Positions 1 to 64,000 of a DNA stretch of 64,000 nt are shown in pieces. Under the pieces are notes generated by a model. That model was not told the DNA's origin. It searched no databases and saw only the letters and a program-made list of their open reading frames with translations. The position numbers were made by a program, and so were the translations under genes. The number at the start of each line of letters is the position of its first letter. Position 1 is the first letter of the stretch. This DNA is from an uncultured Acidobacteriota bacterium (lineage in GTDB: Bacteria > Actinomycetota > Acidimicrobiia > Spongiisociales > ZC4RG35): contig CAWILU010000006.1 of the NCBI GenBank assembly GCA_963837055.1, positions 513,455 to 577,454 on the forward strand, in the 5' to 3' direction.

Positions 1-57
1 CGGCGAGCAGCTTCTCCAGACGCTGGAGGACGTCGTCGCGTTCCAACAGTTGCATGG
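1..57 (-). CDS. 5' end (first 19 codons, MQLLERDDVLQRLEKLLA) of a gene running off the left edge of the window; product unknown
   Basis: The reverse complement of 1-57 begins with ATG and reads as an open frame to the window edge. It is divergent from the ABC gene at 93. No similarity call is possible from 19 aa. Confidence 0.2.
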
Positions 58-92
58 GGAGAAGATGGTAACGGGGGGCCGTTTTAGCTCCT

Positions 93-1010
93 ATGGGGAA
101 CCACCCCTATCCTCGGCGGGTGCTCGCCCTGAGAGACCTGCACAAGCGTTATGGCGACGTCGTCGCCCTCTCCGGCTGCACTTTCGAGGTCGATCGGGGC
201 CGGATGCTGGGCTTTCTCGGGCCGAACGGAGCCGGTAAGACCACTGCCATGCGCACCATCTTCGGTCTGGTCACCCCTGACTCCGGCGAAGTGACATGGG
301 AAGGCCGGCCAATCGGCATCGAGCAGAAAAGACGCTTCGGCTACATGCCCGAGCAGCGCGGCCTCTATCCCAAGATGAAGGCTCAGGACCAGCTCGCCTA
401 TCTGGGCCGGTTGCGGGGCATGGATGCAAAGGAAGCCCTTGCTTCCGCCGACCGCTGGTTGGAGCGACTCGGCCTGGCCGAGCGACGGGCTGACCGGGTC
501 GAAGTCCTCTCCCACGGCAATCAGCAGCGGGTGCAGCTGGCGGCGGCCCTGGTCCATGATCCCGACCTCTTGGTCATGGACGAGCCGTTCAGCGGGCTCG
601 ACCCGATCGCCACCGAGACCATGGCCGACATCCTCCGAGAGGAGGCGGAGCGGGGGAAGGCCGTCGTGTTCTCCTCACATCAGCTCGACCTGGTCGAGGA
701 CATCTGCGAGGAAGTGGCCATCATCAACGCCGGAGAGATCGTGGTCGAAGGCGACGTCCGTGAGTTGAAGGATGCCGCCCCGATCCGACATCTCGAAGTT
801 GAGCTCGACGGAGACATGGGGGATCTGTTCGACACCCTCGAAGGTGTCCGGGAGATCAGGTCCGTTGATCACGTGCACTCCGCCGTAATCGATGCCGGCA
901 CCGATGTCAGGAGCTTTCTGGCCCGCGCCGAGGGGATGGGACGGTTGCGCCATTTCGCGTACACGGCGCCGTCGCTCTCCGATCTCTTCCGTGAGGCGGT
1001 AAAGCGATGA
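93..1010 (+). CDS. ABC transporter ATP-binding protein (ABC-2 / daunorubicin-type exporter ATPase)
   Basis: Walker A GPNGAGKTT, ABC signature LSHGNQQRV and Walker B LLVMDEP are present. The stop overlaps the start of the downstream permease (ATGA). Confidence 0.9.
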   Translation: MGNHPYPRRVLALRDLHKRYGDVVALSGCTFEVDRGRMLGFLGPNGAGKTTAMRTIFGLVTPDSGEVTWEGRPIGIEQKRRFGYMPEQRGLYPKMKAQDQLAYLGRLRGMDAKEALASADRWLERLGLAERRADRVEVLSHGNQQRVQLAAALVHDPDLLVMDEPFSGLDPIATETMADILREEAERGKAVVFSSHQLDLVEDICEEVAIINAGEIVVEGDVRELKDAAPIRHLEVELDGDMGDLFDTLEGVREIRSVDHVHSAVIDAGTDVRSFLARAEGMGRLRHFAYTAPSLSDLFREAVKR

Positions 1011-2209
1011 GAACCGTGTGGCAGATCGCCATGCGTGAGATACGCGAGCACGGCCGGTCCAAGTCCTTCCTCATCACAACGCTGGTGACCCTCCTCTTGG
1101 TGGCAGCGCTGGTGATCGTTCCCGGCCTCATCGGTGGCGGCACATCCGAGTACACCGTCGGCGGTATCGGCGAGGGGAACGAGCCGATCGTCGCCGCGGC
1201 CGAACAGCTGGGCAACGCATCCGACGAGCCCGATGCCGAGCCGTCGGTGGCCATCGAGCTGGAGCCCTACGACGATCGAGCGGCGGCCGAGGCGGCCCTG
1301 GACGAGGGTGACCTGGACGCCGTCCTCATCGACGGGTCGGAAGTCATCGTGGAGAGTGTTGGCGGCTTCGGAGGCTCCGAACTAGTCACCCTCCTCCAGC
1401 AAGGGGCGGCTTCGGTCGAATTGGAGGCCATCGTCTCCGAAGGAGGCCAGGCGGCGGCCGACGTCATCGAGGTGATGACGTCCGATCCGCTGGAGACCAC
1501 CACCCTCTCCGGCCCCGACGAAGGCGACGACACGAGAGGCGCGGTGGCTTACGCCGGGCTCCTCCTCCTCTACATGGCGGTGCTGCTCTACGGGCAATGG
1601 ATGCTCAACGGAGTCACCGAGGAGAAATCGAACCGTGTCGTCGAGGTCCTTCTCTCCAGCGTCAAGCCGTGGCAGATCCTTGCAGGCAAGATCATCGGGA
1701 TCGGCTCCTTGGGGATCGCCCAGTTCGCCGGGACCATCCTCGTGGCGCTCCTCGCGGTGAACCTCACTGGTGCGCTCGAGCTGCCAAGCCTCGACCTGGT
1801 CACGGTGGCCAACCTCATCCTGTGGTTCATCCTCGGCTTCCTCCTGTTCGCGGTGATGTACGGCGCAGCCGGGTCCCTGGTCAGCCGTATGGAGGATGCT
1901 CAGAACGTGGCCTTCCCGATGTCGATGATCGCGGTCGCCGGGTTCTTCGTTTCGATCGCCGCGCTGGGAGATCCCGACGGCACAGTCGCCGTGATCGGCA
2001 CCTTCATCCCCTTCACCGCGCCGTTCGTGGTCCCGGTCAGGGCAGCTCTGGACGCCATCCCCGCCTGGCAGTACATCGCGGCCGTCGTGATCACCGTCGC
2101 CGCCATCGTCGTCCTGGTCCTGGTGGCCGGCCGCATCTATGCGGGCGGTCTGCTCCGATTCGGGAGCCGGGTCAAGCTCAGGGAGGCCTGGCGCTCGGCG
2201 GACGCCTGA
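1007..2209 (+). CDS. ABC-2 family transporter permease
   Basis: 400 aa. An N-terminal TM helix is followed by a long extracytoplasmic region and then about five C-terminal TM helices, the typical ABC-2 permease layout. It is translationally coupled to the upstream ATPase. Confidence 0.8.
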   Translation: MRTVWQIAMREIREHGRSKSFLITTLVTLLLVAALVIVPGLIGGGTSEYTVGGIGEGNEPIVAAAEQLGNASDEPDAEPSVAIELEPYDDRAAAEAALDEGDLDAVLIDGSEVIVESVGGFGGSELVTLLQQGAASVELEAIVSEGGQAAADVIEVMTSDPLETTTLSGPDEGDDTRGAVAYAGLLLLYMAVLLYGQWMLNGVTEEKSNRVVEVLLSSVKPWQILAGKIIGIGSLGIAQFAGTILVALLAVNLTGALELPSLDLVTVANLILWFILGFLLFAVMYGAAGSLVSRMEDAQNVAFPMSMIAVAGFFVSIAALGDPDGTVAVIGTFIPFTAPFVVPVRAALDAIPAWQYIAAVVITVAAIVVLVLVAGRIYAGGLLRFGSRVKLREAWRSADA

Positions 2210-2233
2210 GGCGCTCCGTAGAATCGGGCGCTC

Positions 2234-2629
2234 GTGGCATACGACGAGGCTCTAGCCGACCGGGTACGGGAGGTGCTCGGTGACAATCCTGAGATCACCG
2301 AACGGAAGATGTTCGGTGGCATCGCCTTCATGTTCGCGGGGAACATGGCGGTCGGGGTCAGCAAGCACGAACTCATGGTGCGGATCGACCCGGACGACCA
2401 GGATGAGGCAATCTCTCGACCGGGTGTCCGGGTCTTCGACATGAGCGGGCGGCCGATGAAAGGCTGGATCCTGGTCGCGCCCGAGGTCATCGAGGAGGGC
2501 CCGGGGCTTCGGGAATGGGTCGATGTGGGGCTCGACTTCGCCGGCTCTCTCCCCCCAAATAGGCTGGCCGGGTGGGCTACCAGCACATCGAGATCGAACG
2601 GGATGGCCATCTGGCCACGCTCTGGCTGA
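2234..2629 (+). CDS. TfoX N-terminal domain-containing protein
   Basis: MFGGIAFMFAGNM matches the TfoX_N motif; about 110-130 aa. The 3' end passes through a C6 homopolymer (2551-2556); a C5 count would give the ending ...SLPPK* at 2559-2561, clear of the downstream gene start, so the true stop is uncertain. Confidence 0.55.
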   Translation: MAYDEALADRVREVLGDNPEITERKMFGGIAFMFAGNMAVGVSKHELMVRIDPDDQDEAISRPGVRVFDMSGRPMKGWILVAPEVIEEGPGLREWVDVGLDFAGSLPPNRLAGWATSTSRSNGMAIWPRSG

Positions 2630-3382
2630 ATCGGCCGGACAAGCGCAATGCCATGTCCAGCGACATGTGGCAGGACATACCTGCGGCCATGGCCGAGATA
2701 GATGCAGACGATTCGGTGCGGGTCGTGGTCCTTGCCGCCCGCGGGCCGGCTTTCTCTGTCGGAATCGACATCGGCCTCCTCGCCTCACTTCAGCCGGGAG
2801 AGGGATCGAGAGCCGAGTCCAGCATGAAGCTGTACCGCACCATCAAGGAGATGCAACAGACCGCGAGCTGTTTTGCCTCCTCCCCCCGACCGGTTATCGC
2901 CGCCATCCAGGGCTATTGCCTCGGTGCGGGCATGGACCTGATCACTGCTTGTGACATCCGAATCGCCGCCCAGGACGCCATATTTCTCGATACGTGAGAC
3001 CCGGATGGGCCTGGTAGCCGACATCGGCACGCTGCAACGTCTGCCCGCCATCGTCGGTACCGGGCACGCCGCCGAGCTCGCCTACACCGGGAAAGACATC
3101 GACGCCGACCGGGCCAAAGCGATCGGCTTGGTCAACGATGTGGTGGCCTCGGCGGAGACCGCCCTCGACGCGGCAAGGGCGATCGCTACACAGATCGCCG
3201 AGAACTCCCCGCTCGTCGTTCAAGGCATCAAGACGGCACTCGCCGCCAACGAATCGCGGACAGTGGAACAGGCCCTCGACAACGCGGCGCAGTGGAATGC
3301 CGCCTTCCTCATCTCCAACGATCTGACTGAGGCGGTCACGGCCTTCGTCGAGAAACGCAGACCAAACTTCACCGGCACCTGA
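2572..3382 (+). pseudogene. enoyl-CoA hydratase/isomerase (crotonase family), reading frame broken by a single frameshift near 2985-2995
   Basis: The N-terminal ORF 2572-2997 (HIEIERDGHLATLWLNRPDKRNAM ... CDIRIAAQDAIF) and the C-terminal ORF 2951-3382 (FSIRETRMGLVADIGTLQRLP ... EKRRPNF) together form one complete crotonase, but in two frames. The start codon is GTG. Confidence 0.75.
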
Positions 3383-3435
3383 GTGGAACCACTGGCGATG
3401 ACCGGGCGTTCGTCTGGTTCTACGGAAGGAACGAT

Positions 3436-4227
3436 GTGAAGTCACGATTCGCCTTTGCCACGCTGACGGTGTCGCTTCTCGTGCTCGGCGCCTGCGGCGG
3501 TGAGGAGGCCCTCTCGACGACCACCTCCACCACCCCCCTCGTGACAACGACTTCCTTGGTCGCCACCACGACGACCTCCATCGCGGCTACGACCAGCACG
3601 AGCGCGGGGACGCCAACGACCACCCCGACGGCAACCACCGTCCCCGGCGAGCCGGGACTGCCTGGCGAGCCGATCGACTTCGGGCCTGCGAGCGGCGACA
3701 CCCTTGCCGTCGTCGGGGTCGCCCACGACGATGTCTTGAATCTGCGGGCCGCCCCCGGCGCCGACCAACAGATCCTCGCCGGGATCCCGCCGACTTTCGA
3801 CGACCTGACCGCCCTCGGTCAGACCCGCGAGCTGCCGGGCTCGTTCTGGATCGGGGTCGATTACCAGGGCACCGAAGGCTGGGTGAACCTCCGGTACATC
3901 GGGTATCTCGGCGACACCACCGACATCACCCATGCTGTCAACGAGCAATTAGGTGGACCTCCTGGCGCAGAGACGATGCTCGACCTGGGCATGATCGTGG
4001 CCCAGGGCATTGCCGGTGACACAACGGCCGACATCGTGATGAGCGTGGCTCCGACCGTGGGTGATCTCGGCGAAGTCACGTTCGACATCACCGGTTTGGA
4101 AGATGACTCCGTTCGCGGGGGCCGGGTCCACGTGTTCGGCCAGCCGATCGACGACGCCTTTCTGCTCCTTTCCGTCGAGCAAACCGTGATATGCGCCAGG
4201 GGCGTCGACGATGGCGCCTGCGTCTGA
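3436..4227 (+). CDS. secreted lipoprotein with a Thr-rich low-complexity linker and a C-terminal SH3-like/beta-rich domain
   Basis: Signal peptide with lipobox LLVLGAC|GG, followed by roughly 60 aa of T/S/P-rich linker. No enzyme motif is present. Confidence 0.55.
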   Translation: MKSRFAFATLTVSLLVLGACGGEEALSTTTSTTPLVTTTSLVATTTTSIAATTSTSAGTPTTTPTATTVPGEPGLPGEPIDFGPASGDTLAVVGVAHDDVLNLRAAPGADQQILAGIPPTFDDLTALGQTRELPGSFWIGVDYQGTEGWVNLRYIGYLGDTTDITHAVNEQLGGPPGAETMLDLGMIVAQGIAGDTTADIVMSVAPTVGDLGEVTFDITGLEDDSVRGGRVHVFGQPIDDAFLLLSVEQTVICARGVDDGACV

Positions 4228-4295
4228 TCGACCCGCCGGGAAAGGGCACACCTCATGGTGATTAGGTTGTCCAGACAGCCTTCGGAGGAGTTCTG

Positions 4296-5492
4296 ATGCA
4301 AGGTCACAAGGTCACGATGCTGGGCACCGGTCTCATCGGTGACTTCTACACGGCCACCCTCCACGGGCCCCGTACCCGCGATTCCGTGGGCGTCGTCTAC
4401 TCCCGCTCCGAGGAGCGGGGCAAGGCGTTCTCTGATCGCTGGGACATTCCCGCGCACACCACGTCGCTAGAGGACGCGATCAATCATCCCGAAACGGACG
4501 TGGTGGTGGTCGGCCTCCCCAATTTCCTCCACGAGGAAGCCATCACTCTCACCGCCGAAGCGGGCAAGGCAGTGCTGGTCACCAAGCCGCTGGCGAGGGA
4601 CGCTGCGGAGGCGAAGCGAATCCTGGAGCGAGTCGAGGCGTCGGGAGTGTTCGGGGGATATCTCGAAGACCTGGTGTACACGCCGAAATCGATGAAAGCA
4701 GTCGACTCGGTCGCCGCCGGGGCGATAGGTGACGTGACCTGGGTGCGGGCGCGGGAGACTCATCCCGGGCCGCACAGCGCCTGGTTCTGGGACAAGGAAA
4801 AGGCGGGTGGCGGCGCCATCGTCGATCTCGGGTGCCACTGCATCGAGATCATCCGCTGCTTCGTCGGGAAGAACAACCGACCCGTAGAGGTGATGGCTTG
4901 GGCTGACACCCTTGTCCATCCGATCCAGGCCGAGGACAACGCCGTCGTCCTGATCCGATTCGAGTCGGGCGCTCTAGGCCAGTTCGAGGTGAGCTGGACC
5001 TTCCGCGGTGGGATGGACCTCCGCGACGAGGTAGCGGGAACCGAGGGGACGATCTGGCTCAACCACTTCCTGCGCACCGGGTATGAGATGTACAGCTCGG
5101 GCGGGGGTGGTGGCTACGTGGCAGAGAAGCTGGAATCGAACGAGGGCTGGCTCTTTCCGGTAGGTGACGAGATCGGCGAACTGGGTTACTCAGCGATGTT
5201 CGCCGACATGTTCGACTCGCTCGACGCCGGGAAGGCACCGAGGGAGACGCTCTACGACGGATACGTGGTCAACGCGATCATGGACGCGGCCTACGCGTCA
5301 GCCGCCTCCCGAGAGTGGGAATCTGTGGACGTGGAGTGGAGAGGCGGGTCGACTTCGCGCATCGCCAAGACGGCGCAGACCCACGACGGGCACGCCATCG
5401 TCAAAGAGGAGACCCTTCCCGATGGGAGACGCAAGCTGATCCTGAGTGACAAGGACACCGGTTCGGTGTTCGATCTCGTCACATCAGGGTGA
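4296..5492 (+). CDS. Gfo/Idh/MocA family NAD(P)-dependent oxidoreductase
   Basis: N-terminal Rossmann fold ([13 protein letters not shown]), the EKP motif (LVTKPLA) and a C-terminal alpha/beta domain typical of the family. The stop overlaps the next gene start (ATGA). Confidence 0.85.
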
Positions 5493-6166
5493 GCCTCGGG
5501 CTAGAGGTATTCCCGGTCGAGGATTGGCCCCGCCGGGTCGCCGGCATGCTGGCCCGGGCGACGACGGGCACCATGGGTCTGCGCCTCTGCCTCGCCACCG
5601 GCAACACCACCCGACCCGTCTATCAACAGACCGCCCTCGAGAGCCAGCCAGAGATCTTCCTGCTCGACGAGTTCGGCGGGCTACCCCGTGATGACCCGGC
5701 GAGGTGTGCCGCCATGCTCCGGCGGGATCTGCCCGGACATCACTTTCACGCCCCTGACGTCGACGCGGCCGACCCGGTCGCGGCGGCCGGCGATTACGCC
5801 CGGATCATCGGCGATGGAAGCCTCGATCTGGCACTGGTGGGACTTGGCCGCAACGGCCATCTCGGGATGAACGAGCCGGGGTCCGCCAGGGACTCGATCA
5901 CGAGGGTGGTGAATCTGGCCGACTCGACCAGCGACGGCGCTTCAGCCTATGGGGCCTCGACCCGGCCCGAGTGGGGCATCACTGTTGGCATTGGCGAATT
6001 GATGGCCGCCGAGGAGCTGTGGCTGGTGGTCACGGGAGCCCACAAACGGCAGATCCTGGCCGCGGCCATGAGTGGACCGATCGGCCCCGACCTACCGGCC
6101 TCGTTCCTGAGGGAGCACCCCAACGCCGTGGTGCTGGCCGACCGCGCCGCCGTCGATAACCACTAG
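5489..6166 (+). CDS. nagB: glucosamine-6-phosphate deaminase / 6-phosphogluconolactonase family protein (NagB-like)
   Basis: [15 protein letters not shown] matches the NagB active-site region G-x-G-x-DGH-x-A-F-NEP; 225 aa. Confidence 0.6.
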
Positions 6167-7065
6167 GTAGCGAAGCTGAGCCAGCGGGCAGGGTTGTGCA
6201 CATAGATCAGATCCAGGGCCTCCTCATCCAGGCCATGCTCGATGAGTAGCGATCGAAATCCCGTGTTGATCCAGGCCAAACCGGGAGACCCTCCCAGCGT
6301 TGCCCACAGGGACCGGCGTGCGCCGTCGGTTCCGATCAGGAGTTGAGCGCCGAACCCATCTTTGCTCAGGCCGGCGAGGAGACGGGCTGTCCGTTCCGGC
6401 TGACGAAGACCCTGATCGAAACAGAGGGACACTCCAGTCTCCAAGAGACTCCGGTGGTAACCCGGGTCGTCGACCTTGTCCGTGTGTGACATGGCAACCC
6501 GGGTCAAGGGCATCCCGAATGCAGCCATGAGCTCGATTTGAGCCAGACCGCCCTCGCCCCCTTCGCAATGGGTGAGCACGGGCACCCCGGTCGCCTCGAC
6601 GGTGAGAACCGACGCCTCGACCAGCCGTTCCTCGAGCGCTGTTGGAGCCAGTCCGGAAGTGGCGATCTTGATCAGTCCGGCCGGCGAAACAGGGCTGTTG
6701 ACGACGGCAACGAACTCCGACGCGAGCTCGTCCGCCGCCGCGGTCAGATGCCAATCGTCCTGCTCGTAGTACTTGGCGGTGTGCATCCCGGTGGAGGCGA
6801 TCACGTTGATTCCGGTGCCGAGAGAGACATCGGAGAGTCGGGCCGGGTCGCCGCCCGAGCCGATCGGCATCGCGTCGACGAGTGTCCCCACCCCGGCACC
6901 GGCGAGCTCGAGGGATTCGGCGATGGCCTCACTCACCGAGGGCAGATGGATGTGGGGCCATTCCGCTTCGACTCTGGGACTGTCGATGATCAGGTGTTCG
7001 TGGGCCAGGGCCACACCGAGCTGTTCCGGCTCGATATCGCCGAGGACGGTGCGGGCCAATGGCAT
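6163..7065 (-). CDS. phosphotriesterase-related (PTE/Php family) metal-dependent hydrolase, probable lactonase
   Basis: The N-terminal LGVALAHEHL motif (first His pair of the binuclear metal site) sits in an amidohydrolase TIM barrel. The start ATG at 7063-7065 overlaps the stop of the upstream FAD oxidoreductase (ATGA). The longer track ORF (to 7200) is an in-frame 5' extension. Confidence 0.8.
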   Translation of the reverse strand: MPLARTVLGDIEPEQLGVALAHEHLIIDSPRVEAEWPHIHLPSVSEAIAESLELAGAGVGTLVDAMPIGSGGDPARLSDVSLGTGINVIASTGMHTAKYYEQDDWHLTAAADELASEFVAVVNSPVSPAGLIKIATSGLAPTALEERLVEASVLTVEATGVPVLTHCEGGEGGLAQIELMAAFGMPLTRVAMSHTDKVDDPGYHRSLLETGVSLCFDQGLRQPERTARLLAGLSKDGFGAQLLIGTDGARRSLWATLGGSPGLAWINTGFRSLLIEHGLDEEALDLIYVHNPARWLSFAT

Positions 7066-8423
7066 CAGGGCAGCTCGAGGATCGCCCCGGAGGCACGCAA
7101 CGAGTCGCGCAGGGTCGCGGTGTCGACTGCGCGCACTTCTCCGCCTGCCGCTACGGCCAGGGCTGCTGCAGTCCCGGCTGCCTGGCCCATTGCCATGCAT
7201 TGGGCCATCGATCTGATCGAGGCCTGGGCGTCATGCGTGGCCGAGAAGCACCTGCCCGCCACGAGGACATTGGCCGCATCCCGCACCACCAGGCTGGCGA
7301 GAGGGATCCCCACCGCGGTGCCCTCGGGGAGGTATTCCCATTTCGTCGTCTTGCCGGGGATGTGGTCTTCGATGGGCGCTCCACACAGCCCGATCTGATC
7401 ATCGAACTGACGGGCACCGAGCACGTCCTCCCGGGTCACCCGGTAATCCCCGAAGACTCGCCTCGTCTCCCTCATTCCGATCTGGCTGCTCAAAGCGGCC
7501 AGCGAAGCCTTCTCATAGCCGGGAACCCGGTCGATGAGGAAGCGTGCATATTCCAGGGCCTGTCGCCGGCCCTCCATCTCGGCTCGGGACAACACGTTCG
7601 GATCGGTGGCATTGATGACCCGCCCATCCGGATCCGTCGCCACGTGCTCGATCCTCGTCATCACCGTGGCGGTCACCCCGTCGACCGGGGTGATGTGATC
7701 ACTGCCCTCGCGGCGTGGCAGTTCGTAGTCCCCGGATTCGGCCGCCTCCTCCATCAACTCGTGAAGTCGAGACTTGTCCACCGTGCGACGGCGCTCATGG
7801 TCGACATTGACCATGCGAAACGTGGTGGTCAGCGTCTGCGCCGGGTCCGTCTCGCCGGCAAGCTCGTATCCGAATCCGGCGTGGTGACATACATCGGCGT
7901 CGCCCGAGGCGTCGACGATCACGGAGCCGGTGAAATCGGTGAGCCCCGCCTTGGTGGCCACGAGGAGCCGGTTGACCCGATCGTCATCCACAGTCGCGTC
8001 CTGGACGAAGGCGTGAAGCAGGACCGAAGCGCCTGCGGCCACGACGAGGCTCTCCCAGACCACCTTGAGATGTTCGGCCAGATAGGTGACGCCGGTGCCG
8101 GCGCCATAGGTATTGGGACGCTCCACCACTGGGCCGAGGCGGCGGAGGCCGGACACGACATCGTCGCCAATCCCGCCCACCACTTTGATGGACCGCTCTC
8201 CCGGTGTGTAGAAGCCGTAGAAGGTGTCGAGCACCGCCGTCGAGTTGCCCCCGAGGAAAGGGAGCTTCTCGATGAGGAGGGTCCTCGCCCCGGCCCGGGC
8301 GGAAGCGATCGCGGCCGACGACCCGGCCGCGCCCGACCCGACCACGATTACGTCATATTTGGGTCGTAAGTGGTGAGTCTTGAAGTGGTGGGTCCTGCAC
8401 TCGACAACCTCGACACTCACCAC
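7065..8423 (-). CDS. FAD-dependent oxidoreductase (FAD_oxidored / GIDA-like family)
   Basis: Dinucleotide-binding motif YDVIVVGSGAAGSSAA near the N-terminus; 452 aa; translationally coupled to the PTE gene. Confidence 0.8.
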   Translation of the reverse strand: MVSVEVVECRTHHFKTHHLRPKYDVIVVGSGAAGSSAAIASARAGARTLLIEKLPFLGGNSTAVLDTFYGFYTPGERSIKVVGGIGDDVVSGLRRLGPVVERPNTYGAGTGVTYLAEHLKVVWESLVVAAGASVLLHAFVQDATVDDDRVNRLLVATKAGLTDFTGSVIVDASGDADVCHHAGFGYELAGETDPAQTLTTTFRMVNVDHERRRTVDKSRLHELMEEAAESGDYELPRREGSDHITPVDGVTATVMTRIEHVATDPDGRVINATDPNVLSRAEMEGRRQALEYARFLIDRVPGYEKASLAALSSQIGMRETRRVFGDYRVTREDVLGARQFDDQIGLCGAPIEDHIPGKTTKWEYLPEGTAVGIPLASLVVRDAANVLVAGRCFSATHDAQASIRSMAQCMAMGQAAGTAAALAVAAGGEVRAVDTATLRDSLRASGAILELP

Positions 8424-8430
8424 CCGCCAC

Positions 8431-9345
8431 TTATTTCACATATGGGCTGAGCACGTCTCGGGCGAGGAGGAAGCCTCGCTTCACCAGCTCGTCCGTCTTC
8501 TCGAAGTCGCGGTCCTCGTGCTCGATGATGATCGGCCCGTCGTACCCGACCCGGTACAGCGCGGAGAACACCCGCCCCCACTCGACGTCCCCGAGCCCGG
8601 GAAGCCGGGGTACCTGCCATCCGATCCCGGAGGACAGGGTGCCGTTCTCGTAGAGCCCGGAATAGTCGATCATCACGTCCTTCGCCTGGAAGTGATAGAA
8701 ACGCTCACCGAACTCCGCGATGGCTCCCTCGATGTCGATCATCAGCCAGACGAGGTGGGAGGGATCGAAGTTGAGACCGATCGTCTCCCCGAACTCCTCG
8801 AACATCCGCCGCCAGATCCTCGGGTTGTAGGCGAGGTTGTGACCCGAGGGCCACTCATCCTTCGAGAAGATCATCGGGCAGTTCTCGATCGCGATTCTGA
8901 TGCCATGCTCCTCGGCCCAGGAGATGATCTCGGGCCAAACCTTGGTGGCGTCTTCCCAGTTCTCGTCCTGGGTTTTGCCGCGGTCCGCGCCCATGAAGGT
9001 GTTGACCACCGGGACTTCCATCTTCGAGGCCGCAGTGATCACTTTCTTGAGGTGGTCGATCACGGTCCGGCGGTGCTCGGCGTCGGGATGGAGCGGATTC
9101 GGGTAGTAGCCGAGACCCGAGATCTCGAGGCCACGCTGGGTCATGGCGCCGGCGATATCGGCGGCCTGGCCGTCCGAGATGCCGTCGACGTCGATGTGGC
9201 TGGTACCGGCATACCTTCGGGTGTCAGCACCCGATGCGGGCCAGGCGGCGATCTCGATCGTGGTGAAGCCGTTGTCGGCCGTCCAGTCGGCCACCTCGTC
9301 CAGTGGGGTGTCGGGGAAAGGGGCGGTCAACAGGCCGAGTTTCAT
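8431..9345 (-). CDS. sugar phosphate isomerase/epimerase (xylose isomerase-like TIM barrel)
   Basis: 304 aa with the AP-endonuclease-2 / xylose isomerase-like fold: IAIENCP, FDPSHL and HEDRDFE metal-ligand style motifs. Confidence 0.85.
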   Translation of the reverse strand: MKLGLLTAPFPDTPLDEVADWTADNGFTTIEIAAWPASGADTRRYAGTSHIDVDGISDGQAADIAGAMTQRGLEISGLGYYPNPLHPDAEHRRTVIDHLKKVITAASKMEVPVVNTFMGADRGKTQDENWEDATKVWPEIISWAEEHGIRIAIENCPMIFSKDEWPSGHNLAYNPRIWRRMFEEFGETIGLNFDPSHLVWLMIDIEGAIAEFGERFYHFQAKDVMIDYSGLYENGTLSSGIGWQVPRLPGLGDVEWGRVFSALYRVGYDGPIIIEHEDRDFEKTDELVKRGFLLARDVLSPYVK

Positions 9346-9355
9346 GGGATCCTCC

Positions 9356-10510
9356 TCATCGCTGGAGCGTCACCCAGCGCTGCTCGTCATTGCTGTCGGC
9401 CACCGCGTCGGTCACCAGGACCGCGTCGTGGCCATCGGAGAAGGTGGGATAGGCGGGCTTCGGCGACGGCCTGCCCGTCATGACGTCCTGGTACACCTGG
9501 CTGAACAGCGCCCGGAAGGTGTCCGGGAAGCCCTCGATGTGCCCGCCGGGATAGGCGATGAGGGCGGCTGCTTCCGGCGCGGCCAGCGCCGGGTCCCGGT
9601 GAAGGATCTCATTGGGGCGGCCCCGATGCCCGATCCAGAGGTCGTCGGGCCGCTCCGAGGACCATGACAGAGCAGATTCGCTTCCCGAAATCTCATACTG
9701 AACCGCGTTTCGACGCCCGGCAGACACCTGGGAAATGGTCACCGCCCCCCGTCCACCACCCTCGTAGCGAAGGAGGATCCCTGCCGCGTCGTCGCTCGTC
9801 ATCACCTCCTCGACCAGGTCCTGGTCTTCCCCAGCCACGGCGAAGGTCTCGACAGGGCCGGACGGATGACGACGCACCGGGACCAGCGTGTGCAGGTCGG
9901 CCATCACCGCCTCGACTCGCTTCCCGCTGATGAAGCGGGTCAGGTCGAGCCAGTGTGACCCGATGTCGGCGACGGCCCTCAACTCGCCCGCCTCTTCGGG
10001 TTGGAGCCGCCAATTCCAGTCGGTGTCCCGCAACAGCCAATCCTGGTGATAGGACCCGGTGATCAGGCGAACATCGCCGATGTCCCCGGCGGCGACCATC
10101 GACATGGCCTGGTGGTTGAGCGGGTAGAAGCGGATGTTGAAGCACACCGCGTTGACCAGACCGGTCTCCGCCGCCAACGCAACCAGATCGGCGGTGTCCT
10201 TGGCACCGAGCGCCAGCGGCTTCTCACACACCACGTGCTTGCCGGCCGCCAGGCAGATCCGGACCTGGTCGGCGTGGGCGTGATTGGGGCTGGTGATGTG
10301 AATGACGTCGATCGACGGATCGGCGGCCATGGCCTCGACCGACTCGTAGACACCTGGCAGGCCGGTCGCCTCGGCCTTGGCCCGCGCCCGCTCCGGGGTG
10401 GATCCGACGACGCCTGCCACCTCCACTCCGAGGCGGCGCAGGGCCTCGACATGGGCCACGCCGATGAACCCGATCCCGACCACTCCTGCCTTGATCTCGC
10501 GGTAACCCAT
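9356..10510 (-). CDS. Gfo/Idh/MocA family oxidoreductase
   Basis: Rossmann fold GVVGIGFIGVAHVEA plus EKPLAL; 384 aa. Confidence 0.85.
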   Translation of the reverse strand: MGYREIKAGVVGIGFIGVAHVEALRRLGVEVAGVVGSTPERARAKAEATGLPGVYESVEAMAADPSIDVIHITSPNHAHADQVRICLAAGKHVVCEKPLALGAKDTADLVALAAETGLVNAVCFNIRFYPLNHQAMSMVAAGDIGDVRLITGSYHQDWLLRDTDWNWRLQPEEAGELRAVADIGSHWLDLTRFISGKRVEAVMADLHTLVPVRRHPSGPVETFAVAGEDQDLVEEVMTSDDAAGILLRYEGGGRGAVTISQVSAGRRNAVQYEISGSESALSWSSERPDDLWIGHRGRPNEILHRDPALAAPEAAALIAYPGGHIEGFPDTFRALFSQVYQDVMTGRPSPKPAYPTFSDGHDAVLVTDAVADSNDEQRWVTLQR

Positions 10511-10516
10511 CTGGTG

Positions 10517-11512
10517 TTATCCCGTCCCGGTGACCCGTGAATAGAGCCAGGCCAGCCCGAGGACAATCGAGCCGTAGACGATCTGCTGAATGGCCTGGCC
10601 GGCGTCGAGGAAGGTGAGCATCGTGGCCAGCACACCGAGGATGAGGGCGCCCAGGATGGTGCCGCTATAGGAGCCGATCCCGCCGAAGATCGACGTTCCC
10701 CCGATCACCGCAGCGGCTACCGAAGGGAGCACGAAGGTCACCGCCAGCTGCAGGTCCACCGCCCCGGTGCGGCCGGCAAGGAGGATCCCGGCGAGGGCCG
10801 CGAGCAGCCCGGCCAGGATGTAGGCCGCGATCTGAACCTGCCAGATCCTGACCCCGGCGAGCCGGACCGCGATCGGGTTGTCGCCCACTGCGTAGATGAG
10901 GCGCCCCAACCCGGTTCGTCGCAGCCCGTAGATGATCACGACCGAGACCACGCCCCAGACCAGCGCGTTGTAAGGGATGCGATTCCCGAGGAACGAGCCC
11001 CCGCCAAGGGTCTCGATGAATTCCCCGACCGTGGTCGAGCCTTGGAGGACGGTGAAGGAGAGAGCGGTGAACAGCCCGAGGAGGATGGCCGACATGGCCA
11101 GGGTCATGATCAGCGGGTTGACCCGGAACACACCGACCCCGACTCCATTGATGGCCCCGGCCACCAGCCCCACCCCCAGACCGAGGGCGATGGCGATGCC
11201 CGCGCCACGGGGCGACTGATTGGCAGCGACGTAGGCAGCGGCGGTCGCCACCATCCCCACTGAGAGGTCGATGCCGCCGGTGAGCATGAGAATCGTCTGG
11301 GCCCCGGCGATGATTCCCAGGGGGGCGGCCAGAAGGACGGTGTTGCGGAGACCGCTCAGGCCGAAGTAGCGGGGCTCGATGATGGAGGTGGCCACCACCA
11401 GGGCGACGAGGACAATGGCCAGGACGAGTATCGGGTGATCGCGGAGAGCTGATCGCCACTTCGAATCCGGCGGGATATCGACGTCGAGCACGGGCACATT
11501 GGTCCCGGTCAT
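10517..11512 (-). CDS. sugar ABC transporter permease (RbsC/AraH-type, CUT2 family)
   Basis: Polytopic membrane protein with the CUT2 permease pattern. The real start MTGTNVP is at 11512 and overlaps the upstream stop (ATGA); the track ORF is a 5' extension. Confidence 0.8.
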   Translation of the reverse strand: MTGTNVPVLDVDIPPDSKWRSALRDHPILVLAIVLVALVVATSIIEPRYFGLSGLRNTVLLAAPLGIIAGAQTILMLTGGIDLSVGMVATAAAYVAANQSPRGAGIAIALGLGVGLVAGAINGVGVGVFRVNPLIMTLAMSAILLGLFTALSFTVLQGSTTVGEFIETLGGGSFLGNRIPYNALVWGVVSVVIIYGLRRTGLGRLIYAVGDNPIAVRLAGVRIWQVQIAAYILAGLLAALAGILLAGRTGAVDLQLAVTFVLPSVAAAVIGGTSIFGGIGSYSGTILGALILGVLATMLTFLDAGQAIQQIVYGSIVLGLAWLYSRVTGTG

Positions 11513-12517
11513 GAGGCCCTCTGCCTTCTCAACTCGACCACTCCCGCCACCATCATGACCACGACGATCAGGACGCCTTGCACCACCTGGGCGGTGTTCG
11601 GGTCGATTCCCATGGCGCTCAAGATCGGAGAGAGAGTGAAAAGGATGATCCCCGCCGCGGCGGCGCCCACCACCGATCCGATCCCGCCAGTGAGAGCGAC
11701 CCCACCCAAGACGATGGCGGCGACCGAGCGAAGGGTGAAGATCGAACCGGTGGCAGCACGTGACTCCCCGGATCCGGTGATGGCAAGGGCCGACAGCCCG
11801 GCCAACGCCGAGAATCCGCCGCCGACCGCATACGACACGATCTTCGCCCTTCCGGTCCGGACCCCGGAGAGGTAGGCGGCCCCGAGACTCGAACCCGTTG
11901 CATAGAGGGAGAGCCCGGTCCGGGTGCCTTTCATCCACCACGCGGCCAACGCCATCGGGATGGCGATTGCGACGAGGGATGGCCAGAAGTTGGAGCCACT
12001 TCCGCTGCCCGAACCGGTGAACATCGCCCGGAATCCCTCACTGGTCCCCCCGCCAGGCGAAGGAAGAACGAGTAGGGCCACGCCGGAGAGGATGAAGCTG
12101 GTGGCCAAGGTGACGACGATGTCGGGCACCCGGGACACCGTGATCACCCAGCCCACAACAGCGTTGATCCCGGCCCCAACGAGGATGACCAGAACCGCGA
12201 TCAGCAGGGTCACCCCAAAGCGGCTGGTCCAACATCAACTGGGCGGCGATGGAGTTGGTGAGGATCAACATTGCGCCGACAGAGAGGTCGATCCCCCCCG
12301 CAATGACAATGATCGCTTGCCCGATCGCCAGATAGACGAGGGGCAGGCTGTTCTTGGAGATGGAGGCGATCTGGAATCCGCCGAACTTGGGGATGAGAGT
12401 GGCGTACCAACCAACCATGATGACCAGCAAGACCCATACCCCCACGGTCCAACCGCGGCGACGCAGCCAGGTCGACCAGTCGACACCCCGGATGCGGCCT
12501 ACGGTTTCGGTGGTCAT
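11509..12517 (-). pseudogene. sugar ABC transporter permease (CUT2 family), frameshifted near 12213-12220
   Basis: The N-terminal ORF 12038-12517 matches a permease N-terminus up to ...SIAAQLMLDQ. The C-terminal ORF 11509-12213 (MTLLIAVLVILVG...) continues the same protein in another frame. Confidence 0.7.
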
Positions 12518-13980
12518 GCCACCTCCTCCGCGCTGATGCCGTGCGCCGCGGTGAGCAACGACTCTTCGGTGGCGGTCTCGGCCGGTTGCTCATCGACGAT
12601 CGCCCCCCGGTAGAGGACCTGGACTCGATCACATACGAGGGGGATCTCGGCGAGCTCGCTCGTGTAGAGCAGGACGGCAGCGCCATCGGCGGCGAGCTCT
12701 CGAAGGAGGTCATAGATCTGGGCCTTGGTCTTGACATCGATCCCGCGGGTCGGGTCGAAACAGAGCAAGACCCGGAATCCAGCGGCGAGCCAACGCCCGA
12801 CCACGACCTTTTGTTGATTGCCGCCGGACAGGCGGCCCGCCTGGCGCGCCGCCCTGGTGTCGATCGAGAGCCGGTCGATGGCATCGGTCACCCGCTCCTT
12901 CTCGTCCCCCGCCAGCGAGAACCAGCTCTTCATCCGGTTGTAGAGAGGTAACCCGAGATTCTCCCGCACCGGTCGTTTGGGCAGGAGAGCGAGAAGACGA
13001 TCCGGTGGCACCAGGACCACCCCGCGCGACACTGCGTCAAAAGGCGATCTGGCCCGCAGCGGCTCGCCATTGACGATGATCTCTCCACCGTCGGGCCGCC
13101 GATCACCGGCGAGTACCTCGAACAATCGATCCTGGCCCTGACCCTCGAGAGCGGCCAGACCCAGCACCTCACCGGCATGGAGCTGGAACGACACCCCGTT
13201 CACCTTGTCGCCCGAGGTGACCTCGACCGCCTCGAGCGCGACATGGCCGCGTTCGCTCCGAGTCCTCGCCGCGGCGGCCGGCTCGGCGCGGGCGACTTCA
13301 CCGAGCATCGCTTCCACCAGACCCGACTCCCCTACCTGCTGGGGCACGACCGAGGCCACGGTGCGACCGTCCCTCAGGACCGTCGCCCGGTCACACATCC
13401 GCATCACCTCGCCGAGCCGGTGGGTTATGAAGAGGACTGATCGGCCCCGCTGCCTCCAGTCCTCCATGACCGCGAACACGTGCTCCGCCTGATCGGCCGG
13501 CAAGGCGGCGGTGATCTCGTCGAGCAGCAGGAGGGATGGCTCGAGAGCCAGGGCTCGGGCGAGATCGAGCAGCCGCAGCACGGGGAGAGGCAGCTCGCGG
13601 ATCAGGGCGTCGAAATCGAGGTTGGCCACCTGCATTCGCTGCAACCACTCCCGAACATCGGTTTCATCGATGTCGGTGAGCCGCAGATTCTGGGCGACGG
13701 TCAAATCCGGGATCAGGGCCGGATCCTGAAACACAGTGGCCAGTCCGGCGTGCACCGCGGCGGTCGGTGAAGTCAGGTGGACCGGCTCACCCGCGACCTC
13801 GATTTCGCCGGTGTCTGCCTGGTGTACCCCGGACAGGATCTTGACGAAGGTCGACTTGCCCGCGCCATTGGCGCCAAGCAACGCGTGGACCTCGCCCGGC
13901 GCGACTTCCAAATCGACCGAGCGCAAGGCGATGACGTTGCCAAAGCTCTTGGCAACGGCGCGCGTCGATAACAGCGTCAT
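12514..13980 (-). CDS. sugar ABC transporter ATP-binding protein (two fused ABC domains, RbsA/MglA-like)
   Basis: 488 aa. First cassette: GANGAGKST, Q-loop and D-loop. The second cassette is degenerate, as is typical for CUT2 ATPases. Coupled by ATGA to the permease. Confidence 0.9.
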   Translation of the reverse strand: MTLLSTRAVAKSFGNVIALRSVDLEVAPGEVHALLGANGAGKSTFVKILSGVHQADTGEIEVAGEPVHLTSPTAAVHAGLATVFQDPALIPDLTVAQNLRLTDIDETDVREWLQRMQVANLDFDALIRELPLPVLRLLDLARALALEPSLLLLDEITAALPADQAEHVFAVMEDWRQRGRSVLFITHRLGEVMRMCDRATVLRDGRTVASVVPQQVGESGLVEAMLGEVARAEPAAAARTRSERGHVALEAVEVTSGDKVNGVSFQLHAGEVLGLAALEGQGQDRLFEVLAGDRRPDGGEIIVNGEPLRARSPFDAVSRGVVLVPPDRLLALLPKRPVRENLGLPLYNRMKSWFSLAGDEKERVTDAIDRLSIDTRAARQAGRLSGGNQQKVVVGRWLAAGFRVLLCFDPTRGIDVKTKAQIYDLLRELAADGAAVLLYTSELAEIPLVCDRVQVLYRGAIVDEQPAETATEESLLTAAHGISAEEVA

Positions 13981-14053
13981 CGCTGTCTCATCCTCTCAGG
14001 GTCGACCGGGACCGGGGCGCGGTCGCGCCCCGGTCCCATTGGCCGTTTATGGG

Positions 14054-15091
14054 CTATTCCTCGCCCGGGCCCACGCAGGCTGATACCTGCTCGGGGGTGT
14101 AGCTCGTCCAGGGGTCGATCTCGACGTAGGTGCTCCAGCCAACCTGCTGCTCGGGATCGAAGAGCTCTTCGAGAGCAGCCGAGTCGTCGGAGGGGAAGAC
14201 CTCCGGCGTGAGAGTCACCACCTGATCCGGCTCTTCTCCCTGCAGGGCCTGGATGGCGATTGCCGCACCGACACCACCGATTGCCGGTGGGTTGGTGACT
14301 GCGGCGCCTTCCAGCCCTTCCACATTGAGAAGCTGGTCGACGAACCCGTTGTTGTCGGCGCCGACGATCGGCACGAACGGAGCACCGGCGTTCTGGAATT
14401 GCTCGACCACCGTGTAGTCGATCCCAGACGTCCAGATCCCGTCCACGTCACCGGCGCTGATGATGTCCAGCGCCTGTTGGGCACCCGTGGTCGGGTCCCA
14501 ACCGGTGAAGGTTTCCTGGGTGACTGTGATCCCCGGGTAGTCCTCCAAGGCGGCCGTGAAGCCGGTGTGGCGGTCGGTGTCGGCCGGGACGCCGTCGATG
14601 CCACGCATCTCTACGACGTTGCCCTCGCCGCCGAGCTGATCGAAGAGCCAACGGGCTCCCAGCTCGCCATACGCGACTTGGTCATTGGTGGCCACGTAGG
14701 CACCCTCGGCAGTCACCGCCTGGTCGACGGCTACCACCACGATGCCCTGCTCGATGGCCTCCTCGATGACCGAGTTGAGCCCCTCACGCTCGGTGGGGTT
14801 GATGATGATCGCATCGACTCCCTGAGAGATGAGGGCCTCGATCTGGCCGATCTGCCCTGTGGTGTCGGTGTTCTCGTTCTGGAGCACCACCTCGTCCACA
14901 ACGCCACTGGCCAGGGCCTGGGCCTTGATCGCGCAAATCATCTGCTCACGCCAGCCGTTGCCGGCCAACGTGTTGCTGACACCGATCGTGTAGGTCTCGT
15001 CCTCGGCGCTCTCGCCGCCGCCACATGCGGCTGCGATCAGGGCCAGGACGCCGATCAGGGCCGCGGCACGCAGTCCTGTCCTCTTCTTCAT
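14054..15091 (-). CDS. sugar ABC transporter substrate-binding lipoprotein (periplasmic binding protein type I, CUT2)
   Basis: Start [23 protein letters not shown]|GG (lipobox) preceded by GGAAGAGGAGGAAGG; PBP fold. The track ORF is extended 5'. Confidence 0.85.
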
Positions 15092-15168
15092 CCTTCCTCC
15101 TCTTCCTTTGTTCTGCCGCTCTCGCGGCGTTTTCTCATTCATCCCGCGAGCGGGAGAAGACTCTCATG

Positions 15169-16446
15169 TCAACCGGCCCCGGCCAGGGCCTCGTCGACGG
15201 CCCTGGGGGTCATGATGTGGTCGATGGCCATGGCGGCGGCGCCGATGACTCCGGATCGGTCCCCGAGCGACGACACGGTGATGCTCAAGTCGGTGGTGCT
15301 CAGCGTGGTCGATCGTTGGTAGACGATTTCTCTGATGCCGGCCAGGAGTTGCTGTTCGGCCCGGGCCAGGTCTCCCCCGATCATGATCATCGATGGGTTG
15401 AGGAGGTTGACCGTCGAGGCGAGGACCTGGCCGATGAGTCGACCCGCATCCCGCACCGAACGGGTGGCCACTTCGTTGCCCTGCTCCACGAGCCTGACCA
15501 CATCGCGGCTGCCGGCCGCCTCCAAGCCCGATTCGCTCAAACGCCCCGCGATGGCGGCTCCCCCGGCAAGGGCTTCGAGACAACCGTTGTTGCCACAGCG
15601 GCACACCACTTCATCCGAGGTTGCCCGGACATGGCCGATGTCCCCGGCCGCTCCGTTCGCCCCGCGATGGAGAACACCTCCGAGGATCAAGCCCGACCCG
15701 ATGCCCGTCCCCACCTTGACGAACACGAAGTCATCGATCTTGGGCTCCATCACCCAGTACTCGCCAAGGGCCATGATGTTGACGTCGTTGTCGACCAGGA
15801 CCGGCACCCCGTACCGCGCCGAGAACCGGTCTCTGATCGGGTACATATGCCAGCCGGCCATGATCGGTGGGTTGACCGCAACCCCCTGGGCATAGTCCAC
15901 CGGGCCTGGCACCCCGATCCCGATGCCGCGCACTTCTCGCGCCGATCTCCTGATGTCGGCGAGCAGCCCATCGAAGGTTTCCTCGAGCCACGTGAGCACC
16001 ACGTCTGGGCCGCTGTTGATGTCGATCTCGGCGGTGGTCTCGGCAAGAGACTCGGCGAGGAGATTGCATACGGCGATCCGAGAATGGGTCGCGCCGAGGT
16101 CCGCGGCGAGGATGAGCCCGGCATCGGCGTTGAAGCCGAGGAGGGACGGGGGGCGGCCACCGGTGGAGGGAGCGCCACCCACCTCGACCACGAGCCCGGC
16201 GTCGATGAGGGTATCGATTCGCTGGGCGACCGTGGAACGAGCGAGACCGGTCACCTCGCCCAACTCCCCCCGGGTGCGGGCCCGCCCGGTGCGGATCAGA
16301 TTGAGCAGGTCGCCGGGTCGGTCCGGCTCCGGTGTCTGCACCTTTTCGGGGTTGCTCACCAAATTCTCGACGCCTCCAGTTTCTCCACCATGCCAGACAC
16401 TTATGCGCGTGTCAACCGCATAAGTGGAGGACTTGTGCACAGGCAT
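15169..16446 (-). CDS. ROK family transcriptional regulator
   Basis: N-terminal wHTH (LARSTVAQRIDTLIDAGLV) plus a ROK sugar-kinase-like domain with the zinc motif CRCGNNGCLE. The exact start is uncertain. Confidence 0.8.
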   Translation of the reverse strand: MPVHKSSTYAVDTRISVWHGGETGGVENLVSNPEKVQTPEPDRPGDLLNLIRTGRARTRGELGEVTGLARSTVAQRIDTLIDAGLVVEVGGAPSTGGRPPSLLGFNADAGLILAADLGATHSRIAVCNLLAESLAETTAEIDINSGPDVVLTWLEETFDGLLADIRRSAREVRGIGIGVPGPVDYAQGVAVNPPIMAGWHMYPIRDRFSARYGVPVLVDNDVNIMALGEYWVMEPKIDDFVFVKVGTGIGSGLILGGVLHRGANGAAGDIGHVRATSDEVVCRCGNNGCLEALAGGAAIAGRLSESGLEAAGSRDVVRLVEQGNEVATRSVRDAGRLIGQVLASTVNLLNPSMIMIGGDLARAEQQLLAGIREIVYQRSTTLSTTDLSITVSSLGDRSGVIGAAAMAIDHIMTPRAVDEALAGAG

Positions 16447-17241
16447 TCACCGTTCCGGCCCGGTGCGGAGGATCCGGGCCAAACGCTCCGCATAGTCGGC
16501 GTAGGCATGATCGAAGAGACGAGCCGATTCCTCGGCCCCAACCAGCGAGGCGCTGGTCAGGACGACCGGGGTGATCCCGCGCTCGACGAGCAGCTCGGCC
16601 ACTCGCACCTTCAACTCGTTCACGACCGCGGCGTTGGCCAGAGTCGAGCCGGGTCCGACGGGTGTGGCGAGACCGGCGACACGGACCAGGGCGTCACCGG
16701 GCGGAGTGCCGATGTCGATCACAAGATCGGCGTGATCGAGGAGACGGGTTGCGGAGGAATGAGTGGGCTCTGCTGCCATCGACTCGCTCACCGAGGTCAC
16801 CGCAGCCACCTTGAGGCCACGTTGTTGCGCTCCCATTGCCATCTCGATAGGGACGGCTGACCGTCCACTGGCACTGAAAACGACCATCACGTCGCTTCGG
16901 CCGAACACGAAATTCGAGAGGATCACCTCGGCCAGACCCTCGACCCGCTCGATGAACATTGCCTGTCGCTGCCCGTTGCTCCCCACCACCTCGGTGTGGA
17001 AGGTCATCGAGAGCTCGGCGATGGGATGGAAACCGGAGAACGAGCCGTATCGAGGAAACATCTCCTCGATTGCGATCCGGGAATGCCCGGAGCCGAAAAG
17101 GTGGACCAGGCCGCCATCGGCGATCGCCTCGACACACCACCCGGCCAGCTCGTCGATCGCCGCGATCTGTGACGTCTCGATGTGGTCGAGAATCGCCCGC
17201 GCCGCATCGAGCCAGGTCGTATCTGGGTAATCCGAGTTCAT
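16447..17241 (-). CDS. SIS (sugar isomerase) domain-containing protein
   Basis: SIS phosphosugar-binding signature (VFSASGRS ... GLKVAAVTS). The likely start is MNSDYP at 17241; the upstream M at 17298 would overlap the divergent ROK kinase gene. Confidence 0.6.
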   Translation of the reverse strand: MNSDYPDTTWLDAARAILDHIETSQIAAIDELAGWCVEAIADGGLVHLFGSGHSRIAIEEMFPRYGSFSGFHPIAELSMTFHTEVVGSNGQRQAMFIERVEGLAEVILSNFVFGRSDVMVVFSASGRSAVPIEMAMGAQQRGLKVAAVTSVSESMAAEPTHSSATRLLDHADLVIDIGTPPGDALVRVAGLATPVGPGSTLANAAVVNELKVRVAELLVERGITPVVLTSASLVGAEESARLFDHAYADYAERLARILRTGPER

Positions 17242-17267
17242 GCCTCGCGTCACTCCGTTGGAAGGAG

Positions 17268-18212
17268 ATGTATACAGACGTCGTGATCGACCCACCACAG
17301 CAAACAGGGATCAGGGCTCCGCTTCTTGGAATCGATCTCGGCGGGACCAATATCAAAGTGACGCTCATCGAGCCCGATGGCGACTCGTTCCGACCCGTCC
17401 GGGCCAGGGAGTATCCAACTGAAGCTGCGGGCGGCCCTGAGCACGTGACCACCAATCTGATCCGGGCGGCGCGGGCTCATCTGAGCGAGTCGACGGACAT
17501 CCAGTCGATCGGGCTTGGTGTCCCCGGGTTGTTCCGGGAGGACACTGGGACCATCGAGCTCTTCCCCAATCTCCCCGGTGACTGGGACGGTTTCCCGCTG
17601 CGTGCCGCCCTGGAGGAAGCGATCGGGACCGAGATCACAATGATCAACGACGCACGTGCCTTCACCCTGGCCGAGGGTACGATCGGCGCCGGGGCCGGCT
17701 TCCGGATCGTGGCCTGTCTGACACTCGGGACGGGGATCGGCGGTGGGATCATGATCGACGGACGGCTCCATCTCGGAGCATTTGGGGTGGCAGGCGAGAT
17801 CGGGCACCAAACCATCGATCCTGACGGGCCGATCTGCGGATGCGGGAACCGAGGCTGCATGGAAGCCATGGCCAAGGCCGATGTCCTCACCAATCTCGCC
17901 GGAAAGAGGACAGCCGAGGAGGTCTACCTCGCAGCGGCCGAGGGCGATGAGCGGTGCCTTGCTGCAGTCGAACAGGTGGCGCGGGTCGTGGGGCTTGGAC
18001 TGGCCAATGTGGTGACGCTGATCGGGCCAGACCGGATCGTGATCGGCGGCGGGATCATCGAGGGAGGTGAGACGGTCCTCGGGCCGATTCGACAGGCGAT
18101 CCGAGATCGGGTGACCCTGGTCCCAACGGAGAGGATCGAAGTCGTCCCCGCCCGGTTGGGCAGATGGGCCGGAGCCCATGGCGCCGCCCTGGCCGGCTAC
18201 CTCAGGCCGTAA
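17268..18212 (+). CDS. ROK family sugar kinase (glucokinase-like)
   Basis: LLGIDLGGTNIKV ATP-binding motif and CGCGNRGCME zinc motif, with no HTH. GGAAGGAG RBS 2 nt upstream of the ATG at 17268. Confidence 0.8.
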   Translation: MYTDVVIDPPQQTGIRAPLLGIDLGGTNIKVTLIEPDGDSFRPVRAREYPTEAAGGPEHVTTNLIRAARAHLSESTDIQSIGLGVPGLFREDTGTIELFPNLPGDWDGFPLRAALEEAIGTEITMINDARAFTLAEGTIGAGAGFRIVACLTLGTGIGGGIMIDGRLHLGAFGVAGEIGHQTIDPDGPICGCGNRGCMEAMAKADVLTNLAGKRTAEEVYLAAAEGDERCLAAVEQVARVVGLGLANVVTLIGPDRIVIGGGIIEGGETVLGPIRQAIRDRVTLVPTERIEVVPARLGRWAGAHGAALAGYLRP

Positions 18213-18906
18213 CCCTCGCCCGATAGTCATCGAGCATCGTCGCCGTTGCGGTTGCCCCACATCGGTCGGCGCCCGCCTCGATGACGGCGAGGAGAGCGTC
18301 GAGGGTGCGGACGCCGTGGGCGGCCTTGACCTTCACCCCCGGCCCGACACTCGCCCGCATCAGGCGCAGGTCCTCGATCGTTGCCCCGGTAGGGGCGTAA
18401 CCGGTGGATGTCTTCACGTAGTCGGCGCCTGCGCCCTCGACGAGATGACAAGCGGTCACCTTCTGCTCGTCGGTCAGATAAGCGTTCTCCAGGATCACCT
18501 TGACGATGGCGGCGTCCCCGGCGGCCTCGACGACCGCCTCGATGTCCTCCTGAACCCGGTCGTTCTCCCCGGAGAGGAGCAACCCGATGTTGAGCACCAT
18601 GTCGAGCTCCACGGCGCCGTCGTCCATCGCTCTGACCGATTCGAACACTTTCGTGGCGGTGACACTGTCCCCGTGAGGAAAGGCAACGACGGTGCCTACG
18701 GCAACCCCGGTTCCCGCGAGCTCGGAGGCGGCGAGGGCAACGTCGGAAGGTCGGACACACACCGAAACCACCTCGTAGCGAGCGGCCAGGGCACAGCCCT
18801 CGATCACTTCCTCGATGGTGAGCTGGGGTTTGAGTAATGAGTGATCGATGGTCCCGGCCAGCTTCTCGTAGCTGACGTCATCGACCGTTAGGGAGCTGGG
18901 GAGCAT
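18202..18906 (-). CDS. deoC: deoxyribose-phosphate aldolase
   Basis: IDHSLLKP signature and DYVKTSTG containing the Schiff-base lysine. Confidence 0.9.
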   Translation of the reverse strand: MLPSSLTVDDVSYEKLAGTIDHSLLKPQLTIEEVIEGCALAARYEVVSVCVRPSDVALAASELAGTGVAVGTVVAFPHGDSVTATKVFESVRAMDDGAVELDMVLNIGLLLSGENDRVQEDIEAVVEAAGDAAIVKVILENAYLTDEQKVTACHLVEGAGADYVKTSTGYAPTGATIEDLRLMRASVGPGVKVKAAHGVRTLDALLAVIEAGADRCGATATATMLDDYRARVTA

Positions 18907-18939
18907 GGCCGGAGTGTCGTCGGCGGCCTATGCGCTTGT

Positions 18940-19552
18940 CTAGACGGCCACGGCGGCCACGAGCCGGCCGGCGCGCTCGGTGATCACCGCCGGGTCGGAG
19001 TGTGACGTGAGCCAGCCGCCAACACCGACCGCGGTGGCGCCGGCCTCGAGGTACGCCCTCGCATTGTCTGCATCGACACCGCCCGGTAGGGATGAGATCG
19101 ATGTCGGGGAAGGGAGCCTTGACCGCCCGGATGAGATCAGGTCCTCCAACAGACGCCGGGAACACCTTGACCGCAGCCACCGACGAATCCCACGCCGCGT
19201 GGATTTCGGTCGGTGTCAATGCCCCGGCGATGAACGGGACGCCCCGATTCGCAGCCCAAGCGGACAGTGATGGATCGTGGTGAGGCGACACGAGAAAGGA
19301 AGCTCCGGCGTCGATGGCGGCCGCTGCCTGACCGATGGCGGTGACGGTGCCGGCTCCGATCAGCAGATCTGATCCTTTGAGGCGGGCAAGGGCTCCCATC
19401 CCGGCTTCCTCCTCGACCGTGATCTCGAGGATTCCGATCCCCCCGTCCATCAGGGCTTCGGCGAGGACGGCGGCTGTATCGCCAGTGACACCGCGGGCAA
19501 CAGCGATCAACCGCTGTTCCCTGATCACAGCCGGCAGCTCGCCGCTGCTCAC
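18940..19552 (-). pseudogene. eda: 2-dehydro-3-deoxyphosphogluconate / 4-hydroxy-2-oxoglutarate aldolase (Eda), frameshifted near 19085-19092
   Basis: The main ORF matches KDPG aldolase through ...DIDLIPTG. The conserved C-terminus GGVDADNARAYLEAGATAVGVGGWL lies in ORF 18940-19149 in another frame. Removing one base in CCGGGCGG restores PTGGVDADN. Confidence 0.75.
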
Positions 19553-20316
19553 ACCCTGCCCTCGGTTACCCCCCAGCCGCCATCGACTTCGAGGACCTGC
19601 CCGGTTATCCGAGAGGATTCATCGGAGAGAAGGAAGAGGGCGGCGGCGGCGACTTCGGACGCTTCGAGGGGCCCTCCAGCCAGCGGTTGCTTCTCTCTGA
19701 CGTAGGCGGATGTGGCCGGGTCGGTGACGGCACGCTGCGACATCGGGGTGTCGACCAGCCCGGGAGCGATCAGGTTCACCCTGATGCCGTCCGGCGCGTA
19801 GTGCGACGCCAAGGAACGGGTCAAGGAAATGACCGAGCCCTTGGCCGCGGCGTAGGCATGGGTGACGAAGTACGCCGAGGGGTGCATGGCGGAGACGCTG
19901 CCGACGAGGACCACCGACCCGCCGCGACCTTTCATCGCCCTTATCGCCTCCCGGGCAGCAAGGAACGGCGGAAAGGTGTTCACCTCCATCGTGTGACGCC
20001 ACCCGTCGAGCGGGATCTGATCCAGCGGGCCATCGCCGTGACCCCGCCCGCTCGCCCCTACCACCGCGAAGAGACCGTCGATCCGGCCGAAGCGGTCAAT
20101 ACAGGCCTTGAAGGCTGCCACGGTTTCGGCTTCGTCGGTCAGATCCGCGGCGGCCCATGACTCGGGCGAGCCGATGTCCGAGGCGAGCTCCTCGCACTGC
20201 TCCTCATCGACGGAGACGACGAATACCGATGCGCCCTCGGCGGCGAATCGACGAGCACCGGCGGCGGCGATCCCCGAGGCACCGGTAACCACCACCACCC
20301 GGTCGGCGAGTCGCAT
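19549..20316 (-). CDS. SDR family NAD(P)-dependent oxidoreductase
   Basis: TGASGIAAAG cofactor motif and YAAAKGSV catalytic Y-x3-K. Coupled by ATGA to eda. Confidence 0.9.
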   Translation of the reverse strand: MRLADRVVVVTGASGIAAAGARRFAAEGASVFVVSVDEEQCEELASDIGSPESWAAADLTDEAETVAAFKACIDRFGRIDGLFAVVGASGRGHGDGPLDQIPLDGWRHTMEVNTFPPFLAAREAIRAMKGRGGSVVLVGSVSAMHPSAYFVTHAYAAAKGSVISLTRSLASHYAPDGIRVNLIAPGLVDTPMSQRAVTDPATSAYVREKQPLAGGPLEASEVAAAALFLLSDESSRITGQVLEVDGGWGVTEGRV

Positions 20317-20464
20317 CCCGGCGTTTGTAGCAGGGACACCATCGGTCCCGGGTGCCGAATGACATCAGACCTGGTCCTTTGGGACTTAAGACCCTCGTGC
20401 ATTCCTTCACAAGGACCGACCATGCAAGTTATAGGCAGTTGGTTCTATGCGAAGGAGGCAACAG

Positions 20465-21004
20465 ATGACTGCCATCAACAGGGACAAGCTGGTCGCTACG
20501 GAAGAGATCAGCCCTACGCACAAGCCTTTCGTCCTTCTCACCGCCGCCATCCTGTCGATCGCCGTCGGGCTCGGCTCGTTGGCCGGTGGCATCTTCGGGG
20601 CCTGGTACACGTGGGACCAGGCAGTGGCACAGGACGTGACGACACCCGATGACGCGGTGATCCCGGAGACACCGGTGAGAGGGCCATTCACGATGTGGGC
20701 ACAGGCCGACATCATCACCCATCATCAACTCGACAACACCGAGGGTCTGTACTACGCACAGATGCCACGGGAAGTGCCGATGGTGGACGAGAACGGCGCG
20801 GCCGTTCTCGATGAGAACGGCGAGCAGGTCATGGGCCCGAACGAAGCCAGGGCATCCTGGATCCCCGCCACGACGCTGACCACCACTCTCGGGCTGGGAA
20901 TCGTCTCCTATGCACTGTCCGCCTTTGCGGTGGTGATTGGGTTGACGCTGATGTTCACCGGCTACGTGTTCCTCTACATCCGCAAGAGAGCAGTCCTTCT
21001 GTAG
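20465..21004 (+). CDS. hypothetical membrane protein (2 TM helices)
   Basis: The ATG at 20465 follows AAGGAGG. There is one TM helix near the N-terminus and one near the C-terminus. No recognisable domain. Confidence 0.45.
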   Translation: MTAINRDKLVATEEISPTHKPFVLLTAAILSIAVGLGSLAGGIFGAWYTWDQAVAQDVTTPDDAVIPETPVRGPFTMWAQADIITHHQLDNTEGLYYAQMPREVPMVDENGAAVLDENGEQVMGPNEARASWIPATTLTTTLGLGIVSYALSAFAVVIGLTLMFTGYVFLYIRKRAVLL

Positions 21005-21029
21005 GAACCAACGCCTCGCGGATGAGGAT

Positions 21030-21053
21030 CAGGCCCCCGGCGACGGGGGCCTG
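21030..21053. terminator. bidirectional intrinsic terminator-like hairpin between convergent genes
   Basis: CAGGCCCCCG-GCGA-CGGGGGCCTG: perfect 10-bp GC stem with a 4-nt loop. Confidence 0.5.
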
Positions 21054-21073
21054 ATTCGCGTGTCAGTGCCCTG

Positions 21074-21793
21074 TCATCGATCCTGACGAAGCAAGGTGCG
21101 CAGCGCCGAGTTCTTGTAGATGTTGGAGAACTGATTCCACTGCCTCTTCTTGTCGATGAGCTGCACGCCGGTCTCCACTACCGGGGTCACGACCCCGAAA
21201 TGCGCCGCCACCTGGGTGAGGGTGTGGTTCCAGATCTTGTCTTCCATCCGGGAGGTGTAGAGCTTGAAGCTGACCTCGTACAGCGGGTCGTTGGCCCGGA
21301 CCAAGAGATGGATCCGGGCCACGGTCACCTCGTCTTCGCCCTCGTGAGCGCTGAAAGTGATGATGGCGGCCCAGGGATGCCCTTCCGGGGTCATGTATGA
21401 CCAGGAGCGATCGTCGGCATAGATCACCCGAACGCCGGTGGTGAGCTTGGCCGGGCCCTTGCCCCCGCCGATCACAGCCACCTCGCCCGGGGCGATGCCG
21501 CCGGCTGGGGCGTAGAACTTGTTGTCGGACGGCCAGAACTCCCCGAAGTTCGCCTTCCAGGTGGCAATCACTTGCTCCGGGGTCGGGCCGGGGACACGGA
21601 CCTCGTAGGTCTTCTGCCAGAGCTGGCCAAAGCCCTGCAACGGTCCGGTTGGCTTGCGGCCCTCGACGTTGCCCTTGCGGGCACCCTCTGCGACCTCTCC
21701 GACGTGGAAGGCGTCGACCGGCTGTGCCCAACTGTCTGAATTCCTCGGCTCTGTCACCTCGGTCCTTTCTCTGATGGCTCCAATAGACCACAT
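21074..21793 (-). CDS. hypothetical protein (conserved, no motif recognised)
   Basis: 239-aa ORF with coding-like composition and codon usage matching neighbouring genes. No diagnostic motif. Confidence 0.45.
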   Translation of the reverse strand: MWSIGAIRERTEVTEPRNSDSWAQPVDAFHVGEVAEGARKGNVEGRKPTGPLQGFGQLWQKTYEVRVPGPTPEQVIATWKANFGEFWPSDNKFYAPAGGIAPGEVAVIGGGKGPAKLTTGVRVIYADDRSWSYMTPEGHPWAAIITFSAHEGEDEVTVARIHLLVRANDPLYEVSFKLYTSRMEDKIWNHTLTQVAAHFGVVTPVVETGVQLIDKKRQWNQFSNIYKNSALRTLLRQDR

Positions 21794-21884
21794 GTCCGTT
21801 CCGCCATCGTTACGGGCCGCCAGTATCGCCTAAGAAGGCGCGGTGACTTTCTCGTAACGGCACTCGGGCACAATCAGGGGGTAC

Positions 21885-23279
21885 ATGGGTGAATACGACG
21901 CAGTTGTGGTCGGCTCGGGCCCCAACGGGCTCTCCGCCGCCGCAGAGCTGTCGCGGCGCGGGCGCAGGGTGCTGGTGATCGAACAGGCCGAGGAGATCGG
22001 TGGTGGGACCCGGACCGAGGAGCTCACGCTCCCCGGTTTCGCCCACGACGTCTGCTCGGCGATCCATCCCCTCGGAGTCGCCTCGCCCTTCTTTCGTGAC
22101 CTCCAGCTGGAGATGGAATGGGTCCATCCCACCATCCCACTGGCCCATCCCCTGGGCAGCGGCCGGGCCGGTGTCATCTCCAGAGACGTCGACGCCACCG
22201 CGGACCGATTCGGCGCCGACGCGCGTCACTACAAGCGGATCCTCGGACCACTGGTCCAGGCTGCCGACGCGGTGATGGAGGATTTCCTGGGGCCGATGAC
22301 CCTGGTGCCAGATAATCCAGGGAGCTTCGTCAAGCTCGCCACCAGGGGGGCGCTCCCGGCTTCGATCATTGCCTCCGGCTTTTCCTCGGACGAGGCCCGG
22401 GGCGTATTTGCCGGTCTCGCCGCTCACGCCATCGCCCCATTCAGCTCACCTTTGACCGGTGGGGTGGCACTCCTCTTCGGTGTGACGGCTCATGCCTATG
22501 GATGGCCGATGGCAAAGGGCGGCTCACAGCGCATCGCCGAGGCCCTGGCCAAGGTCATCGTGGATGGTGGCGGCAGCATCGAGACCGGGCGGATGATCGG
22601 TTCTCTCGACGAGCTTCCCCGCGCTCCGGCAGTGATCCTCGATGTGATGCCCCGTGCCGCGGTCCGCATTGGCGGAGCCCGCGTCAGCCCTCGGGACCGG
22701 CGCCGGCTGACGGCTTGGAAGGGTGGGCCGGCCGTGTTCAAAGTCGACTGGGCTCTCGATGGGCCGATCCCGTGGGCCGATGAATGGAGCCCGCAGGCGG
22801 GGACGGTCCACGTCGGTGGGACCTGGGAGGAGGTTGCCGCGGCCGAGGATCAGGTTCACGCCGGGCAACACCCGGAGCGACCCTTCGTTCTCGTCGCCCA
22901 GCAGTCCCGCTTCGACCCTTCCCGCGCTCCCGAGGGGAAACACACCGCCTGGGGGTATTGCCATGTGCCGTCCGGCTCTGACGTGGACATGACTTCAGCG
23001 ATCGAGGCCCAGTTGGAGCGATTCGCGCCGGGGTTCAAGGATCTCATCCTCGAAAGGCACACCATGAATGCCGGCCAGTTCGAGGCCCACAACCCCAACT
23101 ACATCAGGGGTGACATCGCAGGTGGCGGTTTCGGGGTGAAGAAGGTGTTCCAGCTGGGCTCGACCGCCCCGTATCGGCTAGGCGACGGTCTCTATCTCTG
23201 CTCCTCCGCGACCCCACCAGGGGCGGGTGTGCACGGCATGTGCGGCTACTACGCCGCCCGAGCTGCCCTCAAGGGCTGA
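21885..23279 (+). CDS. phytoene desaturase family / NAD(P)/FAD-dependent oxidoreductase (CrtI-like)
   Basis: YDAVVVGSGPNGLSAAAELSRRGRRVLVIEQ dinucleotide-binding motif; 464 aa amine-oxidase-like fold. Confidence 0.8.
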   Translation: MGEYDAVVVGSGPNGLSAAAELSRRGRRVLVIEQAEEIGGGTRTEELTLPGFAHDVCSAIHPLGVASPFFRDLQLEMEWVHPTIPLAHPLGSGRAGVISRDVDATADRFGADARHYKRILGPLVQAADAVMEDFLGPMTLVPDNPGSFVKLATRGALPASIIASGFSSDEARGVFAGLAAHAIAPFSSPLTGGVALLFGVTAHAYGWPMAKGGSQRIAEALAKVIVDGGGSIETGRMIGSLDELPRAPAVILDVMPRAAVRIGGARVSPRDRRRLTAWKGGPAVFKVDWALDGPIPWADEWSPQAGTVHVGGTWEEVAAAEDQVHAGQHPERPFVLVAQQSRFDPSRAPEGKHTAWGYCHVPSGSDVDMTSAIEAQLERFAPGFKDLILERHTMNAGQFEAHNPNYIRGDIAGGGFGVKKVFQLGSTAPYRLGDGLYLCSSATPPGAGVHGMCGYYAARAALKG

Positions 23280-24540
23280 CGGCGGCGGGAGGCGCGTCGG
23301 CCCCACGGACCCAAATGCCGATGCCTTCGGGTTGCATGGTCGAGGAGACCACGGCAACCCAGCCGGTCATCACCTCCTCGGGGTCGACCCGGTCCCGGAG
23401 TGACGTAGCAAAGCCATCCATCACCCGTTGGGCGTCGAAGCGTTCCCGGTTGAAACGGCGGTCCACCCAACCCTGGACCCGCTTTCGCAAGGGATTGAAC
23501 AGGGCGGCTACCACCAGCGTCGACCCGGCCACGGCCAGATCTGATGACTCCTCGGGCAGCAGGGAGGACATCAATGCAACGACACCGAGGAACGAGCCTG
23601 CCAACAATCCGACCACCAGGGCATAGGAGACCGTCCGGGACACGATCCGGTCGATCTCGTAGAGGCGGTAGCGGAGAACGGCCACACCGAAAGAGAGAGG
23701 GAACAGGACCATCATCACGTATGCCGGGCCCCAAGCATCGTCACCGGGATCGCCGGCACCGATACCGATCGAGATGAAGACGTAGAGAAACGTAAGCAGC
23801 ACAGCGGTGGTCAACAGCACGAAGGCAAACACCACCCAGGTGAGCTGGGCACGCTCCGCCCCGACCGCCCGACGTCTCTTGATCACCAGTGACACCGCGC
23901 CACCGAGCAGGATGGCGACGATGCCGAACAGTGCCGCGTAGCCCAGCCATTCGGGTAGGAAGCCGATTGGATTGACAGTCTGGGTCGAGGATTCCGCACC
24001 CCCCAACGTCGCGGTCAGGGCAGTGGCAGCGAGAAGAATCGGCAGGACCCAGACAGCGACACGTCCTGCCCTGGCCCATAGACCGGTGCCCGCCGGCAGA
24101 TGCCCGGAAGGGAAGGTCAGAGTCAGGGCCGCGAACAGGCAAAACACCAGAGCCCAACCCCAGCTGGATACCCAGGCGGCGAACAACGGGGACACATCCG
24201 GCAGACCGATTAGCCCGTCGGCCCACAACACCGCCAAACCGATCCAGAGCAGCAACCAGCCAGTCAGGTGACCGTTGCGACGTATGACAATCAGGCCGCC
24301 GATCGAGGCATAGATCAGAAAGCCGAAGGCGGCGAGGGTGGCGTCCGCAAACGGGCGATCGCTCAGTATCAGCTGGAGGAACGAGATCCCGAGCCCGGCC
24401 AGGACGAGGAGGCCAAGCAGGGCCCAGCGGGCCCACCGACTCAGTTGGGACTGCTCTGTGAACTCAATTGTCCCGGTCGGGCTCAATTCCGTTCGCGGAA
24501 TCGTCTCACACGGCCGCGAGCGCCGCGGACTCGTCGTCAA
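23269..24540 (-). CDS. polytopic membrane protein, paralog A of the 7-member family with a conserved C-terminal cytoplasmic module
   Basis: 423 aa; about 8 TM helices. The C-terminus RYRLYEIDRIVSRTVSY ... NPLRKRVQGWVDRRFNRERFDAQRVMDGF ... WVRG is shared with the array at 26811-33618. Confidence 0.7.
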   Translation of the reverse strand: MTTSPRRSRPCETIPRTELSPTGTIEFTEQSQLSRWARWALLGLLVLAGLGISFLQLILSDRPFADATLAAFGFLIYASIGGLIVIRRNGHLTGWLLLWIGLAVLWADGLIGLPDVSPLFAAWVSSWGWALVFCLFAALTLTFPSGHLPAGTGLWARAGRVAVWVLPILLAATALTATLGGAESSTQTVNPIGFLPEWLGYAALFGIVAILLGGAVSLVIKRRRAVGAERAQLTWVVFAFVLLTTAVLLTFLYVFISIGIGAGDPGDDAWGPAYVMMVLFPLSFGVAVLRYRLYEIDRIVSRTVSYALVVGLLAGSFLGVVALMSSLLPEESSDLAVAGSTLVVAALFNPLRKRVQGWVDRRFNRERFDAQRVMDGFATSLRDRVDPEEVMTGWVAVVSSTMQPEGIGIWVRGADAPPAAVSP

Positions 24541-24856
24541 AGATCTCGATGGCCTCGTCGAGACGGGTGAGCGAGAAGATCTGGCAGTAATGATCGGTCA
24601 GGCCATAGGCCATGAGTCGGTGCCCACTGCGCTGGGCGCGGATCAGCGTGGTGACCAGGAGGCCTATGCCCCCACTGTTCATGTACTCGAGACCCTCGAA
24701 ATTGAGCACGACGGCGGCCACCCCGCCCTGCGAGGCCTCGTCGTGTGCGGCTGAGATCTCCTTCTCGGAGAACCCGGTGATCTCACCGGTGATGTCGATG
24801 ACCCTGACCGTCGGAGTCGCCTCCCTCACGGTCATCGTCACATTGGCTGTTGGCAT
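24506..24856 (-). CDS. STAS domain anti-sigma-factor antagonist (SpoIIAA/RsbV-like)
   Basis: STAS fold with the conserved phospho-acceptor context (NFEGLEYMNSGGIGLL). The start is probably MPTANV at 24856. Confidence 0.7.
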   Translation of the reverse strand: MPTANVTMTVREATPTVRVIDITGEITGFSEKEISAAHDEASQGGVAAVVLNFEGLEYMNSGGIGLLVTTLIRAQRSGHRLMAYGLTDHYCQIFSLTRLDEAIEIFDDESAALAAV

Positions 24857-24869
24857 ATCCTCCCTCTCC

Positions 24870-25211
24870 TCACCCGGCCGCGACTGCGGCCGTCTCATCG
24901 TCATAGATAGTCATGAAGTCGGACAGACGGGTGATGCTGAACACCTCCCGATAGTGCTCCGTCAAACCGAATGCCCCGACCTCACGGTCCTCCGCTCTGG
25001 CCATCGCCAGCACCCCGACGATGACGGCGATACCCGTGGAGTTGATGTAGTCCACGCCCCGGAAGTCCATCAGGACTCGCCCTGGCTGCTCGGCGGCTTC
25101 CTCATAGGCCGCCTCCAGAGCCTGCTTGGCTGCCCGGTTCACGGTCCCGCTCATGACCACCAGGGACCCGTCTTCGGTCCTGGCCACCGTTGCCTCGAAC
25201 ACGCTCTCCAT
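24870..25211 (-). CDS. STAS domain anti-sigma-factor antagonist (SpoIIAA/RsbV-like)
   Basis: 113 aa; DFRGVDYINSTGIAVIVG has the conserved Ser/Thr. Its start overlaps the PP2C-HATPase stop by one base (TGATG). Confidence 0.8.
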   Translation of the reverse strand: MESVFEATVARTEDGSLVVMSGTVNRAAKQALEAAYEEAAEQPGRVLMDFRGVDYINSTGIAVIVGVLAMARAEDREVGAFGLTEHYREVFSITRLSDFMTIYDDETAAVAAG

Positions 25212-26800
25212 CAGGAAACTCCTTCCCGGTTCATCACGAGCTCAATCGTGTGGGTTGCACCGTCACTGGTCGATCGCACCTCGTCGACCATCTGTTCGAT
25301 CAGGAACAGGCCCCATCCACGAGGGGTCTGCTCCCCGGCGAGCTTGGCCTCCAGGTCCGGCAACGCCGCCTCCGGGATCACCCGATGACCGCCCTGATCG
25401 CTGACCAGAACACTCACGCTGTCCTCATTGGCGCATACCTGGACGTCGACGTCGAGATCGGCGCGATTGTCGTTGCCATGCTCGATGGCGTTCATCACGG
25501 TCTCGCCCACCGCTGTCTTGAGCCGCTCGAGTCGCGCCGGCTCGAGACCCATGTCCTCGATCGCAGCTGTCACCTTGGCGATGGCGACGCGCTCGTTGCC
25601 TTCCTCGCTGGGGACCGCGAACTTGGCCAACACCTGGCGCCGCTCTTCGAATGTCTCCGCCGAGGCCTGGGCGGAAGCGGTCCGCTTCACTACGACGAGG
25701 GTTATGTCGTCTTCCTGCTCCGCATCCTCGCCGGTGAATGCCTCCAGATCGGACACGACGGCATTGAGGACGTCGTCGTTGATGGGTCTCCGGGCAACGC
25801 GGGCCATGAGCCGGGCGAAGCCGTACATCTCGCCTTCGGCGCTGTGGGCCTCGGTGATCCCGTCGCTGGTGAGGACCATGACCTCGCCCGGCGACATCTC
25901 GTACTTGGCCTCGTCATAGGGCATTCCCGGCATGAGGCCGAGAGGCATGCCGGTGGCCCGCAATTCGATGACTTCGTCTCCGCTGCGCACATAGGGCAAA
26001 TTGTGCCCGGCATTGGCGAAGACGATGTGTCCTGCCTCGGTGTCGATGATCGCGTAGAGACAGGTCACGAACATCGCCGGCGGGATCTCCGGAACCAGGC
26101 CATCATTGACGTCGGCCAGCACGGCGGATGGGGAGTTGTGACGCTGGGCGGCCGCTCGCAACATCGAACGGCAGGTGGCCATCACGAGTGCGGCCGGGAC
26201 TCCTTTGTCGGTCACGTCGCCGATCACGACGCCGAGCCGCCCGTCCTCGAGGGCGATGAAGTCGTAGAAGTCTCCGCCGACCGCCCGGGCGGGTCGGTAG
26301 AAGGCGTCGACATGCCAGCCCGGGATGGCAGGCAATTCCTTGGGAAGCAGGGTCTGCTGGATGAGGGCCGCGACCTGTAGCTCCTGGTGAATCCGCTCTC
26401 TCTCCTTGGCCTCTGCCTGCTGCTCACGCACCAGTTGGGCGACCTTCATCGCCGGAGCCACCTGAGAGGCGAGACTGCCGAGCAGCCGTCGATCATCGGT
26501 CGAATAGGGCTGATCGGAGAGACGTGGGCCGAGATAGAGGGCACCGAGCAGCTCACCCTGGCCGATCAAGGGCACGATGAGCTCGACTCCGACGGCCCGA
26601 AGACTGTCGAGAGTCTCCGATTCGAGCTCTAGGTCCCCAAGCACCAGTGGGCCCCCGGACGACAACAGCAGGGTCTCCAACGGGTCCCCGACCGGAATCG
26701 GGATGGCTTCGATGAGCCGGGTCTTCGACTCCGGGATCTGTGTCTCGTCCGCAATCGGTGTTTCTTCGTCGGCTCTGCGCCGTCTCATCAGCTGAACCAT
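25211..26800 (-). CDS. partner-switching regulator: degenerate GAF - PP2C (SpoIIE-type) phosphatase - HATPase_c (RsbW-like kinase) fusion protein
   Basis: PP2C motifs GGDFYDF and GDVTDKGVPAALVMA ... DGITEA; C-terminal HATPase_c ETVMNAIEHGN ... DQGGH. The start at 26800 lies 10 nt downstream of the paralog B stop. The alternative start at 26905 would overlap paralog B. Confidence 0.85.
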   Translation of the reverse strand: MVQLMRRRRADEETPIADETQIPESKTRLIEAIPIPVGDPLETLLLSSGGPLVLGDLELESETLDSLRAVGVELIVPLIGQGELLGALYLGPRLSDQPYSTDDRRLLGSLASQVAPAMKVAQLVREQQAEAKERERIHQELQVAALIQQTLLPKELPAIPGWHVDAFYRPARAVGGDFYDFIALEDGRLGVVIGDVTDKGVPAALVMATCRSMLRAAAQRHNSPSAVLADVNDGLVPEIPPAMFVTCLYAIIDTEAGHIVFANAGHNLPYVRSGDEVIELRATGMPLGLMPGMPYDEAKYEMSPGEVMVLTSDGITEAHSAEGEMYGFARLMARVARRPINDDVLNAVVSDLEAFTGEDAEQEDDITLVVVKRTASAQASAETFEERRQVLAKFAVPSEEGNERVAIAKVTAAIEDMGLEPARLERLKTAVGETVMNAIEHGNDNRADLDVDVQVCANEDSVSVLVSDQGGHRVIPEAALPDLEAKLAGEQTPRGWGLFLIEQMVDEVRSTSDGATHTIELVMNREGVS

Positions 26801-26810
26801 GGCCCCATTT

Positions 26811-27959
26811 CTATCTCTCGACCGTCCCGAAATCGTTACGAACCCATACCGAAATCGATGTCGGGTGCATCGTCTCGGACACCACTCCCACCCAGCCCTC
26901 GACAACAGTGTCCGGGTCGAGGTCCTGCCGCAGGGAACCCGAGAATTGGTCCATCACCTGCTCTGCGTCGTAGCGCGACCGGTTGAAACGTCTCTCCACC
27001 CCTGCCTGGACCCTTCTCCGCAACGGTGTGAAGAGGGCAGCGGCGGCCAGGGTAGAGCCCGCCACGGCCAACGGGGACTCGGCGTCGAGGACTGCGGTGA
27101 GGGCGGTCAATCCCAGTGCATAGACCGCACCGAGCAGGGCGATCACGATGACATACGAGACCGTGCGCGACAGGATCCGGTCGATCTCGTAGAGCCGATA
27201 ACGCAACACGGCAAAAAGGATCGAGATCGGTATCGCGGCCACCCCGAGTGAGACAATCCACCAGATGGCTTGGTTGGAATCGTCTGACGTCGCTCCCACC
27301 AGATAGGCGATGGCAAGAAGACTGGTGGCGGCGAGCAGCCACTTGATCTGCTGACGCTCGACCGACTCCGCCCTCCGATAGCGGGCCACCACGGACAACG
27401 TCGCCGGGATGACGGAGACGAATCCGAAGATGAAGCCGGCGTCGACGAGTGGGTACCACCGCGTCGGGCTGAGCAGCTCTGAGTCCACGAGTATCTCCAG
27501 AGGCTGCCCCCAGAGAAGACCCGCCCCGATCACGGTCGACACGGCACCGATCAATGGTCCGAGACCGATGACACGCCACCAGCCAACCGGCTTTCCGGTC
27601 GGGAAACACAGAATCACGAGCGAGACCCCAATGAGAAATAGGGCACCGGTCCAAGCCCCGAGCCAACCAAAGAAATATGCCAAGGGCAGGGAGTTCCCCG
27701 ATTCGAGGGAGAGTGTCGCGTATCCCCTCCCGAACAGATAGAGCACCCAGGCCGAACCGGCAGCCAGAGAGAGGGCGCCGATCGCGTTCGACGGCACCTT
27801 GATGGTCAGGATCGCCCCGACGACCACAGAGCACACCGAGGCGAAGAGGATCCCGACCATCGAGTCGATATCCATCGGGAAAGTCAGCCAGGCGATTGCC
27901 GCGCCGATCATGAGGAGGACCCAAAGCGCGATGGCGGCCCGAAGAGGTTTGGAAGTCAT
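26811..27959 (-). CDS. polytopic membrane protein, paralog B (conserved C-terminal module family)
   Basis: The real start MTSKPLRAAIALW is at 27959. The 708-aa track ORF is an artefactual extension through paralog C in another frame. C-terminus RYRLYEIDRILSRTVSY ... RRFNRSRYDAEQVMDQF ... VWVR. Confidence 0.75.
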   Translation of the reverse strand: MTSKPLRAAIALWVLLMIGAAIAWLTFPMDIDSMVGILFASVCSVVVGAILTIKVPSNAIGALSLAAGSAWVLYLFGRGYATLSLESGNSLPLAYFFGWLGAWTGALFLIGVSLVILCFPTGKPVGWWRVIGLGPLIGAVSTVIGAGLLWGQPLEILVDSELLSPTRWYPLVDAGFIFGFVSVIPATLSVVARYRRAESVERQQIKWLLAATSLLAIAYLVGATSDDSNQAIWWIVSLGVAAIPISILFAVLRYRLYEIDRILSRTVSYVIVIALLGAVYALGLTALTAVLDAESPLAVAGSTLAAAALFTPLRRRVQAGVERRFNRSRYDAEQVMDQFSGSLRQDLDPDTVVEGWVGVVSETMHPTSISVWVRNDFGTVER

Positions 27960-28996
27960 CCGTCTCGCACCCATACGCCGGCGGCAGCCGGCTCCATGGT
28001 GGCAAACACGACCCCGATCCAGCCGTCGATGACCCCATCCGGGTCGACCTGGTTCTGCAGGGAACCGGAGAAGATGTCCATCACCTTCTGGGCGTCGTAG
28101 CGGGCCCGGTTGAACCTGCGGTCGACCCAGCTCTGAACCCGTTTGCGGACCGGGTTGAACAGCGCGGCCACCGCCAGAGTCGAGGCGGCGACGACGAGGT
28201 CGCTGGACGTGTCGAGCAGCGTGCTGGTGGCGGTGACCAAACCGAAGAACACTGCGGCCAACAGTCCGACGACCAACAAGTAACTGACCGTCCTGGACAC
28301 GATTCGATCGATCTCGTAGAGGCGGTAGCGGGTGATTGCAATCGCGACCGAGATGGGGACCCCGATGGTGATGATCATGCTTATCGCCGTGATGAGGGTC
28401 TGGGCCTCGGCCGAGGCGCCGAGAACGACACTCACGAGGACCAGCGAGACAACACCCACGAGCAGGACCAGGATCGGTCCTGCGACCTGACGGCGGATCA
28501 ATGGGGATCCCTTGATCAGCCGGTAGAGAAGCGGCAGTAAGCCGAGGATGACGACGACCGCGATGAAGCTGCCCGCCACCATGCTCAGGATGGCGATGGC
28601 GGCGGCATGCACCCAAGGCCACCACGGTCGCCGGTAGCGCCCGTCGGGAAAAAGTGTCAGTGACGAAAAGAGTGTCAACAGACCGGCATCGAAGACGATC
28701 TGTCCCGGCGTGACCAGGGCCGGGGTATTGAGAGTCTCCGCCATCTCCTGGAGGGCAACCCCTGCGCCGACGAGAAGCGGTCCGACGATGAACAGCCATC
28801 CAACTGCATTCGCCGGGATCCGCCGGGCCAGCACAACCCCAACGATCGGAAAGGCGAAGAAGGAGAGAGCCCACAATTTGTCCAGTAGGCCGATCACCTC
28901 CTCGGATCCGGGATCGAACCAGAGCGCGGCAGCCCACACCATCACGAGAAGTCCGAAGAGCGCCCAGGGCAGAATGCCGACCAATCGACGTCTCAC
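27956..28996 (-). CDS. polytopic membrane protein, paralog C (conserved C-terminal module family)
   Basis: 346 aa. The start ATG at 28994-28996 overlaps the paralog D stop (ATGA). The conserved C-terminal module is present. Confidence 0.8.
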   Translation of the reverse strand: MRRRLVGILPWALFGLLVMVWAAALWFDPGSEEVIGLLDKLWALSFFAFPIVGVVLARRIPANAVGWLFIVGPLLVGAGVALQEMAETLNTPALVTPGQIVFDAGLLTLFSSLTLFPDGRYRRPWWPWVHAAAIAILSMVAGSFIAVVVILGLLPLLYRLIKGSPLIRRQVAGPILVLLVGVVSLVLVSVVLGASAEAQTLITAISMIITIGVPISVAIAITRYRLYEIDRIVSRTVSYLLVVGLLAAVFFGLVTATSTLLDTSSDLVVAASTLAVAALFNPVRKRVQSWVDRRFNRARYDAQKVMDIFSGSLQNQVDPDGVIDGWIGVVFATMEPAAAGVWVRDG

Positions 28997-30096
28997 GCCG
29001 GCCCCCTCACCCAGACCGCGGCCGTGGCCGGCTGCATCTTCTCGGTCACCACACCGATCCAGCCTTCGACCACCTCCTCGCTGTCGACCCGGTCACGCAA
29101 CGATCCGGCAAAGCGGTCCATGACCCGCTGGTGGTCGTAGCGCGACCGGTTGAATCTATGGTCGACCGATGCCTGGACCCGCCTCCGCACCGGGTTGAAC
29201 AGGGCAGCCGCCGCCAGGGTCGATCCGGCTACGGCGAGCGGCGAGTTGTCGGGGAGGAACAAGGTCATCGCCGTCAGACCGATGAAATAGGCAGCGCCGA
29301 GCAGGACAACCACGATCACGTAGGCCACGGTTCGGGAGAGAATTCGATCGATCTCGTAGAGCCGATATCGGGTGACCGCGATCCCGATCGTTACCGGGAT
29401 GAGGATGAATCCGGCGGGCAGGAACACATTCGCCACGAGCGAGTACTGAAACCCACCGAACTCGGCGATGACGCCGATCAGGAAGACGATGAAGGCGAGG
29501 ACCAGCCACTTCATCTGCAGCCTCTCCACGCCCCTGGACCGAATCCAACGGACGACTAGTGAGATGATCGCGGCCACGATCCCGACGAGGATCAGGACCA
29601 ACCCGAGGATGTTGGCGCAAGAGCCGATCGAAACACATGCATCGACGTCAGCGGAGCCCGCCCCCTCCAGAGCCAACATTGCCCATCCGCCGATGATCCC
29701 GATCACGCCAACCGTCGCCACGACCGAGACCCAGCGCCAGCGCGGGGTCAGGGCCCGGCCGGTGGGGAACCAAAGGGGCACGAAGACGCCGAGACCAGGA
29801 AGCACGAGGGCGAAGAGGGCGATGCCACCGGCGATTTCGAGGAGGCTGCCAGGCTCGGACCCATCGGCGGCGTTCATGACGCCATCGCCCAAGGCGACCA
29901 GGAGCATGACCCATGACAGCCGGTTCTCGGGCACCTTCAATACCAGCAGTGCGCCCGTGGCGAGAAGGGAGAGAGTGCCGAGAGCGAACACCACGCCCTC
30001 GCCGGTCAAGCCCCCGCGAATCGCACCGGCCACCATGCCGCCGAGCACCATGACGGTGACCAAGGCGACGGTCAGGATTCGCCAGCCTCTGCTCAT
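28993..30096 (-). CDS. polytopic membrane protein, paralog D (conserved C-terminal module family)
   Basis: 367 aa; ATGA overlap with paralog E. Mid-protein FPTGR-x-RWRW loop motif and the conserved C-terminal module. Confidence 0.8.
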   Translation of the reverse strand: MSRGWRILTVALVTVMVLGGMVAGAIRGGLTGEGVVFALGTLSLLATGALLVLKVPENRLSWVMLLVALGDGVMNAADGSEPGSLLEIAGGIALFALVLPGLGVFVPLWFPTGRALTPRWRWVSVVATVGVIGIIGGWAMLALEGAGSADVDACVSIGSCANILGLVLILVGIVAAIISLVVRWIRSRGVERLQMKWLVLAFIVFLIGVIAEFGGFQYSLVANVFLPAGFILIPVTIGIAVTRYRLYEIDRILSRTVAYVIVVVLLGAAYFIGLTAMTLFLPDNSPLAVAGSTLAAAALFNPVRRRVQASVDHRFNRSRYDHQRVMDRFAGSLRDRVDSEEVVEGWIGVVTEKMQPATAAVWVRGPA

Positions 30097-31298
30097 TCAG
30101 CGCCATCCCTGACCCAGACACCCGCTGATGCCGGATGCATCGTCTTGGAAACCACTTCGATCCAGCCCGACACCACCTCCGGCCCATCCACTTGGTTGCG
30201 CAACGACCCGGAGAACTCGTCCATCACCAATTCGGCGTCATAGCGAGATCGATTGAAACGCCGATCGACCCGGCCGAGCACCAAGCGTCTGATCGGGTTG
30301 AACAGGGCGGCGGCGGCCAATGTGGAGGCGGCCACTGCAAGCTGCGACTGCTCGGGGAGGAGGGTGGTCAGCCAGGTGAGCGCACCCAGATAGCCGGCCC
30401 CCAACACGACGACCACCAAGACGTAGCCCACGGTGCGGGAGATCACTCGATTGATCTCGTAGAGACCGTGGCGGGTGATGGCGATGCCAATCGCGGCTGC
30501 AGTCCCATTCCCCCACAGGGCGAATGCGACCACCACGGGATCGAAGCCCTGGATCCCGACAACGAGCTCTTCCAGGACGCCTGTGGCAAGGAACATCACC
30601 GGGAAGGCTGCGACAGCTAGGACGAACCACCGGAACTGCAGCCGCTCAACACCCGAGGAGCGCCGGAACCGAATGACCAAATCAACCACTGCGACTAGGG
30701 CAATCACGGCCAGTGCGGTGCCCAGCCATTCTGTGGCCGGGTCGAGCAGATCTCGGGCCCCAGGTATGCCGAGCGGGTTGTCCGGAGGGGTGTCACCCAC
30801 CACGGGGCCCGGGCGAAGTGCAAAGACCAGAGCGTCCACCAAGGTGACGAGGAGGAAGGCTCGGAGGATCCACCGGCCAAACCGACTCGGATCACCTGAT
30901 GGATACAAGACGACGAGGGTCATCACCAAAGCCACCACGGGGAGGAATCCCCAGGTCGCCACCCAGGCGGCCGGACCGCCGAACGGCCAGGCACCGGACT
31001 CGGTGACCAGGGCGAACCTCGCATATTCAGATGCGAGAAGATCGATCCCGACGCCGAATGTGATGCCGCACATGAGCCAGCCGATGCGATTGGCGGGGCG
31101 ACTCGAAACCACCAGGGCGCCGACCAGACCGAATCCGACCCACGTCGAGAGCCAGATCGCTCCTTCGAGTGCGGACTCTTGAGCCTGGGTGGTCGAGATC
31201 GGCGGGTTCATCTCGGTCAAGACCGCCGCCAAGACGATCATCGCCACACCCGTCAGCCACATCACCCACGCAATCCATCGGCTAGTGCGAGACCTCAT
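30093..31298 (-). CDS. polytopic membrane protein, paralog E (conserved C-terminal module family)
   Basis: The real start MRSRTSRWIAW is at 31298 and overlaps the paralog F stop (ATGA). The track ORF is extended 5'. This is the most divergent copy (RHGLYEINRV). Confidence 0.75.
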   Translation of the reverse strand: MRSRTSRWIAWVMWLTGVAMIVLAAVLTEMNPPISTTQAQESALEGAIWLSTWVGFGLVGALVVSSRPANRIGWLMCGITFGVGIDLLASEYARFALVTESGAWPFGGPAAWVATWGFLPVVALVMTLVVLYPSGDPSRFGRWILRAFLLVTLVDALVFALRPGPVVGDTPPDNPLGIPGARDLLDPATEWLGTALAVIALVAVVDLVIRFRRSSGVERLQFRWFVLAVAAFPVMFLATGVLEELVVGIQGFDPVVVAFALWGNGTAAAIGIAITRHGLYEINRVISRTVGYVLVVVVLGAGYLGALTWLTTLLPEQSQLAVAASTLAAAALFNPIRRLVLGRVDRRFNRSRYDAELVMDEFSGSLRNQVDGPEVVSGWIEVVSKTMHPASAGVWVRDGAE

Positions 31299-32431
31299 GA
31301 CCCGTCTCTCACCCAAACCCCCGCCAACGCGGGCTCCATCGTCTCGGAGACGACTCCGACCCATCCATCCACCAGATCGCCTTCGTCGACGCGGTCCTGT
31401 AGAGACCCGGCGAACCGATCCATGACACGTTCGGCGTCGTATTTCGAACGGTTGAAACGACGGTCCACCCAACCCTGGAGCCGCTTGCGCAGCGGGTTGA
31501 AGAGTGCGGCGACAGCGAGAGTGGATCCGGCGACCGCCAGCTGGCTCTCGGCTGGCGACACCCAGGTGAGGACAGTCACGGCTCCGACGAACACGAGCCC
31601 GAGGACCCCCACCACGAGGATGTACCCGACGGTCCGGGAGATGAGCCGGTCGATTTCGAAGAGGCGGTATCTGACCACCGCAACACCAATGCAGATCGGG
31701 ATGGCGGATCCTCCTACCAGCCAGAACAGCTCGAATACCGAATCTTCAGGCAAGACCTGGCCGGCGGCGGAGATGACCACGAACAGACATGCACCCAGGA
31801 GCAGCCACCGGTACTGCTGGCGTTCGATGCCCGTACTCCTTCGGCTTCGGCGGATGAGGCTGACAATCGCCGCTGCAGAGAGGCCGACCACGAAGAAGAA
31901 CCCCGTATCGCCGATGATGAAATTCAATACCGAGCTCAGCTCTACACCGAGTGGGTTTTTCAATCCGGTGTCCGTGAGTGGGAGCGGGCTCAGCACGAAA
32001 CCGATCACCGCCAAAGATCCGATCGCGATCACCGCCCGCCCCACGAATCTCTCCAGACGACCGGGGTATTCACCGGTAGGGAAGGTCGTGAGGAGCCAGA
32101 CAACGATCAGCCAGGGGACAACGCCCAACGTCGTATAAACGAGCTCGATCCACGCGGCCGCTTCGAGCGGCACGCGGAGCACGATGGACTGGAGCCCGAA
32201 CGAAACTCCCCAGACCAACCCGATGGCGAGACAGGCCATCCCGATCTTGTTCCCCGGCCGTCGCATCAGGATGATCCAACCCACGACCGGCCACGCCGCC
32301 CAGGACGCCGGCCACAGTTGATCACTGGTGTCGGCCAGGGGCCCGAAGAACATTCCCAGAAAAATGCCGCCCACGGCCAGCAAGAGAAGAGCGGTGAGGA
32401 GGATCTTCCTCAAGGTCCCTCCCTCAGCCAC
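31295..32431 (-). CDS. polytopic membrane protein, paralog F (conserved C-terminal module family)
   Basis: 378 aa; conserved C-terminal module (RYRLFEIDRLISRTVGY ... RRFNRSKYDAERVMDRF). The 5' end overlaps the paralog G 3' end by 22 nt. Confidence 0.75.
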   Translation of the reverse strand: MAEGGTLRKILLTALLLLAVGGIFLGMFFGPLADTSDQLWPASWAAWPVVGWIILMRRPGNKIGMACLAIGLVWGVSFGLQSIVLRVPLEAAAWIELVYTTLGVVPWLIVVWLLTTFPTGEYPGRLERFVGRAVIAIGSLAVIGFVLSPLPLTDTGLKNPLGVELSSVLNFIIGDTGFFFVVGLSAAAIVSLIRRSRRSTGIERQQYRWLLLGACLFVVISAAGQVLPEDSVFELFWLVGGSAIPICIGVAVVRYRLFEIDRLISRTVGYILVVGVLGLVFVGAVTVLTWVSPAESQLAVAGSTLAVAALFNPLRKRLQGWVDRRFNRSKYDAERVMDRFAGSLQDRVDEGDLVDGWVGVVSETMEPALAGVWVRDGS

Positions 32432-33618
32432 ACCCCAGCCGCTGCCGGATGCATGGTCTCGCTCACGACCGAGACCCAGCCATCGACCACAACACCTGGG
32501 TCGACCTCGTCACGCAGGGCGCCGGTGAAACCGATCATCACCCGTTCGGCGTCGTACCGGGTCCGATTGAAACGGTGATCGACGAAGGACTGGACACGTT
32601 TTCGAACCGGGTTGAACAAGGCGGCGGCGGCCAAAGTCGACGCGGCTACGGCAAGCGAGGACTCGGTGTCGAGCACGGACGTCAAGCCGGCCAGACCAAG
32701 GGCGTAGACCGTCCCGAGCAAGGCGATGACGATCACATAGGAGACGGTGCGGGAGATGATCCGATCGATCTCATAGAGCCGATAGCGGAGGATGGCGAGG
32801 GTGGCGGCGATGGGGATACCCAGGATCGAGAGATCGATCCAGATCTCCACAACCAGCGGCGGCTCAACGATGCCAAACAGCTCGAGGATCATCTCCGAGG
32901 TGAGGGCGAGCACGAACGAGAAACAGGCGAGAAGGAACCATTTCAACTGGAGCCGCTCGATCGACTCCGCCCTTCGGAAACGCAAGAACAGCGAGACCAC
33001 CGCTGCTCCCATGAAGAAGGGGTAAAGGGCGAAGAGGGGGCCGCCCAGCCAGCCGTACTCAGGGTTGGGCATGCCAGGGATCCCGATCGGATTGTCCGCC
33101 CACGCGGCGCAACCGAGCGGACCGCCCTCATCGATACAGATCTGGTCGGTGAAGATGTAGGTGATGAAGGTAAGGGCGACCAGAGCGAAGCCGAGCCACT
33201 GCAGCCAGAGCCAGCGTCGACTGGGGACATGCCCGGTGGGGAACCAGAGAACCAGGGTTCCGATGCCGACGATCCAACCCAGCCAGAAAGCGCCGCCGAT
33301 GGCCTGAAAGACGAGCAGCCCCCGCTCGGCCAGCCCCCCGGCCAACCCGGCGGAGAGGATCGAAAGGCCGATGGCCGAGAAGACCCATCCGACCCGGTTT
33401 CCGTCTGCCTTCCACAGAATCAGCGGCCCGAGCGCCAGAAAGGCGACCATCGTCGCGATGTTGCCGAACGTCTCGGCATCCACTGCCGGAGGCCACCATC
33501 CCAGAATCCCACCCAGTATCAACGTCGTTAGCAGCAGCAAGCTGATCACTGCCACAACGAGCGCGGCTGTTTTGCTGGCGTTGGGGGTTATCGCCTCTCC
33601 ATCCCTCATCGAGACCAC
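32410..33618 (-). CDS. polytopic membrane protein, paralog G (first gene of the array; conserved C-terminal module family)
   Basis: 402 aa. GTG start at 33618, or ATG at 33609. Conserved C-terminal module and FPTGHVPSRRWLW loop. Confidence 0.75.
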   Translation of the reverse strand: MVSMRDGEAITPNASKTAALVVAVISLLLLTTLILGGILGWWPPAVDAETFGNIATMVAFLALGPLILWKADGNRVGWVFSAIGLSILSAGLAGGLAERGLLVFQAIGGAFWLGWIVGIGTLVLWFPTGHVPSRRWLWLQWLGFALVALTFITYIFTDQICIDEGGPLGCAAWADNPIGIPGMPNPEYGWLGGPLFALYPFFMGAAVVSLFLRFRRAESIERLQLKWFLLACFSFVLALTSEMILELFGIVEPPLVVEIWIDLSILGIPIAATLAILRYRLYEIDRIISRTVSYVIVIALLGTVYALGLAGLTSVLDTESSLAVAASTLAAAALFNPVRKRVQSFVDHRFNRTRYDAERVMIGFTGALRDEVDPGVVVDGWVSVVSETMHPAAAGVWLREGP

Positions 33619-33633
33619 AGATTGGTAGTGAAC

Positions 33634-33715
33634 CGTTACGTAAGTGAAACGGACCTTTCACACGGAACATTCGGCTCGCGTTCCGGCTTCATCCGGTTTC
33701 ACATAGCCGTAACGC
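33634..33715. promoter_or_regulatory. repeat-rich divergent promoter region between the membrane-protein array and the AfsR-like regulator
   Basis: Four GTGAAAC-type half sites (33627 GTGAACC, 33644 GTGAAAC, 33655 TTTCACA, 33697 GTTTCAC). These include the palindrome GTGAAA-CGGACC-TTTCAC (33644-33661) and a flanking inverted pair CGTTACG (33634-33640) / CGTAACG (33709-33715). Confidence 0.4.
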
Positions 33716-33733
33716 TGGGACTAGCTTCGTCGC

Positions 33734-36475
33734 TTGCTCGACATCAAACTTCTGGGCCAACCCGACGTTTCGATCTCCGGACGTCCCGTGATCGTCGACA
33801 CCCGCAAGGCGATCGCTCTTCTCGCCTATCTCGTGGTAGAGAAGTCGGCGAGCAGGGACACATTGTCCGGCTTGTTCTGGGCCGATTCCTCGCAGGAAAG
33901 GGCCAGGGCGACCCTGCGCCGGACACTGTCCGCGCTGAAGGGCGCAACCGGAACCGATCTCATCGACGCAGACCGCAACCTCGTCTCGCTCGTAGGTGAG
34001 GTCAGCTCGGACCTTGACATCCTCGAGTGGGAGTTGGCGGCAACCGGGGACCATGGTCACGACCCACGCGATGTCTGCGACCGTTGCATCCCCCACCTTC
34101 GCCGGGCCACCGAGCTCTACCGGGGCGAGTTCCTCGAAGGTTTCTCCGTCAAGGCATCCCCCGAATTCGACGACTGGGTGCGAAACGTGGCCGAGTCGAC
34201 CAGAGTTCGAATCGGGGACGCCTTCAATCGACTCGGTACCGCCCTCGCCGCGAACGGTGAATACCCGCCCGCCATCGTCGCCGTCCTGCAGTGGATCGAG
34301 CTCGATCCACTCCATGAGCCGGCGCATCGATTCCTGATGCTGCTCCACGCGTGGGCCGGGGACCGCCCTGGCGCGATCGAGGCGTACCGCAGCTGTGTGA
34401 CGATCTTGGACCAGGAGCTCGGGGTGGCCCCGTTGGACGAAACCACCGAGCTCTACGAGGCGATCCTCGACGAGGACCTCCCGCCCGCCCCGGGCGCTCG
34501 CCGACGGGTGAAGGCCGAGGCCAGGCCGAGCCGACAGCCGCCGCCGGATCTGATCGATCGCGATGTCGAGCTCAATGCGCTTCAAGACGCGCTCCGTGAG
34601 AGTGCCACCGGCAAGGGCGTGCTGGTTGCAGTCACCGGTGCACCGTGGATGGGGAAGACACGGCTCCTCGAGGAGCTGGCCAACGAGGCGGAGGGAGAGC
34701 GTGATGTCCTGATTGGGCGGGCCTTTCGCATGGAGCAGACCCTGCCCTACGGCGTCGCCACCCAGGTGCTCGGCAACGCGCAGAACCGGATCGAATCTCG
34801 GCGGGCTGAGATCCCGCCCTGGGCCATGGCGGAGCTCGGAAGACTGCTGCCGGGCATGTCTCCTCCGTCCACCGATTCGGTCCCCGACCGCTTCGGCGAG
34901 CTGAGACTGCTCGAAGGGATCAACACCGTATTCACCGTGCTGGCGACAGAGCGCCCATTGCTTGTGATCCTCGACGACGCGCAATGGATGGACGCGTCCT
35001 CGGCGTCCATATTCTCCTACCTCGCCCGCCGCATCTCGCACATCCCGGTGCTAATGGTGTTGGCCGCCCGAGCCGACGACGACCTCCTCCCCGCGGTTGC
35101 CGAGGCGATGGGTGCAGCTGATATCGCGGTACCCATCTCCCCGCTGACTGCCGACGAACTGCTCCCTTTGGTTGGGGGTGAGACGGCGACAGCCGTGTCC
35201 CTCATCGAGCGAACCGGAGGGGTTCCACTGTTGGTCAACGAAGCGCTCACCGCAGGGTCTGACGCTGCGCCGGCCACGCGTGGAGTGGCCCGCTACATGG
35301 AGGCCCGACTCCTGGAGATCGACGATCTCGGCCACCAGATCCTCAGCGCCGCCGCCGCGCTCCATGGCGTCTGTGATGCGACCCTCCTCAGAGAGACGAG
35401 TGGACGCAGCGAGGAAGAAGTGGTGCATGCGGTCGAGCGGCTGGTGGCCGCCGGACTCCTCCGCGAGATACCCGAATCCGACGGGCTCACTTTCACTCTC
35501 GATGCCATGGAGCGAGTCACCTACGACAGCATCTCGATGGTGCGACGTCGGCTGCTCCATCGTCGGACAGCGCGGGCCCTGGCCGAGCGGGGTCACGCCC
35601 GGACCGACGCACGGTTGGCCGGGGCCATTGCCGGCCAGTTTCAGGCGGCCGGCGACCCTGAGGCGGCAGAGTGGTTCCATCTCGCCGGTGGCCTGGCCCG
35701 TGCGGCGTTCGCCAACGACTCTGCCCGGCAGTTCTACCGGGCCGCGCTGGCGATGGGTCACCCCGAGGTGGCCCCGATCCATCTCGCCCTGGGAGAGCTG
35801 GCCATGGCCTCCGGCGAGTACGAACAGGCTCGCCAGGAACTGACCCTGGCCGCCGGTCATGCCGACTCGGGGCTGATCGGACTGATCGAGCACAGGATGG
35901 GAGAAGTCGAGCGTCTTCTTGGCCATTTCAACGCCGCCGAGGAGCATTTCGCCCAATCGATCGAGACCCACCCCGCCCCGGCGGCCCTGCTCGCGGACTG
36001 GGCCCTCTTGGCCCATCGAACCGGCGATTCGGCCAACGCCACCGACCTGGCGGAAAAGGCATGGGCGGCCGCCGATCTGGAGGGCGACCCGGAATTGCTT
36101 TCTCGGGTCAGCAACATCCTCGCCGTCGTGACGGTCGACAGCGAGGCCGCCCTCGCCCACGCCGAGGACGCCATTCGTCTCGCCGGTGAAGACGATCTGC
36201 TGCGAATGGCCGCCCTGAACAACAAAGCCATCCTCCTCTCCGAGAACGGCGACCGGGAACGCTCGATCGATCTGGTTCGAGAGGCGATCGACATCGCTGC
36301 CCGCACCGGGCACCACCATCAGGAGGCGGCGTTGTGGAACCATCTCGCCGACCTCCACCATCGCCAGGGGCGCGGTGACGAAGCGAAGGATTCATTGACC
36401 AAGGCGGTCGCTCTCTTCGCCGACATCGACACCGGCGAGCCCGAGCCCGAGTTGTGGCTCCTCTCCCGTTGGTGA
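33734..36475 (+). CDS. AfsR/SARP-family transcriptional regulator (SARP wHTH + BTAD + P-loop NTPase (NB-ARC-like) + C-terminal TPR repeats)
   Basis: TTG start. N-terminus LLGQPDVSISGRPVIVDTRKAIALLAYLVV (SARP DNA-binding domain); BTAD ELYRGEFLEGF ... LDPLHEPAHRFLMLLHAWAGDRPGAIEAYR; Walker A GAPWMGKTRLLEEL; TPR-like C-terminus. Confidence 0.85.
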   Translation: MLDIKLLGQPDVSISGRPVIVDTRKAIALLAYLVVEKSASRDTLSGLFWADSSQERARATLRRTLSALKGATGTDLIDADRNLVSLVGEVSSDLDILEWELAATGDHGHDPRDVCDRCIPHLRRATELYRGEFLEGFSVKASPEFDDWVRNVAESTRVRIGDAFNRLGTALAANGEYPPAIVAVLQWIELDPLHEPAHRFLMLLHAWAGDRPGAIEAYRSCVTILDQELGVAPLDETTELYEAILDEDLPPAPGARRRVKAEARPSRQPPPDLIDRDVELNALQDALRESATGKGVLVAVTGAPWMGKTRLLEELANEAEGERDVLIGRAFRMEQTLPYGVATQVLGNAQNRIESRRAEIPPWAMAELGRLLPGMSPPSTDSVPDRFGELRLLEGINTVFTVLATERPLLVILDDAQWMDASSASIFSYLARRISHIPVLMVLAARADDDLLPAVAEAMGAADIAVPISPLTADELLPLVGGETATAVSLIERTGGVPLLVNEALTAGSDAAPATRGVARYMEARLLEIDDLGHQILSAAAALHGVCDATLLRETSGRSEEEVVHAVERLVAAGLLREIPESDGLTFTLDAMERVTYDSISMVRRRLLHRRTARALAERGHARTDARLAGAIAGQFQAAGDPEAAEWFHLAGGLARAAFANDSARQFYRAALAMGHPEVAPIHLALGELAMASGEYEQARQELTLAAGHADSGLIGLIEHRMGEVERLLGHFNAAEEHFAQSIETHPAPAALLADWALLAHRTGDSANATDLAEKAWAAADLEGDPELLSRVSNILAVVTVDSEAALAHAEDAIRLAGEDDLLRMAALNNKAILLSENGDRERSIDLVREAIDIAARTGHHHQEAALWNHLADLHHRQGRGDEAKDSLTKAVALFADIDTGEPEPELWLLSRW

Positions 36476-36559
36476 GCCCGCCAAGCATCCGCATTTGGTT
36501 CGCTGGTCCCACTCCCCTGACTCAAGGAAACTGATGAATTTGCCGACATTCTCGGCACG

Positions 36560-36832
36560 ATGACAGTTTCCACCATCACCTCCCTCGACGAGTGGGCCGC
36601 TCACCCTCTGGGCAAGGCGGCTCGGATCGCAGTGGCAGTCCTCGGTCTGGCCTCGGCCATTCTCGTGCTCTTGGTGGCCACCATGAACAGCCAGGCCGCC
36701 TGGCTCCTCGTGCTTCTCGGTGTGGCACTGGCCGCCACGTCGGTACGGGCCGCGAGCAACCCGACCGTGATCCGTCTCACCACCCTCGCTGCGGTGATGA
36801 TCGCCATCCCCTACGTGGCGCAAACCCTTTAA
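36560..36832 (+). CDS. small hypothetical membrane protein (2 TM helices)
   Basis: 90-aa hydrophobic ORF followed by a strong hairpin. Confidence 0.35.
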   Translation: MTVSTITSLDEWAAHPLGKAARIAVAVLGLASAILVLLVATMNSQAAWLLVLLGVALAATSVRAASNPTVIRLTTLAAVMIAIPYVAQTL

Positions 36833-36872
36833 TCCTTAGCGAAGGGCCACAACGGCCCCGGCGCCCTGCGCA

Positions 36873-36908
36873 CACGGCCACCGGCTAACGGTGGCCGTGT
36901 TGTCTTGG
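36873..36908 (+). terminator. intrinsic terminator-like hairpin
   Basis: CACGGCCACCG-GCTAA-CGGTGGCCGTG (11-bp perfect stem) followed by TTGTCTTGG. Confidence 0.5.
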
Positions 36909-37142
36909 GGGCCCACACACCCTTGATGGGGGTGGGGGTAATCCCCTATTGGATTGTCCACAGGAATCTGGATGATTGGGGAGCGGGGAGACTTCAGGGC
37001 ATCACTCCGTCCCTGGAAGCGACAATGGGGACCATCGGGGGACCGCGGTAGCGGTCCCCCTTTGACTGCGAGAAAAGCCATCCAAACCTCCACACCAACC
37101 GTCAAGAGCCGCAAAATCCCCGGCCCGCTAGCTTCCGAGTCG

Positions 37143-38258
37143 ATGAGCAGCTTCACCAAACGGGGCAGCGCAGATCTGGAATCCACCCTGCGCCGGATGG
37201 TGGTCGTCTTCCGCTTCCTCGGCTTGATCTGGATGCTGATCCTGGTCGCGGTCACGATCCGTTCGGACCCACCACCGGAGATCTGGATCGTCTGGGCGTC
37301 GGTGGGCCTCGCCATCTTCTGGACCCTGCTCACCTGGCTCGTGGCCAAGACTCAGCCCAAGTTCATGGCAGGATGGGTCTGGTTCGCCCTCGACTCCATG
37401 GCCATGCTCGCCATCGGAGCCGCATCGGTTGCATCGGGGGCGACCGAGCTGTTCCACGGCGGTCTCCCTCTGTCTCTGGTGTTCACCGGTGCCTTGCTGG
37501 GTGGTCTCCCCGGGTCCCTGATCGCAGCGGTCCTCCTCGGCGTCGAGCAGTTCTTGGTCCATGTGATCGCCGACCTGGGGGCGGTCCGTGCCGCCGGGAG
37601 TGTGATCTTCTTTGTGGTCGGAGCAATCGTCGGCTGGACCTTCGACAAGCTGCGCGACTACGACCTCGCACGTCAAGAGGCACAGGACGAGCTCGCCGCC
37701 GAGCAGGCGGCCGTGGTGCTACACGAGGAGCGCGCAATCCTGGCCGATCGTCTCCACGACTCGGTTCTGCAGACCCTCCATGCCATCCGCATGGGCGCCG
37801 ATGATCCCGGCCAGTCGAGGTATCTGGCCCGGCGCCAGGAGAGGGAGCTGAGACGGAACATCGAGGAGTGGCGGTCGGAATACCGGGACAGCTTTCGGGC
37901 CAATCTGCTCGCGGTCAGGGACGAGGTGGAGGACACCCATCGAGTCGAGATCGAAGCCGTCATCCGGGACGACGCCCAGCTCAACCCCAATCTCGCCGCC
38001 GCCATCGAGGCCGCCCGCGAGGCGATGGCCAACGCCGCCAAGCACTCCGGCTCTCGCAACATCTCCCTCTACTCCGAGTTCGCCAACGGTGAGGCCCACA
38101 TTCATGTTCGGGACGGTGGCACCGGATTCGCCAGCGACGCCCTCCGCAACCGGGTGCATGAGCGACTCGCCAAACGGGTGGAGAACGTGGGAGGCCTGGT
38201 GGAGATAGACACCGCCCCAGAGTCCGGGACAGAGATCAAGATCACAGTGGGGAAATGA
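37143..38258 (+). CDS. sensor histidine kinase (HisKA_3 / NarL-partner type) with an N-terminal 4-TM membrane domain
   Basis: H-box EERAILADRLHDSVLQTL, then HATPase_c (AKHSG ... VRDGGTGF ... GTEIKI). Starts at the ATG at 37143 (MSSFTKRG); the track ORF is extended 5'. The stop overlaps the RR start (ATGA). Confidence 0.8.
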   Translation: MSSFTKRGSADLESTLRRMVVVFRFLGLIWMLILVAVTIRSDPPPEIWIVWASVGLAIFWTLLTWLVAKTQPKFMAGWVWFALDSMAMLAIGAASVASGATELFHGGLPLSLVFTGALLGGLPGSLIAAVLLGVEQFLVHVIADLGAVRAAGSVIFFVVGAIVGWTFDKLRDYDLARQEAQDELAAEQAAVVLHEERAILADRLHDSVLQTLHAIRMGADDPGQSRYLARRQERELRRNIEEWRSEYRDSFRANLLAVRDEVEDTHRVEIEAVIRDDAQLNPNLAAAIEAAREAMANAAKHSGSRNISLYSEFANGEAHIHVRDGGTGFASDALRNRVHERLAKRVENVGGLVEIDTAPESGTEIKITVGK

Positions 38259-38911
38259 CCGACAGGCTCCGTCTCATCATCGTTGACGACCACGACGTGG
38301 TCAGGGCCGGAATGAGAGCAATCCTCGACCCGTCCTTCGACATCGTCGGCGAAGCGGACAACGTGGACAGCGCGATCGAGCTCATCAAGGAGCGGCTCCC
38401 CGACCTCGTGGTGCTCGACGTCAAGTTGCCGGGTGGTGGTGGCGCCGCAGTCATACCCGCCGTGCGTCGTGACTTCCCGGACATCAGGTTCATGGCACTC
38501 ACCGTCTCCACCTCGAAGGAAGACGTCGCCCGGCTCCTCGACGCAGGAGTCGACGGGTACATCACCAAGACCACACTCGGCGCCGATCTTCCCGACCTGG
38601 TCAGACAGACGTATGTCGGTGCTCGACCGGTCTCCCCCGATGTGGCGGCTTACCTCCTGGACATCGACGAGGGCATCACCGGCGAAACACCGATCTCGCG
38701 TCTCACGCCGAGAGAGCGGGAGGTGGTGAATCTCATCGCCCGCGGCTACACCTACCGGGAGAGCGCCGAGCGTCTCGGCATCACGGTGAAGACGTTGGAA
38801 AACCACATGGCGCACATCTTCGACAAGCTCAGTGTCGCCAGCCGTCATGAGCTCACCGCCCTCGCCTACGAGGAGGGCTACGTCCGCCCCGACGACGAAC
38901 GGAACAAATAG
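38255..38911 (+). CDS. NarL/FixJ (LuxR-type) family response regulator
   Basis: REC domain (LIIVDDHDVVRAG ... D54 context LVVLDVKLPGG) plus a LuxR HTH (TPREREVVNLIARGYTYRESAERLGITVKTLENHMAHIFDKL). Confidence 0.9.
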   Translation: MTDRLRLIIVDDHDVVRAGMRAILDPSFDIVGEADNVDSAIELIKERLPDLVVLDVKLPGGGGAAVIPAVRRDFPDIRFMALTVSTSKEDVARLLDAGVDGYITKTTLGADLPDLVRQTYVGARPVSPDVAAYLLDIDEGITGETPISRLTPREREVVNLIARGYTYRESAERLGITVKTLENHMAHIFDKLSVASRHELTALAYEEGYVRPDDERNK

Positions 38912-39177
38912 GGACTCATACGGACTGGTCAGTACGCGGCGGCAGCCCGGGCCGACCGGCGTCTGTTTGGCCGAGACGGCGATCTGCGTTGATCCTCCTC
39001 GTCGGCTCGCTGAGGGTTGGTTCCGGCCAAAGCGGGCCCGCAAGATATGGGGGAACTTCCCTATACACACCTTAAGGAATCAGATGTATTCATAACGGTG
39101 GGTGGGCAAGAGGACCTTCCTCCCGGAGCCACATCCCGGAGGGGGGAGGAGACAACCGAGGCTTCTCTGAAGCCAGC

Positions 39178-39206
39178 AAGCCCCCGTCGCAAGACGGGGG
39201 CTTTTG
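39178..39206. terminator. bidirectional intrinsic terminator between convergent RR and fabH genes
   Basis: GCCCCCGTC-GCAA-GACGGGGGC followed by TTTT on the plus strand. It lies 3 nt beyond the fabH stop on the minus strand. Confidence 0.55.
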
Positions 39207-39208
39207 CG

Positions 39209-40186
39209 TCAGAACTGGAGGGCGGCGGCGGCCCAGTGAAAGCCCGCCCCGAATGCGGTGAGCACGACCAGGTCACCTTCTCCGATACGTCCCTGCTCCA
39301 CGCACTCCCACATTGCGAAAGGAACCGTGGCCGAACCGGTGTTGCCGTATTCGTGGACATTGACGAAGACCTTCTCCTCATCGACGCGCAGCTTCTTGCG
39401 AACGGCATCGATTATCCGCAGATTCGCCTGGTGTGGGATCACCAGCGCCACCTCGTCGACCGTCTTGCCGATCCGATCGAGTACCTCGGTCACGGCCTCG
39501 CTCATCCGTGCCACGGCCTCGGTGAAGACCCGACGACCGTCCATCACCAGCCTGTTGTACTCGCCCGATTCGAGGGTTTGCCTGTTGAACGGGTTGCGGG
39601 TGCCACCTGCGGCGAGGGTCAGGATGCCTGCTGCCGAGCCATCCGTTCCTGACACGACCTCGAGGATCTCGGCGCGTCCCTGATAAGGGCCGAGGACGAC
39701 CGCCCCGGCAGCATCGCCGAAGAGAACGGCTGTGGAGCGATCGGTCCAGTCGAGCATGCGGGTGATCAACTCCACCCCAACCACCAGAATCGTCCTGGGG
39801 CGAAAGGCGATCCTCGCCCGGGCCACGTCGAGGGCTTGGACAAAGCCCGCGCAACCCGATCCACCGAGGTCGTAGGTCGGGACATTGCGACACCCGAGCA
39901 AGTCCTGGAGAAGCGCGGCCGTGTCGGGTGTGTACATCTCCGGTGTGTCGGTGGCGACGATGATCTCGTCGATGTCGTCAGGGGTCAGACCGGCGTCCTT
40001 GACGGCGAGACCCGCCGCATTGCCGGCCAGGGTGAGGGTCGACTCCTCGGGGGCAGCGACCCGCCGCCGCTCGATCCCGGTGCGCTGTTTGATCCACTCA
40101 TCGGTGGTGTCGACCAGCGCCGCCCAGTCGTCATTGGTCATTATGCGCTCCGGCACGTACCCGCCGAACCCCAGGATGTGAGTCAC
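39209..40186 (-). CDS. fabH: beta-ketoacyl-ACP synthase III
   Basis: 325 aa. Catalytic Cys context DLGGSGCAGF; His/Asn HQANLRI and NTGSATVPF. Typical KAS III. Confidence 0.9.
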   Translation of the reverse strand: MTHILGFGGYVPERIMTNDDWAALVDTTDEWIKQRTGIERRRVAAPEESTLTLAGNAAGLAVKDAGLTPDDIDEIIVATDTPEMYTPDTAALLQDLLGCRNVPTYDLGGSGCAGFVQALDVARARIAFRPRTILVVGVELITRMLDWTDRSTAVLFGDAAGAVVLGPYQGRAEILEVVSGTDGSAAGILTLAAGGTRNPFNRQTLESGEYNRLVMDGRRVFTEAVARMSEAVTEVLDRIGKTVDEVALVIPHQANLRIIDAVRKKLRVDEEKVFVNVHEYGNTGSATVPFAMWECVEQGRIGEGDLVVLTAFGAGFHWAAAALQF

Positions 40187-40208
40187 GGGCGAAGCCTAAG
40201 AAGTGTCT

Positions 40209-41339
40209 TCACGGTCGAGGCCGGTATCGGTCCATGACTTCGACCAGAAGGTCGAGAGGAAGAGCGTGGGCGGTGTGGCCGGCCCGTCCGGTCATGGTCT
40301 CGGCGCCGCACAGGGCGTTGACGATGGCTTCCTCCGTGGCGTCGGCGGCGGCGTGGAACAACGAATCCATCGAGTCCAACGGAAGCGTCTTCACGTCGTA
40401 TGGGGCATCGAATTTCCCACCGAGATGATTGGCCGTCGAGAAGGCGATGAAGATGTCGCCACTCGACTCGTGTCCGTAGCCACCGACCCGGGCCAGCCCG
40501 ACAGTCGCCCGCTGTGCCAGCCGCCGGCTTTGCCCAGGGAGCAACGGTGCGTCGGTGGCGATGACCACGATGATCGACCCGCCTTGCGGAGGCTCCTCCC
40601 ACGCCGAAGGGACTTTGTCGATGCCGATCTCGCGGCCGACCGGCACTCCGTCCACCCGCAGATCCTCTCTCGACCCGTAATTGGCCTGGACCAACACACC
40701 GACGGTGTAGGGCTCGCCGGCGGCCGTCCCGACCCGGGACGAGGTCCCGATGCCGCTCTTGAAATCGTGACAGATCATGCCGGTACCACCGCCCACGCAC
40801 CCCTCGGCGACGGGACCCGGCGCAGCAGCGCCGAGAGCCTCAGCGGCGTGTTCGGCCGTGAGCGGAAACGACCCAGGTGTGCTCAGCCAGCCGTCCCAGG
40901 TCTCACCCACCACGGGGAGATGGAAGCCACCAACGACGCCGAGACGGTGAGTCTCGGCAACCAGGAAATCGCGGACCAGCCCGACCTGGGCGGTGCTCGT
41001 GATCCCGATGGGCGAGCCGAGCATCCCCGATTCCTCGACCCAGATCAGACCTGTCATCTCCCCGTCGCCGTTGAGCACGTGGCTTCCGGCGTAGACGTAA
41101 TCCGTCCACACGTCGACGCGTGGGATAACCATGGTGATCCCGGTCCGGACCACGTCGGGATCGTCCCGGATCAAGGTGGAATGGCCGACCAGGACCCCAG
41201 TAACGTCGGTGATCGCATTGTCCGGCCCGGTCTCCATGGTCCCGATCGCGAGGCCGAGCTGGCGCAGCCTGGACCGAGCCGAGGTGGGATCTGACACGGG
41301 CGGGACGCTAACCGGCGGCGTAACGTGCCGCGCTCCCAT
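40209..41339 (-). CDS. DmpA/S58 (P1) family peptidase: L-aminopeptidase / D-esterase, beta-aminopeptidase-like
   Basis: RLRQLGLAIGTMETGPDNAITDVTGVLVGHSTL ... TGITMVIP N-terminal signature. The start is ambiguous: the ATG at 41337-41339 overlaps the divergent aminotransferase ATG (CATG); an in-frame GTG at 41297 is the alternative. The track ORF (to 41474) is an extension. Confidence 0.7.
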   Translation of the reverse strand: MGARHVTPPVSVPPVSDPTSARSRLRQLGLAIGTMETGPDNAITDVTGVLVGHSTLIRDDPDVVRTGITMVIPRVDVWTDYVYAGSHVLNGDGEMTGLIWVEESGMLGSPIGITSTAQVGLVRDFLVAETHRLGVVGGFHLPVVGETWDGWLSTPGSFPLTAEHAAEALGAAAPGPVAEGCVGGGTGMICHDFKSGIGTSSRVGTAAGEPYTVGVLVQANYGSREDLRVDGVPVGREIGIDKVPSAWEEPPQGGSIIVVIATDAPLLPGQSRRLAQRATVGLARVGGYGHESSGDIFIAFSTANHLGGKFDAPYDVKTLPLDSMDSLFHAAADATEEAIVNALCGAETMTGRAGHTAHALPLDLLVEVMDRYRPRP

Positions 41340-42659
41340 GAGCGGCGAGTCATCGGTCTTCACCAGGAGCGACAAGGCCCTCCCCACCGCGGTGTCGGCA
41401 GGTGGGGCCTGGGTGACCGACGCCGATGGCAAGCAGTATCTGGACGCAGCCGGAGGTGCCATCGCCTCAGTCATCGGCCATGGCGATGGCGCGGTGGTTG
41501 CGGCGATGCTGGATCAGGCCTCGACCCTCGACTGGGTGCACGCCTCCGCCTTCACCTCGCAACCGGTGGAGAGGTACGCCCAAGCCGTGGCCGGCCTCGT
41601 CCCGATGGACCGCGCCCGGGTTTTCCCGGTCTCAGGCGGATCAGAGGCGATGGAGAGCGCCCTGAAGATGGCCCGGGCGTACCACCTCGCCCGGGGTGAG
41701 CACGATCGCACCGTTGTCATCGCTCGTAGCTGGTCCTACCACGGCAACACCCGGGGTGCCCTCGACGTCTCCGGTCGAGAGTCGTTGCGTCGTCCCTATG
41801 AGCCGTGGCTCGGGCAAACGGTGCGTGTGCCCGGGGTCAACGAGTACCGATGTCCCAACCCCGGCCATCCGGCTGGATGCGCCGTGTTCCATGCCGAGCA
41901 ACTGGAGGAAGCCATCCTCCGAACCGGCCCGGAACGGGTGGCCGTGTTCGTCGCCGAGCCGATCGGTGGCGCGGCCAGCGGGGCGGCCGTCCCCCCCGAG
42001 GGGTACTGGGAGGCGATCACAGACGTGTGTCGCCGGCATGGGGTCCTGGTGCTGGCCGACGAGGTGATGACCGGGTTCGGCAGGACCGGTGAGTGGTTCG
42101 CCTCCGATCATTTCGGGCTCCGTCCCGACCTGCTGATAGCGGCCAAAGGGGCGTCCTCCGGCTACTGGCCCCTCGGGCTGGCCATCGCGACGGGCGAGAT
42201 CCATGACGTCATCGCCGAGGCGGGAGGCTTCGTCCACGGCTTCACCTGGTCTCATCACCCGGTCGGGGCCAGCGTTGGTCTCGCCGTCCTCGACCGGATC
42301 GAGAAGCTGCGCCTCATCGATCGGGCCCGCGCCAGAGGAGAGGAGCTGCTGAGCAGGCTCACCGACTGCCCTCGGCGGCATCCCCATGGTCGGGAGACGT
42401 GCGAGGGACGGGCCTGCTGATCTGTGTCGACCTGGTAGAGGATCGCGAAACCAGAGCACCGTTCCCTCGTGCAGCGCGGATGACGGAGAACGTGATGGAC
42501 CGGGCCATGGAGCTCGGGCTACTCCTCTACCCGTCGACTGGCAACGTCGATGGGACGAATGGTGACTTCCTGCTCATCGGTCCCCCTCTGACCATCCTCG
42601 ACGACGAAATCGATCTGATCGTCGACCGGGTTGCTCGGGCGCTCACGGTGGCCGGATGA
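41338..42659 (+). pseudogene. class III (omega) aminotransferase, frameshifted near 42372-42378
   Basis: N-terminal YLDAAGG, then PLP-lysine region LLIAAKGASSGYWPLG. The conserved C-terminus DVRGTGLLICVDL ... PPLTILDDEID lies in ORF 42399-42659 in another frame. Confidence 0.75.
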
Positions 42660-43712
42660 GCCTGGTGGCAGTCTGGACGGACGGGTATCTCGCCCACGAT
42701 GCCGAATGGCTGGTGTGGGCGGGGATGCGCTTCGATGGCGACGAGGAGGCGGTTCGAGCGGAGCTCCTCAAAGCCGAGTTGGACCGGGCCGGAGTCCAGA
42801 TGGTCCCGGCCGAGGAGCACGGCCGCACCCCGATCGAGGCGGTGCACCTCCCGGACATGGTCGACTACCTCGAGACCGCGTATCAAGGCTGGGTCGAGGC
42901 CGGCTATCCGGCCGAGCATGGTTCCGACCGGGTGGTGCCATATGCCTTTCCTCATCCCGATGCGTTCGGGGCGTATCCGACCCGTCGGCCTCAGAGCAGG
43001 GCTGCGATGGCAGGCGTCTATTGCATGGACACCACTACCACGATCGGGCCGGGGACTTATCGGGGGGCGAGGGCGGCGGTGGATGGGGCACTCACCGCCG
43101 CTCGGACTGGTCCGCGACGGGGCACCGGCGGTCTATGCGCCGGTTCGGCCACCGGGGCACCATGCCGGCACCTCCTATTTCGGTGGCTCGTGCTATCTGA
43201 ACAACGTGGCGGTGGCGGCGAACTGGCTCGCAGATGAAGGAGACGCCCGGGTGGCAATCATCGACATCGATGCTCATCACGGCAACGGAACCCAGCAGAT
43301 CTTCTACGAGCGGAGCGATGTCCATTACCACTCGATCCACGTCGACCCGGGACAGGGCTGGTTTCCCCATTGGTGTGGCTTCGCCGAAGAGACCGGGGCT
43401 GGAGCGGGTGTCGGGGCGAATTGGAACATCCCACTGGCTCCCGGGGCCGGGGACGCCGAGTTTCTCGCCGCGCTCGATGGCGTGTGCAGGAGAGTCGCCG
43501 AGATCGAGCCCCACTTCCTGGTCGTGTCCCTCGGGGTCGACTCCGGAGCATCTGACCCGGAGAGCCCGCTCCGAGTGAGCAACGACGGATTCGTAGCAGT
43601 AGGGCAACGGCTCGTCTCCCTCGGTCTCCCCACGGTGCTGGTCCAGGAGGGCGGATACGACCTGTCTGCGCTGGGCCCGGATGTGATGGCCGTGCTAGAC
43701 GCTTTCCGTTGA
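42656..43712 (+). pseudogene. histone deacetylase family protein (acetoin utilisation AcuC / acetylpolyamine amidohydrolase-like), frameshifted near 43085-43100
   Basis: The N-terminus is in ORF 42656-43237. HDAC motifs RPPGHHA, GSCYLNNVAVAA and IDIDAHHGNGTQ are in ORF 42699-43712. ATGA coupling to the aminotransferase. Confidence 0.7.
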
Positions 43713-43718
43713 ACCTCG

Positions 43719-45575
43719 GTGACAGGGCTATCTTCTCACCACCTGTCGACGGAGGTGGCCTCGGTGAGCAAGCCCTATTGGCTTGGCAAAGACGTGGTCG
43801 GCGGCATTCCCAGCCAGCAGCGCCCTGATGTCAAGTCACCCGCGCATTGGCGTCTCGACGCAGTCTTCGCCACCGCTCGGCCCCACGACCCCGCCCTCAG
43901 CCCCGATGCCACACGTATCGCCTTCGTCCTCGACATCGAGGGGACCACAGACCTCTGGATGATCACTCTCGACAGCGGTGCCCTCACCAGGCTGACAACC
44001 GACCGCGGGCTGGTGGCCTTCTGGGAGGATGCGGCGCCGGTGTGGTCACCCGACGGGACCCGGATCGCCTACAACAGCGATGGCTATGCGTGGGTCGTGC
44101 CTGCCGATGGCGGGCCTTCTCGACGTCTTGTCTCAGGGTCGGCGGGCGCCTGGGTCGACGACCAGCATCTGACGCTGATCGTGGAGCGGGATGCCTTCTC
44201 CCGTCTCGCGGTGGTGGACGTCGATGAGCCCTGGCCCACCCCGATCGGGCCCGGCGACGGTGATGTCGGCCGCCCCCGTGTCACCAGCAACGGTCGAATC
44301 CTGATCTCCTACTGGCCCAAGGACGACTTCAGTCGGAGTGACATCGTCGTGGTCGATCCCGATGGGTCTTGGAGCACCCTGGTTGGGCATCCCGATCGGC
44401 GGGCGGCGAATCATGCCGTCGACTCCGACAACCGGGTGGCGTACACCCTCGAGGACGGAGACCGAGCCGGGGTCTTCCTCACGGATCTCGACGATGGCAA
44501 ACACACCAAGCTGGTCGGCGGTGAGCAGGATTTCTCCGATCTCGCCTGGCATGACGGCGGGCGGAGCCTGATCGCAACGGCGACAGCGAGGGGAAGGAGC
44601 GATCTGGTCCGGATCGGGCTGGACGGGACGGTCGACGTACTGGCCGAGGGCGGCATCTGGGACTGGCCCATCTCGACTGCTCAGGGTGTGGTGGCCGTGC
44701 ATGAGGCGTTCGACTCGCCTTCGTCGATCGTACTCATCGATCCGGACGACAATCGTTCGACGCTCTACGACGGAGCTCCGGCCTCGATTCGCTCGGCGCC
44801 CCATTCCAAGATGGAACGGGTGACCTTCAAATCATCGGATGGGATGGAGATCGAGGGGTTTCTCCTCCGACCGGCCGACACCTCCAGCCCGGTCCCGGCA
44901 GTCGTTTACCCACACGGGGGGCCAACCGAGCATTCCGGCGACGAGTGGGACGGTCATGCTCAATACTTCGTCGACAAGGGCTATGCCTGGTTGGCGATCA
45001 ATTTCCGCGGGTCTACTTCATACGGTCTCGCCTTCGAGCGAGCCAACCACGGAGACTGGGGCCAGGGTGATGTCGAAGACTGTGTCGCCGCCGCCGGGTT
45101 CTTGGGCGGGCTGGGCTGGGTGGATCCGAACCGCGTCGCCATATTCGGGACCAGCTACGGGTCCTATCTGACCTTCTCGTCGCTGGTTCACCCCGAGAAC
45201 CCATTTGCCTGCGGAGCATCGAAATACGGCGGAGACAGCGACATCCTCACCTCATGGGCCCAGGGAGACCGTGGCGGGCGCGAGGACCTGGAGCGAATGA
45301 TGGGGCATCCGAGCCAGAACCGGCGTGCCTATCACGCCGGGTCGCCGATCCATCAGATCGACCAGATCGCCCGGCCCCTTCTTTTCGCCCATGGGGAGAC
45401 TGATGCCCGGGTCCACCTCAAACAGTCGGAGGAACTGCTCGAGGCGCTCGATCGGGTGGGGGCCACATACGAATACATCACCTACCCGACCGAGGGCCAC
45501 GGATTGCTTCATCGAGAGCCCCACCTCCACTTCTACCGACGACTCGAGCGATTCCTCGACTGGTACCTGATGTAG
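43719..45575 (+). CDS. S9 family peptidase (prolyl oligopeptidase / acylaminoacyl-peptidase type) with an N-terminal beta-propeller
   Basis: The propeller has repeated WSPDG-like blades. The C-terminal alpha/beta hydrolase carries the nucleophile GTSYGS and the Asp/His residues HGETDARV ... EGHG. Confidence 0.85.
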   Translation: MTGLSSHHLSTEVASVSKPYWLGKDVVGGIPSQQRPDVKSPAHWRLDAVFATARPHDPALSPDATRIAFVLDIEGTTDLWMITLDSGALTRLTTDRGLVAFWEDAAPVWSPDGTRIAYNSDGYAWVVPADGGPSRRLVSGSAGAWVDDQHLTLIVERDAFSRLAVVDVDEPWPTPIGPGDGDVGRPRVTSNGRILISYWPKDDFSRSDIVVVDPDGSWSTLVGHPDRRAANHAVDSDNRVAYTLEDGDRAGVFLTDLDDGKHTKLVGGEQDFSDLAWHDGGRSLIATATARGRSDLVRIGLDGTVDVLAEGGIWDWPISTAQGVVAVHEAFDSPSSIVLIDPDDNRSTLYDGAPASIRSAPHSKMERVTFKSSDGMEIEGFLLRPADTSSPVPAVVYPHGGPTEHSGDEWDGHAQYFVDKGYAWLAINFRGSTSYGLAFERANHGDWGQGDVEDCVAAAGFLGGLGWVDPNRVAIFGTSYGSYLTFSSLVHPENPFACGASKYGGDSDILTSWAQGDRGGREDLERMMGHPSQNRRAYHAGSPIHQIDQIARPLLFAHGETDARVHLKQSEELLEALDRVGATYEYITYPTEGHGLLHREPHLHFYRRLERFLDWYLM

Positions 45576-45605
45576 GCCGGCGACCGCCGGTTACCTCAAG
45601 AAATT

Positions 45606-45630
45606 TCGGGAAAATGCCGATTTTTCCCGA
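45606..45630. promoter_or_regulatory. AT-rich perfect palindrome immediately upstream of the histidine kinase start
   Basis: TCGGGAAAA-TGCCGAT-TTTTCCCGA (9-bp arms) ending 1 nt before the GTG start at 45631. Candidate operator or weak terminator for the upstream peptidase. Confidence 0.3.
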
Positions 45631-47091
45631 GTGACACGGGTGAATCCCGATCTGACCCGTCAGCCATCGAGCTGGTGGGTCGTCCTGAGCTGGATCTGTG
45701 CCGGTCTCACTGCTGCCGCCGTGTTCGGCGCTATCGCCCTACAGCGTGAGTCTTCCAAGCCAATCGGCGAAGGGGAGGTGTTCGTCGCCGACACGGCCGA
45801 AGCCGACCGTCTCATCGCTTCTACCCCCGATCCGGATACAGGTGTGAGCAAGGCGCGCAACACCCTGGGGATCGAAGCCGTCTCGATCCTCGACGCCGAG
45901 GGGGTCATAGTCGCCTCCACGTCTGCCCCCTGGGTGGGCACGCCCGTCCAGAGCCCCCTTCTCGCATTCGGCGCGGCCGATGGCAGGCTCATGGCGCTGG
46001 CGTCGGCAATCGAGGAGGACCTGTGGCTCGACGACGTCGTGCAATGGCCCGCCGGGACCGTCCTGTATCAGGTCGTCGCCCCGCGAGCTACTGGCGGGTC
46101 GGTCGTGCTCCACTACGACGTGGCGGGTCTCCTCGGCCGGCGCACCCGCCCATGGGGTCTCCAGCCGATGTCGCTCCAGCTACTCGGGCTCGCCGTGATC
46201 TTCGGCGTTCTCACCGGCTCGGTGCTCATCGGGCACGCAAGAGCGGCCAGGCGCTATCGGACGGTGGAGCAGGAGTCGGAAACCCACCGGAGCAACTCGG
46301 AGGAGCTGACCCGGGCCAATGCCAGCCTCGAGCAGGCCCGGCACCAGGCCGAGGAGGCGCTTGCCCTCGCCGAGGAGAAGATCAGGATCCGGTCGGAGTT
46401 CGTGCTGATGATCAATCACGAGCTGCGGACCCCGTTGACCAGCGTCGTCACCGGGGCGGAGCTGCTGCGGTCCCGGGATCTCTCGGACGCCGATAGGACA
46501 GCCCTGCTCGACGCGATGGTTGCGGATGGGTCGAGATTGCAGGAGATCATCGACCAGATCCTGGCCGTGGCCCGGATCGAGAACCGGGGCCTGTCCTACG
46601 AGCTGGTCGAAGTGCCATTCGAGGATGTAGCCCGGGCGCTGGCGCTGGCCCACCCCGCTGCGCAGTCCGACATCGACCCTGACCCCGGCTCGGGGATCCT
46701 GGTCAACACCGATGTCGGAGCGCTTTGCCTGGTGGTGGCATCTCTGGTCGACAACGCGTTCACCCACGGCGCTCACGCCGTATCCGTCGGCTGCGACTCC
46801 CGACCCAGGGTGGTCCCTCAGATCGAGGTCGGCCACCGTCCAGAGAAAGCGATATTCATCACCGTGACCGATGACGGGCCTGGTATCGAGCAGGAGTTCC
46901 TCCCCCGGATCTTCGAGAAATTCGAAAAATCGAGCTTCTCGTCGGGAACCGGTCTCGGCCTCTATATGGCGCGCATGATCGTCGAGGCACTGGAGGGCTC
47001 TCTATCGGTCCAGTCATCGGCGGCGGGCACCACGTTCCAGATCTCGGTGCCGTCGTCCTCCGTGCGGGCACGGGTCGAGGTGATGACATGA
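45631..47091 (+). CDS. sensor histidine kinase (HisKA/HATPase_c) with a periplasmic sensor domain between two TM helices; orphan (no adjacent response regulator)
   Basis: GTG start. H-box LMINHELRTPLTSV; N/G-box VDNAFTHGA ... DDGPGIE ... GTGLGLYMAR. Confidence 0.85.
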   Translation: MTRVNPDLTRQPSSWWVVLSWICAGLTAAAVFGAIALQRESSKPIGEGEVFVADTAEADRLIASTPDPDTGVSKARNTLGIEAVSILDAEGVIVASTSAPWVGTPVQSPLLAFGAADGRLMALASAIEEDLWLDDVVQWPAGTVLYQVVAPRATGGSVVLHYDVAGLLGRRTRPWGLQPMSLQLLGLAVIFGVLTGSVLIGHARAARRYRTVEQESETHRSNSEELTRANASLEQARHQAEEALALAEEKIRIRSEFVLMINHELRTPLTSVVTGAELLRSRDLSDADRTALLDAMVADGSRLQEIIDQILAVARIENRGLSYELVEVPFEDVARALALAHPAAQSDIDPDPGSGILVNTDVGALCLVVASLVDNAFTHGAHAVSVGCDSRPRVVPQIEVGHRPEKAIFITVTDDGPGIEQEFLPRIFEKFEKSSFSSGTGLGLYMARMIVEALEGSLSVQSSAAGTTFQISVPSSSVRARVEVMT

Positions 47092-47456
47092 GACGCCGAC
47101 TCACCGTCCTGCTTCTCCTCGTCGTCGCCTGCAGCACGGTCTCCTCGTCCGACGACAACGGGTTCGCACTGAGCGAATGGGCGGTCGACGGTCCCGATCG
47201 TCTCCAAGCCGGAGCCGCCACCATCCCCGTCGAGAACAGGGGCGAGTGGTCGCACACGCTGTTGGTGACCTCCGACTCGGGCGACGTCGTGGCTTCGGCG
47301 GGACTTATCGAGTCGGGGGCGAGTGCCAGCTTCGCGGTCGATCTCGCCCCGGGGGTCTACGTCTTCAGTTGCCGCATCGTCGCCGAGGACGATGAAGGGG
47401 GAGTCAGCGACCACTACCAGCAGGGGATGGGTCGGACCGTGACCGTCACGGCCTGA
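47088..47456 (+). CDS. small secreted lipoprotein, possibly cupredoxin-like
   Basis: Signal peptide with lipobox LLLVVAC|ST. Its Cys/His/Met spacing (WSHTLLV ... FSCRIVAEDDEGGVSDHYQQGM) loosely resembles a type-1 copper site. Coupled to the HK by ATGA. Confidence 0.45.
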   Translation: MRRRLTVLLLLVVACSTVSSSDDNGFALSEWAVDGPDRLQAGAATIPVENRGEWSHTLLVTSDSGDVVASAGLIESGASASFAVDLAPGVYVFSCRIVAEDDEGGVSDHYQQGMGRTVTVTA

Positions 47457-47540
47457 TCCGACTGTTCCAGGGCGGCCACCGGTCGCCCCCCCTCTAGCTA
47501 CGGTTCGACCGTCGCCACTGTCTCCACCCCCCCGCGGTCA

Positions 47541-48257
47541 CTCCTCGATTACGAGGCCTTCAGCTTCGACTGCTACGGGACTCTGATCGACTGGGAATCG
47601 GGGATATGGGCCGCTCTCCAGCCGATGCTGCTGGCCAACGGGGCCGAGGTGACCAGATCAGATGCCCTCGCAGAATTCGGTCGAATCGAGTCGGCCCAGC
47701 AGCAAGCCACGCCGAGCCTCCTCTACTCCGACGTTCTCACCGTCGTCCACCGTGACTTCGCCTCGAGCCTGAGTCTTGACACAACCGATGAGCTCGACGC
47801 TGCCTTTGGGTCGTCGGTGCCCGACTGGCCGGCGTTCGCCGATTCGGCCGGCGCCCTTGCCGTGCTCGGTGAGAGGTACCGATTGGTCGTGCTGTCCAAT
47901 GTCGACCGTGCCAGCTTCGCCGGGTCGAATCTCAGGCTCGAAGTCGCCTTCGATGCCATCTACACCGCCGAGGACATCGGGTCGTACAAGCCCGACCCGG
48001 CCAACTTCGACTACCTACTACGTCGATTGGCGGAGGACTTCGAGATCGGGCCCGACTCAGTTCTCCACGTTGCGCAGAGCCTCTATCACGACCACGCGCC
48101 GGCCAAGGCCGCTGGTCTGGAGACGGTGTGGGTCGACCGGCAGCGCCTCTCCGCCGGCGGCGACTGGGGGGCGACCACGCCGGTCGAGGACCCGCCCGAG
48201 CCCGACTACGTCTTCTTCTCCATGGCGGACCTGGCCCGGGCGATCGAAGAGCCCTGA
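47541..48257 (+). CDS. HAD-IA family hydrolase (haloacid dehalogenase-like); start codon not identifiable
   Basis: HAD motif I FDCYGTLIDWE at 47565-47597 lies upstream of the first ATG (47625). Motifs II/III (VVLSN ... SYKPD) and IV (WVDRQ) are present. The frame is open back to the lipoprotein TGA (47454-47456), with no ATG/GTG/TTG in any frame across 47457-47600. Confidence 0.65.
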   Translation, partial: LLDYEAFSFDCYGTLIDWESGIWAALQPMLLANGAEVTRSDALAEFGRIESAQQQATPSLLYSDVLTVVHRDFASSLSLDTTDELDAAFGSSVPDWPAFADSAGALAVLGERYRLVVLSNVDRASFAGSNLRLEVAFDAIYTAEDIGSYKPDPANFDYLLRRLAEDFEIGPDSVLHVAQSLYHDHAPAKAAGLETVWVDRQRLSAGGDWGATTPVEDPPEPDYVFFSMADLARAIEEP

Positions 48258-48271
48258 GCGGCCGTCGTACG

Positions 48272-49045
48272 ATGCCGTCGATGACGGACCGAACTGCGCT
48301 GCTTCGGCCTGTCCCTGACAGTTTCCACCAGGCACAGGTGCGCGAGGGCAAGCCCGAGATCGATGTGACCCTGGCTCGCGCCCAGCACGACGAGTACCGG
48401 CGCCAGCTCGAGAAAGCCGGTCACTTCATCGAAGTGGTTTCCACCGACGAGGACCACCCCGACTGTGTCTTCATCGAAGATGCTGCCGCGATCGTTGGCG
48501 GTGTCGCGGTCATCGCCCGATCCGGAGCAACGACACGCCGGGGTGAGACCGGTCCGGTGGCTCACGCTCTCTCCGATCGCTACCCGACGACCGAGATCAC
48601 CGATCCAGGCACCCTCGACGGTGGTGACGTGTTCACGCTCGGTGATGTCGTCTACGTCGGCCGATCCTCTCGAACCAATTCAGAGGGGATAAGTCAGCTA
48701 CGGGCCGTTGCCCACCGCCAGGGTTTCGGGGTAGTCACGGTCGATGTCCACGACGTGCTCCACCTCAAGTCGGCGGTCCTACCGATCGACGAGGAGACGG
48801 TGGTGGTCACACCGGGATCGGTCGACGAGGACCGACTCGACGGAATCCGTGTCATTTATGAGAAGGACGCGGAGCGTCACCGGTTCAGTGCTCTGCCCCT
48901 CGGCGATGGGAGGGTGATGGTCACCGCCAATGCGCCCGCGACCGCGGAGTCGGTTTCGGCTTTGGGCTACGAAATGGTGATGATCGACGTGTCGCAGATC
49001 CAGGCAGCGGACGGCGGGCTGACCTGCATGTCGATCTTCCTCTGA
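48272..49045 (+). CDS. dimethylarginine dimethylaminohydrolase (DDAH) / amidinotransferase-superfamily hydrolase
   Basis: 257 aa. C-terminal catalytic Cys in GGLTCMSIF plus the His/Asp context of the DDAH/ADI fold. Starts at MPSMTDR; the track ORF is extended 5'. Confidence 0.7.
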   Translation: MPSMTDRTALLRPVPDSFHQAQVREGKPEIDVTLARAQHDEYRRQLEKAGHFIEVVSTDEDHPDCVFIEDAAAIVGGVAVIARSGATTRRGETGPVAHALSDRYPTTEITDPGTLDGGDVFTLGDVVYVGRSSRTNSEGISQLRAVAHRQGFGVVTVDVHDVLHLKSAVLPIDEETVVVTPGSVDEDRLDGIRVIYEKDAERHRFSALPLGDGRVMVTANAPATAESVSALGYEMVMIDVSQIQAADGGLTCMSIFL

Positions 49046-49047
49046 AC

Positions 49048-50223
49048 ATGGGTGCCGGAAGGGACGTCGTCATCGTCGGTGGCGGGGCGATGGGATCGTC
49101 GACCGCATACCATTTGATGAAGTATGAGCCATCGCTGACTGTGACGGTGGTCGAGAGGGATGACAGCTACGCCCGTGCTTCCACCGTTCTCTCCGATGGC
49201 AACGTTCGGATTCAGTTCCACCTCGAAGAGAACGTCCGGATCTCCCAGTACGCCCTGGAGGTGCTGAGCACCTTCGATGACGACATGGCCACGGCCCGGT
49301 TTCGGCCAGAAGTCGGAGCCAGACACCAGGGCAATCTGTTCCTGGCCGACGACGCCGGGCGCGGAGACGCCTTGAGCGGTGTGGCCACCCAGCAAGCTCT
49401 GGGCTGCGAGGTGGATTGGCTGGAAAGTGGGGAGATCCCGGTCAGGTTCCCGGGACTCCGGACCGAGGGGATCGCTGGTGGCACCTTCGCCCAGGTCGAC
49501 GGGTCGGTAGATCCGACCGCGGTTCTCCGTGGTTACCGGAACAAGGCCATAGAACAGGGCGCCGAGTACATCGAGAGCGAGGTAGTGGCCCTCAATGCGA
49601 CTGGAGGGCACATGACCGGTGCACGGCTCCGGTCGGGTGAGGATCTGATGAGCCCCATGGTGGTCAATGCCGCAGGAGCGTGGTCGACCGACCTGGCCCG
49701 ACCTCTCGGAGTCGAACTGCCAGTGGTGGCAGTGATGAGGACGGTCTACGTCGTTGCGACGACGGTGCCGACCGCGGGGATGCCCAGCGTCTTCCTTCCC
49801 TCAGGTGTCTACGCGATCCCGGAGAGCGATCACACCTGGATCATGGCTTGGTCCCGCCCAGAGGATCCGGTCGGTTACGACTTCACCCCGGCAGGCCGGC
49901 AGAGGTTCACCGATCTCATCTGGCCCGAGTTACATTCTCATCTACCCGTTTTCGACCGCCTCGATGTCGCTTCTGCTTGGGCGGGCCTCTATGACGTCAA
50001 CATCTTCGACGGCAACGCGATTCTCGGGGAATGGCCAACGATCGCTGGCTTGTTCCTGGCGACCGGTTTCTCGGGCCACGGCTTCCAACAGTCCCCGGCG
50101 GTGGGGCGCTATCTCGCCGAGCAGATCCTGGGGAGGTCGCCGACATTGGACCTGTCCCGTCTCGGTGGCGAGAGAGTTCTCGACAACGAGCCGCTCTACG
50201 AGCACGCCGGGCGGCTCATCTGA
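49048..50223 (+). CDS. FAD-dependent oxidoreductase (DAO family; sarcosine-oxidase-beta / glycine-oxidase-like)
   Basis: DVVIVGGGAMGSSTAYHL dinucleotide motif; 391 aa; C-terminal GFSGHGF. Confidence 0.85.
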   Translation: MGAGRDVVIVGGGAMGSSTAYHLMKYEPSLTVTVVERDDSYARASTVLSDGNVRIQFHLEENVRISQYALEVLSTFDDDMATARFRPEVGARHQGNLFLADDAGRGDALSGVATQQALGCEVDWLESGEIPVRFPGLRTEGIAGGTFAQVDGSVDPTAVLRGYRNKAIEQGAEYIESEVVALNATGGHMTGARLRSGEDLMSPMVVNAAGAWSTDLARPLGVELPVVAVMRTVYVVATTVPTAGMPSVFLPSGVYAIPESDHTWIMAWSRPEDPVGYDFTPAGRQRFTDLIWPELHSHLPVFDRLDVASAWAGLYDVNIFDGNAILGEWPTIAGLFLATGFSGHGFQQSPAVGRYLAEQILGRSPTLDLSRLGGERVLDNEPLYEHAGRLI

Positions 50224-50497
50224 AGTCGCTCGTGACAGATGCGATGGCAAGGTGTATGTTCGAAGCAGTTCGGTCGGACACGTAGGCCGGGAACGGCTGG
50301 ATCACGAGACCGGCTGAGCGCCTCACTTCGTGAGGTGGCTCCCGGGAAGCCCCGCGGGCGGAAACGTCGACGGGGCTTCTCTCATGTCCAGGCTGTCGTA
50401 ACCACTGGAACAGAACCGCCGGTCAGATCCACACGTAATGCGATCTTGACAGGTGCGCTATGGAGCGCGACGGTGACATGGTCTGACGAGGTGTGTT

Positions 50498-50905
50498 GTG
50501 ACACGTCTTCTCGCGGTGGCGCATCAGACGGCTGAGACCGAAGAGTTTCTCGAGGCGGTCCGCTCTGCGGCGCAGGACGACCATGCTGACGTGGTGGTCC
50601 TCGTCCCGGCTACCCCGGTCAAACACCTCACCAGTTGGACGCAGGGTGAGTCCCGCGCCATCGCCCGGGACCGAGCCGAAGCGGCCCGACGCCTACTCGA
50701 GGAGAGCGGGGTGAAGGTGGTCGAGGCCAGAATCGGCGACCCCGATCCCTTCGACGCGATCATCGACGCGTTGAATCTCGAGGACTTCGACCGGGTCGTG
50801 ATCTCGACCTTCCCGCCAGGAATCTCGCGGTGGCTGGGGGCGGATCTCATCAACCGACTCGGACGTTCGACATCTGTGCCGCTCACCCACGTGATCGCCC
50901 ACTGA
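50498..50905 (+). CDS. hypothetical protein (alpha/beta, USP-like?)
   Basis: GTG start; 135 aa; coding-like. No diagnostic motif. Confidence 0.35.
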   Translation: MTRLLAVAHQTAETEEFLEAVRSAAQDDHADVVVLVPATPVKHLTSWTQGESRAIARDRAEAARRLLEESGVKVVEARIGDPDPFDAIIDALNLEDFDRVVISTFPPGISRWLGADLINRLGRSTSVPLTHVIAH

Positions 50906-50964
50906 CTGGATTGCCGGTCGCAAGGGGTCACGGAAGTGTCCCACCCGACCCTTACGATCCAGTC

Positions 50965-51450
50965 ATGAGCGAGATGCCAGTCGATGTCGTCCGCAGCAAG
51001 CGACGCAAGCGGACTGCCCAGGCCTATTTCAAAGACGGGCGCCTCAGAGTCCTGGTCCCGTTCGGGCTCGACCCAAACGAGGAAGCGCGAATCATTGACG
51101 ACCTGGTCGCCCGGGTCGGCCGAAAGACCTCAGCGGGTCGGGTCGACCTCGATCGGCGCGCCCGGGCACTGGCCAAGCGATACGGGTTGGCCATGCCCCG
51201 GAGCATCGAATGGTCCGATCGCCAGATGAGGAGATGGGGCTCGTGCACACCGGGCGACCGAAGCATCAGGATCTCCAATCGGCTCGCCTCCATGCCGGGA
51301 TGGGTGCTCGATTGGGTCCTGGTCCATGAGTTGGCCCACCTCGAAGAGCCGAATCACGGCGCTCGTTTCAAGGAGCTCGTCGAGCGCTACGAGCTGGCAG
51401 AGCGGGCGAAGGGATACCTCATGGCGATGGGCGAGAGACACCAGTCGTAA
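50965..51450 (+). CDS. YgjP-like (DUF45/M48-related) metal-dependent hydrolase
   Basis: HEXXH in WVLVHELAHLEEPNHGARF. Starts at MSEMPVD; the track ORF is extended 5'. Confidence 0.65.
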   Translation: MSEMPVDVVRSKRRKRTAQAYFKDGRLRVLVPFGLDPNEEARIIDDLVARVGRKTSAGRVDLDRRARALAKRYGLAMPRSIEWSDRQMRRWGSCTPGDRSIRISNRLASMPGWVLDWVLVHELAHLEEPNHGARFKELVERYELAERAKGYLMAMGERHQS

Positions 51451-51544
51451 TGGCCGAATGGTTGTTGCCGTCCCCCCGGCGCGTCATCTCCTTCGAGCAA
51501 AAAGACCTGGCCAATGCCCGCCATGCCGAGACGCTGCCTCGTTG

Positions 51545-51572
51545 AAACGCCCCGGGCAGCCGGGGCGTTTTC
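51545..51572. terminator. intrinsic terminator between convergent genes
   Basis: ACGCCCCGG-GCAG-CCGGGGCGT followed by TTTT. Confidence 0.5.
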
Positions 51573-51864
51573 AATTCAGGCGCTCGATGAGGTGGACCGT
51601 GATCTCGTCGCCGACGCGCTTGCCGATTTCTTTCTGGATGGCTGCCTTGACTGGGAGCTTGTGGGTGCCGTCGCCCATTGCCATGAACGAGCTCTCGAAA
51701 TCGACCTCTTCCATCGTCCCCCGGACCTTGACCAGCCCCCGAGTGCCGAAATACTCGACGGAGTCGGGCATCACGACATAGGTCCAGCCGCCTTGGGACG
51801 GGCTCTTCTCCAGGACGGCGGTGAACGTCCTGTCGAGGGTGCCCTTTCCGGCGCTCACTGCCAT
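51571..51864 (-). CDS. DUF1905 domain-containing protein
   Basis: About 97 aa from [14 protein letters not shown] ... TVHLIERLN. The track ORF is extended 5'. Small conserved beta-barrel family. Confidence 0.55.
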
Positions 51865-52244
51865 ACCCCGACGATTATCGCGATGATGATCAGCTTCAGC
51901 AGCCAGTCGCCGGCATGGATGAGGGCGAGTCTCGACGGGACCTTCTCGTGGTACACCGAGCCGGCGAGGAGAACCACCGGGAACCCGATCCACAGGACGA
52001 GGCCGAGAAGAGCCGATTCGGCCCAGCCATCGACTCCGATCAAGTCAGACAGCGCGGCGATCACAGTGGCGAGCACCAGATTGCGTGCCATTTCGACGAT
52101 GAAATCCGGGGCAGAAGGTGCTCCCGGGTCGGCGTAGGCCGGGTGTAGCTCGGCGAGCTGGCGTCCGAAGACCGTGTACCAGATCCCGCTGGCGATGAAC
52201 ACAACCACCGCGGCCACGATGATTGCCCAATAGTTGAGGTCCAT
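51855..52244 (-). CDS. DUF1761-like small membrane protein
   Basis: About 130 aa; 4 TM helices. Its stop overlaps the downstream gene start. Confidence 0.45.
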
Positions 52245-52432
52245 TCGCATTCTCCTCGAGTGCGGTCAATCGGATAGACACCTAGGAGAAGCGGAATTCA
52301 TCGGCCGGCCGACAATTAGTGAAGCCCCAACAAGTCAGAACCGAAGTTCTGCCCCGTCGGGGCTTCGGGAGTATTTATACCTGACGATCGGACGACTTCC
52401 AAAAGAACGCGAAAAGAAACGCTAGCTCAGTC

Positions 52433-52509
52433 TGGCGCGCCCGGGGCGACTCGAACACCCAACCTCCTGATCCGTAGTCAGACGCTCTATCCAATTGAGC
52501 TACGGGCGC
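52433..52509 (-). tRNA. tRNA-Arg (anticodon ACG)
   Basis: The reverse complement folds as a cloverleaf: acceptor GCGCCCG/CGGGCGC; D-arm GCTC-AATTGGATA-GAGC; anticodon stem TCTGA/TCAGG with loop CTACGGA (anticodon ACG); T-arm GGGTG-TTCGAGT-CGCCC; encoded CCA. Confidence 0.9.
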
Positions 52510-52522
52510 GGGAACCATCAAA

Positions 52523-53122
52523 TTATCGCAGGGCTGTTCGGCTAGGGCTAGCCGACGCGTCGATGGCCCGGCGGCCGGCGGAGCGTCGCAAGTAGATACC
52601 TGTGAGCCTGCCGAGCCCGTACTCGTAGATAGCCGCGCCGAGATTGGTCCCGGCGAGGAAGATGAGGGCATCCCTCGATGTGAGCGTGTCACTTGCAAGC
52701 GCGACTCCGAATGCCACGGCGTAATACGGCACCTCTTTGGCGATCTCGGTGCCGACATAGGCGGCGCCCACCGCGATTCTTCGGGCGCGCTCGGACCTGA
52801 CTCGCTGTGTCACCAGCTCGTAGGCAGCTTTGGATAACGCGTTGCTGCTGGTTCCCTGCGTCTCGAGAAGCTCGAAGTTCGCCTTCAGATTGATTCGAAG
52901 CCCTGCACCCCAGGCCACGTAGGTGAAGGCGAGCACCAGCAACAACAGAGTCTGTCCAACCCCTGCCAACGCCCCGGAGGCAACCAGGGCCACTCCGCCC
53001 ACAGTGGCGACCCCGTCGAGTGCATAGGTTGACATGACGGTGGCAAAGATCGTGATCAGCCAGCTCTTGACCTTGCTCCCGGATCGAAGAGCGAGTGCAT
53101 TGGTGACAGACAATGTCGACAC
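52523..53122 (-). CDS. hypothetical membrane protein (about 5 TM helices)
   Basis: 199-aa hydrophobic ORF; no motif. Confidence 0.45.
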   Translation of the reverse strand: MSTLSVTNALALRSGSKVKSWLITIFATVMSTYALDGVATVGGVALVASGALAGVGQTLLLLVLAFTYVAWGAGLRINLKANFELLETQGTSSNALSKAAYELVTQRVRSERARRIAVGAAYVGTEIAKEVPYYAVAFGVALASDTLTSRDALIFLAGTNLGAAIYEYGLGRLTGIYLRRSAGRRAIDASASPSRTALR

Positions 53123-53270
53123 TTCGGCTGAGCCTCGCTTCCATACATACCGTATGTACGCTCATACGTACTGTACGTATGGAGTGGGGAAAGTCAAGTA
53201 GTCTCCAACATTCACGAACCAGGAGGAAAGCGTCATCACCACCTCGAAACCCCGGCCCAGTCGCTCGAGG

Positions 53271-53966
53271 TTGTCTCAGCAGGAGGCCCGGCAGCGCTAC
53301 GTCGAGATCGGCGAGCTGGTTGCTCTGGAACAGATCAAGAGAGACTCCGAGACGCTAGATCTCACCTCGATCGCGGTCGGACCATTCGCCCGACTCGATG
53401 CCAACGAGGTAGCCGCCCGTGACGGCAAGACCCGCGGGGTAATCAGCAATCTGTTCGGTAGCCAGGCGGCATTCCAAGCCGCGACCATGTCGCTGGCATT
53501 GCACTCGCGTGATTGGATCGCACAGATCCAATACCCGGAGCCTGCTGAGTACGACACGGCCGGCTCATGGCTCGATGCCTTCTTCGCCAGCGAGTCGAAG
53601 CGTGGCCCGTCGCGAGGTGGTCGGCCGAAAACCAACTACGGATCCGTGTGGGCCCTCTGGCTCAGTGCTGTGCCATATGGGATGTGGAGCGAACAGATTC
53701 GCCGACCGAGCATGGAGGAGCATGTGCAATGGCTCGAGAAGCTCGAACAGGTGCTCGAGTCGGCGCTAGACCGATTCGGGGCTTCCCTTCGAGAGGGGGT
53801 GACGGTCAATGACCTCGCCTGCGCCTTTGCCAGCCTGATCGAAGGGGTCTGGCTCAACCAATGTATGACAACCCGTCATCCCTCGGACCCCTCAGAGCCG
53901 ATCGCTACGTCGTTGCGTCGTTCTGGGAGATTGCTCTGGGCCGGCGCTACCGAAGCAAACGAATAG
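53271..53966 (+). CDS. putative TetR/AcrR-like transcriptional regulator
   Basis: TTG start. ANEVAARDGKTRGVISNLFGSQAAF resembles the TetR HTH; an all-alpha C-terminal region follows. Confidence 0.4.
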   Translation: MSQQEARQRYVEIGELVALEQIKRDSETLDLTSIAVGPFARLDANEVAARDGKTRGVISNLFGSQAAFQAATMSLALHSRDWIAQIQYPEPAEYDTAGSWLDAFFASESKRGPSRGGRPKTNYGSVWALWLSAVPYGMWSEQIRRPSMEEHVQWLEKLEQVLESALDRFGASLREGVTVNDLACAFASLIEGVWLNQCMTTRHPSDPSEPIATSLRRSGRLLWAGATEANE

Positions 53967-53984
53967 CTGCGACGGCTCGTGAAA

Positions 53985-54620
53985 TCAGGTTCTAGCCCAA
54001 TAGTCCTCGGCCGATTTGCTCCGAGTCAGGGCGTCGGTGTTCTCAAATCCGGGTGCCATCGCCGCCTCGGTGTTGGCCAAGACCTCGTGGTGCTCGATGT
54101 TGAGGAGTCGGAGCCAACTCTGTTGTCCCATGGTGAGGCCGATGAAGCAGCCGAGCTCCACCAGTTCCGGCTCGGTGAAGTGCCGATACATTCGCTCCCA
54201 GAACCCGTCGTCGGTATCGAGGTGCCAGGCGATGGCCTCGGCATAGGCGAGCGCGGCCTTCTGCGGGTCGTCGTAGATCGATGAGCTCTCGAAATTCAGC
54301 AGCTCGTCGTACTGGCCCTCGACCAGACCCAGAGCCCTTCCCTTCTCCGAGCGCTGATTCCCGCAGTACTCGCATTTCACCGATCGGGAGATGTAGACCC
54401 TGCACAGCTCCTTGATCTCGTGGTCGACGATTCCCTCGCGGAACAAGCTTCGCCAGCTATCGGCGAAGAACCAGAAGGCAGCCGGCACATGGGCCCGTAT
54501 CGCCGAGCTCTCGGGACGCGGTGTTCCCTCCCGGGCGCAACGCTCCATCTCGGCCCGCATCTCCGGAGTCATGTCCTCCAACGGCAGATAACTGATCCGT
54601 TGTTTCTCACCCATCGGCAT
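53985..54620 (-). CDS. carboxymuconolactone decarboxylase / AhpD-like family protein
   Basis: CEYCGNQRSEKGRALG matches the CMD-family C-x-x-C core. The likely start MPMGEKQ is at 54620. Confidence 0.65.
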   Translation of the reverse strand: MPMGEKQRISYLPLEDMTPEMRAEMERCAREGTPRPESSAIRAHVPAAFWFFADSWRSLFREGIVDHEIKELCRVYISRSVKCEYCGNQRSEKGRALGLVEGQYDELLNFESSSIYDDPQKAALAYAEAIAWHLDTDDGFWERMYRHFTEPELVELGCFIGLTMGQQSWLRLLNIEHHEVLANTEAAMAPGFENTDALTRSKSAEDYWART

Positions 54621-54646
54621 CGTCTCCAGTTCGATCAGCTGCGAGG

Positions 54647-55702
54647 CTACTCCCGCTCCACTCCGATCTCGGTGGCCTTGATCGCCACCCATATCGACTG
54701 AGCCTCTGCCAGCCGCAAGGCTGCTGTGGCCTCCGAGGTCACCTCCACCGTGAGCGGCAAGGGCCCGCCGGTCCGGAGCCGTGTGCGTTCTCCCAGGTCC
54801 TCGATGACATCAATCGTGGTCTCCCAGGTGTTGCGGGGGCTTCCCTCAGGAGGCCCAAGATGCACCGAGACCGCGGACGGTCGGATGGTGAGGAGGACCT
54901 CGCCCAGAACCTCGTGCTCCGCCAGATGCACTCTGTGTCCACCCACATCGACCTGCCCACCCGACGCATGGCCAAAAAGGAGGTTCGATCCGGCCAGGTC
55001 GGCTGCGTAGCGCGTCCGAGGCCGAAGCCTGATGTCGTCCGGAGACCCGGACTGAGTGATGGCGCCGTTCTCGATGATGTGGACCTCGTCGGCGAGGAGG
55101 AACGCCTCGGTGGGGTCGTGTGTGATCACGAGGCGTGGCCCGGCAAAGTCGTCGAGATGGCGGTCCAATACGCGGCGAAGCTCGACACGGGTGGTGACGT
55201 CGAGAGCCGACAGCGGCTCATCCAATAGCAACAGGTCGGGCTCGATCACAAGCGCCCGCGCCAGGGCCACCCGCTGCGCCTGACCACCGGAGAGCTCGGA
55301 TGGTTTCCTCAGGCCTAGACCATCGAGCTCCAGCCGCTCGAGCCAAGCCTGCGCCCTTGTTCCCGCCTCGGCCCGACCCACTCCCCTGCTTCTCAACCCG
55401 AATGCGACGTTCTCCCGCACCGTGAGGTGCGGGAAGAGCAGATAGTCCTGAAAAACCACTCCAACCCGGCGTGACTCGGGTGGCACGTAGAGCCCGGTGG
55501 CCGGCTCGTCGAGTATGACCCCGGCCAGGGTGATCCGACCACTGTCGATTGGAAGCAGGCCGGCAATGGCACCTAGCGCGGTCGATTTGCCTGCGCCGTT
55601 CGGCCCGAGCAAGGCGACGGTCTCCCCAGCCGGGATCGACAAGTCGACGTCGACCCGGAACGCCTCACTTCTGCTCAAGCGGAATCGGGCCTCGAGGCCC
55701 AT
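54647..55702 (-). CDS. modC: molybdate ABC transporter ATP-binding protein with a C-terminal TOBE domain
   Basis: GPNGAGKST, LSGGQAQRVALARAL and LLLDEP. C-terminal TOBE-like beta domain. Starts at MGLEARF (55702); the track ORF is extended 5'. Confidence 0.8.
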   Translation of the reverse strand: MGLEARFRLSRSEAFRVDVDLSIPAGETVALLGPNGAGKSTALGAIAGLLPIDSGRITLAGVILDEPATGLYVPPESRRVGVVFQDYLLFPHLTVRENVAFGLRSRGVGRAEAGTRAQAWLERLELDGLGLRKPSELSGGQAQRVALARALVIEPDLLLLDEPLSALDVTTRVELRRVLDRHLDDFAGPRLVITHDPTEAFLLADEVHIIENGAITQSGSPDDIRLRPRTRYAADLAGSNLLFGHASGGQVDVGGHRVHLAEHEVLGEVLLTIRPSAVSVHLGPPEGSPRNTWETTIDVIEDLGERTRLRTGGPLPLTVEVTSEATAALRLAEAQSIWVAIKATEIGVERE

Positions 55703-55704
55703 GT

Positions 55705-56508
55705 CTAGACCGCTCTCCACCAACGATCCCGCAATCCGATCAACACCGCGAGAGAGACGATCACCATGACCAGGCTGAGGGCCACCGCTGTGTCCCGATC
55801 GCTTTCCAACGCGACGAACACTGCGAGCGGCAGCGTTTGGGTCCGGCCCTGGAGGTTGCCGGCGAAGGTGATCGTGGCCCCGAACTCCCCGAAGGCGCGG
55901 GCCCAAGTGAGAACCACCCCGGCCACCAGCGATGGGGCGATCATGGGCAGCGTCACCCGTCGCAACACGGTCCACCGGCTTGCTCCCAAGCTTGCGGCCG
56001 CCCCCTCGAACCGCTCGTCGAGATTTCGCAACCCCCCTTCCACGGTGATCACAAGGAATGGCATCGCCACGAAGGTATTGGCCACCACCACACCCCAAGT
56101 GGAGAAGGGAAGCAAGAGACCGGTCGCCTGGTTGAGTGGCTCGCCCACCAATCCACGACGACCGAGAGCAAAGAGGAGGGCTGCACCCCCAACAACCGGG
56201 GGCAGCACCAACGGCAGCGTGACCAGCCCACGTATCAAGGATCGTCCGGGGAAATCGAGACGGGCCATGATCCAGGCCAGAGGAATCCCGACCACGATCG
56301 CGATCATCGTGGCCGCGACCGAGGTCACCAGTGAGAGTCTCAGAGCATCGGTGACCACGTCGTCGGCGAGGAGCTCGGGTAGGTCGCTCCAGGGCACCCG
56401 GGCCAGTAGGCCGACGAAGGGCACCACGAACATGCCCAGCCCAATGCCACCCAGGATCATGAGCAAGGCCGGGGGACGTGGGGTGCGGCGCAGGCGCTCA
56501 GTGGTCAC
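55705..56508 (-). CDS. modB: molybdate ABC transporter permease
   Basis: EAA-loop AASLGASRWTVLRRVTLP in a 6-TM MetI-like fold. ATGA coupling with modA. Confidence 0.85.
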   Translation of the reverse strand: MTTERLRRTPRPPALLMILGGIGLGMFVVPFVGLLARVPWSDLPELLADDVVTDALRLSLVTSVAATMIAIVVGIPLAWIMARLDFPGRSLIRGLVTLPLVLPPVVGGAALLFALGRRGLVGEPLNQATGLLLPFSTWGVVVANTFVAMPFLVITVEGGLRNLDERFEGAAASLGASRWTVLRRVTLPMIAPSLVAGVVLTWARAFGEFGATITFAGNLQGRTQTLPLAVFVALESDRDTAVALSLVMVIVSLAVLIGLRDRWWRAV

Positions 56509-57302
56509 GGCGAGGTGAATCCATAGCTGGTCAGGATGGCCTGTCCCTCTTCGGAAAGCACGAATTCGATCCAGGCGGCCGCAGCCTCAGGGTTGGGGGC
56601 GTTGGCCAACGAGGCGATCGGATACTCGGCAACAACGTTGACCTCGGCGGGAATGTCGATTCCCTCGACCTCTCCCGGCGGGCTGGAGAGAACATCGGTC
56701 ACGTAGACGATCCCCGCATCCAGCTCATCGTTTTCGATCTTGGTGAGAAGGGCGCGCACGTCAGGCTCGTTGGTGTCGATCGCCGGGGTGACTCCGGCGT
56801 TCTCCAGAGCCTGCCGGCCAAAGTCCCCGCACGGGACGTCCTCGGCGCAGAGACCGATGAGGAGCTCTTCACTGGCGAAGTCCTCGAGCCCGGCCACCTC
56901 GCCTGGATTGCCGGCCGGGACAGCGATCTGGAGCACGTTGGTGACAAATATCTCGGGTTCACCGCTCGCCTCGACGACCTCCACCACTTGGTCCATGTTC
57001 GAGGTGTTGGCCGAAGCGAACACATCCGCCGGCGCTCCCTCCAGAATGGCCTCACGAAGACCGGAGCTCGGCCCGAGATTGAGCAGGACATCAACATCTG
57101 GATTCGCTGCCTCGAAGGCGGCTTCCACTTCAGCGAAAGCATCGGTCAAGGACGCAGCGGCCGAGACGAGCAACTCCCCTTCGAGGGCACTGGCCGCCGT
57201 GGTCGTGGCAGTGGCGGCGGTGATGGTTTCGTCGGCCGAGCCGGCGCACGACGAGACGACCAGCAAGAGGGCAACCAACCCGACCATGCGAGTCGTGCGC
57301 AT
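56505..57302 (-). CDS. modA: molybdate ABC transporter substrate-binding lipoprotein
   Basis: MRTTRMVGLVALLLVVSSC|AG lipobox; ModA fold (SAAASLTDAF ... YVTDV). AAGGAG RBS 5 nt upstream of the ATG at 57302. Confidence 0.85.
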   Translation of the reverse strand: MRTTRMVGLVALLLVVSSCAGSADETITAATATTTAASALEGELLVSAAASLTDAFAEVEAAFEAANPDVDVLLNLGPSSGLREAILEGAPADVFASANTSNMDQVVEVVEASGEPEIFVTNVLQIAVPAGNPGEVAGLEDFASEELLIGLCAEDVPCGDFGRQALENAGVTPAIDTNEPDVRALLTKIENDELDAGIVYVTDVLSSPPGEVEGIDIPAEVNVVAEYPIASLANAPNPEAAAAWIEFVLSEEGQAILTSYGFTSP

Positions 57303-57325
57303 CGTTACTCCTTTAATCTCAATGT

Positions 57326-57340
57326 GACTACCTGGTAGTC
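57326..57340. promoter_or_regulatory. perfect 15-bp palindrome (candidate operator) in the modA-padR divergent intergenic region
   Basis: GACTACC-T-GGTAGTC, 24 nt upstream of the modA start and 59 nt upstream of the padR start. Confidence 0.45.
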
Positions 57341-57398
57341 GCATGGAGAGTACTCGGTGTGCCTCGGGCATGACCCGCGTCCCTACGCTGGTATCGGG

Positions 57399-57953
57399 AT
57401 GGATCAGTTCCGGCCCTCGCCCACCGAGTACGCCGTGCTCGGCGTTCTAGCCGACGGCCCGACCCATGGCTTTGCGATATCCAAGACACTCCAACCGGAG
57501 ACCGAGCTGGGGAGGGTGCTCACAGTCAGAAGGCCGTTGGTATACCGCGCACTAGACCGACTCGTGGATGCCGGGCTCGCCGAGGCGGTGCACACCGAGC
57601 CGGGGACCGGAGGCCCTAATCGAGTGATCCATCGGATCACCAGGTCAGGGAGGCGTCGTCTCGATATCTGGCTAAAGAGCCCAGTCGGCCACGTCAGAGA
57701 AATGCGCATCGAGTTCCAGCTGAAGTTGGCGGTGCTCCAGCGCCTGGGACGCTCGCCACTGCAACTGGTCGTGCTTCAGCGCCGCGCCCTCGAACCGACG
57801 CTGACCGCCCTCGACGTGTCGCCCTCCGGGCCACTGGACCATGTGGAGTTGTGGCGCCAGCACAACGCGGTGGCGGCGGCCTCGTATCTCGACAGCCTTG
57901 AACGGCATTACACCCGGAATTCGGTCCCGGGAAACGAAGACCCGCAGCGATAA
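57399..57953 (+). CDS. PadR family transcriptional regulator
   Basis: YAVLGVLADGPTHGFAISKTL ... LVYRALDRLVDAGLAE winged-helix PadR signature. The track ORF is extended 5'. Confidence 0.8.
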   Translation: MDQFRPSPTEYAVLGVLADGPTHGFAISKTLQPETELGRVLTVRRPLVYRALDRLVDAGLAEAVHTEPGTGGPNRVIHRITRSGRRRLDIWLKSPVGHVREMRIEFQLKLAVLQRLGRSPLQLVVLQRRALEPTLTALDVSPSGPLDHVELWRQHNAVAAASYLDSLERHYTRNSVPGNEDPQR

Positions 57954-57962
57954 AATTGGAAG

Positions 57963-58160
57963 GTGAAACCGGGTCTACGAATGGCGGTCGAAATGGTGGA
58001 GCTGGGGGCACAACTTCGTGCCCAGCGTCATCGCCGTGAGCAGCCCGACGCGACCGAGGACGAGGTATTGGATGTCGTCCTCGCCTGGCTATCCGAGCGG
58101 CCAATGGCTCCCGACGGTGATGCGGTCGGGAGGGTTACGACGTGGCCGAGGACGGCCTGA
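57963..58160 (+). CDS. small hypothetical protein overlapping the downstream nucleotidyltransferase gene (possible antitoxin-like partner)
   Basis: 65-aa ORF; 19-nt overlap with the next gene. No motif. Confidence 0.25.
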   Translation: MKPGLRMAVEMVELGAQLRAQRHRREQPDATEDEVLDVVLAWLSERPMAPDGDAVGRVTTWPRTA

Positions 58161-58753
58161 TCGATCTCGAGGCCAGTCTTCGGCGAAGGGTCGCCGACCT
58201 GGAAGATCTGAGAGTCGGATTCGCACTCGTCGGCGGGCTGGCAGTGTCGGTCCGAGCCGAGCCACGTCTGACCCGTGACGCAGACTTCGCCCTATCTGTG
58301 GCCAATGACGCCGAGGCCGAAGCCGCCGTGCGCCGTCTCGTCGCCGCCGGATATGCCCCCGGGCCTATGGTCGAGCAAGAGGCGACGGGCCGGCTCGCCG
58401 CCATCAGACTCACTCACCAGGATTATCCCGGGGTACTCACCGACCTCTTGTTCGCCTCATCGGGGATCGAGCAGGAGATCGTTGCGGCGGCGGAGCGCAT
58501 CGAGGTGCTACCGGGTCTGACCGTGCCGGTGGCCACGATCGGGCACCTCCTGGCGATGAAGCTATTGGCCCGCGACGACCGGAACCGTCCGGCCGACGCC
58601 GACGACTTACGCGCCCTGCGCCGGATCGCCGATGACCAGGCCTGGTCTACCGCCCACTCCGCGATCAGAGCGATCGTCGAACGCGGATACGACCGGGGTA
58701 GAGATCTCGAAGCGGCGCTCAAGGAGCTCCGTCACCAGGAGCCTTTCGGCTGA
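58142..58753 (+). CDS. nucleotidyltransferase (Pol-beta superfamily) family protein
   Basis: GGLAVSVRAEPRLTRDADFAL fits the hG[GS]x9-13[DE]h[DE]h NTase motif; about 200 aa. Confidence 0.5.
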   Translation: MAEDGLIDLEASLRRRVADLEDLRVGFALVGGLAVSVRAEPRLTRDADFALSVANDAEAEAAVRRLVAAGYAPGPMVEQEATGRLAAIRLTHQDYPGVLTDLLFASSGIEQEIVAAAERIEVLPGLTVPVATIGHLLAMKLLARDDRNRPADADDLRALRRIADDQAWSTAHSAIRAIVERGYDRGRDLEAALKELRHQEPFG

Positions 58754-58777
58754 TCGGACGGAGACCGCCTCGAGAGG

Positions 58778-59341
58778 TCAGGTCTGGAGACCGGCCTCGA
58801 TGTCGAACTCGACCCTGAATTTCTCGGAGACGAGCATCCCGCCTCCTTCGAGAGGCACGTTCCAGGTGAGACCCCATTCCTTCCGCTCGATCTCACCCAC
58901 CGCGGTGAAACCGGCCTTGGTGTTGCCATAGGGATCGGTCGTAGCGCCCTCGAAAGTCAGATCGAAAGTGACCGGATTGGTGACGCCCCGGATCGAGAGG
59001 TCACCTGTCAGCTTCCATTTCTTGCCCTTGGGCTCGAGACCTGTGGACTTGAAGGTGATCAGCGGATGCTGCTCCGCGTCGAGGAAATCCGCTGAGCGGA
59101 GATGTATATCCCGGTCCCGGGTGCCCGTGGTCACCGAAGATGCCTTCGCCTCGACCTCGACTCTGGACTCGAGCGGGTCCTCGCCGACGACGATCGTCCC
59201 ATCGAATTCTTCGAACGTGGCTCTCACTTTGGCCACCATCAGGTGACGGGCGATGATCCGGAGATCGGTGTGTGCGTGGTCGATCTCCCAGGTACCGGCT
59301 GCCGGTACCTCTCTTCCGTCAACACGCCGTGTGGCTGACAT
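58778..59341 (-). CDS. YceI family (polyisoprenoid-binding) protein
   Basis: WEIDHAHTDL ... FRSADFLDAEQHP ... GDLSIRGVT typical YceI beta-barrel. The start MSATRR is at 59341. Confidence 0.8.
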   Translation of the reverse strand: MSATRRVDGREVPAAGTWEIDHAHTDLRIIARHLMVAKVRATFEEFDGTIVVGEDPLESRVEVEAKASSVTTGTRDRDIHLRSADFLDAEQHPLITFKSTGLEPKGKKWKLTGDLSIRGVTNPVTFDLTFEGATTDPYGNTKAGFTAVGEIERKEWGLTWNVPLEGGGMLVSEKFRVEFDIEAGLQT

Positions 59342-59446
59342 GACTTGCTCCTTTTTTTTTGAAGGTACTTGAACTATCAACTATTGACAGTTCACGCATA
59401 TTCCCTCCAGAGCGATCGGCTTCCTCGGAAATGGGGTGTTCACCCG

Positions 59447-60407
59447 ATGGCGGTGGCTTTCGCGATCAGGCATGGTCGCATCATGGAGACTGCATTGCGG
59501 CCCACCCGGGGTCATGCGCTCTTTGCGATGGCGGTGACCATCGGAGGGATGAATTTCCTGGCGGTTCGTGTGAGCAACCGTGAGCTCGAGCCCTTTTGGG
59601 GGGCGGGCCTTCGTTTCAGTCTGGCCGCGGCCCTTTTCGTCACCTACACCCTTGTCCGGCGTCTGCCCTGGCCACGGGGCCGCCAACTTCTATTGACCGT
59701 TGTCTACGGGCTCGTCGGCATCTCGGGGTTCTATGCCCTCATGTACTGGGCCCTGGTGCGCGTCACAGCCGGAGCGGCCACGGTGGTCCTCGCCCTCGTC
59801 CCGCTGGTCACGCTGATCCTCGCCGGCGCCTTGGGATTGGAACGGCTCAGACGCAGAGCTGTCTTGGGGGCAGTGCTGGCACTGGCCGGGATCGCATGGA
59901 TGGTTCTCGGTCCGGGACAGATCGAGCTTCCCCCAACCGCACTGTTGGCGATGCTGGGAGCCACCTTCTGCACCGGCCTGAGCGTCATCGTGGGCAAGAT
60001 CCTCTCGGGCAATCACCCGGGAGTCACCAACGCAATTGCTCTCACTGTGGGCGCGGTTTCCCTACTCGTGATGTCGGCAGTGACCGGCGAACGCTGGGCT
60101 CTCCCACGAGCAGCCCGCGGTCAGGTGGTCGCTCGCCTACCTTGTGATCCTCGGGTCGGTTGGGCTGTTCGTCCTGCTCCTTCTGGTGGTTCGGCTGTGG
60201 ACGGCGTCGGCCACCGCCTATGCCTTCGTGTTGTTCCCGGTCGTCACGATGCTGCTCGGAGACTGGCTCCTGGACGAGCCGGTCACGTTCCACGGCGCGA
60301 CAGGCGCGACGTTGGTGATGGCGGGAGCATGGTTCGGCGCCTTGTCGCGGCCGAATCCCCGATCCGCGGCGGTCAATCCTGTCGAAGTGGCTGTCGAGCA
60401 CGGCTGA
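59447..60407 (+). pseudogene. DMT superfamily (EamA) transporter, frameshifted near 60105-60125
   Basis: The first EamA half is in ORF 59369-60427 (through ...VTGERWALP). The second half, WSLAYLVILGSVGLFVLL ... LLGDWLLDEPVTF, is in ORF 60144-60407 in another frame. Confidence 0.65.
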
Positions 60408-60436
60408 GCCCGATCCACCGTGGGTAGGGTCGAAGC

Positions 60437-61960
60437 ATGGCCTTCGCCGATGCGAAGCTCCGGGTTACGGAGCTGCTGGCATCGCTCTCGCTCGCCACTG
60501 ATCTCGGCACCGGTCAGCCTCTGGGTCACGGTCTACGGACCAGCCTGATCGCGGTCGCTACCGCCCGAGAATTGGGTTGCCCCCCGGAACAGGTCCGACA
60601 TGTCCAGCAGGTGTCCCTGATCCGTTTTCTTGGCTGCACCTCGGATTCGGACGACACCGCCCGCATGGCCGGGGGTGACGACCTGGCGTTCATGACAGCG
60701 TTTGCTCCGGCCCACCTCGGGAGTAAACGTGAGGCTCTTCGCGCGATCACACGATCAGTCGGAGCCGGTCAGCCCCTTGCCCGTCGAGCCCGACTGATCG
60801 CGATCGCAATCGCCAAACCTCCATCTGCTGCCGGTGGGCTCGCCGCTCATTGCGAGGTCGGCGCAATGCTGGCGAGACGGCTCGGTCTCGAGGACGAAGT
60901 CATCACAGCCCTCGAGCATGCCTACGAGCGCTGGGACGGGACGGGCGACCCCACCGGCCTGAAGGGCGACGAGATACCTCTCGAGACTCGCATCGCAGTC
61001 GTTGCCCGCGACGCAGACCTCTTCGCTCGAAGTGGTGAGGACGTGGGCGAGGTGTTCCGGTCACGCCAGGGTCACGCCTATGACCCCCGGGTAGTGGAGG
61101 CCGTCATCGGCCTTGACCCACTCCAGGGGGAAGCCGAATGGGATGAGGTGCTGAAGGCGGAGCCGGAACCGATTGGCGACCTCGACGACGTCGATCAGGC
61201 GCTGACGGCGATCGCCGACTACGTGGACCTGAAATCACCATGGACCCGGGGGCACTCGCGCACCGTCGCCGATCTGGCGGAGGAGGCGGGCCGCATCTCA
61301 GGTCTGGCCGATGCCCAGCACCAGCTGAGACGGGTGGCCCTGGTCCACGACCTGGGGCGGGTCGGGGTAGAGAACGGGATCTGGGACATGGAGGGGCCGC
61401 TGACAACCCCGGCGTCGGAAAAGGTCAGGCTCCACCCATATTGGACAGAGCGGGTCCTCTCCCGATGCGTTGCCCTGGCCGGGTTGGGGGAGATCGCCTC
61501 CAGTCACCACGAGCGGCTCGACGGCTCCGGCTACCACCGCCGGATGACCGGGGAACAGCTCTCCGATCGGGCGCGCATCCTGGCCGCCGCCGACATGATG
61601 GCGGCCCTGACCGCGGACCGGCCGCACCGCGCTCGTTTCGCCACCGAAGACGCGGCTCGAATGCTCGAAGCCGAAGTGGTAGCGGGCCGGCTCGATCTCG
61701 ACGCAGTCGCCGCAGTGATCGATGCGGCCGGCGGGCAGACGAAGCCGGTCAGGACGGCCAATCCCGGTGGCCTCACCGACCGGGAGGTGGAGGTGCTCAG
61801 TCTCCTCGGCCGGGGTCGTACCAACCGCCAGATCGGCGAGGAGCTCTTCATCTCGCCAAAGACCGTTGGGCGGCACATCGAGAACATCTACGGCAAGATC
61901 GCGGTATCGACCCGGGCGGGCGCAACGGTGTTCGCGATGGAGCATCGCCTCCTCGGATGA
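60437..61960 (+). CDS. LuxR-family transcriptional regulator with tandem HD / HD-GYP domains
   Basis: Second domain HHERLDGSGYHRRM (HD-GYP signature HHExxDGxGYP); first domain degenerate (HAYERWDGTGDP). C-terminal LuxR HTH LTDREVEVLSLLGRGRTNRQIGEELFISPKTVGRHIENIYGKI. Confidence 0.8.
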   Translation: MAFADAKLRVTELLASLSLATDLGTGQPLGHGLRTSLIAVATARELGCPPEQVRHVQQVSLIRFLGCTSDSDDTARMAGGDDLAFMTAFAPAHLGSKREALRAITRSVGAGQPLARRARLIAIAIAKPPSAAGGLAAHCEVGAMLARRLGLEDEVITALEHAYERWDGTGDPTGLKGDEIPLETRIAVVARDADLFARSGEDVGEVFRSRQGHAYDPRVVEAVIGLDPLQGEAEWDEVLKAEPEPIGDLDDVDQALTAIADYVDLKSPWTRGHSRTVADLAEEAGRISGLADAQHQLRRVALVHDLGRVGVENGIWDMEGPLTTPASEKVRLHPYWTERVLSRCVALAGLGEIASSHHERLDGSGYHRRMTGEQLSDRARILAAADMMAALTADRPHRARFATEDAARMLEAEVVAGRLDLDAVAAVIDAAGGQTKPVRTANPGGLTDREVEVLSLLGRGRTNRQIGEELFISPKTVGRHIENIYGKIAVSTRAGATVFAMEHRLLG

Positions 61961-62160
61961 GGCCTTGCAAGGAAGGTAGGATTTCGCCATGGGCGGCTTG
62001 TCCCGCCCGACCTTCGTATCGGCGCCCGCGCCGCCGACCCGGAAGGCAAAGGGGACCTCGAGTGCTCGGCAAGGTTGGGTTCGAACTGTGCGTGTCCACG
62101 CAATCGACGGTGAGCGCGGGTCACTGGTCTTTGCGGTCGAGACACGAGAAAGCAGTTGAG

Positions 62161-62811
62161 ATGACCCGACAAGAGACCTTCAAGCGCCGAATCCGAGAGC
62201 GGATGGAGAAGACCGGCGAGCGTTATGGTGCCGCCCGGCGCAACCTCATCGAACGAACCGCCGATGGAGGCCGGCAATGGGTGGCGGAGCCGGACATGGC
62301 CGACGAGACGCTGCGCGATGCCACCGGGCGAGGATGGGATGAGTGGTGTGACATCATCGACGCCTGGCCCGGCAAGGATGACGGCCACACCGCCATCGCC
62401 ACCTACGTACATGATGAGCTAGGAGTGGCGGGGTGGTGGGCCCAGACCGTGACCGTTGGGTATGAGCGGATATCGGGCCTGCGTCTTCCCTATCAACAGC
62501 CCGACGGGACCTTCAGCGCGAACAAGTCACGCACGGTCACGGCAGATGCCGATCTGATCAGACAGATGCTCTTGGAAGATGGCGACCGCGCCGATCTCTT
62601 CCCCGGGCTCGAGACCGAGCTTCGGTCTCGACCGACCTCCAAGACACTCCGGATCGGGATCGGGCCGGGAACTGCCCAGATCGCACTCGAACCGCAGGAC
62701 GACGACAGGGTGAAGGTGAGCATTGCCCACGACAAGCTCCCCAGCGCGGCGGCTGTCGAAGAATGGAAGGATTACTGGTCTGACTGGCTCCAGGCGATCG
62801 ACGATTCGTGA
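62161..62811 (+). CDS. hypothetical protein
   Basis: 216-aa ORF starting MTRQETF. The longer track ORF (61240-62811) overlaps the upstream gene in another frame and is an artefact. Confidence 0.45.
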   Translation: MTRQETFKRRIRERMEKTGERYGAARRNLIERTADGGRQWVAEPDMADETLRDATGRGWDEWCDIIDAWPGKDDGHTAIATYVHDELGVAGWWAQTVTVGYERISGLRLPYQQPDGTFSANKSRTVTADADLIRQMLLEDGDRADLFPGLETELRSRPTSKTLRIGIGPGTAQIALEPQDDDRVKVSIAHDKLPSAAAVEEWKDYWSDWLQAIDDS

Positions 62812-62852
62812 CCGCTAAGGCTCCCGGGGTCGCATGCCGATCATCTCCCGGG

Positions 62853-64000
62853 ATGACGATGCGGCGTGCCCTGATCGTGCTGACTGTGTTGGTGCTCGCC
62901 GCCCCGCCGGTTTCCGCTGACGACACGGTGGGGCTGGTCGATCCGGATGGCGGGCTTTGGTACCTACGCGACCGAAACGGGACGGTGACCAGCTTCTTCT
63001 ATGGGAATCCTGGTGACTTTCCAATGGCGGGCGACTGGGATTGTGACGGGATCGACACTCCAGGGTTGTATCGCCAGTCGGACGGGTTTGTCTATCTGCG
63101 TAACTCCAACAGTCAGGGGATCGCCAACGTCAGGTTCTTCTTCGGCAACCCAGGGGACATCCCATTGGCCGGAGACTTCGACGGTGACGGTTGTGACACG
63201 GTTTCCATCTACCGCGCCGCCGAGGCACGGATCTATGTGATCAACGAGTTGGGCGCCAACGATGGAGGACTGGGAGCAGCCGACTTCAATTACATCTTCG
63301 GCAATCCCGGGGACAAGCCCTTCGTCGGCGACTTCGACGGCAACGGGATCGACACCGTCGGCTTGCACCGGGAATCGACCGGATTCGTCTATTTCCGGAA
63401 CACCCACAGCCAGGGCAACGCCAACGCCCAGTTCTTCTTCGGGGACCCCGGAGACCGGTTGGTATCAGGTGACTGGGGAGTGATCGACGGAGTCGATACG
63501 CCAGCCGTGTTCCGTCCGACCAACACGACCTTCTACTTCCGCCACACCAACACCCAGGGCAACGCAGACAGCCAATTCGATTGGGGGTCTCCCACCTGGC
63601 TCCCGGTCGCCGGCTCCTACGGAGCCCTCCCCGGAACCGGGCCAGGCTCGGGCTGCTCGATCTTCCCCGCAGACAACATCTGGAACGCGCGGGTCGACTC
63701 CCTGCCAGTGCACGCGAGGTCCTCCCAATACGTCTCCCGGATCGGCGCTGCCGCCAACGTACACGCAGATCTCGGGAGTGGGGTGTGGCCGCCCGGGTCG
63801 ACCAGCCCGATCGGGATCCCCTACGTCACGGTTGGCGCCGGCCAGCCCGACGTCGCGGTCCAGTTCACCTCCTGGCCGGGAGAGAGTGACCCCGGGCCGT
63901 ACCCGATCCCGGCCAATGCCCCGATCGAAGGTGGTCCCTCCTCGTCGGGAGATCGGCATGTGATCGTCGTCGACAGCGCCGCCTGCACCCTGTTCGAGCT
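62853..64000 (+). CDS. secreted FG-GAP repeat (beta-propeller) protein, 5' partial (continues beyond the window end)
   Basis: Hand-translated; absent from the ORF track because there is no stop inside the window. Signal peptide MTMRRALIVLTVLVLAAPPVSA, then four repeats of about 50 aa: F(F/Y)GNPGD-x-P-x-GD(F/W)DGDG-x-DT-x5-R-x5-(Y/F)-x-R. Confidence 0.7.
   Translation, partial: MTMRRALIVLTVLVLAAPPVSADDTVGLVDPDGGLWYLRDRNGTVTSFFYGNPGDFPMAGDWDCDGIDTPGLYRQSDGFVYLRNSNSQGIANVRFFFGNPGDIPLAGDFDGDGCDTVSIYRAAEARIYVINELGANDGGLGAADFNYIFGNPGDKPFVGDFDGNGIDTVGLHRESTGFVYFRNTHSQGNANAQFFFGDPGDRLVSGDWGVIDGVDTPAVFRPTNTTFYFRHTNTQGNADSQFDWGSPTWLPVAGSYGALPGTGPGSGCSIFPADNIWNARVDSLPVHARSSQYVSRIGAAANVHADLGSGVWPPGSTSPIGIPYVTVGAGQPDVAVQFTSWPGESDPGPYPIPANAPIEGGPSSSGDRHVIVVDSAACTLFE

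Follow-up and report, generated by a model that had tools for sequence, protein, structure and literature searches.

Partner switches built on a PP2C phosphatase, a Ser kinase and a STAS protein are described in several bacteria. For HsbR/HsbA of Pseudomonas and CrsR/CrsA of Shewanella, one chain of input domain, PP2C and kinase/anti-sigma domain sets the phosphorylation of a separate STAS protein, and the targets of the switch, FlgM, HsbD and RpoS, are encoded elsewhere (PMC6482189). The stressosome of Bacillus shows paralogous RsbR sensors converging on one phosphatase (PMC11821858; in part general background). Rv1364c of Mycobacterium tuberculosis is a soluble protein with PAS, PP2C, kinase and STAS in one chain. 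Single-chain proteins of the type membrane sensor-GAF-SpoIIE(-HATPase_c_2) have, to our knowledge, not been characterised.

The locus analysed here lies in the window, that is, the whole stretch of 64,000 nucleotides, and its features are collected in Table 1. As with HsbR and CrsR, one chain carries the PP2C and, after it, a kinase/anti-sigma domain, and the STAS proteins are separate. The input of HsbR and CrsR is a receiver fed by a phosphorelay, whereas the PP2C-kinase gave no Response_reg match (Pfam) and has only a partial GAF, with the rest of the domain residing in seven membrane proteins (M1-M7); unlike those systems, the window also has a conserved pair of STAS paralogs, and its switch has no known target. 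The logic of PP2C, Ser kinase and STAS, and the presence of several paralogous sensors, are shared with RsbU/RsbV/RsbW of Bacillus, but RsbR/RsbS/RsbT, a cognate sigma factor gene and a stressosome scaffold are lacking in the window, the phosphatase and kinase are fused, and convergence would be by direct domain completion. The order of sensor, RsbU-like phosphatase and RsbW-like kinase is that of Rv1364c, which differs in having PAS instead of GAF and in carrying its STAS on the same polypeptide, and which has neither a split nor an array of sensors.

Table 1. Features of the locus, with domain limits (in residues) of the PP2C-kinase and of natural fusions
Feature	Position	Strand	Description
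M1	32410..33618	-	399-402 aa; first membrane sensor paralog of the array
M2	31295..32431	-	372-378 aa; membrane sensor paralog
M3	30093..~31256	-	~387 aa; membrane sensor paralog; start from gene call on a near-identical contig, longest ORF reaches 31472
M4	28993..30096	-	367 aa; membrane sensor paralog
M5	27956..28996	-	346 aa; membrane sensor paralog, same C-terminal module
M6	26811..27959	-	382 aa; last membrane sensor paralog before PP2C
M7	23269..24540	-	up to 423 aa; paralog downstream of STAS2; true start probably later than longest ORF
PP2C-kinase transducer	25211..26800	-	ATG start, 529 aa ORF
N-terminal tail	residues 1-~28		part of PP2C-kinase
GAF remainder	residues ~29-120		Pfam profile positions 45-133 only
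Long linker helix			between GAF remainder and SpoIIE/PP2C
SpoIIE/PP2C phosphatase domain	residues 187-374		PF07228, 9.8e-54, profile positions 2-191 of 192
HATPase_c_2 domain	residues 399-522		Ser kinase/anti-sigma-like; PF13581, 6.2e-20
STAS1	24870..25211	-	113 aa; Pfam STAS 4.1e-10, TIGR00377 2.1e-12
STAS2	24506..24856	-	116 aa; Pfam STAS 4.4e-12
22-nt box	26819..26840	-	CGTAACGATTT-CGGGACGGTCG; two 11-nt direct repeats, inside M6 3' end
Second box copy	21797..21814	-	CGTAACGATGGCGGAACG; upstream of DUF1990-like gene
SARP-type regulator	33734..36475	+	913 aa; divergently transcribed
DUF1990-like gene	21074..21757	-	227 aa from GTG 21757; weak PF09348, 0.0021
FAD/NAD-binding oxidoreductase	21885..23279	+	464 aa; Pfam NAD_binding_8, DAO, Amino_oxidase
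GAF in natural fusion P0303	residues 391-525
GAF in natural fusion P0246	residues 461-586
GAF in natural fusion P0249	residues 177-329
GAF in natural fusion P0258	residues 190-314

Partner-switch module and membrane paralogs

The translation of the PP2C-kinase gene contains the acidic metal-binding motifs of the phosphatase (GGDFYDF, GDVTDKG, SDGITEA and EDDITLV) and the N, G1 and G2 boxes of the kinase ('ETVMNAIEHGN', 'DQGGH' and 'RGWGLFLI'). The protein partially matched the NCBIfam models SiaA, SpoIIE, SpoIIAB and RsbW, the SpoIIAB and RsbW matches of the kinase domain falling below the equivalog cut-offs. At least 120 relatives share 70-93% identity with it and measure 499-558 aa, and dN/dS was 0.04-0.18. 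STAS1 is a single-domain SpoIIAA/RsbV-like protein with its Ser in 'YINSTG', and its start shares one base with the PP2C stop (TGATG). STAS2 is a second, distinct paralog with its Ser in 'YMNSGG' and is preceded by a GGAGG-type ribosome-binding site of its own. The phosphorylatable Ser motif is kept in 58 of the 70 related loci for STAS1 and in all 70 for STAS2. The parts of a partner switch, namely phosphatase, Ser kinase and two STAS proteins with Ser, are intact at the level of sequence; phosphorylation and dephosphorylation of the STAS proteins are inferred. No sigma or anti-sigma gene was found within ~10 kb either side of the module and no sigma factor gene among the co-conserved neighbours, while a target outside the 64-kb window is not excluded.

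All seven M ORFs are intact and on the same strand, M1-M6 upstream and M7 downstream of the module. An earlier note on this DNA had reported the PP2C, STAS and paralog genes, the motifs GGDFYDF, GDVTDKG and DGITEA, the one-base overlap, this arrangement of six and one paralogs in the same orientation and the absence of a sigma or anti-sigma gene from the locus, and all of these observations held, the last within the distance given above. Its partner-switching reading with the STAS proteins as substrates held at the sequence level, as supported by the PP2C motifs, kinase boxes and conserved Ser.

M6 is predicted to be N-in with 10 TM helices and a cytoplasmic tail ending '...VVSETMHPTSISVWVR', which is helix 1 and strand 1 of a GAF domain; its extra C-terminal 'NDFGTVER' comes from reading through the probable promoter box described below. 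The other M proteins likewise are predicted to be N-in with 10 TM helices, and in each the tail is cytoplasmic and ends in helix 1 and strand 1 of the GAF. Only M2 passed the gathering score of Pfam HisKA_7TM (PF16927; 31.6 bits vs 28.6), M6 matched it weakly, and nothing was recognised by Pfam or NCBIfam in five of the seven paralogs. Homologs of M4 numbered 1272 with E <= 0.001, most of those listed being standalone proteins of ~290-425 aa. Every M paralog is under purifying selection, as shown at the sequence level by dN/dS of 0.09-0.30 against the closest orthologs (0.14-0.16 for M5 and 0.16-0.30 for M4 with close orthologs). Identity among the paralogs is 26-37% in the membrane regions and 58-71% in the tails, the conserved tail being the last ~45 residues of each. 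Such far stronger conservation of the tails is expected of a common docking surface.

The gene order is conserved widely. M genes stand beside PP2C-kinase-STAS-STAS in 57 of 58 loci having >= 4 kb of upstream flank, from Acidimicrobiia, several Chloroflexota classes and other Actinomycetota. Related loci carry 0-8 upstream M copies, and a downstream M was found in ~20 of them. The last M lies <= 100 nt from the PP2C start in 33 of the 58 loci; a same-strand upstream M is missing in 5 of 58, and the nearest M is kilobases off in several.

The GAF domain divided between M tails and PP2C-kinase

Profiles of GAF, GAF_2 and GAF_3 (PF01590, PF13185 and PF13492) matched the PP2C protein alone with values of 5.6e-07 to 3.1e-05, covering profile positions ~45-133 only; a complete GAF fold is absent from this chain alone, and no GAF match was obtained for the M proteins alone (Pfam). 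After joining of the M6 tail to the PP2C N-terminus, the coverage grew to positions 2-127 for GAF_3 and 11-132 for GAF, with a small gain of 1.4-3 bits (30.4 vs 27.3 for GAF_3 and 35.1 vs 33.7 for GAF). As one joined sequence, M tail and PP2C N-terminus make up a complete GAF fold, both by profile coverage and in the AF2 model.

The chimera of M tail and PP2C was modelled by AF2 with pLDDT of 88.4 and pTM of 0.78. Helix 1 and strand 1, which come from M, have pLDDT of ~84-94 in it, and the GAF part contributed by PP2C has 93-98. M6 alone reached 86.6 overall, while its tail fell to 72-79 and then to 54; strand 1 was not formed, and the tail was still helical at 72-79. Since the alignment used for the chimera held natural fusions, the model shows the fold of the joined sequence and not a two-chain assembly. 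Strand 1 of a GAF domain sits inside the sheet (not verified on the chimera model), so that without it the core should be incomplete.

Natural fusions place the same parts in one polypeptide. Among the 150 top-ranking representatives of PP2C (50% clusters), about 85 carry the M C-terminal module N-terminal to PP2C in a single chain, in the order M module, complete GAF and PP2C, with or without the kinase. The unsplit relatives consist of a polytopic membrane sensor, juxtamembrane helices, full GAF, linker helix, PP2C and usually an RsbW-type Ser kinase, their N-terminal half being homologous to the M paralogs. In the fusions, GAF models span positions 1-133 and take in the stretch that corresponds to the M tail. 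Fusions of Chloroflexota and Actinomycetota (P0245, P0246, P0289, P0303 and L073) are homologous to the split form over the whole length, sharing the membrane module 'RYRL.DID...RRFYR.KYDA...SLWL' and the GAF, and are 41-58% identical to it in the PP2C and kinase parts. L073 is an in-frame M-PP2C fusion inside a syntenic locus, and the PP2C ORF has the M tail in frame in only 1 of 79 cases. The fusions have one sensor per enzyme, whereas the window has a cut inside the GAF and seven copies of the sensor half. This split form is found in the window, in nearly all sampled Acidimicrobiia and in many Chloroflexota. Split and fused sequences are colinear, with the break located in the variable loop that links strand 1 to strand 2; break point and tail end are kept to within a few residues across phyla.

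The PP2C GAF had been called degenerate in the earlier note; this claim failed, as the domain is truncated at its N-terminus, and helix 1 and strand 1, which it lacks, lie in the M tails, as shown at the sequence level. The same note had guessed that the membrane proteins are the missing input layer. Comparative evidence supports this strongly, through the fusion homology, the co-occurrence in 57 of 58 loci and the missing GAF piece in the M tails; physical interaction is still inferred. The break inside the GAF and the fused relatives go beyond that note, and so do the SARP-type regulator, DUF1990-like gene, FAD oxidoreductase and common promoter box of the conserved locus.

Proposed multi-input switch and rival explanations

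The reading favoured here, with moderate confidence and without binding data, is a partner switch with multiple inputs, where alternative 10-TM sensors would complete the GAF of the transducer in trans. A single-chain receptor gene would have been split in the strand 1-strand 2 loop, the membrane half amplified into seven diverged paralogs, and the enzyme half left to start with the rest of the GAF. Each M tail would contribute the helix 1 and strand 1 that the soluble PP2C-kinase lacks in its GAF, and this completion would tether the enzyme at the membrane and rebuild the path from sensor to linker. By analogy with other sensor-linked PP2C phosphatases, this path would set the phosphatase/kinase balance and thereby the phosphorylation state of the conserved Ser in STAS1 and STAS2, which would then change partners. 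With seven sensors that differ in their membrane parts but hardly in their tails competing for a single transducer or sharing it, several signals would, if this is true, be integrated into one output. What rests on inference alone is that the parts complement each other physically in trans, in which direction regulation runs and what the output is; the output is possibly encoded elsewhere or exerted via the DUF1990-like, FAD oxidoreductase or SARP genes. Several caveats apply to this reading. The Pfam gain on joining is small, adjacency of M and PP2C genes is not obligatory, as shown by the loci lacking it, the PP2C gene appears to be served by a separate promoter, and the conserved 28 N-terminal residues of PP2C, whose start 'MVQLMRRRR' is kept among orthologs, might have a separate role.

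The best surviving rival, though an unlikely one, is that the M proteins are cognate inputs without GAF completion, the truncated GAF folding or dimerising alone; in its variants the M proteins make helix-helix linker contacts, are competitive decoys, or also have other partners elsewhere. Synteny and fusions show a functional link but leave its physical form undefined, the GAF part from PP2C was modelled at high pLDDT (93-98), the tail of M6 alone is helical at 72-79, and M genes are far from PP2C in some loci, all of which favour this rival. Against it, loss of strand 1 should leave an incomplete GAF core, the positions of the break and of the end of the tail are constant to a few residues across phyla, and tail conservation far exceeds that of the membrane parts.

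It is very improbable that the module is an ordinary one of RsbU/RsbW/RsbV type whose GAF has degenerated and whose M neighbours are functionally unrelated. Such a reading could be argued from the blank Pfam/NCBIfam results for five paralogs and from the few M homologs named 'MFS family permease' by JGI, but it is contradicted by the synteny across Acidimicrobiia, Chloroflexota and other Actinomycetota, by the single-chain union of M module and PP2C in over half of the closest representatives (~85/150), and by the alignment of the M tail with the start of the GAF profile in fusions.

The weakest rival is that the array consists of decaying fragments, produced when the 5' half of a fused gene was duplicated in tandem, or of silent cassettes brought next to PP2C by recombination or joined to it by frameshifting or read-through. 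It is suggested by a 300-nt conserved 3' segment common to the tandem same-strand M copies and by the mere 10 nt from the M6 stop to the PP2C ATG, but is made highly unlikely by the seven intact ORFs with dN/dS of 0.09-0.30 and individually conserved orthologs, by DNA copies that are 62-69% identical without long identical tracts for recombination, and by a stop-to-start spacing that ranges over 7-12 nt in different genomes, with 10 or 11 the usual values, and so leaves no conserved reading-frame relation for recoding.

Probable promoter box, SARP-type regulator and co-conserved genes

The 22-nt box covers positions -40 to -19 of the PP2C ATG and is followed by AGAGA, the -10-like TAGAAA, 7 nt and the ATG, the TAG being the M6 stop. 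The pattern of repeats and hexamer is CGTAACG-N4-CGGGACG, 8-9 nt and (A)TAGAA(A). The box has 2 matches in the window against 0.07 expected, and 53 of 81 loci contain it, with few exceptions at these two sites. The PP2C box is conserved in nucleotides even where no M gene adjoins. The published rule for SARP regulators requires direct repeats with an 11-bp period, the 3' repeat lying ~8 bp from the -10 element (PMC10936776), and the box geometry meets it at the two window promoters and in the 53 loci. The PP2C box is likely a SARP-dependent promoter giving a leaderless PP2C-STAS-STAS transcript, as inferred from the sequence alone without binding data; the PP2C gene probably owns a promoter, which is again inferred from the box.

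The SARP-type regulator resembles the AfsR-type large SARPs in having BTAD (2.5e-18), a NOD-like ATPase (AAA_16, 8.1e-20) and TPR (Pfam). Its EmbR-like, putatively DNA-binding N-terminus rests on a weak alignment of residues 2-248 with EmbR 2fez (E 0.0028), and Trans_reg_C gave no match in this protein. There are 57 loci with a homolog at the far end of the array, and the regulator is a possible binder of the box, binding being inferred. The box is like the 'afs box' in its two 11-nt direct repeats placed 8-9 nt from a -10-like hexamer (PMC10936776); unlike AfsR and the 'afs box', it has a different sequence, is non-streptomycete and would serve a signalling module rather than antibiotic genes.

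Homologs of the DUF1990-like gene are present in 66 of the 81 loci with dN/dS of ~0.08-0.15, and at Chloroflexota and other distant loci the gene is directly 3' of STAS2 on the same strand. The FAD oxidoreductase has a homolog in 57 of the 81 loci, always adjoining the DUF1990-like gene.

Composition of the module and division of the GAF domain

The window has a G+C content of 65% and holds ten minus-strand genes in a row at 23269-33618. Six membrane paralogs upstream and one downstream of the partner-switch module had been claimed in the earlier note; this was confirmed, and all seven (M1-M7) were intact with lengths of 346-423 aa. The Pfam search of the PP2C protein, the proposed soluble transducer, revealed SpoIIE (9.8e-54), HATPase_c_2 (6.2e-20) and weak GAF matches restricted to profile positions ~45-133. 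The PP2C motifs quoted in the earlier note were all found in the protein, and so were the N, G1 and G2 boxes of the kinase. The claim that no sigma factor is present also held for the surroundings of the locus, none being found nearby. Both STAS proteins were kept as separate orthologs across the related loci with Ser retained in each. The module taken alone is ordinary; the unusual part is the split within one domain together with the amplified sensor half. The features are summarized in the table.

Features of the locus and of its surroundings in window coordinates
Feature	Position	Strand	Description
DUF1990-like gene	21074-21757	-	227 aa; accompanies the module in 66 loci
Second box copy	21797-21814	-	Upstream of the DUF1990-like gene
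FAD/NAD-binding oxidoreductase	21885-23279	+	Accompanies the module in 57 loci
STAS2	24506-24856	-	Downstream of STAS1; own GGAGG site; matches STAS models
STAS1	24870-25211	-	Start shares one base with the PP2C stop (TGATG); matches STAS models
PP2C gene	25211-26800	-	529 aa; ATG and N-terminus MVQLMRRRR conserved in orthologs
Direct-repeat box CGTAACGNTNNCGGRACG	26819-26840	-	Two 11-nt repeats; motif copy at 26823-26840; -40 to -19 of the PP2C ATG
Large SARP-type regulator	33734-36475	+	Divergent from the M array; EmbR-like N-terminus, BTAD, AAA_16, TPR; same position in 57 loci
90-aa ORF	36560-36832	+	Directly downstream of the SARP gene
HisKA_3-type histidine kinase	36954-38258	+	Adjoins the SARP gene
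LuxR-type response regulator	38255-38911	+	Adjoins the SARP gene

The topology of the M proteins was obtained from the model of M6, the last paralog upstream of the PP2C gene, and from the positive-inside rule. The N-terminus lies inside, ten TM helices follow, and the tail is cytoplasmic; in M6 the K/R-rich loops all face one side and the acidic ones the other. The paralogs are old: the overall protein identity is 39-47%, that of the membrane region 26-37% and that of the C-terminal module 58-71%, with a DNA identity of 62-69%. The best match of each of the seven in the related loci is 73-92% identical, and full-length M4 orthologs in other genomes show 73-84% identity. The dN/dS values against the closest orthologs were 0.09-0.30, therefore all seven are functional genes. 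No model for the family was found in NCBIfam.

The GAF domain had been described as degenerate in the earlier note. This description failed: the domain is split, the PP2C protein being without the first helix and strand, and the M tails carry that part. All seven paralogs end in the same C-terminal module of ~125 residues, which terminates in '...RFNRxRYDAxxVMDxFxGSLRxxVDxxxVVxGWxGVVSETMxPxxxxVWVR' with the stop 2-14 residues beyond. This ending resembles helix 1 and strand 1 of a GAF fold, which is exactly what the PP2C protein lacks; four lines of evidence (the joined Pfam match, natural fusions, colinearity and the prevalence of the split form) favour this view. When the M6 tail was joined to the PP2C N-terminus, the Pfam match to GAF_3 grew from profile positions 44-127 to 2-127 and that to GAF from 44-132 to 11-132, the gain in score being 1.4-3 bits.

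For relatives of the PP2C protein, 1.84 billion cluster representatives were searched exhaustively with HMMER and the 150 best were listed. The M C-terminal module was found upstream of PP2C in one chain in ~85 of these 150, as in P0245 (947 aa) and P0246 (1008 aa), and in P0289 and P0303 (~780 aa) without the kinase. The Pfam GAF models span position 1 to ~133 in these fusions and start at the 'DLDRL...' segment, the homologous counterpart of the M tail. When 14 split pairs (last M tail and PP2C N-terminus) were aligned by MAFFT with 19 natural fusions, the two forms proved colinear, with the break between the genes located in the variable loop that joins strand 1 to the 'I..DPL' segment. Among the species-representative loci the tail was in frame with the PP2C ORF in only 1 of 79, even with maximal upstream extension of the ORF; this locus, from a Ktedonobacterales MAG (L073), carries a fusion inside otherwise syntenic surroundings. 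The split form is the rule among species representatives, and the fused relatives alongside it provide a natural comparison or control.

The chimera of the M6 tail and the PP2C N-terminus was modelled using an alignment (A2) of the window chimera, natural fusion segments and unpaired homologs. The model showed a mean pLDDT of 88.4 and a pTM of 0.78. The M-derived helices (2-16, 18-36, 40-55) and strand (59-65) had pLDDT values of roughly 84-94 and the junction loop 57-70, while the PP2C-derived part, at 93-98, terminated in a 50-residue linker helix. In the model of M6 alone, calculated from a 99-sequence alignment, the membrane part was confident, and the tail fell to pLDDT 72-79 and then 54 with no strand 1. 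The M tail and the PP2C N-terminus together are thus predicted by the model to form a GAF fold; no control model of the PP2C part alone was made. The models give no proof of assembly in trans because the alignment held fusions.

Conservation of the locus

One genome per GTDB species was scanned, and the resulting 80 loci were analysed with HMMs built from the window proteins. The order of M array, PP2C/kinase, STAS1 and STAS2 recurs in Acidimicrobiia, in Chloroflexota (Limnocylindria, Chloroflexia, Anaerolineae and Ca. Amarolinea) and in some other Actinomycetota, the closest relatives being Acidimicrobiia MAGs. M genes were found in the flank of 57 of the 58 loci having at least 4 kb of upstream sequence. 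The array comprises 0 to 8 same-strand copies. Its last member is no more than 100 nt from the PP2C start in 33 loci, usually at a spacing of 10-11 nt. The break between sensor and enzyme inside a domain, combined with an array of the sensor half, is an unusual variant kept across these groups; hundreds of genomes of uncultured Acidimicrobiia and Chloroflexota, sampled from soil and water, have conserved the system. Outside Acidimicrobiia the DUF1990-like and FAD oxidoreductase genes directly follow STAS2 on the same strand, and the two are candidates either as regulated genes or as the output of the switch.

An identical PP2C protein was found on the 429 kb ENA metagenome contig ERZ25039456:contig_18888 (L001), which a k-mer check found near-identical to the window yet with small indels. 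Small indels or substitutions are indicated by coordinates shifted by 1-2 nt and by 200-mers without a match; as a result, the boundaries of some genes, M3/M4 for instance, are not quite the same. The SARP gene is one 913-aa ORF in the window versus gene calls of 780 and 126 aa on this contig. The last M, PP2C or SARP gene was split into 2-7 overlapping ORFs in several MAG loci (L005 8775-9965; L058 10001-11502; L064 9722-11602; L022 1448-4183), which are probably assembly indels and not true pseudogenes.

Several Acidimicrobiia carry a further, more divergent M-family gene (Mct HMM E about 1e-42 to 1e-47) on the downstream side of the module, at a distance of ~4 kb: L002 15738-17027, L005 16317-17498, L008 16313-17494, L009 16007-17188 and L012 16067-17452; the HMM scan gave no counterpart at the matching position in L001. 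The 90-aa ORF has homologs in 19 related loci and no Pfam match. The HisKA_3 kinase and LuxR-type regulator are probably not core to the system because they are kept in only 8-12 related loci.

Proposed signal route and alternative readings

The M paralogs are likely to be the cognate input half of the PP2C-kinase. In the proposed mechanism the soluble enzyme would have its GAF completed in trans by the M tails, which would also tether it to the membrane. The sensor state would reach PP2C by way of the GAF and then the linker helix, by analogy with other sensor-linked PP2C phosphatases; the balance of phosphatase and kinase would then determine the phosphorylation of STAS1 and STAS2, which may change partners. 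The evidence leans slightly, if at all, towards this trans-complementation, which is inferred, assembly in trans not being proven. A bolder reading, which could as well be wrong as right, is that the natural split GAF is a plug-in connector. In each genome, as many as eight alternative membrane receptors would donate the first GAF helix and strand to one soluble phosphatase-kinase, the wiring being made by fragment complementation and not by phosphotransfer or scaffold binding. If so, one partner switch could be wired to many sensors and the repertoire could grow by simple tandem duplication of the membrane half.

Among the alternatives, a link between the M proteins and the enzyme without completion of the GAF remains possible. 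That the M genes are decaying fragments, or reflect cassette switching or recoding, is very unlikely. Decay is contradicted by the dN/dS of the paralogs. Cassette switching or gene conversion was ruled out as the repeated DNA is just 62-69% identical, and recoding across the M6/PP2C junction was ruled out as the gap between the two genes is 7 to 12 nt long in different genomes (mostly 10 or 11), altering the frame relation. The reading of the M paralogs as unrelated neighbours is contradicted by their presence in 57 of 58 flanks and by the single-chain fusions with a full GAF.

Both partner switches and PP2C phosphatases linked to a GAF domain are well known. The route by which membrane signals arrive at either is poorly understood, except for the Bacillus stressosome. 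Among studied systems, HsbR/HsbA and CrsR/CrsA come closest in output logic: an input-PP2C-kinase chain controls a STAS protein that acts on targets encoded elsewhere (PMC6482189). A parallel to the idea of many sensors acting on one phosphatase is offered by the stressosome with its RsbR paralogs, although the M array would work by other physical means. A full-text literature search found no description of a split GAF with an amplified sensor half, the matches being psychiatry papers using 'GAF' as a rating scale. If the halves reassemble, the system would represent many-to-one signal integration through domain complementation and an example of sensor repertoire growth leaving the output untouched.

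The promoter box and the SARP regulator

The motif CGTAACGaTTtCGGgACG was found within 60 nt upstream of the PP2C ATG, its nucleotides being conserved with or without an overlapping M ORF. Two copies were observed in the window against 0.07 expected by chance, and the motif occurs in 53 of 81 loci, nearly always at the same two places (PP2C and DUF1990-like genes). The box is followed by 8-9 nt, (A)TAGAA(A) and a further 7 nt before the PP2C ATG; this geometry is that published for SARP-dependent promoters and the AfsR 'afs box' (PMC10936776). The box geometry, without binding data, suggests that the neighbouring SARP regulator may activate a leaderless PP2C-STAS-STAS transcript. The linked regulator and the shared box hint at a wider regulon of unknown function.

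The conservation of the box sequence explains the conserved 'RNDFGT' extension of the 'last-M' tails. A peptide role for this extension was rejected, the nucleotides being conserved upstream of PP2C even where no M ORF covers them. TAGAAA is a -10-like hexamer whose TAG doubles as the M6 stop codon. The box instead precedes M genes in a small number of distant loci, Chloroflexota among them (L065, L067).

Follow-up and report, generated by a model that had tools for sequence, protein, structure and literature searches.

The SpoIIE protein of B. subtilis is a polytopic membrane protein with 10 TM helices joined to a PP2C phosphatase, which dephosphorylates a STAS protein and is opposed by a HATPase_c_2-type kinase/anti-sigma factor. 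The locus described here lies in the stretch of 64,000 nucleotides that was analysed (the window), and its phosphatase belongs to the same Pfam family, PF07228, as that of the SpoIIE/SpoIIAA/SpoIIAB system. Five homologous proteins, P0260-P0263 and P0277, have the same order as SpoIIE, with a membrane part, a regulatory part and PP2C, a likeness of domain architecture only. The window differs from the SpoIIE system in that the membrane part is encoded separately, by seven gene copies set apart from the phosphatase gene by a stop codon, 10 nt and an ATG, in that the GAF regulatory domain is divided between two proteins, in that kinase and phosphatase form one chain, and in that no sigma-F-type gene is found nearby. 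Completion of a beta-sheet domain by a strand from another polypeptide occurs in the donor-strand complementation of chaperone-usher pili and in split GFP and split phytochrome; these are assembly or engineered systems, and the likeness of the window to them is an analogy.

In the stressosome, RsbR paralogs that differ in their sensing parts but share a conserved C-terminal part for docking feed one PP2C acting on a STAS antagonist (PMC11821858, PMC12143880). Several paralogous sensors and one PP2C are common to the RsbU/RsbV/RsbW system with RsbR and to the window. However, the conserved part of RsbR is a STAS domain, which lies in a cytoplasmic icosahedral complex and acts via the RsbT kinase, whereas the putative sensors of the window are 10-TM membrane proteins whose conserved part comprises two TM helices, a cytoplasmic helix and a GAF fragment. 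The Pfam search gave no STAS match in this conserved part, and no RsbT/RsbS-like genes were present, the only STAS proteins being two small ones encoded 3' of the PP2C gene. An anti-sigma kinase domain fused to a PP2C phosphatase is known from M. tuberculosis Rv1364c, and PPM phosphatases are controlled by N-terminal GAF, PAS and receiver domains via crossing helical linkers (PMC12143880). C. difficile RsbZ, S. coelicolor OsaC and Rv1364c have, like the window phosphatase, an N-terminal GAF/PAS and a helix that connects it to a PPM phosphatase, but their sensor domain is complete and within one soluble chain, whereas the window protein has GAF positions 43-132 only, with the rest on the membrane proteins. 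Finally, HisKA_7TM is the 7TM sensor region at the N-terminus of histidine kinases, with an unknown ligand (PMC5847659); the window paralogs have 10 helices instead of seven, and no histidine-kinase domain follows them. Neither a natural split signalling GAF with many alternative donors nor this membrane-array/GAF'-PP2C system was found in a full-text literature search.

The paralog array and its partner-switching neighbours

The first-pass annotation had described six consecutive minus-strand genes arranged head to tail with a seventh copy downstream, and the ORFs of the window confirm this. The array comprises, on the minus strand, paralogs G (32410..33618, 402 aa, a membrane protein of ~10 TM helices), F (31295..32431, 378 aa), E (30093..31298, 401 aa from the ATG at 31298), D (28993..30096, 367 aa), C (27956..28996, 346 aa) and B (26811..27959, 382 aa), which is the last gene. 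The seventh copy, paralog A (23269..24540, minus strand), is located downstream of the STAS genes, and its start is uncertain, at 24540 or 24486. Paralog D, the query of the homolog search, is identical to protein P0001, encoded on a 429-kb ENA contig; on this 100%-identical contig an independent gene call gives 399, 372, 387, 367, 346 and 382 aa for G to B and a PP2C protein of 529 aa. A 708-aa ORF considered for paralog B was discarded as a high-G+C artefact, the start of B being at 27959.

At the F/E, E/D, D/C and C/B junctions the genes overlap by 4 nt (ATGA), the ATG of E for example overlapping the stop codon of F, which indicates one operon. The TAG stop codon of B is followed by 10 nt and then by the ATG of the PP2C gene, and the seven paralogs, the PP2C-HATPase gene and the two STAS genes form a single minus-strand operon.

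The PP2C-HATPase and STAS genes adjoin the last array gene, and an AfsR-like gene lies on the other side of the array, both as previously reported. The former gene (25211..26800, minus strand) codes for a bifunctional regulator of 529 aa with a truncated GAF (hereafter GAF'), a PP2C domain of the SpoIIE family and an RsbW-like HATPase_c_2. The SpoIIE domain (PF07228) scored 182.5 bits over profile positions 2-191 of 192, and HATPase_c_2 (PF13581), C-terminal to PP2C in the same chain, 71.5 bits over positions 3-125 of 127. STAS protein 1, of the anti-sigma antagonist type (24870..25211, minus strand), and STAS protein 2 (24506..24904, minus strand), with STAS domain scores of 39.8 and 45.5 bits, carry a candidate phospho-serine in INSTG and MNSGG, respectively, presumably at the position of Ser58 in SpoIIAA. 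The cluster itself holds no sigma factor, and in the genes scanned around it no sigma-factor domain was detected except a Sigma70_r4 inside a LuxR-type response regulator.

The estimate of about 8-10 TM helices per paralog fits the AlphaFold2 model of the homolog P0263, with ~10, and a crude hydropathy scan, with 9-10. In the Pfam search, HisKA_7TM (PF16927) matched paralog F at 31.6 bits, the only copy above the gathering cutoff of 28.6, and paralog B at 22.7 bits, below this cutoff; G, E, D, C and A gave no match. With 4 of 46 members of the family alignment matching at E <= 0.01 and a precomputed HisKA_7TM annotation on a few homologs, the membrane part appears to be a marginal relative of this domain. 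The domain search found no histidine-kinase domain (HisKA/HATPase_c) in any of the seven paralogs.

The protein alignment of the seven copies showed an overall identity to G of 37-42% (about 40%), and 53 invariant columns, nearly all within the last ~125 residues. All the shared motifs listed earlier were recovered (RYRLYEIDR, LAVA.STLAAAALFNP.R, VDRRFNRSRYDA, GW..VV..M.P....W.R, FPTG..P..RW and R.RR....ER.Q.KW). The C-terminal module had been called near-identical across copies, and this does not hold: the paralogs are 57-72% identical in it at the protein level and 62-70% at the DNA level, and third codon positions are near saturation (0.37-0.56). A repeat of 300 nt occurs seven times in register with no long identical tracts; together with thousands of family homologs, it argues that the array is not due to chance. 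The seven paralogs are old duplicates.

A head-to-tail layout with a conserved 3' block beside an expressed partner could also arise from silent or exchangeable cassettes recombining via the 3' module, from decaying duplicates, or from an assembly artefact that splits one 10TM-GAF-PP2C gene, and read-through "fusions" do occur in error-prone contigs. Such origins are highly improbable in view of the DNA divergence of the block, its saturated third positions and its want of long identical tracts. In addition, each copy in the array has an intact reading frame and a start and a stop of its own, the 4-nt overlaps couple the genes, 232 of 243 copies in other loci are intact, the arrangement of stop, gap and start that separates B from PP2C recurs in dozens of independent assemblies, and individual copies have orthologs at 70-84% identity in other genomes.

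Two parts of one GAF domain on neighbouring genes

Two TM helices, a cytoplasmic helix of ~35 residues and the first helix and strand of a GAF make up the conserved module, which represents the juxtamembrane portion of an uncharacterised sensor-phosphatase architecture, 10TM-GAF-PP2C. The first-pass annotation could match it to no named domain; this stands for most of the module, but the last ~30 residues can now be assigned, from the alignment of their sequences, to the GAF N-terminal helix (a1) and strand (b1), at about Pfam GAF positions 1-30. The fragment of paralog G, DPGVVVDGWVSVVSETMHPAAAGVWLREGP (32413..32502), aligns to residues 395-425 of P0263, in which the Pfam GAF match begins at 396. 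The corresponding fragments, all on the minus strand as that of G, are found at 31298..31387 in F, 30096..30188 in E, 28996..29085 in D, 27959..28045 in C, 26814..26918 in B and 23272..23385 in A. Searched alone, the paralog tail examined gave no Pfam GAF match. Ten residues of the tail are invariant among the seven paralogs despite the saturated synonymous sites, so that this fragment is under purifying selection though incapable of being a domain alone. Of 243 module ORFs in other loci, 232 have their stop no more than 15 residues away from b1.

The GAF' of the PP2C protein (Pfam match at 26426..26710, minus strand) is without a1 and b1 and covers only positions 43-132 of 133 in Pfam GAF and 45-127 of 129 in GAF_3. 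GAF domains of the PDB align to it by their C-terminal two thirds only, for example Ta0848 by residues 47-135 of 149. The inspected PP2C genes of this type were all without a1/b1, and their proteins have in common a conserved N-terminal peptide, M-x-x-L-x-x-x-RR. A complete GAF in one polypeptide (PF01590 / PF13492, positions ~1-133) is absent from the paralogs and the PP2C protein and was found in the fused homologs only.

These Rosetta-stone fusions, with membrane protein and phosphatase in one chain, are the five distinct sequences P0260, P0261, P0262, P0263 and P0277, which have 86-88% mutual identity, are open across the junction and include GAF-PAS-PP2C in their architecture. In all five the module is followed by ~20 residues and then by the GAF' sequence, and the matches run end to end (Pfam GAF 1-132 of 133, GAF_3 1-127 of 129), the GAF match starting at the residue aligned to the "D-P-x-x-V" of the window tails. 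The fusions are rare and from one lineage, and could therefore be secondary. The AlphaFold2 model of P0263 (mean pLDDT 83.8, pTM 0.70) has 10 TM helices and, after a long cytoplasmic helix, a1 (397-412) and b1 (417-421), which a disordered loop separates from the rest of the GAF. The modelled GAF exceeds the ~95 residues after the loop, which indicates that the tail elements belong to the fold in this single-chain homolog. In the model of P0144, a read-through artefact from a split-type system, b1 and GAF' were poorly folded (pLDDT < 50 at 194-238), that half being covered by 5 sequences only. When the tail of B was joined in silico to the PP2C protein, the GAF_3 match widened to 3-127, with a gain of only ~2 bits.

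The two halves are homologous to one GAF domain, their gene linkage is conserved (see below) and the tail is under purifying selection. With the first GAF piece on the paralogs and the remainder on the neighbouring phosphatase gene, the paralogs look like interchangeable inputs to a single switch of stress signalling that is widespread but has not been characterised. Our best explanation, to which we give a probability of about 0.55, is that they serve as alternative input subunits in the membrane, docking on a single partner-switching phosphatase/kinase and probably completing its GAF in trans.

The paralogs might instead regulate the PP2C-HATPase via other surfaces, such as the loops R.P.N..GW, FPTG..P..RW, R.RR....ER.Q.KW and RYRLYEIDR or the phosphatase N-terminal peptide, the GAF fragment being a remnant of gene fission that has become a helix cap or an element for oligomerisation. 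Synteny and fusions are evidence of functional coupling but do not tell where the contact lies; in the model topology, most conserved motifs of the variable half are on the cytoplasmic side, and the conserved N-terminal peptide of the PP2C proteins would offer a site. Covariation between tail and GAF' was also no stronger than between tail and SpoIIE (240 pairs, Neff 57), that is, without a specific signal. We nevertheless consider this unlikely: few parts of the protein are as conserved as the tail, which ends near b1 in nearly all the ORFs counted above, and the piece absent from GAF' corresponds precisely to it. Moreover, a lone GAF without a1 and b1 should be unstable.

Distribution and linkage of the module family

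The module family comprises ~18,000 clusters at 50% identity (~2,400 at E <= 1e-30), and its members, which come from Actinomycetota and Chloroflexota of soil and sediment, are unnamed or carry automatic labels such as "hypothetical protein". The gene cluster recurs in both phyla. When the membrane protein was used as seed, 30 of 80 genome loci contained GAF'-SpoIIE-HATPase and STAS genes, mostly directly 3' of the array; arrays have 1-12 copies, the last of which usually adjoins the PP2C gene. When metagenome loci were seeded with the truncated GAF, a module gene lay directly 5' of GAF' in 54 of the 66 informative loci and elsewhere in the locus in 3 more, giving 57/66 with any module gene (linkage range 82-86%). 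Synteny with partner-switching genes, whose absence had been set beforehand as a refutation, is thus conserved from both seeds, and together with the membrane protein-phosphatase fusions it supports the signalling context first proposed. Array and PP2C gene need not be adjacent, as shown by many orphan members and by the nine GAF'-PP2C metagenome loci without a module gene nearby; among 12 single-copy loci with long flanks, 10 had no PP2C gene within 10 kb.

The many orphan copies far from PP2C genes, and the name "MFS family permease" given automatically by JGI to a few members, would suit paralogs that work independently, in transport, immunity or envelope maintenance, and are merely co-located or co-regulated with the partner-switching module. 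This is very unlikely given the covalent fusions to GAF-PAS-PP2C and the linkage seen from the phosphatase side. The domain search found no transporter family among the paralogs, whose sole Pfam relative is a histidine-kinase sensor domain, and no support was found for the immunity or insulation role suggested at first.

Proposed signal path and output

The coupling of the paralogs to the PP2C-HATPase system is well supported; docking on the phosphatase, physical complementation, the direction of regulation, the sensed signals and the output are what we infer beyond it. In the proposed complementation in trans, each paralog would combine a variable sensor bundle of ~8 helices, an invariant output module (two TM helices and the ~35-residue helix) and the a1/b1 tail. 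The tail of any paralog would insert into the incomplete GAF of the phosphatase, completing the fold and tethering the enzyme to the sensor. A signal that moves the cytoplasmic helix of the sensor may then reach the PP2C domain by way of the reconstituted GAF and the linker helix C-terminal to it, a linker step modelled on the coiled-coil linker mechanism of RsbU-type phosphatases. The balance of PP2C activity and the fused RsbW-like kinase would decide how far the two STAS proteins are phosphorylated, and these may in turn control a sigma factor whose gene lies elsewhere or the AfsR-like regulator conserved with the cluster. With many paralogs, many membrane or environmental cues could feed into a single cytoplasmic switch or compete for it. 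A more specific version, with up to a dozen 10-TM sensors per genome competing to complete one truncated GAF and possibly an AfsR-like STAND output in place of a sigma factor, is put forward only tentatively.

The partner-switching assignment gives thousands of genes of a large unannotated family a functional context and points to a conserved ten-gene signalling cluster, so far unstudied. If complementation in trans is true, the system would be a natural split sensor domain wiring many inputs to one output, in which one phosphatase hears many membrane sensors without a stressosome and fold complementation at the membrane decides which sensor holds and gates the enzyme, a wiring principle not described before and a ready-made design for synthetic multi-input switches.

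The AfsR/SARP-like regulator (33734..36475, plus strand; BTAD, AAA_16 and TPR) is divergent from the array. Among the genome loci with the PP2C gene it was found in 23 of 30, and among the metagenome loci in 28 of 80, on the opposite strand in every case.

Gene organization of the membrane protein array

Ten consecutive genes are found on the minus strand from 33618 down to 23269 in the window, whose G+C content is about 65%. Six code for related membrane proteins of about ten TM helices, the paralogs G (32410-33618), F (31295-32431), E (30093-31298), D (28993-30096), C (27956-28996) and B (26811-27959). They are followed by the PP2C gene (25211-26800), coding for a 529-aa PP2C-HATPase_c_2 regulator, by the genes of two small STAS proteins, STAS 1 (24870-25211) and STAS 2 (24506-24904), and by the seventh paralog, A (23269-24540). 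The junctions F/E, E/D, D/C and C/B are ATGA overlaps, and the PP2C and STAS 1 genes overlap by TGATG. The gene models were reproduced by gene calling on an ENA contig of 429 kb with identical sequence, and long overlapping ORFs in other frames were discarded by a GC3 filter as high-G+C artefacts. Joining of B and the PP2C protein by frameshifting or read-through is unsupported, the two frames being different and the TAG stop codon of B being separated by 10 nt from the ATG of the PP2C gene; in other loci, the spacing between array and PP2C gene ranges from 35 to more than 700 nt.

On the plus strand, an AfsR/SARP-like regulator with BTAD, AAA_16 and TPR domains (33734-36475) is divergent from the array, and just past it are encoded a HisKA_3-type histidine kinase of 434 aa, whose match is weak, and a 218-aa response regulator of the LuxR type (36954-38911, plus strand). 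At the other end, a FAD-dependent oxidoreductase with a phytoene-desaturase-like Rossmann N-terminus (21885-23279, plus strand) is convergent with paralog A, and a gene weakly matching DUF1990 (21074-21793, minus strand) lies beyond; neither seems linked to the cluster. The AT skew of the plus strand is +0.15 to +0.27 between 26000 and 34000 and about -0.12 to +0.17 elsewhere; the raised values across the array are consistent with hydrophobic residues being encoded by T-rich codons on the minus strand.

Full-length alignment of the seven paralogs, with 37-42% identity, confirmed the seven-copy array proposed in the first-pass annotation, and all the sequence motifs listed there were found. The 53 invariant columns are nearly all within the final ~125 residues. 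The conserved C-terminal module had been described as near-identical; its identity is in fact 57-72% in protein and 62-70% in DNA. The DNA repeat was found seven-fold and in register. The third codon positions of the module match only at 0.37-0.56, showing that the copies are old and that the module is conserved by purifying selection on the protein and not by recent gene conversion. A recombination cassette was rejected on the same third-position values and on the lack of long identical repeats, and the pseudogene and assembly-artefact readings of the array were likewise rejected.

A GAF domain split between two proteins

Pfam and NCBIfam searches with the seven paralogs gave a marginal HisKA_7TM match and a weak PrsK match (E 0.023). 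The HisKA_7TM relation of the membrane part is marginal, with F above the cutoff and 4 of the 46 family members in alignment A3 matching (E <= 0.01). A PDB sequence search with a module profile found no relative and returned chance matches only (baculovirus P35, E 0.37). The claim that the module matches no named domain is thus correct in that Pfam and NCBIfam name nothing there, but its end corresponds to the first helix (a1) and first strand (b1) of the GAF fold. No kinase-fused relatives were present in 1.1 Mb of fetched loci, and no kinase is attached to the sensors.

The PP2C protein matches positions 43-132 of 133 of the GAF profile and 45-127 of 129 of GAF_3, which leaves the N-terminal third of the profile uncovered, and solved GAF domains align with it by their C-terminal parts only; a complete GAF domain is absent from either window protein. 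When the C-terminal tail of B was joined to the PP2C protein, the GAF_3 match grew to positions 3-127 with a gain of about 2 bits, a suggestive but weak pointer to a split GAF domain.

Single-chain homologs, which gave the decisive evidence, were found by searching with a read-through protein as query. Five distinct sequences with 86-88% mutual identity were recovered: P0260 (614 aa), P0261 and P0263 and, as fragments, P0262 and P0277; such fusions are rare and belong to a single lineage. Their chain starts with the membrane domain, followed by ...RYRLYNID..., two TM helices, ...IDRRFYRRKYDARKTLEAFSAKLR and ...DLDALSSELIDVIRETMQPTRVSLWLK, and then, after about 20 residues, by EIEIAPDD...VVPLVSQGELIGLL...AQLVR, PAS and SpoIIE. 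In these proteins the Pfam matches run end to end, 1-132 of 133 for GAF and 1-127 of 129 for GAF_3. The GAF match of P0263 begins at residue 396, which corresponds to the "D-P-x-x-V" of the window tails in A5, an alignment bridged by the fusions and used instead of the MAFFT alignments A2 and A4, in which the two protein classes were misaligned. In the fused lineage (P0277; locus L082, 3-1880), the PAS domain is inserted between GAF and SpoIIE and the protein ends after SpoIIE without HATPase_c_2, so that the output arrangement differs from that of the split systems.

The AlphaFold2 model of P0263 computed with A5 (pLDDT 83.8, pTM 0.70) exhibited ten TM helices and a long helix exiting the membrane (344-393), followed by a helix (397-412), a strand (417-421), a disordered loop (426-437) and the remaining GAF elements. 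Since only about 95 residues are downstream of this loop, the tail helix and strand must be part of the fold. From the end-to-end GAF matches and this model, the module has two TM helices, followed by a connector helix in the cytoplasm and by the first ~30 GAF residues (a1 and b1). The PP2C protein begins with the complementary remainder. The paralog and PP2C products are two parts of one GAF domain, and the GAF tail is under selection. The module is cytoplasmic, as the first-pass annotation had it; it is continuous with GAF-PP2C in the fusions, and Arg and Lys are abundant in its flanks. Covariation by MI/APC gave a lineage-wide signal only: a z above 3 was reached by a fraction of 0.018 of the pairs both between tail and truncated GAF and between tail and SpoIIE.

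Other apparent fusions in the databases, P0144, P0275, P0085, P0371 and P0372 (loci L001, L073 and L009), are read-throughs or fragments from error-prone MAG contigs; this class includes two-module proteins of 600-960 aa and is unfit as Rosetta-stone evidence. P0144 was rejected since L001, the contig that encodes it, abounds in fragmented genes and the PP2C start peptide can still be seen inside the protein; P0275, P0085, the long two-module proteins and, in L073, a tail of 440 residues were rejected likewise. The AlphaFold2 model of P0144, computed with a shallow alignment, had an unfolded GAF half.

Distribution and gene linkage of the two GAF parts

More than 1,271 homologs of D were found at 90% clustering, nearly all of 340-420 aa. 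Most are nameless, the rest being annotated "hypothetical protein" or, automatically, "MFS family permease"; those with named records are from Acidimicrobiia MAGs. The module profile matched 18,465 clusters (50% identity) at E <= 1e-3 and 2,447 at E <= 1e-30, and the module was at the extreme C-terminus in the best 150 matches. Among species-representative genomes, at least 462 loci were found in Acidimicrobiia, Thermoleophilia, Rubrobacteria, other Actinomycetota and Chloroflexota.

Conserved synteny with partner-switching genes held in both directions. Among the 80 genome loci fetched, with arrays of 1-12 copies, 30 carried the truncated GAF-SpoIIE-HATPase gene followed by two STAS genes. 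The last array copy usually adjoins the PP2C gene, and in three loci (L058, L059 and L080) the array is found after the STAS genes. Nearly all module ORFs (232 of 243) end no more than 15 residues from b1. Orphan single copies are common, 10 of the 12 with long flanks having no PP2C gene within 10 kb, and adjacency of array and PP2C gene is therefore not obligatory. In the reverse test, 80 metagenome loci were seeded with the truncated GAF: a module gene was directly upstream in 54, elsewhere in the locus in 3 and absent in 9, and 14 had too little upstream sequence. In the exceptions to this linkage, the GAF domain is still truncated. The genes are linked in two phyla and both truncations are uniform.

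The AfsR-like gene was divergent in 23 of the 30 PP2C-bearing genome loci and present in 28 of the 80 metagenome loci, on the opposite strand every time; this co-conserved protein may be an output or a regulator of the system. No sigma-factor gene was found near the cluster. Full-text literature searches gave no description of the protein family, of the cluster or of a natural split GAF domain; array, PP2C and STAS genes form a signalling cluster that is real and conserved but unstudied.

Proposed signalling mechanism

STAS antagonists lose their phosphate to SpoIIE/RsbU-family PP2C phosphatases and are phosphorylated by HATPase_c_2 proteins, which also hold a sigma factor. Such phosphatases are controlled, via crossing helical linkers, by a GAF, PAS or receiver domain at their N-terminus, and Rv1364c combines phosphatase and anti-sigma domains in one protein (PMC12143880). 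The cluster resembles a partner-switching pathway with a membrane-anchored, SpoIIE-like PP2C protein and multiple paralogous, RsbR-like inputs but, unlike RsbR-type inputs, the sensors are not STAS proteins. The preferred reading of the first-pass annotation, sensor subunits docking on a common signalling partner, is supported and sharpened.

In the mechanism we propose, each membrane paralog would donate its a1 and b1 to the incomplete GAF domain of the phosphatase, which would be tethered at the membrane. Movement of the connector helix, driven by the sensor, would reach the PP2C domain by way of the GAF domain and the linker (AQLVREQQAEAKERERIHQELQVAALIQQ) and would change how far the two STAS proteins, both of which keep a candidate serine, are phosphorylated. 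The seven paralogs, with their divergent membrane parts, would feed distinct cues into a single switch or compete for access to it. We give this fold-completion mechanism close to even odds, with a probability of roughly 0.4-0.55.

The PP2C-HATPase subfamily also has a conserved N-terminal peptide, M-x-x-(L/I)-x-x-x-(R/K)-R in the homologs of alignment A7, which could be a second docking element. It is MVQLMRRRR in the window (26770-26800, minus strand) and MTRLSHIFRR or MTALTRPIRRLLGR in other PP2C-HATPase proteins. A low-complexity stretch separates it from the truncated GAF domain, and the genuine fusions lack the peptide.

Follow-up and report, generated by a model that had tools for sequence, protein, structure and literature searches.

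The 64,000-nucleotide stretch of DNA analysed here (the window) encodes a 913-aa protein that carries a SARP domain, a STAND NTPase and a TPR sensor on one chain. We put at roughly two in three the probability that this SARP-family regulator activates its own gene and a neighbouring 13-kb signalling cluster through CGTWACG-type heptamers taking the place of the -35 element. Such a cluster-situated activator combines an OmpR-type winged helix and a BTAD with a STAND NTPase switch and a TPR sensor. Once activated by nucleotide, two of its protomers would sit side by side on two heptamers 11 bp apart, and this dimer would take over -35 recognition and bring in RNA polymerase, which AfsR has been shown to do.

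The open reading frame (33734-36475, +) and its TTG start at 33734, both called in the first-pass annotation, were reproduced by ORF calling and translation. The TTG start is supported since homologues begin with MLDI or MLEI at the identical position and since L6, L7 and G8, which are invariant among them, lie N-terminal to an alternative GTG (codon 19), the start used for the 895-aa database entry P0001. The annotated SARP-family NTPase-TPR organisation was likewise recovered by Pfam, profile searches and AF2 models compared with Foldseek. Pfam matched the expected BTAD (PF03704) at residues 113-245 (E=2.5e-18), AAA_16 at residues 275-442 (E=8e-20) and the TPR repeats at 657-706 and 825-895. 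The P-loop string given for Walker A, GAPWMGKTRLLEEL, is present in the protein; the motif reads GAPWMGKT (302-309), of which G302, W305, M306, G307, K308 and T309 are invariant in the family, while Walker B reads LVILDD with D414 and D415 invariant. The winged helix had no Trans_reg_C match in Pfam at E<=0.01, and its annotation was confirmed by other means. A family profile of the N-terminal region aligned to AfsR (8hvr_I, query 4-248, E=9.5e-10) and EmbR (E=1.9e-8), from residue 2-5 onward in both cases. Of the two AF2 models (pLDDT 91.5 and 86.3), that of the SARP domain (pLDDT 91.5) comprises a beta-sheet, three helices and a hairpin and superposes on AfsR and EmbR, its best Foldseek matches being the AfsR SARP domain (8k60, 8hvr) and EmbR with TM scores of 0.71-0.77. 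The BTAD follows the winged helix directly, and the fold match spans both domains over 258 columns.

The full-length model matched best the STAND-TPR structure 6mfv (PH0952 of Pyrococcus horikoshii; E=1.8e-13), with residues of about 270 to 900 aligned over 654 columns, and also matched MalT (8bob) and Apaf-1. These matches point to a nucleotide-driven switch auto-inhibited by its sensor, and the signal would be sensed by the TPR/NTPase part. Unlike in PH0952 and MalT, the effector domain is a SARP DNA-binding domain. An anti-phage STAND (Avs-like) defence protein was considered and rejected, as no PADLOC defence model matched the regulator, paralog G or the PP2C protein.

The term AfsR architecture, used in the first-pass annotation, holds for the order of the domains (SARP, NB-ARC-type NOD and TPR in the Streptomyces coelicolor protein) and fails for orthology and ATPase type. 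The NCBIfam equivalog NF053617 scored 47.6 bits against a cut-off of 1430, over residues 24-319 only, NB-ARC gave no Pfam match at E<=0.01, and the PDB-profile alignment to AfsR covered only residues 4-248; an AfsR orthologue was thus rejected. The two proteins share the SARP-domain fold, but the base-contacting T88 and R92 of AfsR correspond to R63 and A67, and the putative target is local whereas that of AfsR is global. EmbR of Mycobacterium tuberculosis has the same winged helix and BTAD fold (TM 0.72-0.75); it differs in having an FHA domain and control by the PknH kinase, and in lacking an NTPase or TPR part. Residues 392-645 match the ATPase region of a TOMM kinase/cyclase fusion (E=7.8e-17). 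Since the ATPase is thus of the AAA_16/cyclase-LAL-like type, the closest described class appears to be SARP-LAL (PimR, SanG, PolR and FilR of Streptomyces), PimR and SanG being compared by description only. SARP-LAL proteins likewise have an N-terminal SARP domain followed by a guanylate-cyclase/LAL-related ATP/GTP-binding domain and no LuxR helix-turn-helix (Pfam found no GerE/LuxR domain in the 913-aa protein), and their genes are often divergent from the target (PMC5930380, PMC10972967). Their operators are heptameric direct repeats with 4-nt spacers (PMC5930380, PMC10972967) and the consensus CGGCAAG (PMC5930380), which agrees with the window heptamer CGGAACG at 5/7 positions. The differences are the host, uncultured and not Streptomyces; the core heptamer CGTWACG; putative targets that are signalling genes and two enzymes rather than an antibiotic cluster or a PAS-LuxR regulator; a clear C-terminal TPR sensor; and a family-specific HxH...CxxC loop.

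The regulator gene diverges from gene G, the first gene of the array, as annotated. The 115-bp intergenic region reported at 33619-33733 kept its right edge; its left edge moves, because the conservation of 'tccctCAT' in the close clade makes ATG 33609, and not GTG 33618, the most likely start of gene G, giving 33610-33733. Four GTGAAAC-type half-sites, a GTGAAA-N6-TTTCAC palindrome and an outer CGTTACG/CGTAACG pair had been proposed here as sites controlling both the array and the regulator gene. All are present: AGTGAACCG lies at 33627-35, AGTGAAACG at 33643-51, GTTTCAC at 33696-702, the palindrome at 33644-61 and the outer pair at 33634-40 and 33708-14, the latter one nucleotide from its annotated position (33709). 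Repeat richness in the window alone modestly exceeded that of dinucleotide shuffles (P about 0.02 for 6-mers, 0.07 for 7-mers), which would fit an operator made of the half-sites and the palindrome and bound by the AfsR-like protein or by a dimeric second regulator. However, GTGAAA-type words occur in only 12/69 non-redundant upstream regions of related loci, and palindrome arm 33656-61 is absent from locus L001, whose SARP protein is 95% identical. The copy at 33627 falls in the spacer between heptamer and -10, that at 33644 corresponds to a degenerate 11-bp partner of CGTTACG, and that at 33696 occupies a poorly conserved distal position. GTGAAAC did not recur elsewhere either, its 5 matches in the window against 4.2 expected being no enrichment; it is CGTWACG boxes that recur, at three further promoters of the conserved cluster in the window. 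An operator built on these words is therefore highly improbable. Judged by the alignments, the 11-bp partner heptamer has drifted to TGAAACG in this lineage, and GTGAAAC is this degenerate, lineage-specific copy. The proposed control of array and regulator gene stays plausible through the SARP-type architecture of the region, with another motif as its unit.

This unit was identified in 80 related loci, with 69 non-redundant upstream regions from loci whose SARP proteins are 34-95% identical to that of the window. CGTTACG was found in 61/69 regions (1.0 expected), CGTTCCG in 50/69 (1.3 expected) and CGTAACG in 44/69 (1.0 expected), all far beyond chance as sequence words. By this comparison the conserved unit is a CGTWACG heptamer with a partner heptamer 11 bp away, and not GTGAAAC. 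The heptamers follow the consensus CGTWNCG or CGGRACG, and information content in the promoter alignments is limited to the heptamers and to -10-like hexamers. Composite boxes gave 80, 19 and 44 matches in 2.84 Mb, nearly all before conserved-cluster genes and pointing with transcription: CGTAACG-N4-CGGRACG matched on the operon strand in 80/80 cases, and CGTWNCG-N4-CGTAACG lay at paralog gene starts in 17/19. The features of the window are listed in the table.

Table. Predicted regulatory sites, genes and protein segments in the window (nucleotide positions of the window; residues of the 913-aa regulator where stated).
Feature	Position	Strand	Details
P_G box	33634-33651	-	CGTTTCA-ctta-CGTAACG; two heptamers, 11-bp register; proximal CGTAACG 33634-33640
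-10-like element of P_G	33619-33627	-	TACCAATCT; 6 nt downstream of proximal heptamer; probable gene G ATG 33609
Third conserved heptamer	33679-33685	+	CGTTCCG; CGTCACG in some lineages
P_SARP box	33697-33714	+	proximal CGTAACG 33708-33714; distal TTTCACA 33697-33703, 11 bp upstream
-10-like hexamer of P_SARP	33722-33727	+	TAGCTT; 7 nt after heptamer, 6 nt before TTG
GAF-PP2C-HATPase_c_2 promoter	26808-26840	-	CGTAACG-attt-CGGGACG (26823-26840), N9, TAGAAA (26808-26813), N7, ATG 26800
DUF1990-like gene box	21797-21814	-	CGTAACG-atgg-CGGAACG; gene 21074-21793 (-)
FAD-dependent oxidoreductase promoter	21842-21874	+	GGTGACT-ttct-CGTAACG (21842-21859), N9, CACAAT (21869-21874), N10, ATG
Presumed target operon	23269-33609	-	Pfam, ORFs, synteny in most of the 80 loci
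7TM paralogs G to B	within 23269-33609	-	presumed target operon
GAF-PP2C(SpoIIE)-HATPase_c_2 gene	25211-26800	-	presumed target operon
Two STAS genes	24870-25211 and 24506-24904	-	presumed target operon
Paralog A	23269 to about 24440	-	presumed target operon
wHTH	residues about 1-102		
H107-x-H109...C115-x-x-C118 loop	residues 107-118		family-specific, invariant
BTAD	residues about 113-245		
Disordered linker	residues 255-271		
NOD/AAA_16	residues 275-442		Walker A 302-309, Walker B D414-D415
Arm/winged-helix	residues about 450-640		
TPR	residues about 640-897		

P_G would serve the 7TM paralog array. Its consensus over 66 non-redundant loci is cGt..Cg-.Tt.-CGTAACG, the distal heptamer (33645-33651) coincides with an annotated GTGAAAC half-site, and CCAATCT is conserved in the close clade together with 'tccctCAT'; TACCAATCT is the putative -10 element. 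The second box would serve the regulator's own promoter, P_SARP, and its location there implies positive autoregulation. Alignment of 48 non-redundant P_SARP promoters showed information only at TTCCG, CGTAACG and cTAnnTT, the latter two conserved as CGTAACG-N5-7-(c)TAnnTT. The distal TTTCACA, the fourth annotated half-site, shows little conservation and shares bases with a -35-like TTCACA. The third heptamer, CGTTCCG, precedes the right-hand CGTAACG at a constant 28-30 bp, while anything from 25 to 145 bp separates it from the left heptamer; close-clade sequences also pair it, as right arm, with 33664-33668 in an inverted repeat GGAAC-N11-GTTCC. With TAGCTT as its putative -10 element only 6 nt ahead of the TTG, the SARP mRNA would have no leader or a very short one. 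The distance from heptamer to start codon is bimodal at P_SARP (25-30 or 34-51 nt).

The GAF-PP2C-HATPase_c_2 promoter, which lies within the 3' end of paralog B, may serve the GAF-PP2C-RsbW-like and STAS genes from inside the operon; 18 non-redundant loci share CGTAACG-aTTT-CGGGACG-N9-TAGAAa, with the ATG 21-24 nt past the heptamer. The remaining two boxes would drive a divergent gene pair. That of the DUF1990-like gene is conserved in about 25 loci as CGTTCCG-N4-CGTTACG, with 23 matches assigned to this gene, and that of the FAD oxidoreductase gene (21885-23279) reads GgTcACC-N4-CGTAACG-N9/10-CACAAT in 16 non-redundant loci. All five promoters lack a -35 box and have two heptamers in 11-bp register, 6-10 nt ahead of a -10-like hexamer; a scan of two divergent regions (G/SARP and DUF1990/FAD-oxidoreductase) gave no sigma-70 consensus promoter. 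Without a -35 box, the bound dimer would replace -35 recognition. The -10 elements and transcription start sites at the five promoters are predictions, and several of the box-driven transcripts are probably leaderless.

SARPs recognise direct repeats with a spacing of 11 or 22 bp. AfsR binds as a side-by-side dimer to two 11-bp repeats over the -35 region, 8 bp from the -10 element (PMC10936776, PMC11301090), and the mechanism proposed here is drawn by analogy. This site geometry is conserved at the five promoters, the second P_SARP heptamer being 28-30 bp off. Several features sit less well with SARP binding. CGTWACG is a near-palindrome, unusual for SARP direct repeats and suited to a symmetric dimer. 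The second P_SARP heptamer, neither 11 nor 22 bp away, is in opposite orientation, and the 11-bp-upstream position is not conserved. The gap between heptamer and -10 ranges from 6 to 10 nt rather than being 8 throughout, the -10-like hexamers are weak (e.g. CACAAT, TACCAA), a leaderless mRNA starting with TTG would be unusual, and Trans_reg_C gave no score.

NarL-type regulators also use heptamers. The heptamers could be real operators for another regulator, either the NarL/LuxR-type response regulator encoded two genes further downstream (38255-38911) or one binding CGTWACG as a symmetric dimer, the SARP gene being merely one of the genes regulated. In many loci the SARP gene is followed by genes for a kinase (36954-38258) and the response regulator (93-100% identical among close relatives), and the heptamer is palindromic save for its central base. 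Moreover, the loci were gathered via the SARP gene, so that co-occurrence alone is biased and cannot tell the SARP protein from a regulator encoded elsewhere. However, the kinase/response regulator pair was not detected in the 10-kb flanks of many loci that keep the boxes (L010, L019, L021, L023, L026, L027, L031, L030, L035, and the Thermoleophilia and Microbacterium loci). Read along the transcript, the best conserved heptamer is CGTAACG in every case, its central base arguing against a symmetric site, and the 11-bp register, the proximity to -10 and the lack of a -35 box fit the SARP paradigm (PMC10936776). In L030 and L035 the right-hand unit CGTTCCG-N22-CGTAACG with its -10-like hexamer accompanies the SARP gene, no conserved-cluster genes being detected within the 10-kb flanks. 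Finally, three classes share an unchanged recognition helix, RARATLRRTLS, which together with the DTRKA motif stays invariant between Acidimicrobiia and Thermoleophilia, Chloroflexota or Microbacterium even though overall identity is 34-38%; CGTTACG is retained in lineages with this helix, so that helix and heptamer run parallel. Another regulator is thus unlikely, and we infer that the SARP protein itself binds the heptamers, as an activator rather than a repressor.

The classical role of PP2C/RsbW-like/STAS modules is control of a sigma factor, with autoregulation of the module. As an RsbW-like HATPase_c_2, a PP2C and two STAS proteins are among the products of box-preceded genes, and as GGAAC and CGT words recall ECF-type promoters, the heptamers might be elements read by an alternative sigma factor under control of this module, in the manner of an autoregulated SigB/SigF-type regulon. 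A scan of ORFs from 19.5 to 41.5 kb revealed no gene for a sigma factor. The proximal heptamer is 6-10 nt and the distal one about 21 nt from the -10, neither of which fits a -35/-10 pair of the sigma-70 family, and at no site inspected does a CGT-type -10 follow 16-17 nt downstream of GGAAC as -35. A sigma factor as reader of the boxes is therefore very unlikely. The absence of a sigma gene from the scanned part and the conservation of the module in Acidimicrobiia and Microbacterium led us to a further, speculative and rather improbable extension of activation by the SARP protein, in which the regulator would also be the output of its neighbours' signalling. The many alternative 7TM sensors would act through the GAF-PP2C/RsbW-like kinase and the two STAS proteins on the SARP-STAND protein, and the partner-switching cascade would end on a protein replacing the -35-reading part of sigma instead of on an alternative sigma factor. 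The module would then be closed and self-amplifying, and the invariant HxH...CxxC loop could add a metal or redox signal as second input.

The SARP family has been described as exclusive to actinobacteria, especially streptomycetes (PMC10972967), and almost all studied members are activators of Streptomyces antibiotic clusters. The subfamily described here is tied to a signalling cluster: the box-preceded genes encode 7TM, PP2C/RsbW-like, STAS, DUF1990-like and FAD oxidoreductase proteins rather than a secondary-metabolite cluster, and no biosynthetic core gene was seen among them. Targeting of secondary metabolism is a habit of the studied SARPs and not a strict definition of the family. As the proposed mechanism is already familiar from SARPs, the gain lies in scope and not in principle. 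The GTGAAAC words illustrate that reading a single sequence can mistake a lineage-specific degenerate repeat for the real motif. The predicted operator (CGTAACG-type heptamers in 11-bp register) and five-promoter regulon are concrete enough to be directly tested in cultured Microbacterium. At least 1951 database proteins match the regulator subfamily, the best 120 all being of about 900 aa; members come from uncultured soil Acidimicrobiia, from Thermoleophilia, from Microbacterium and from some Chloroflexota, and the module takes a variant form in Thermoleophilia.

A scan with one genome per species gave 80 loci carrying a homologue of the SARP gene, mostly from Acidimicrobiia, with some from Thermoleophilia and Microbacterium and two from Chloroflexota; their SARP proteins were 34-95% identical to the window protein. 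When 7-mers were counted in the 200 bp before each gene (69 non-redundant upstream regions), CGTTACG was found in 61 regions (1.0 expected), CGTTCCG in 50 (1.3 expected) and CGTAACG in 44 (1.0 expected); words of the GTGAAA type appeared in 12. The first-pass annotation had described CGTTACG and CGTAACG as an outer inverted pair. The pair is present, but its recurrence in 61 and 44 of the 69 regions indicates that it is in fact the core element. All the DNA words listed by that annotation in the 115-bp intergenic region were found, although CGTAACG lies at 33708-33714 and not at 33709. Taken alone, this region contains a modest excess of repeats over shuffled sequence (P ~0.02 for 6-mers, ~0.07 for 7-mers).

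The GTGAAAC half-sites and the palindrome GTGAAA-N6-TTTCAC had been proposed as the operator. We consider this highly improbable, as these words are not conserved across the related loci, and the palindrome is absent even from L001, a locus at 95% identity, which reads ...GGACCTACTAC... instead. In the GTGAAAC copy at 33644 we recognize the partner heptamer of CGTTACG in 11-bp register. This partner has drifted here to TGAAACG; in other lineages it is CGCAACG, CGATACG or CGGTACG. The copy at 33627 sits in the spacer between heptamer and -10-like element, and that at 33696 falls on the distal position of the SARP gene promoter, which is weakly conserved. Members of the close clade (69-95% identity) keep an inverted repeat of the same region, CGGAAC-N11-GTTCCG, as GGAAC-N9-12-GTTCC; the conserved heptamer CGTTCCG forms the right arm of this repeat. 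An RNA element was excluded here (fold z-score -0.24), and the sole Rfam match in the window at the gathering threshold was an unrelated tRNA. Nothing relevant turned up when the literature was searched for these heptamers in combination with SARP.

Promoter layouts were derived from alignments anchored on the heptamers and read along transcription. Information content was confined to the heptamers and to a hexamer 6-10 nt downstream. Recurrence of the motif, a check suggested by the first-pass annotation, was observed for the CGTAACG-type boxes at three more window sites, but not for GTGAAAC (5 matches against 4.2 expected in the window). A lone CGTAACG located 12 nt before an aminotransferase ATG was judged a chance occurrence because it lacks a partner heptamer and a -10 element.

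Coordinates of the features in the window, with promoter layouts read along transcription
Feature	Position (strand)	Promoter layout	Remarks
Box before DUF1990-like gene	21797-21814	CGTAACG-N4-CGGAACG	
Box before FAD oxidoreductase gene	21842-21859	GgTcACC-N4-CGTAACG-N9/10-CACAAT	n=16
Paralog array (A to G)	23269-33609 (-)	CGTWNCG-N4-CGTAACG-N6-9-(TA)CCAATCT	class A; seven membrane proteins
Two STAS-domain genes	24506-25211 (-)		113 and 132 aa; Pfam E=4e-10, 7e-12
Rejected 258-aa ORF	24612-25388 (+)		shadow of STAS genes
Box before GAF-PP2C-HATPase_c_2 gene	26823-26840	CGTAACG-aTTT-CGGGACG-N9-TAGAAa-N6-9-ATG	n=18 non-redundant; 22 nt before start (ATG 26800, MVQLMRRRR), inside paralog B 3' end
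Paralog B, true frame	26811-28937		long ORF
Rejected 400-aa paralog B frame	26836-28038		shadow of minus-strand gene
Inverted repeat	33663-33685		CGGAAC-N11-GTTCCG
SARP gene	33734-36475 (+)	CGTTCCG-N21-23-CGTAACG-N5-7-(c)TAnnTT	n=48; TTG start, 913 aa
HxH...CxxC loop	34052-34087		residues 107-118, HGHDPRDVCDRC
Histidine kinase and response regulator genes	36954-38911 (+)		MacS-like HisKA_3; NarL-type
Lone CGTAACG	41319-41325		
tRNA	52436-52509		

The orientation of CGTAACG relative to transcription was always constant, and CGTAACG-N4-CGGRACG was found 80 times in 2.84 Mb, each time on the operon strand. The distance from heptamer start to start codon of the SARP gene was 25-30 or 34-51 nt, and the implied spacer between distal heptamer and -10 hexamer was ~21 nt. 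No sigma-70 consensus promoter was found in the two divergent regions scanned. By inspection, the spacing of an ECF-type element, GGAAC-N16/17-CGT, was wrong at every site. In SARP-dependent promoters, the sites are direct repeats with a spacing of 11 or 22 bp. The heptamers of the SARP-LAL class are separated by 4-nt spacers, with the consensus CGGCAAG (PMC5930380). The predicted layouts agree with the literature description of SARP-dependent promoters. Since the start codon lies only 6-9 nt past the -10 hexamer, the PP2C gene and the short-class SARP genes probably give leaderless transcripts; such an mRNA of the window SARP gene would begin with TTG, an unusual start. Conservation of 'tccctCAT' suggests that gene G probably starts at ATG 33609.

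Translation confirmed the SARP gene as first annotated. The database entry P0001 (895 aa), a 95%-identical orthologue, starts at a GTG located 18 codons after the TTG. Upstream of this GTG, the stretch LDIKLLGQPDVSISGRPV is conserved (L6, L7 and G8 are invariant), and the start of most homologues, MLDI or MLEI, falls at the same position; the TTG is therefore the better choice. The best relatives of the ORF are from metagenome-assembled Acidimicrobiia, and the window G+C content is ~65%. Pfam identified BTAD (113-245), AAA_16 (275-442) and TPR repeats in the protein, with no match to Trans_reg_C and no scoring NB-ARC model. A profile of residues 1-262, built from 19 homologues, matched AfsR (8hvr_I, query 4-248, E=9.5e-10) and EmbR (E=1.9e-8). 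EmbR and the SARP domain of AfsR, the latter in transcription-initiation complexes, accounted for the six top PDB matches of the AF2 model of the N-terminal part (pLDDT 91.5), at TM 0.71-0.77 over ~258 columns. These matches of profile and predicted fold establish a SARP domain (winged helix and BTAD). The full-length model (pLDDT 86.3), with a disordered linker at 255-271, was closest to the TPR-sensor STAND NTPase 6mfv (654 columns, E=1.8e-13), and Apaf-1 and MalT were among its further matches. The Walker A motif GAPWMGKT and the Walker B residues D414 and D415 are invariant. By structural comparison the regulator thus belongs both to the SARP family and to the STAND NTPases. A role in anti-phage defence was rejected, as PADLOC gave no match for the regulator, paralog G or the PP2C protein.

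Sequence comparison shows that the regulator is no orthologue of AfsR: against the NCBIfam model for AfsR it scored 47.6 bits (cut-off 1430), over residues 24-319 only. The AfsR base-contact residues T88 and R92 are replaced by R63 and A67, which fits a different DNA specificity. The ATPase part matches the ATPase region of the kinase/cyclase fusion family. The SARP-LAL class (archetype PimR) combines a SARP domain with a cyclase/LAL-type ATP/GTP-binding domain, without a LuxR helix-turn-helix (PMC10972967, PMC5930380). The regulator fits this description and is nearest to this class, a placement made by the published description and not by direct comparison with PimR. 'SARP family transcriptional activator' is already an annotation-pipeline label for the SARP subfamily. 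The regulator would work like a SARP and its proposed mechanism is the textbook one: two SARP domains would lie side by side on box DNA such as CGTTGCGcttcCGTAACG. New features are a host range that takes in uncultured Acidimicrobiia and other groups, the heptamer predicted here, a predicted regulon of signalling genes instead of a biosynthetic cluster, and an invariant H107-x-H109...C115-x-x-C118 loop. This loop links the winged helix to the first BTAD helix, and its four named residues are invariant in 33 homologues (52-95% identity). Neither AfsR nor the Microbacterium homologues have the motif, which may be a metal or redox site.

Several observations led us to infer that the SARP protein binds the boxes. 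Their geometry matches the SARP paradigm, and in L030 and L035, two related loci in which no conserved-cluster gene was detected in the 10-kb flanks, the SARP gene is still accompanied by the right-hand unit. Moreover, proteins that are otherwise 34-38% identical, from the same lineages that keep CGTTACG, show no variation in the recognition helix RARATLRRTLS or in the DTRKA motif. This reading is weakened by the fact that all loci were gathered via the SARP gene, and by the heptamer being palindromic except at its centre. In addition, the regulator's own promoter contains a second conserved heptamer, inverted and 28-30 bp upstream, which no known SARP spacing explains. The boxes might instead be bound by a symmetric dimer or by the NarL-type response regulator encoded downstream, options that even jointly appear unlikely; the response regulator was not detected in the flanks of many box-retaining loci.

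The minus-strand operon comprises paralogs G to B, a PP2C/RsbW-like protein, two STAS proteins and paralog A. In most loci of Acidimicrobiia, this operon and the two divergent genes (DUF1990-like and FAD oxidoreductase) show synteny with the SARP gene; in Microbacterium, of which the cultured M. lacus (locus L078) carries the module, synteny with the SARP gene also holds for the PP2C and DUF1990-like genes. The number of paralogs between the SARP and PP2C genes varies from 0 to 9, and where there are none it is the PP2C box that faces the SARP gene. In Thermoleophilia (locus L070, 5850-9865), a MacB-type ABC transporter (ABC_tran, then MacB_PCD/FtsX) is encoded divergently from the SARP gene; CGTAACG-N4-CGGAACG stands before the transporter, and 7TM paralogs come after it. 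No sigma factor gene is close to the partner-switching set made up of the GAF-PP2C-HATPase_c_2 gene and the two STAS genes after it. An alternative sigma factor controlled by partner switching could in principle recognize the boxes; this is very unlikely, as the scanned part of the window contains no sigma gene and the heptamer/-10 spacings are unsuitable. It is also rather doubtful that the SARP-STAND protein is itself the output of the partner-switching chain that it would activate.

Downstream of the SARP gene come the kinase and response regulator genes. Relatives with only 65-95% SARP-protein identity to the window share a response regulator that is 93-100% identical among them. One of the seven membrane paralogs matches HisKA_7TM. 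Their common C-terminal tail of ~130 aa is highly conserved (...RYRLYEIDRI...VDRRFNR.RYDAE.VM...GVWVRDG) and resembles the linker and start of a sensor-kinase GAF domain; in the downstream PP2C protein, the GAF domain lacks the first ~42 model positions. The tail might complete this truncated GAF domain; concatenating tail and PP2C protein extended the Pfam GAF match only from model positions 44-132 to 34-132, and raised its score from 34.0 to 36.1 bits. Other paralogs match the corresponding region of L001 in a frame unlike that of the rejected 400-aa ORF, and the conserved PP2C promoter box falls within the last codons of paralog B. The AT skew is 0.15-0.27 over 26000-34000 (the paralog array) and mostly ~0 elsewhere, but 0.11-0.17 at 10-14 kb; over the array it probably reflects codon and amino-acid bias of minus-strand membrane proteins. 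Finally, several loci of the Acidimicrobiia type (L001-L003, L007, L008, L020, L022 and others) come from records titled 'uncultured Acidobacteriota bacterium', and one such metagenome-assembled genome is titled Gammaproteobacteria and one Boseongicola; these titles are probably taxonomic mislabels.
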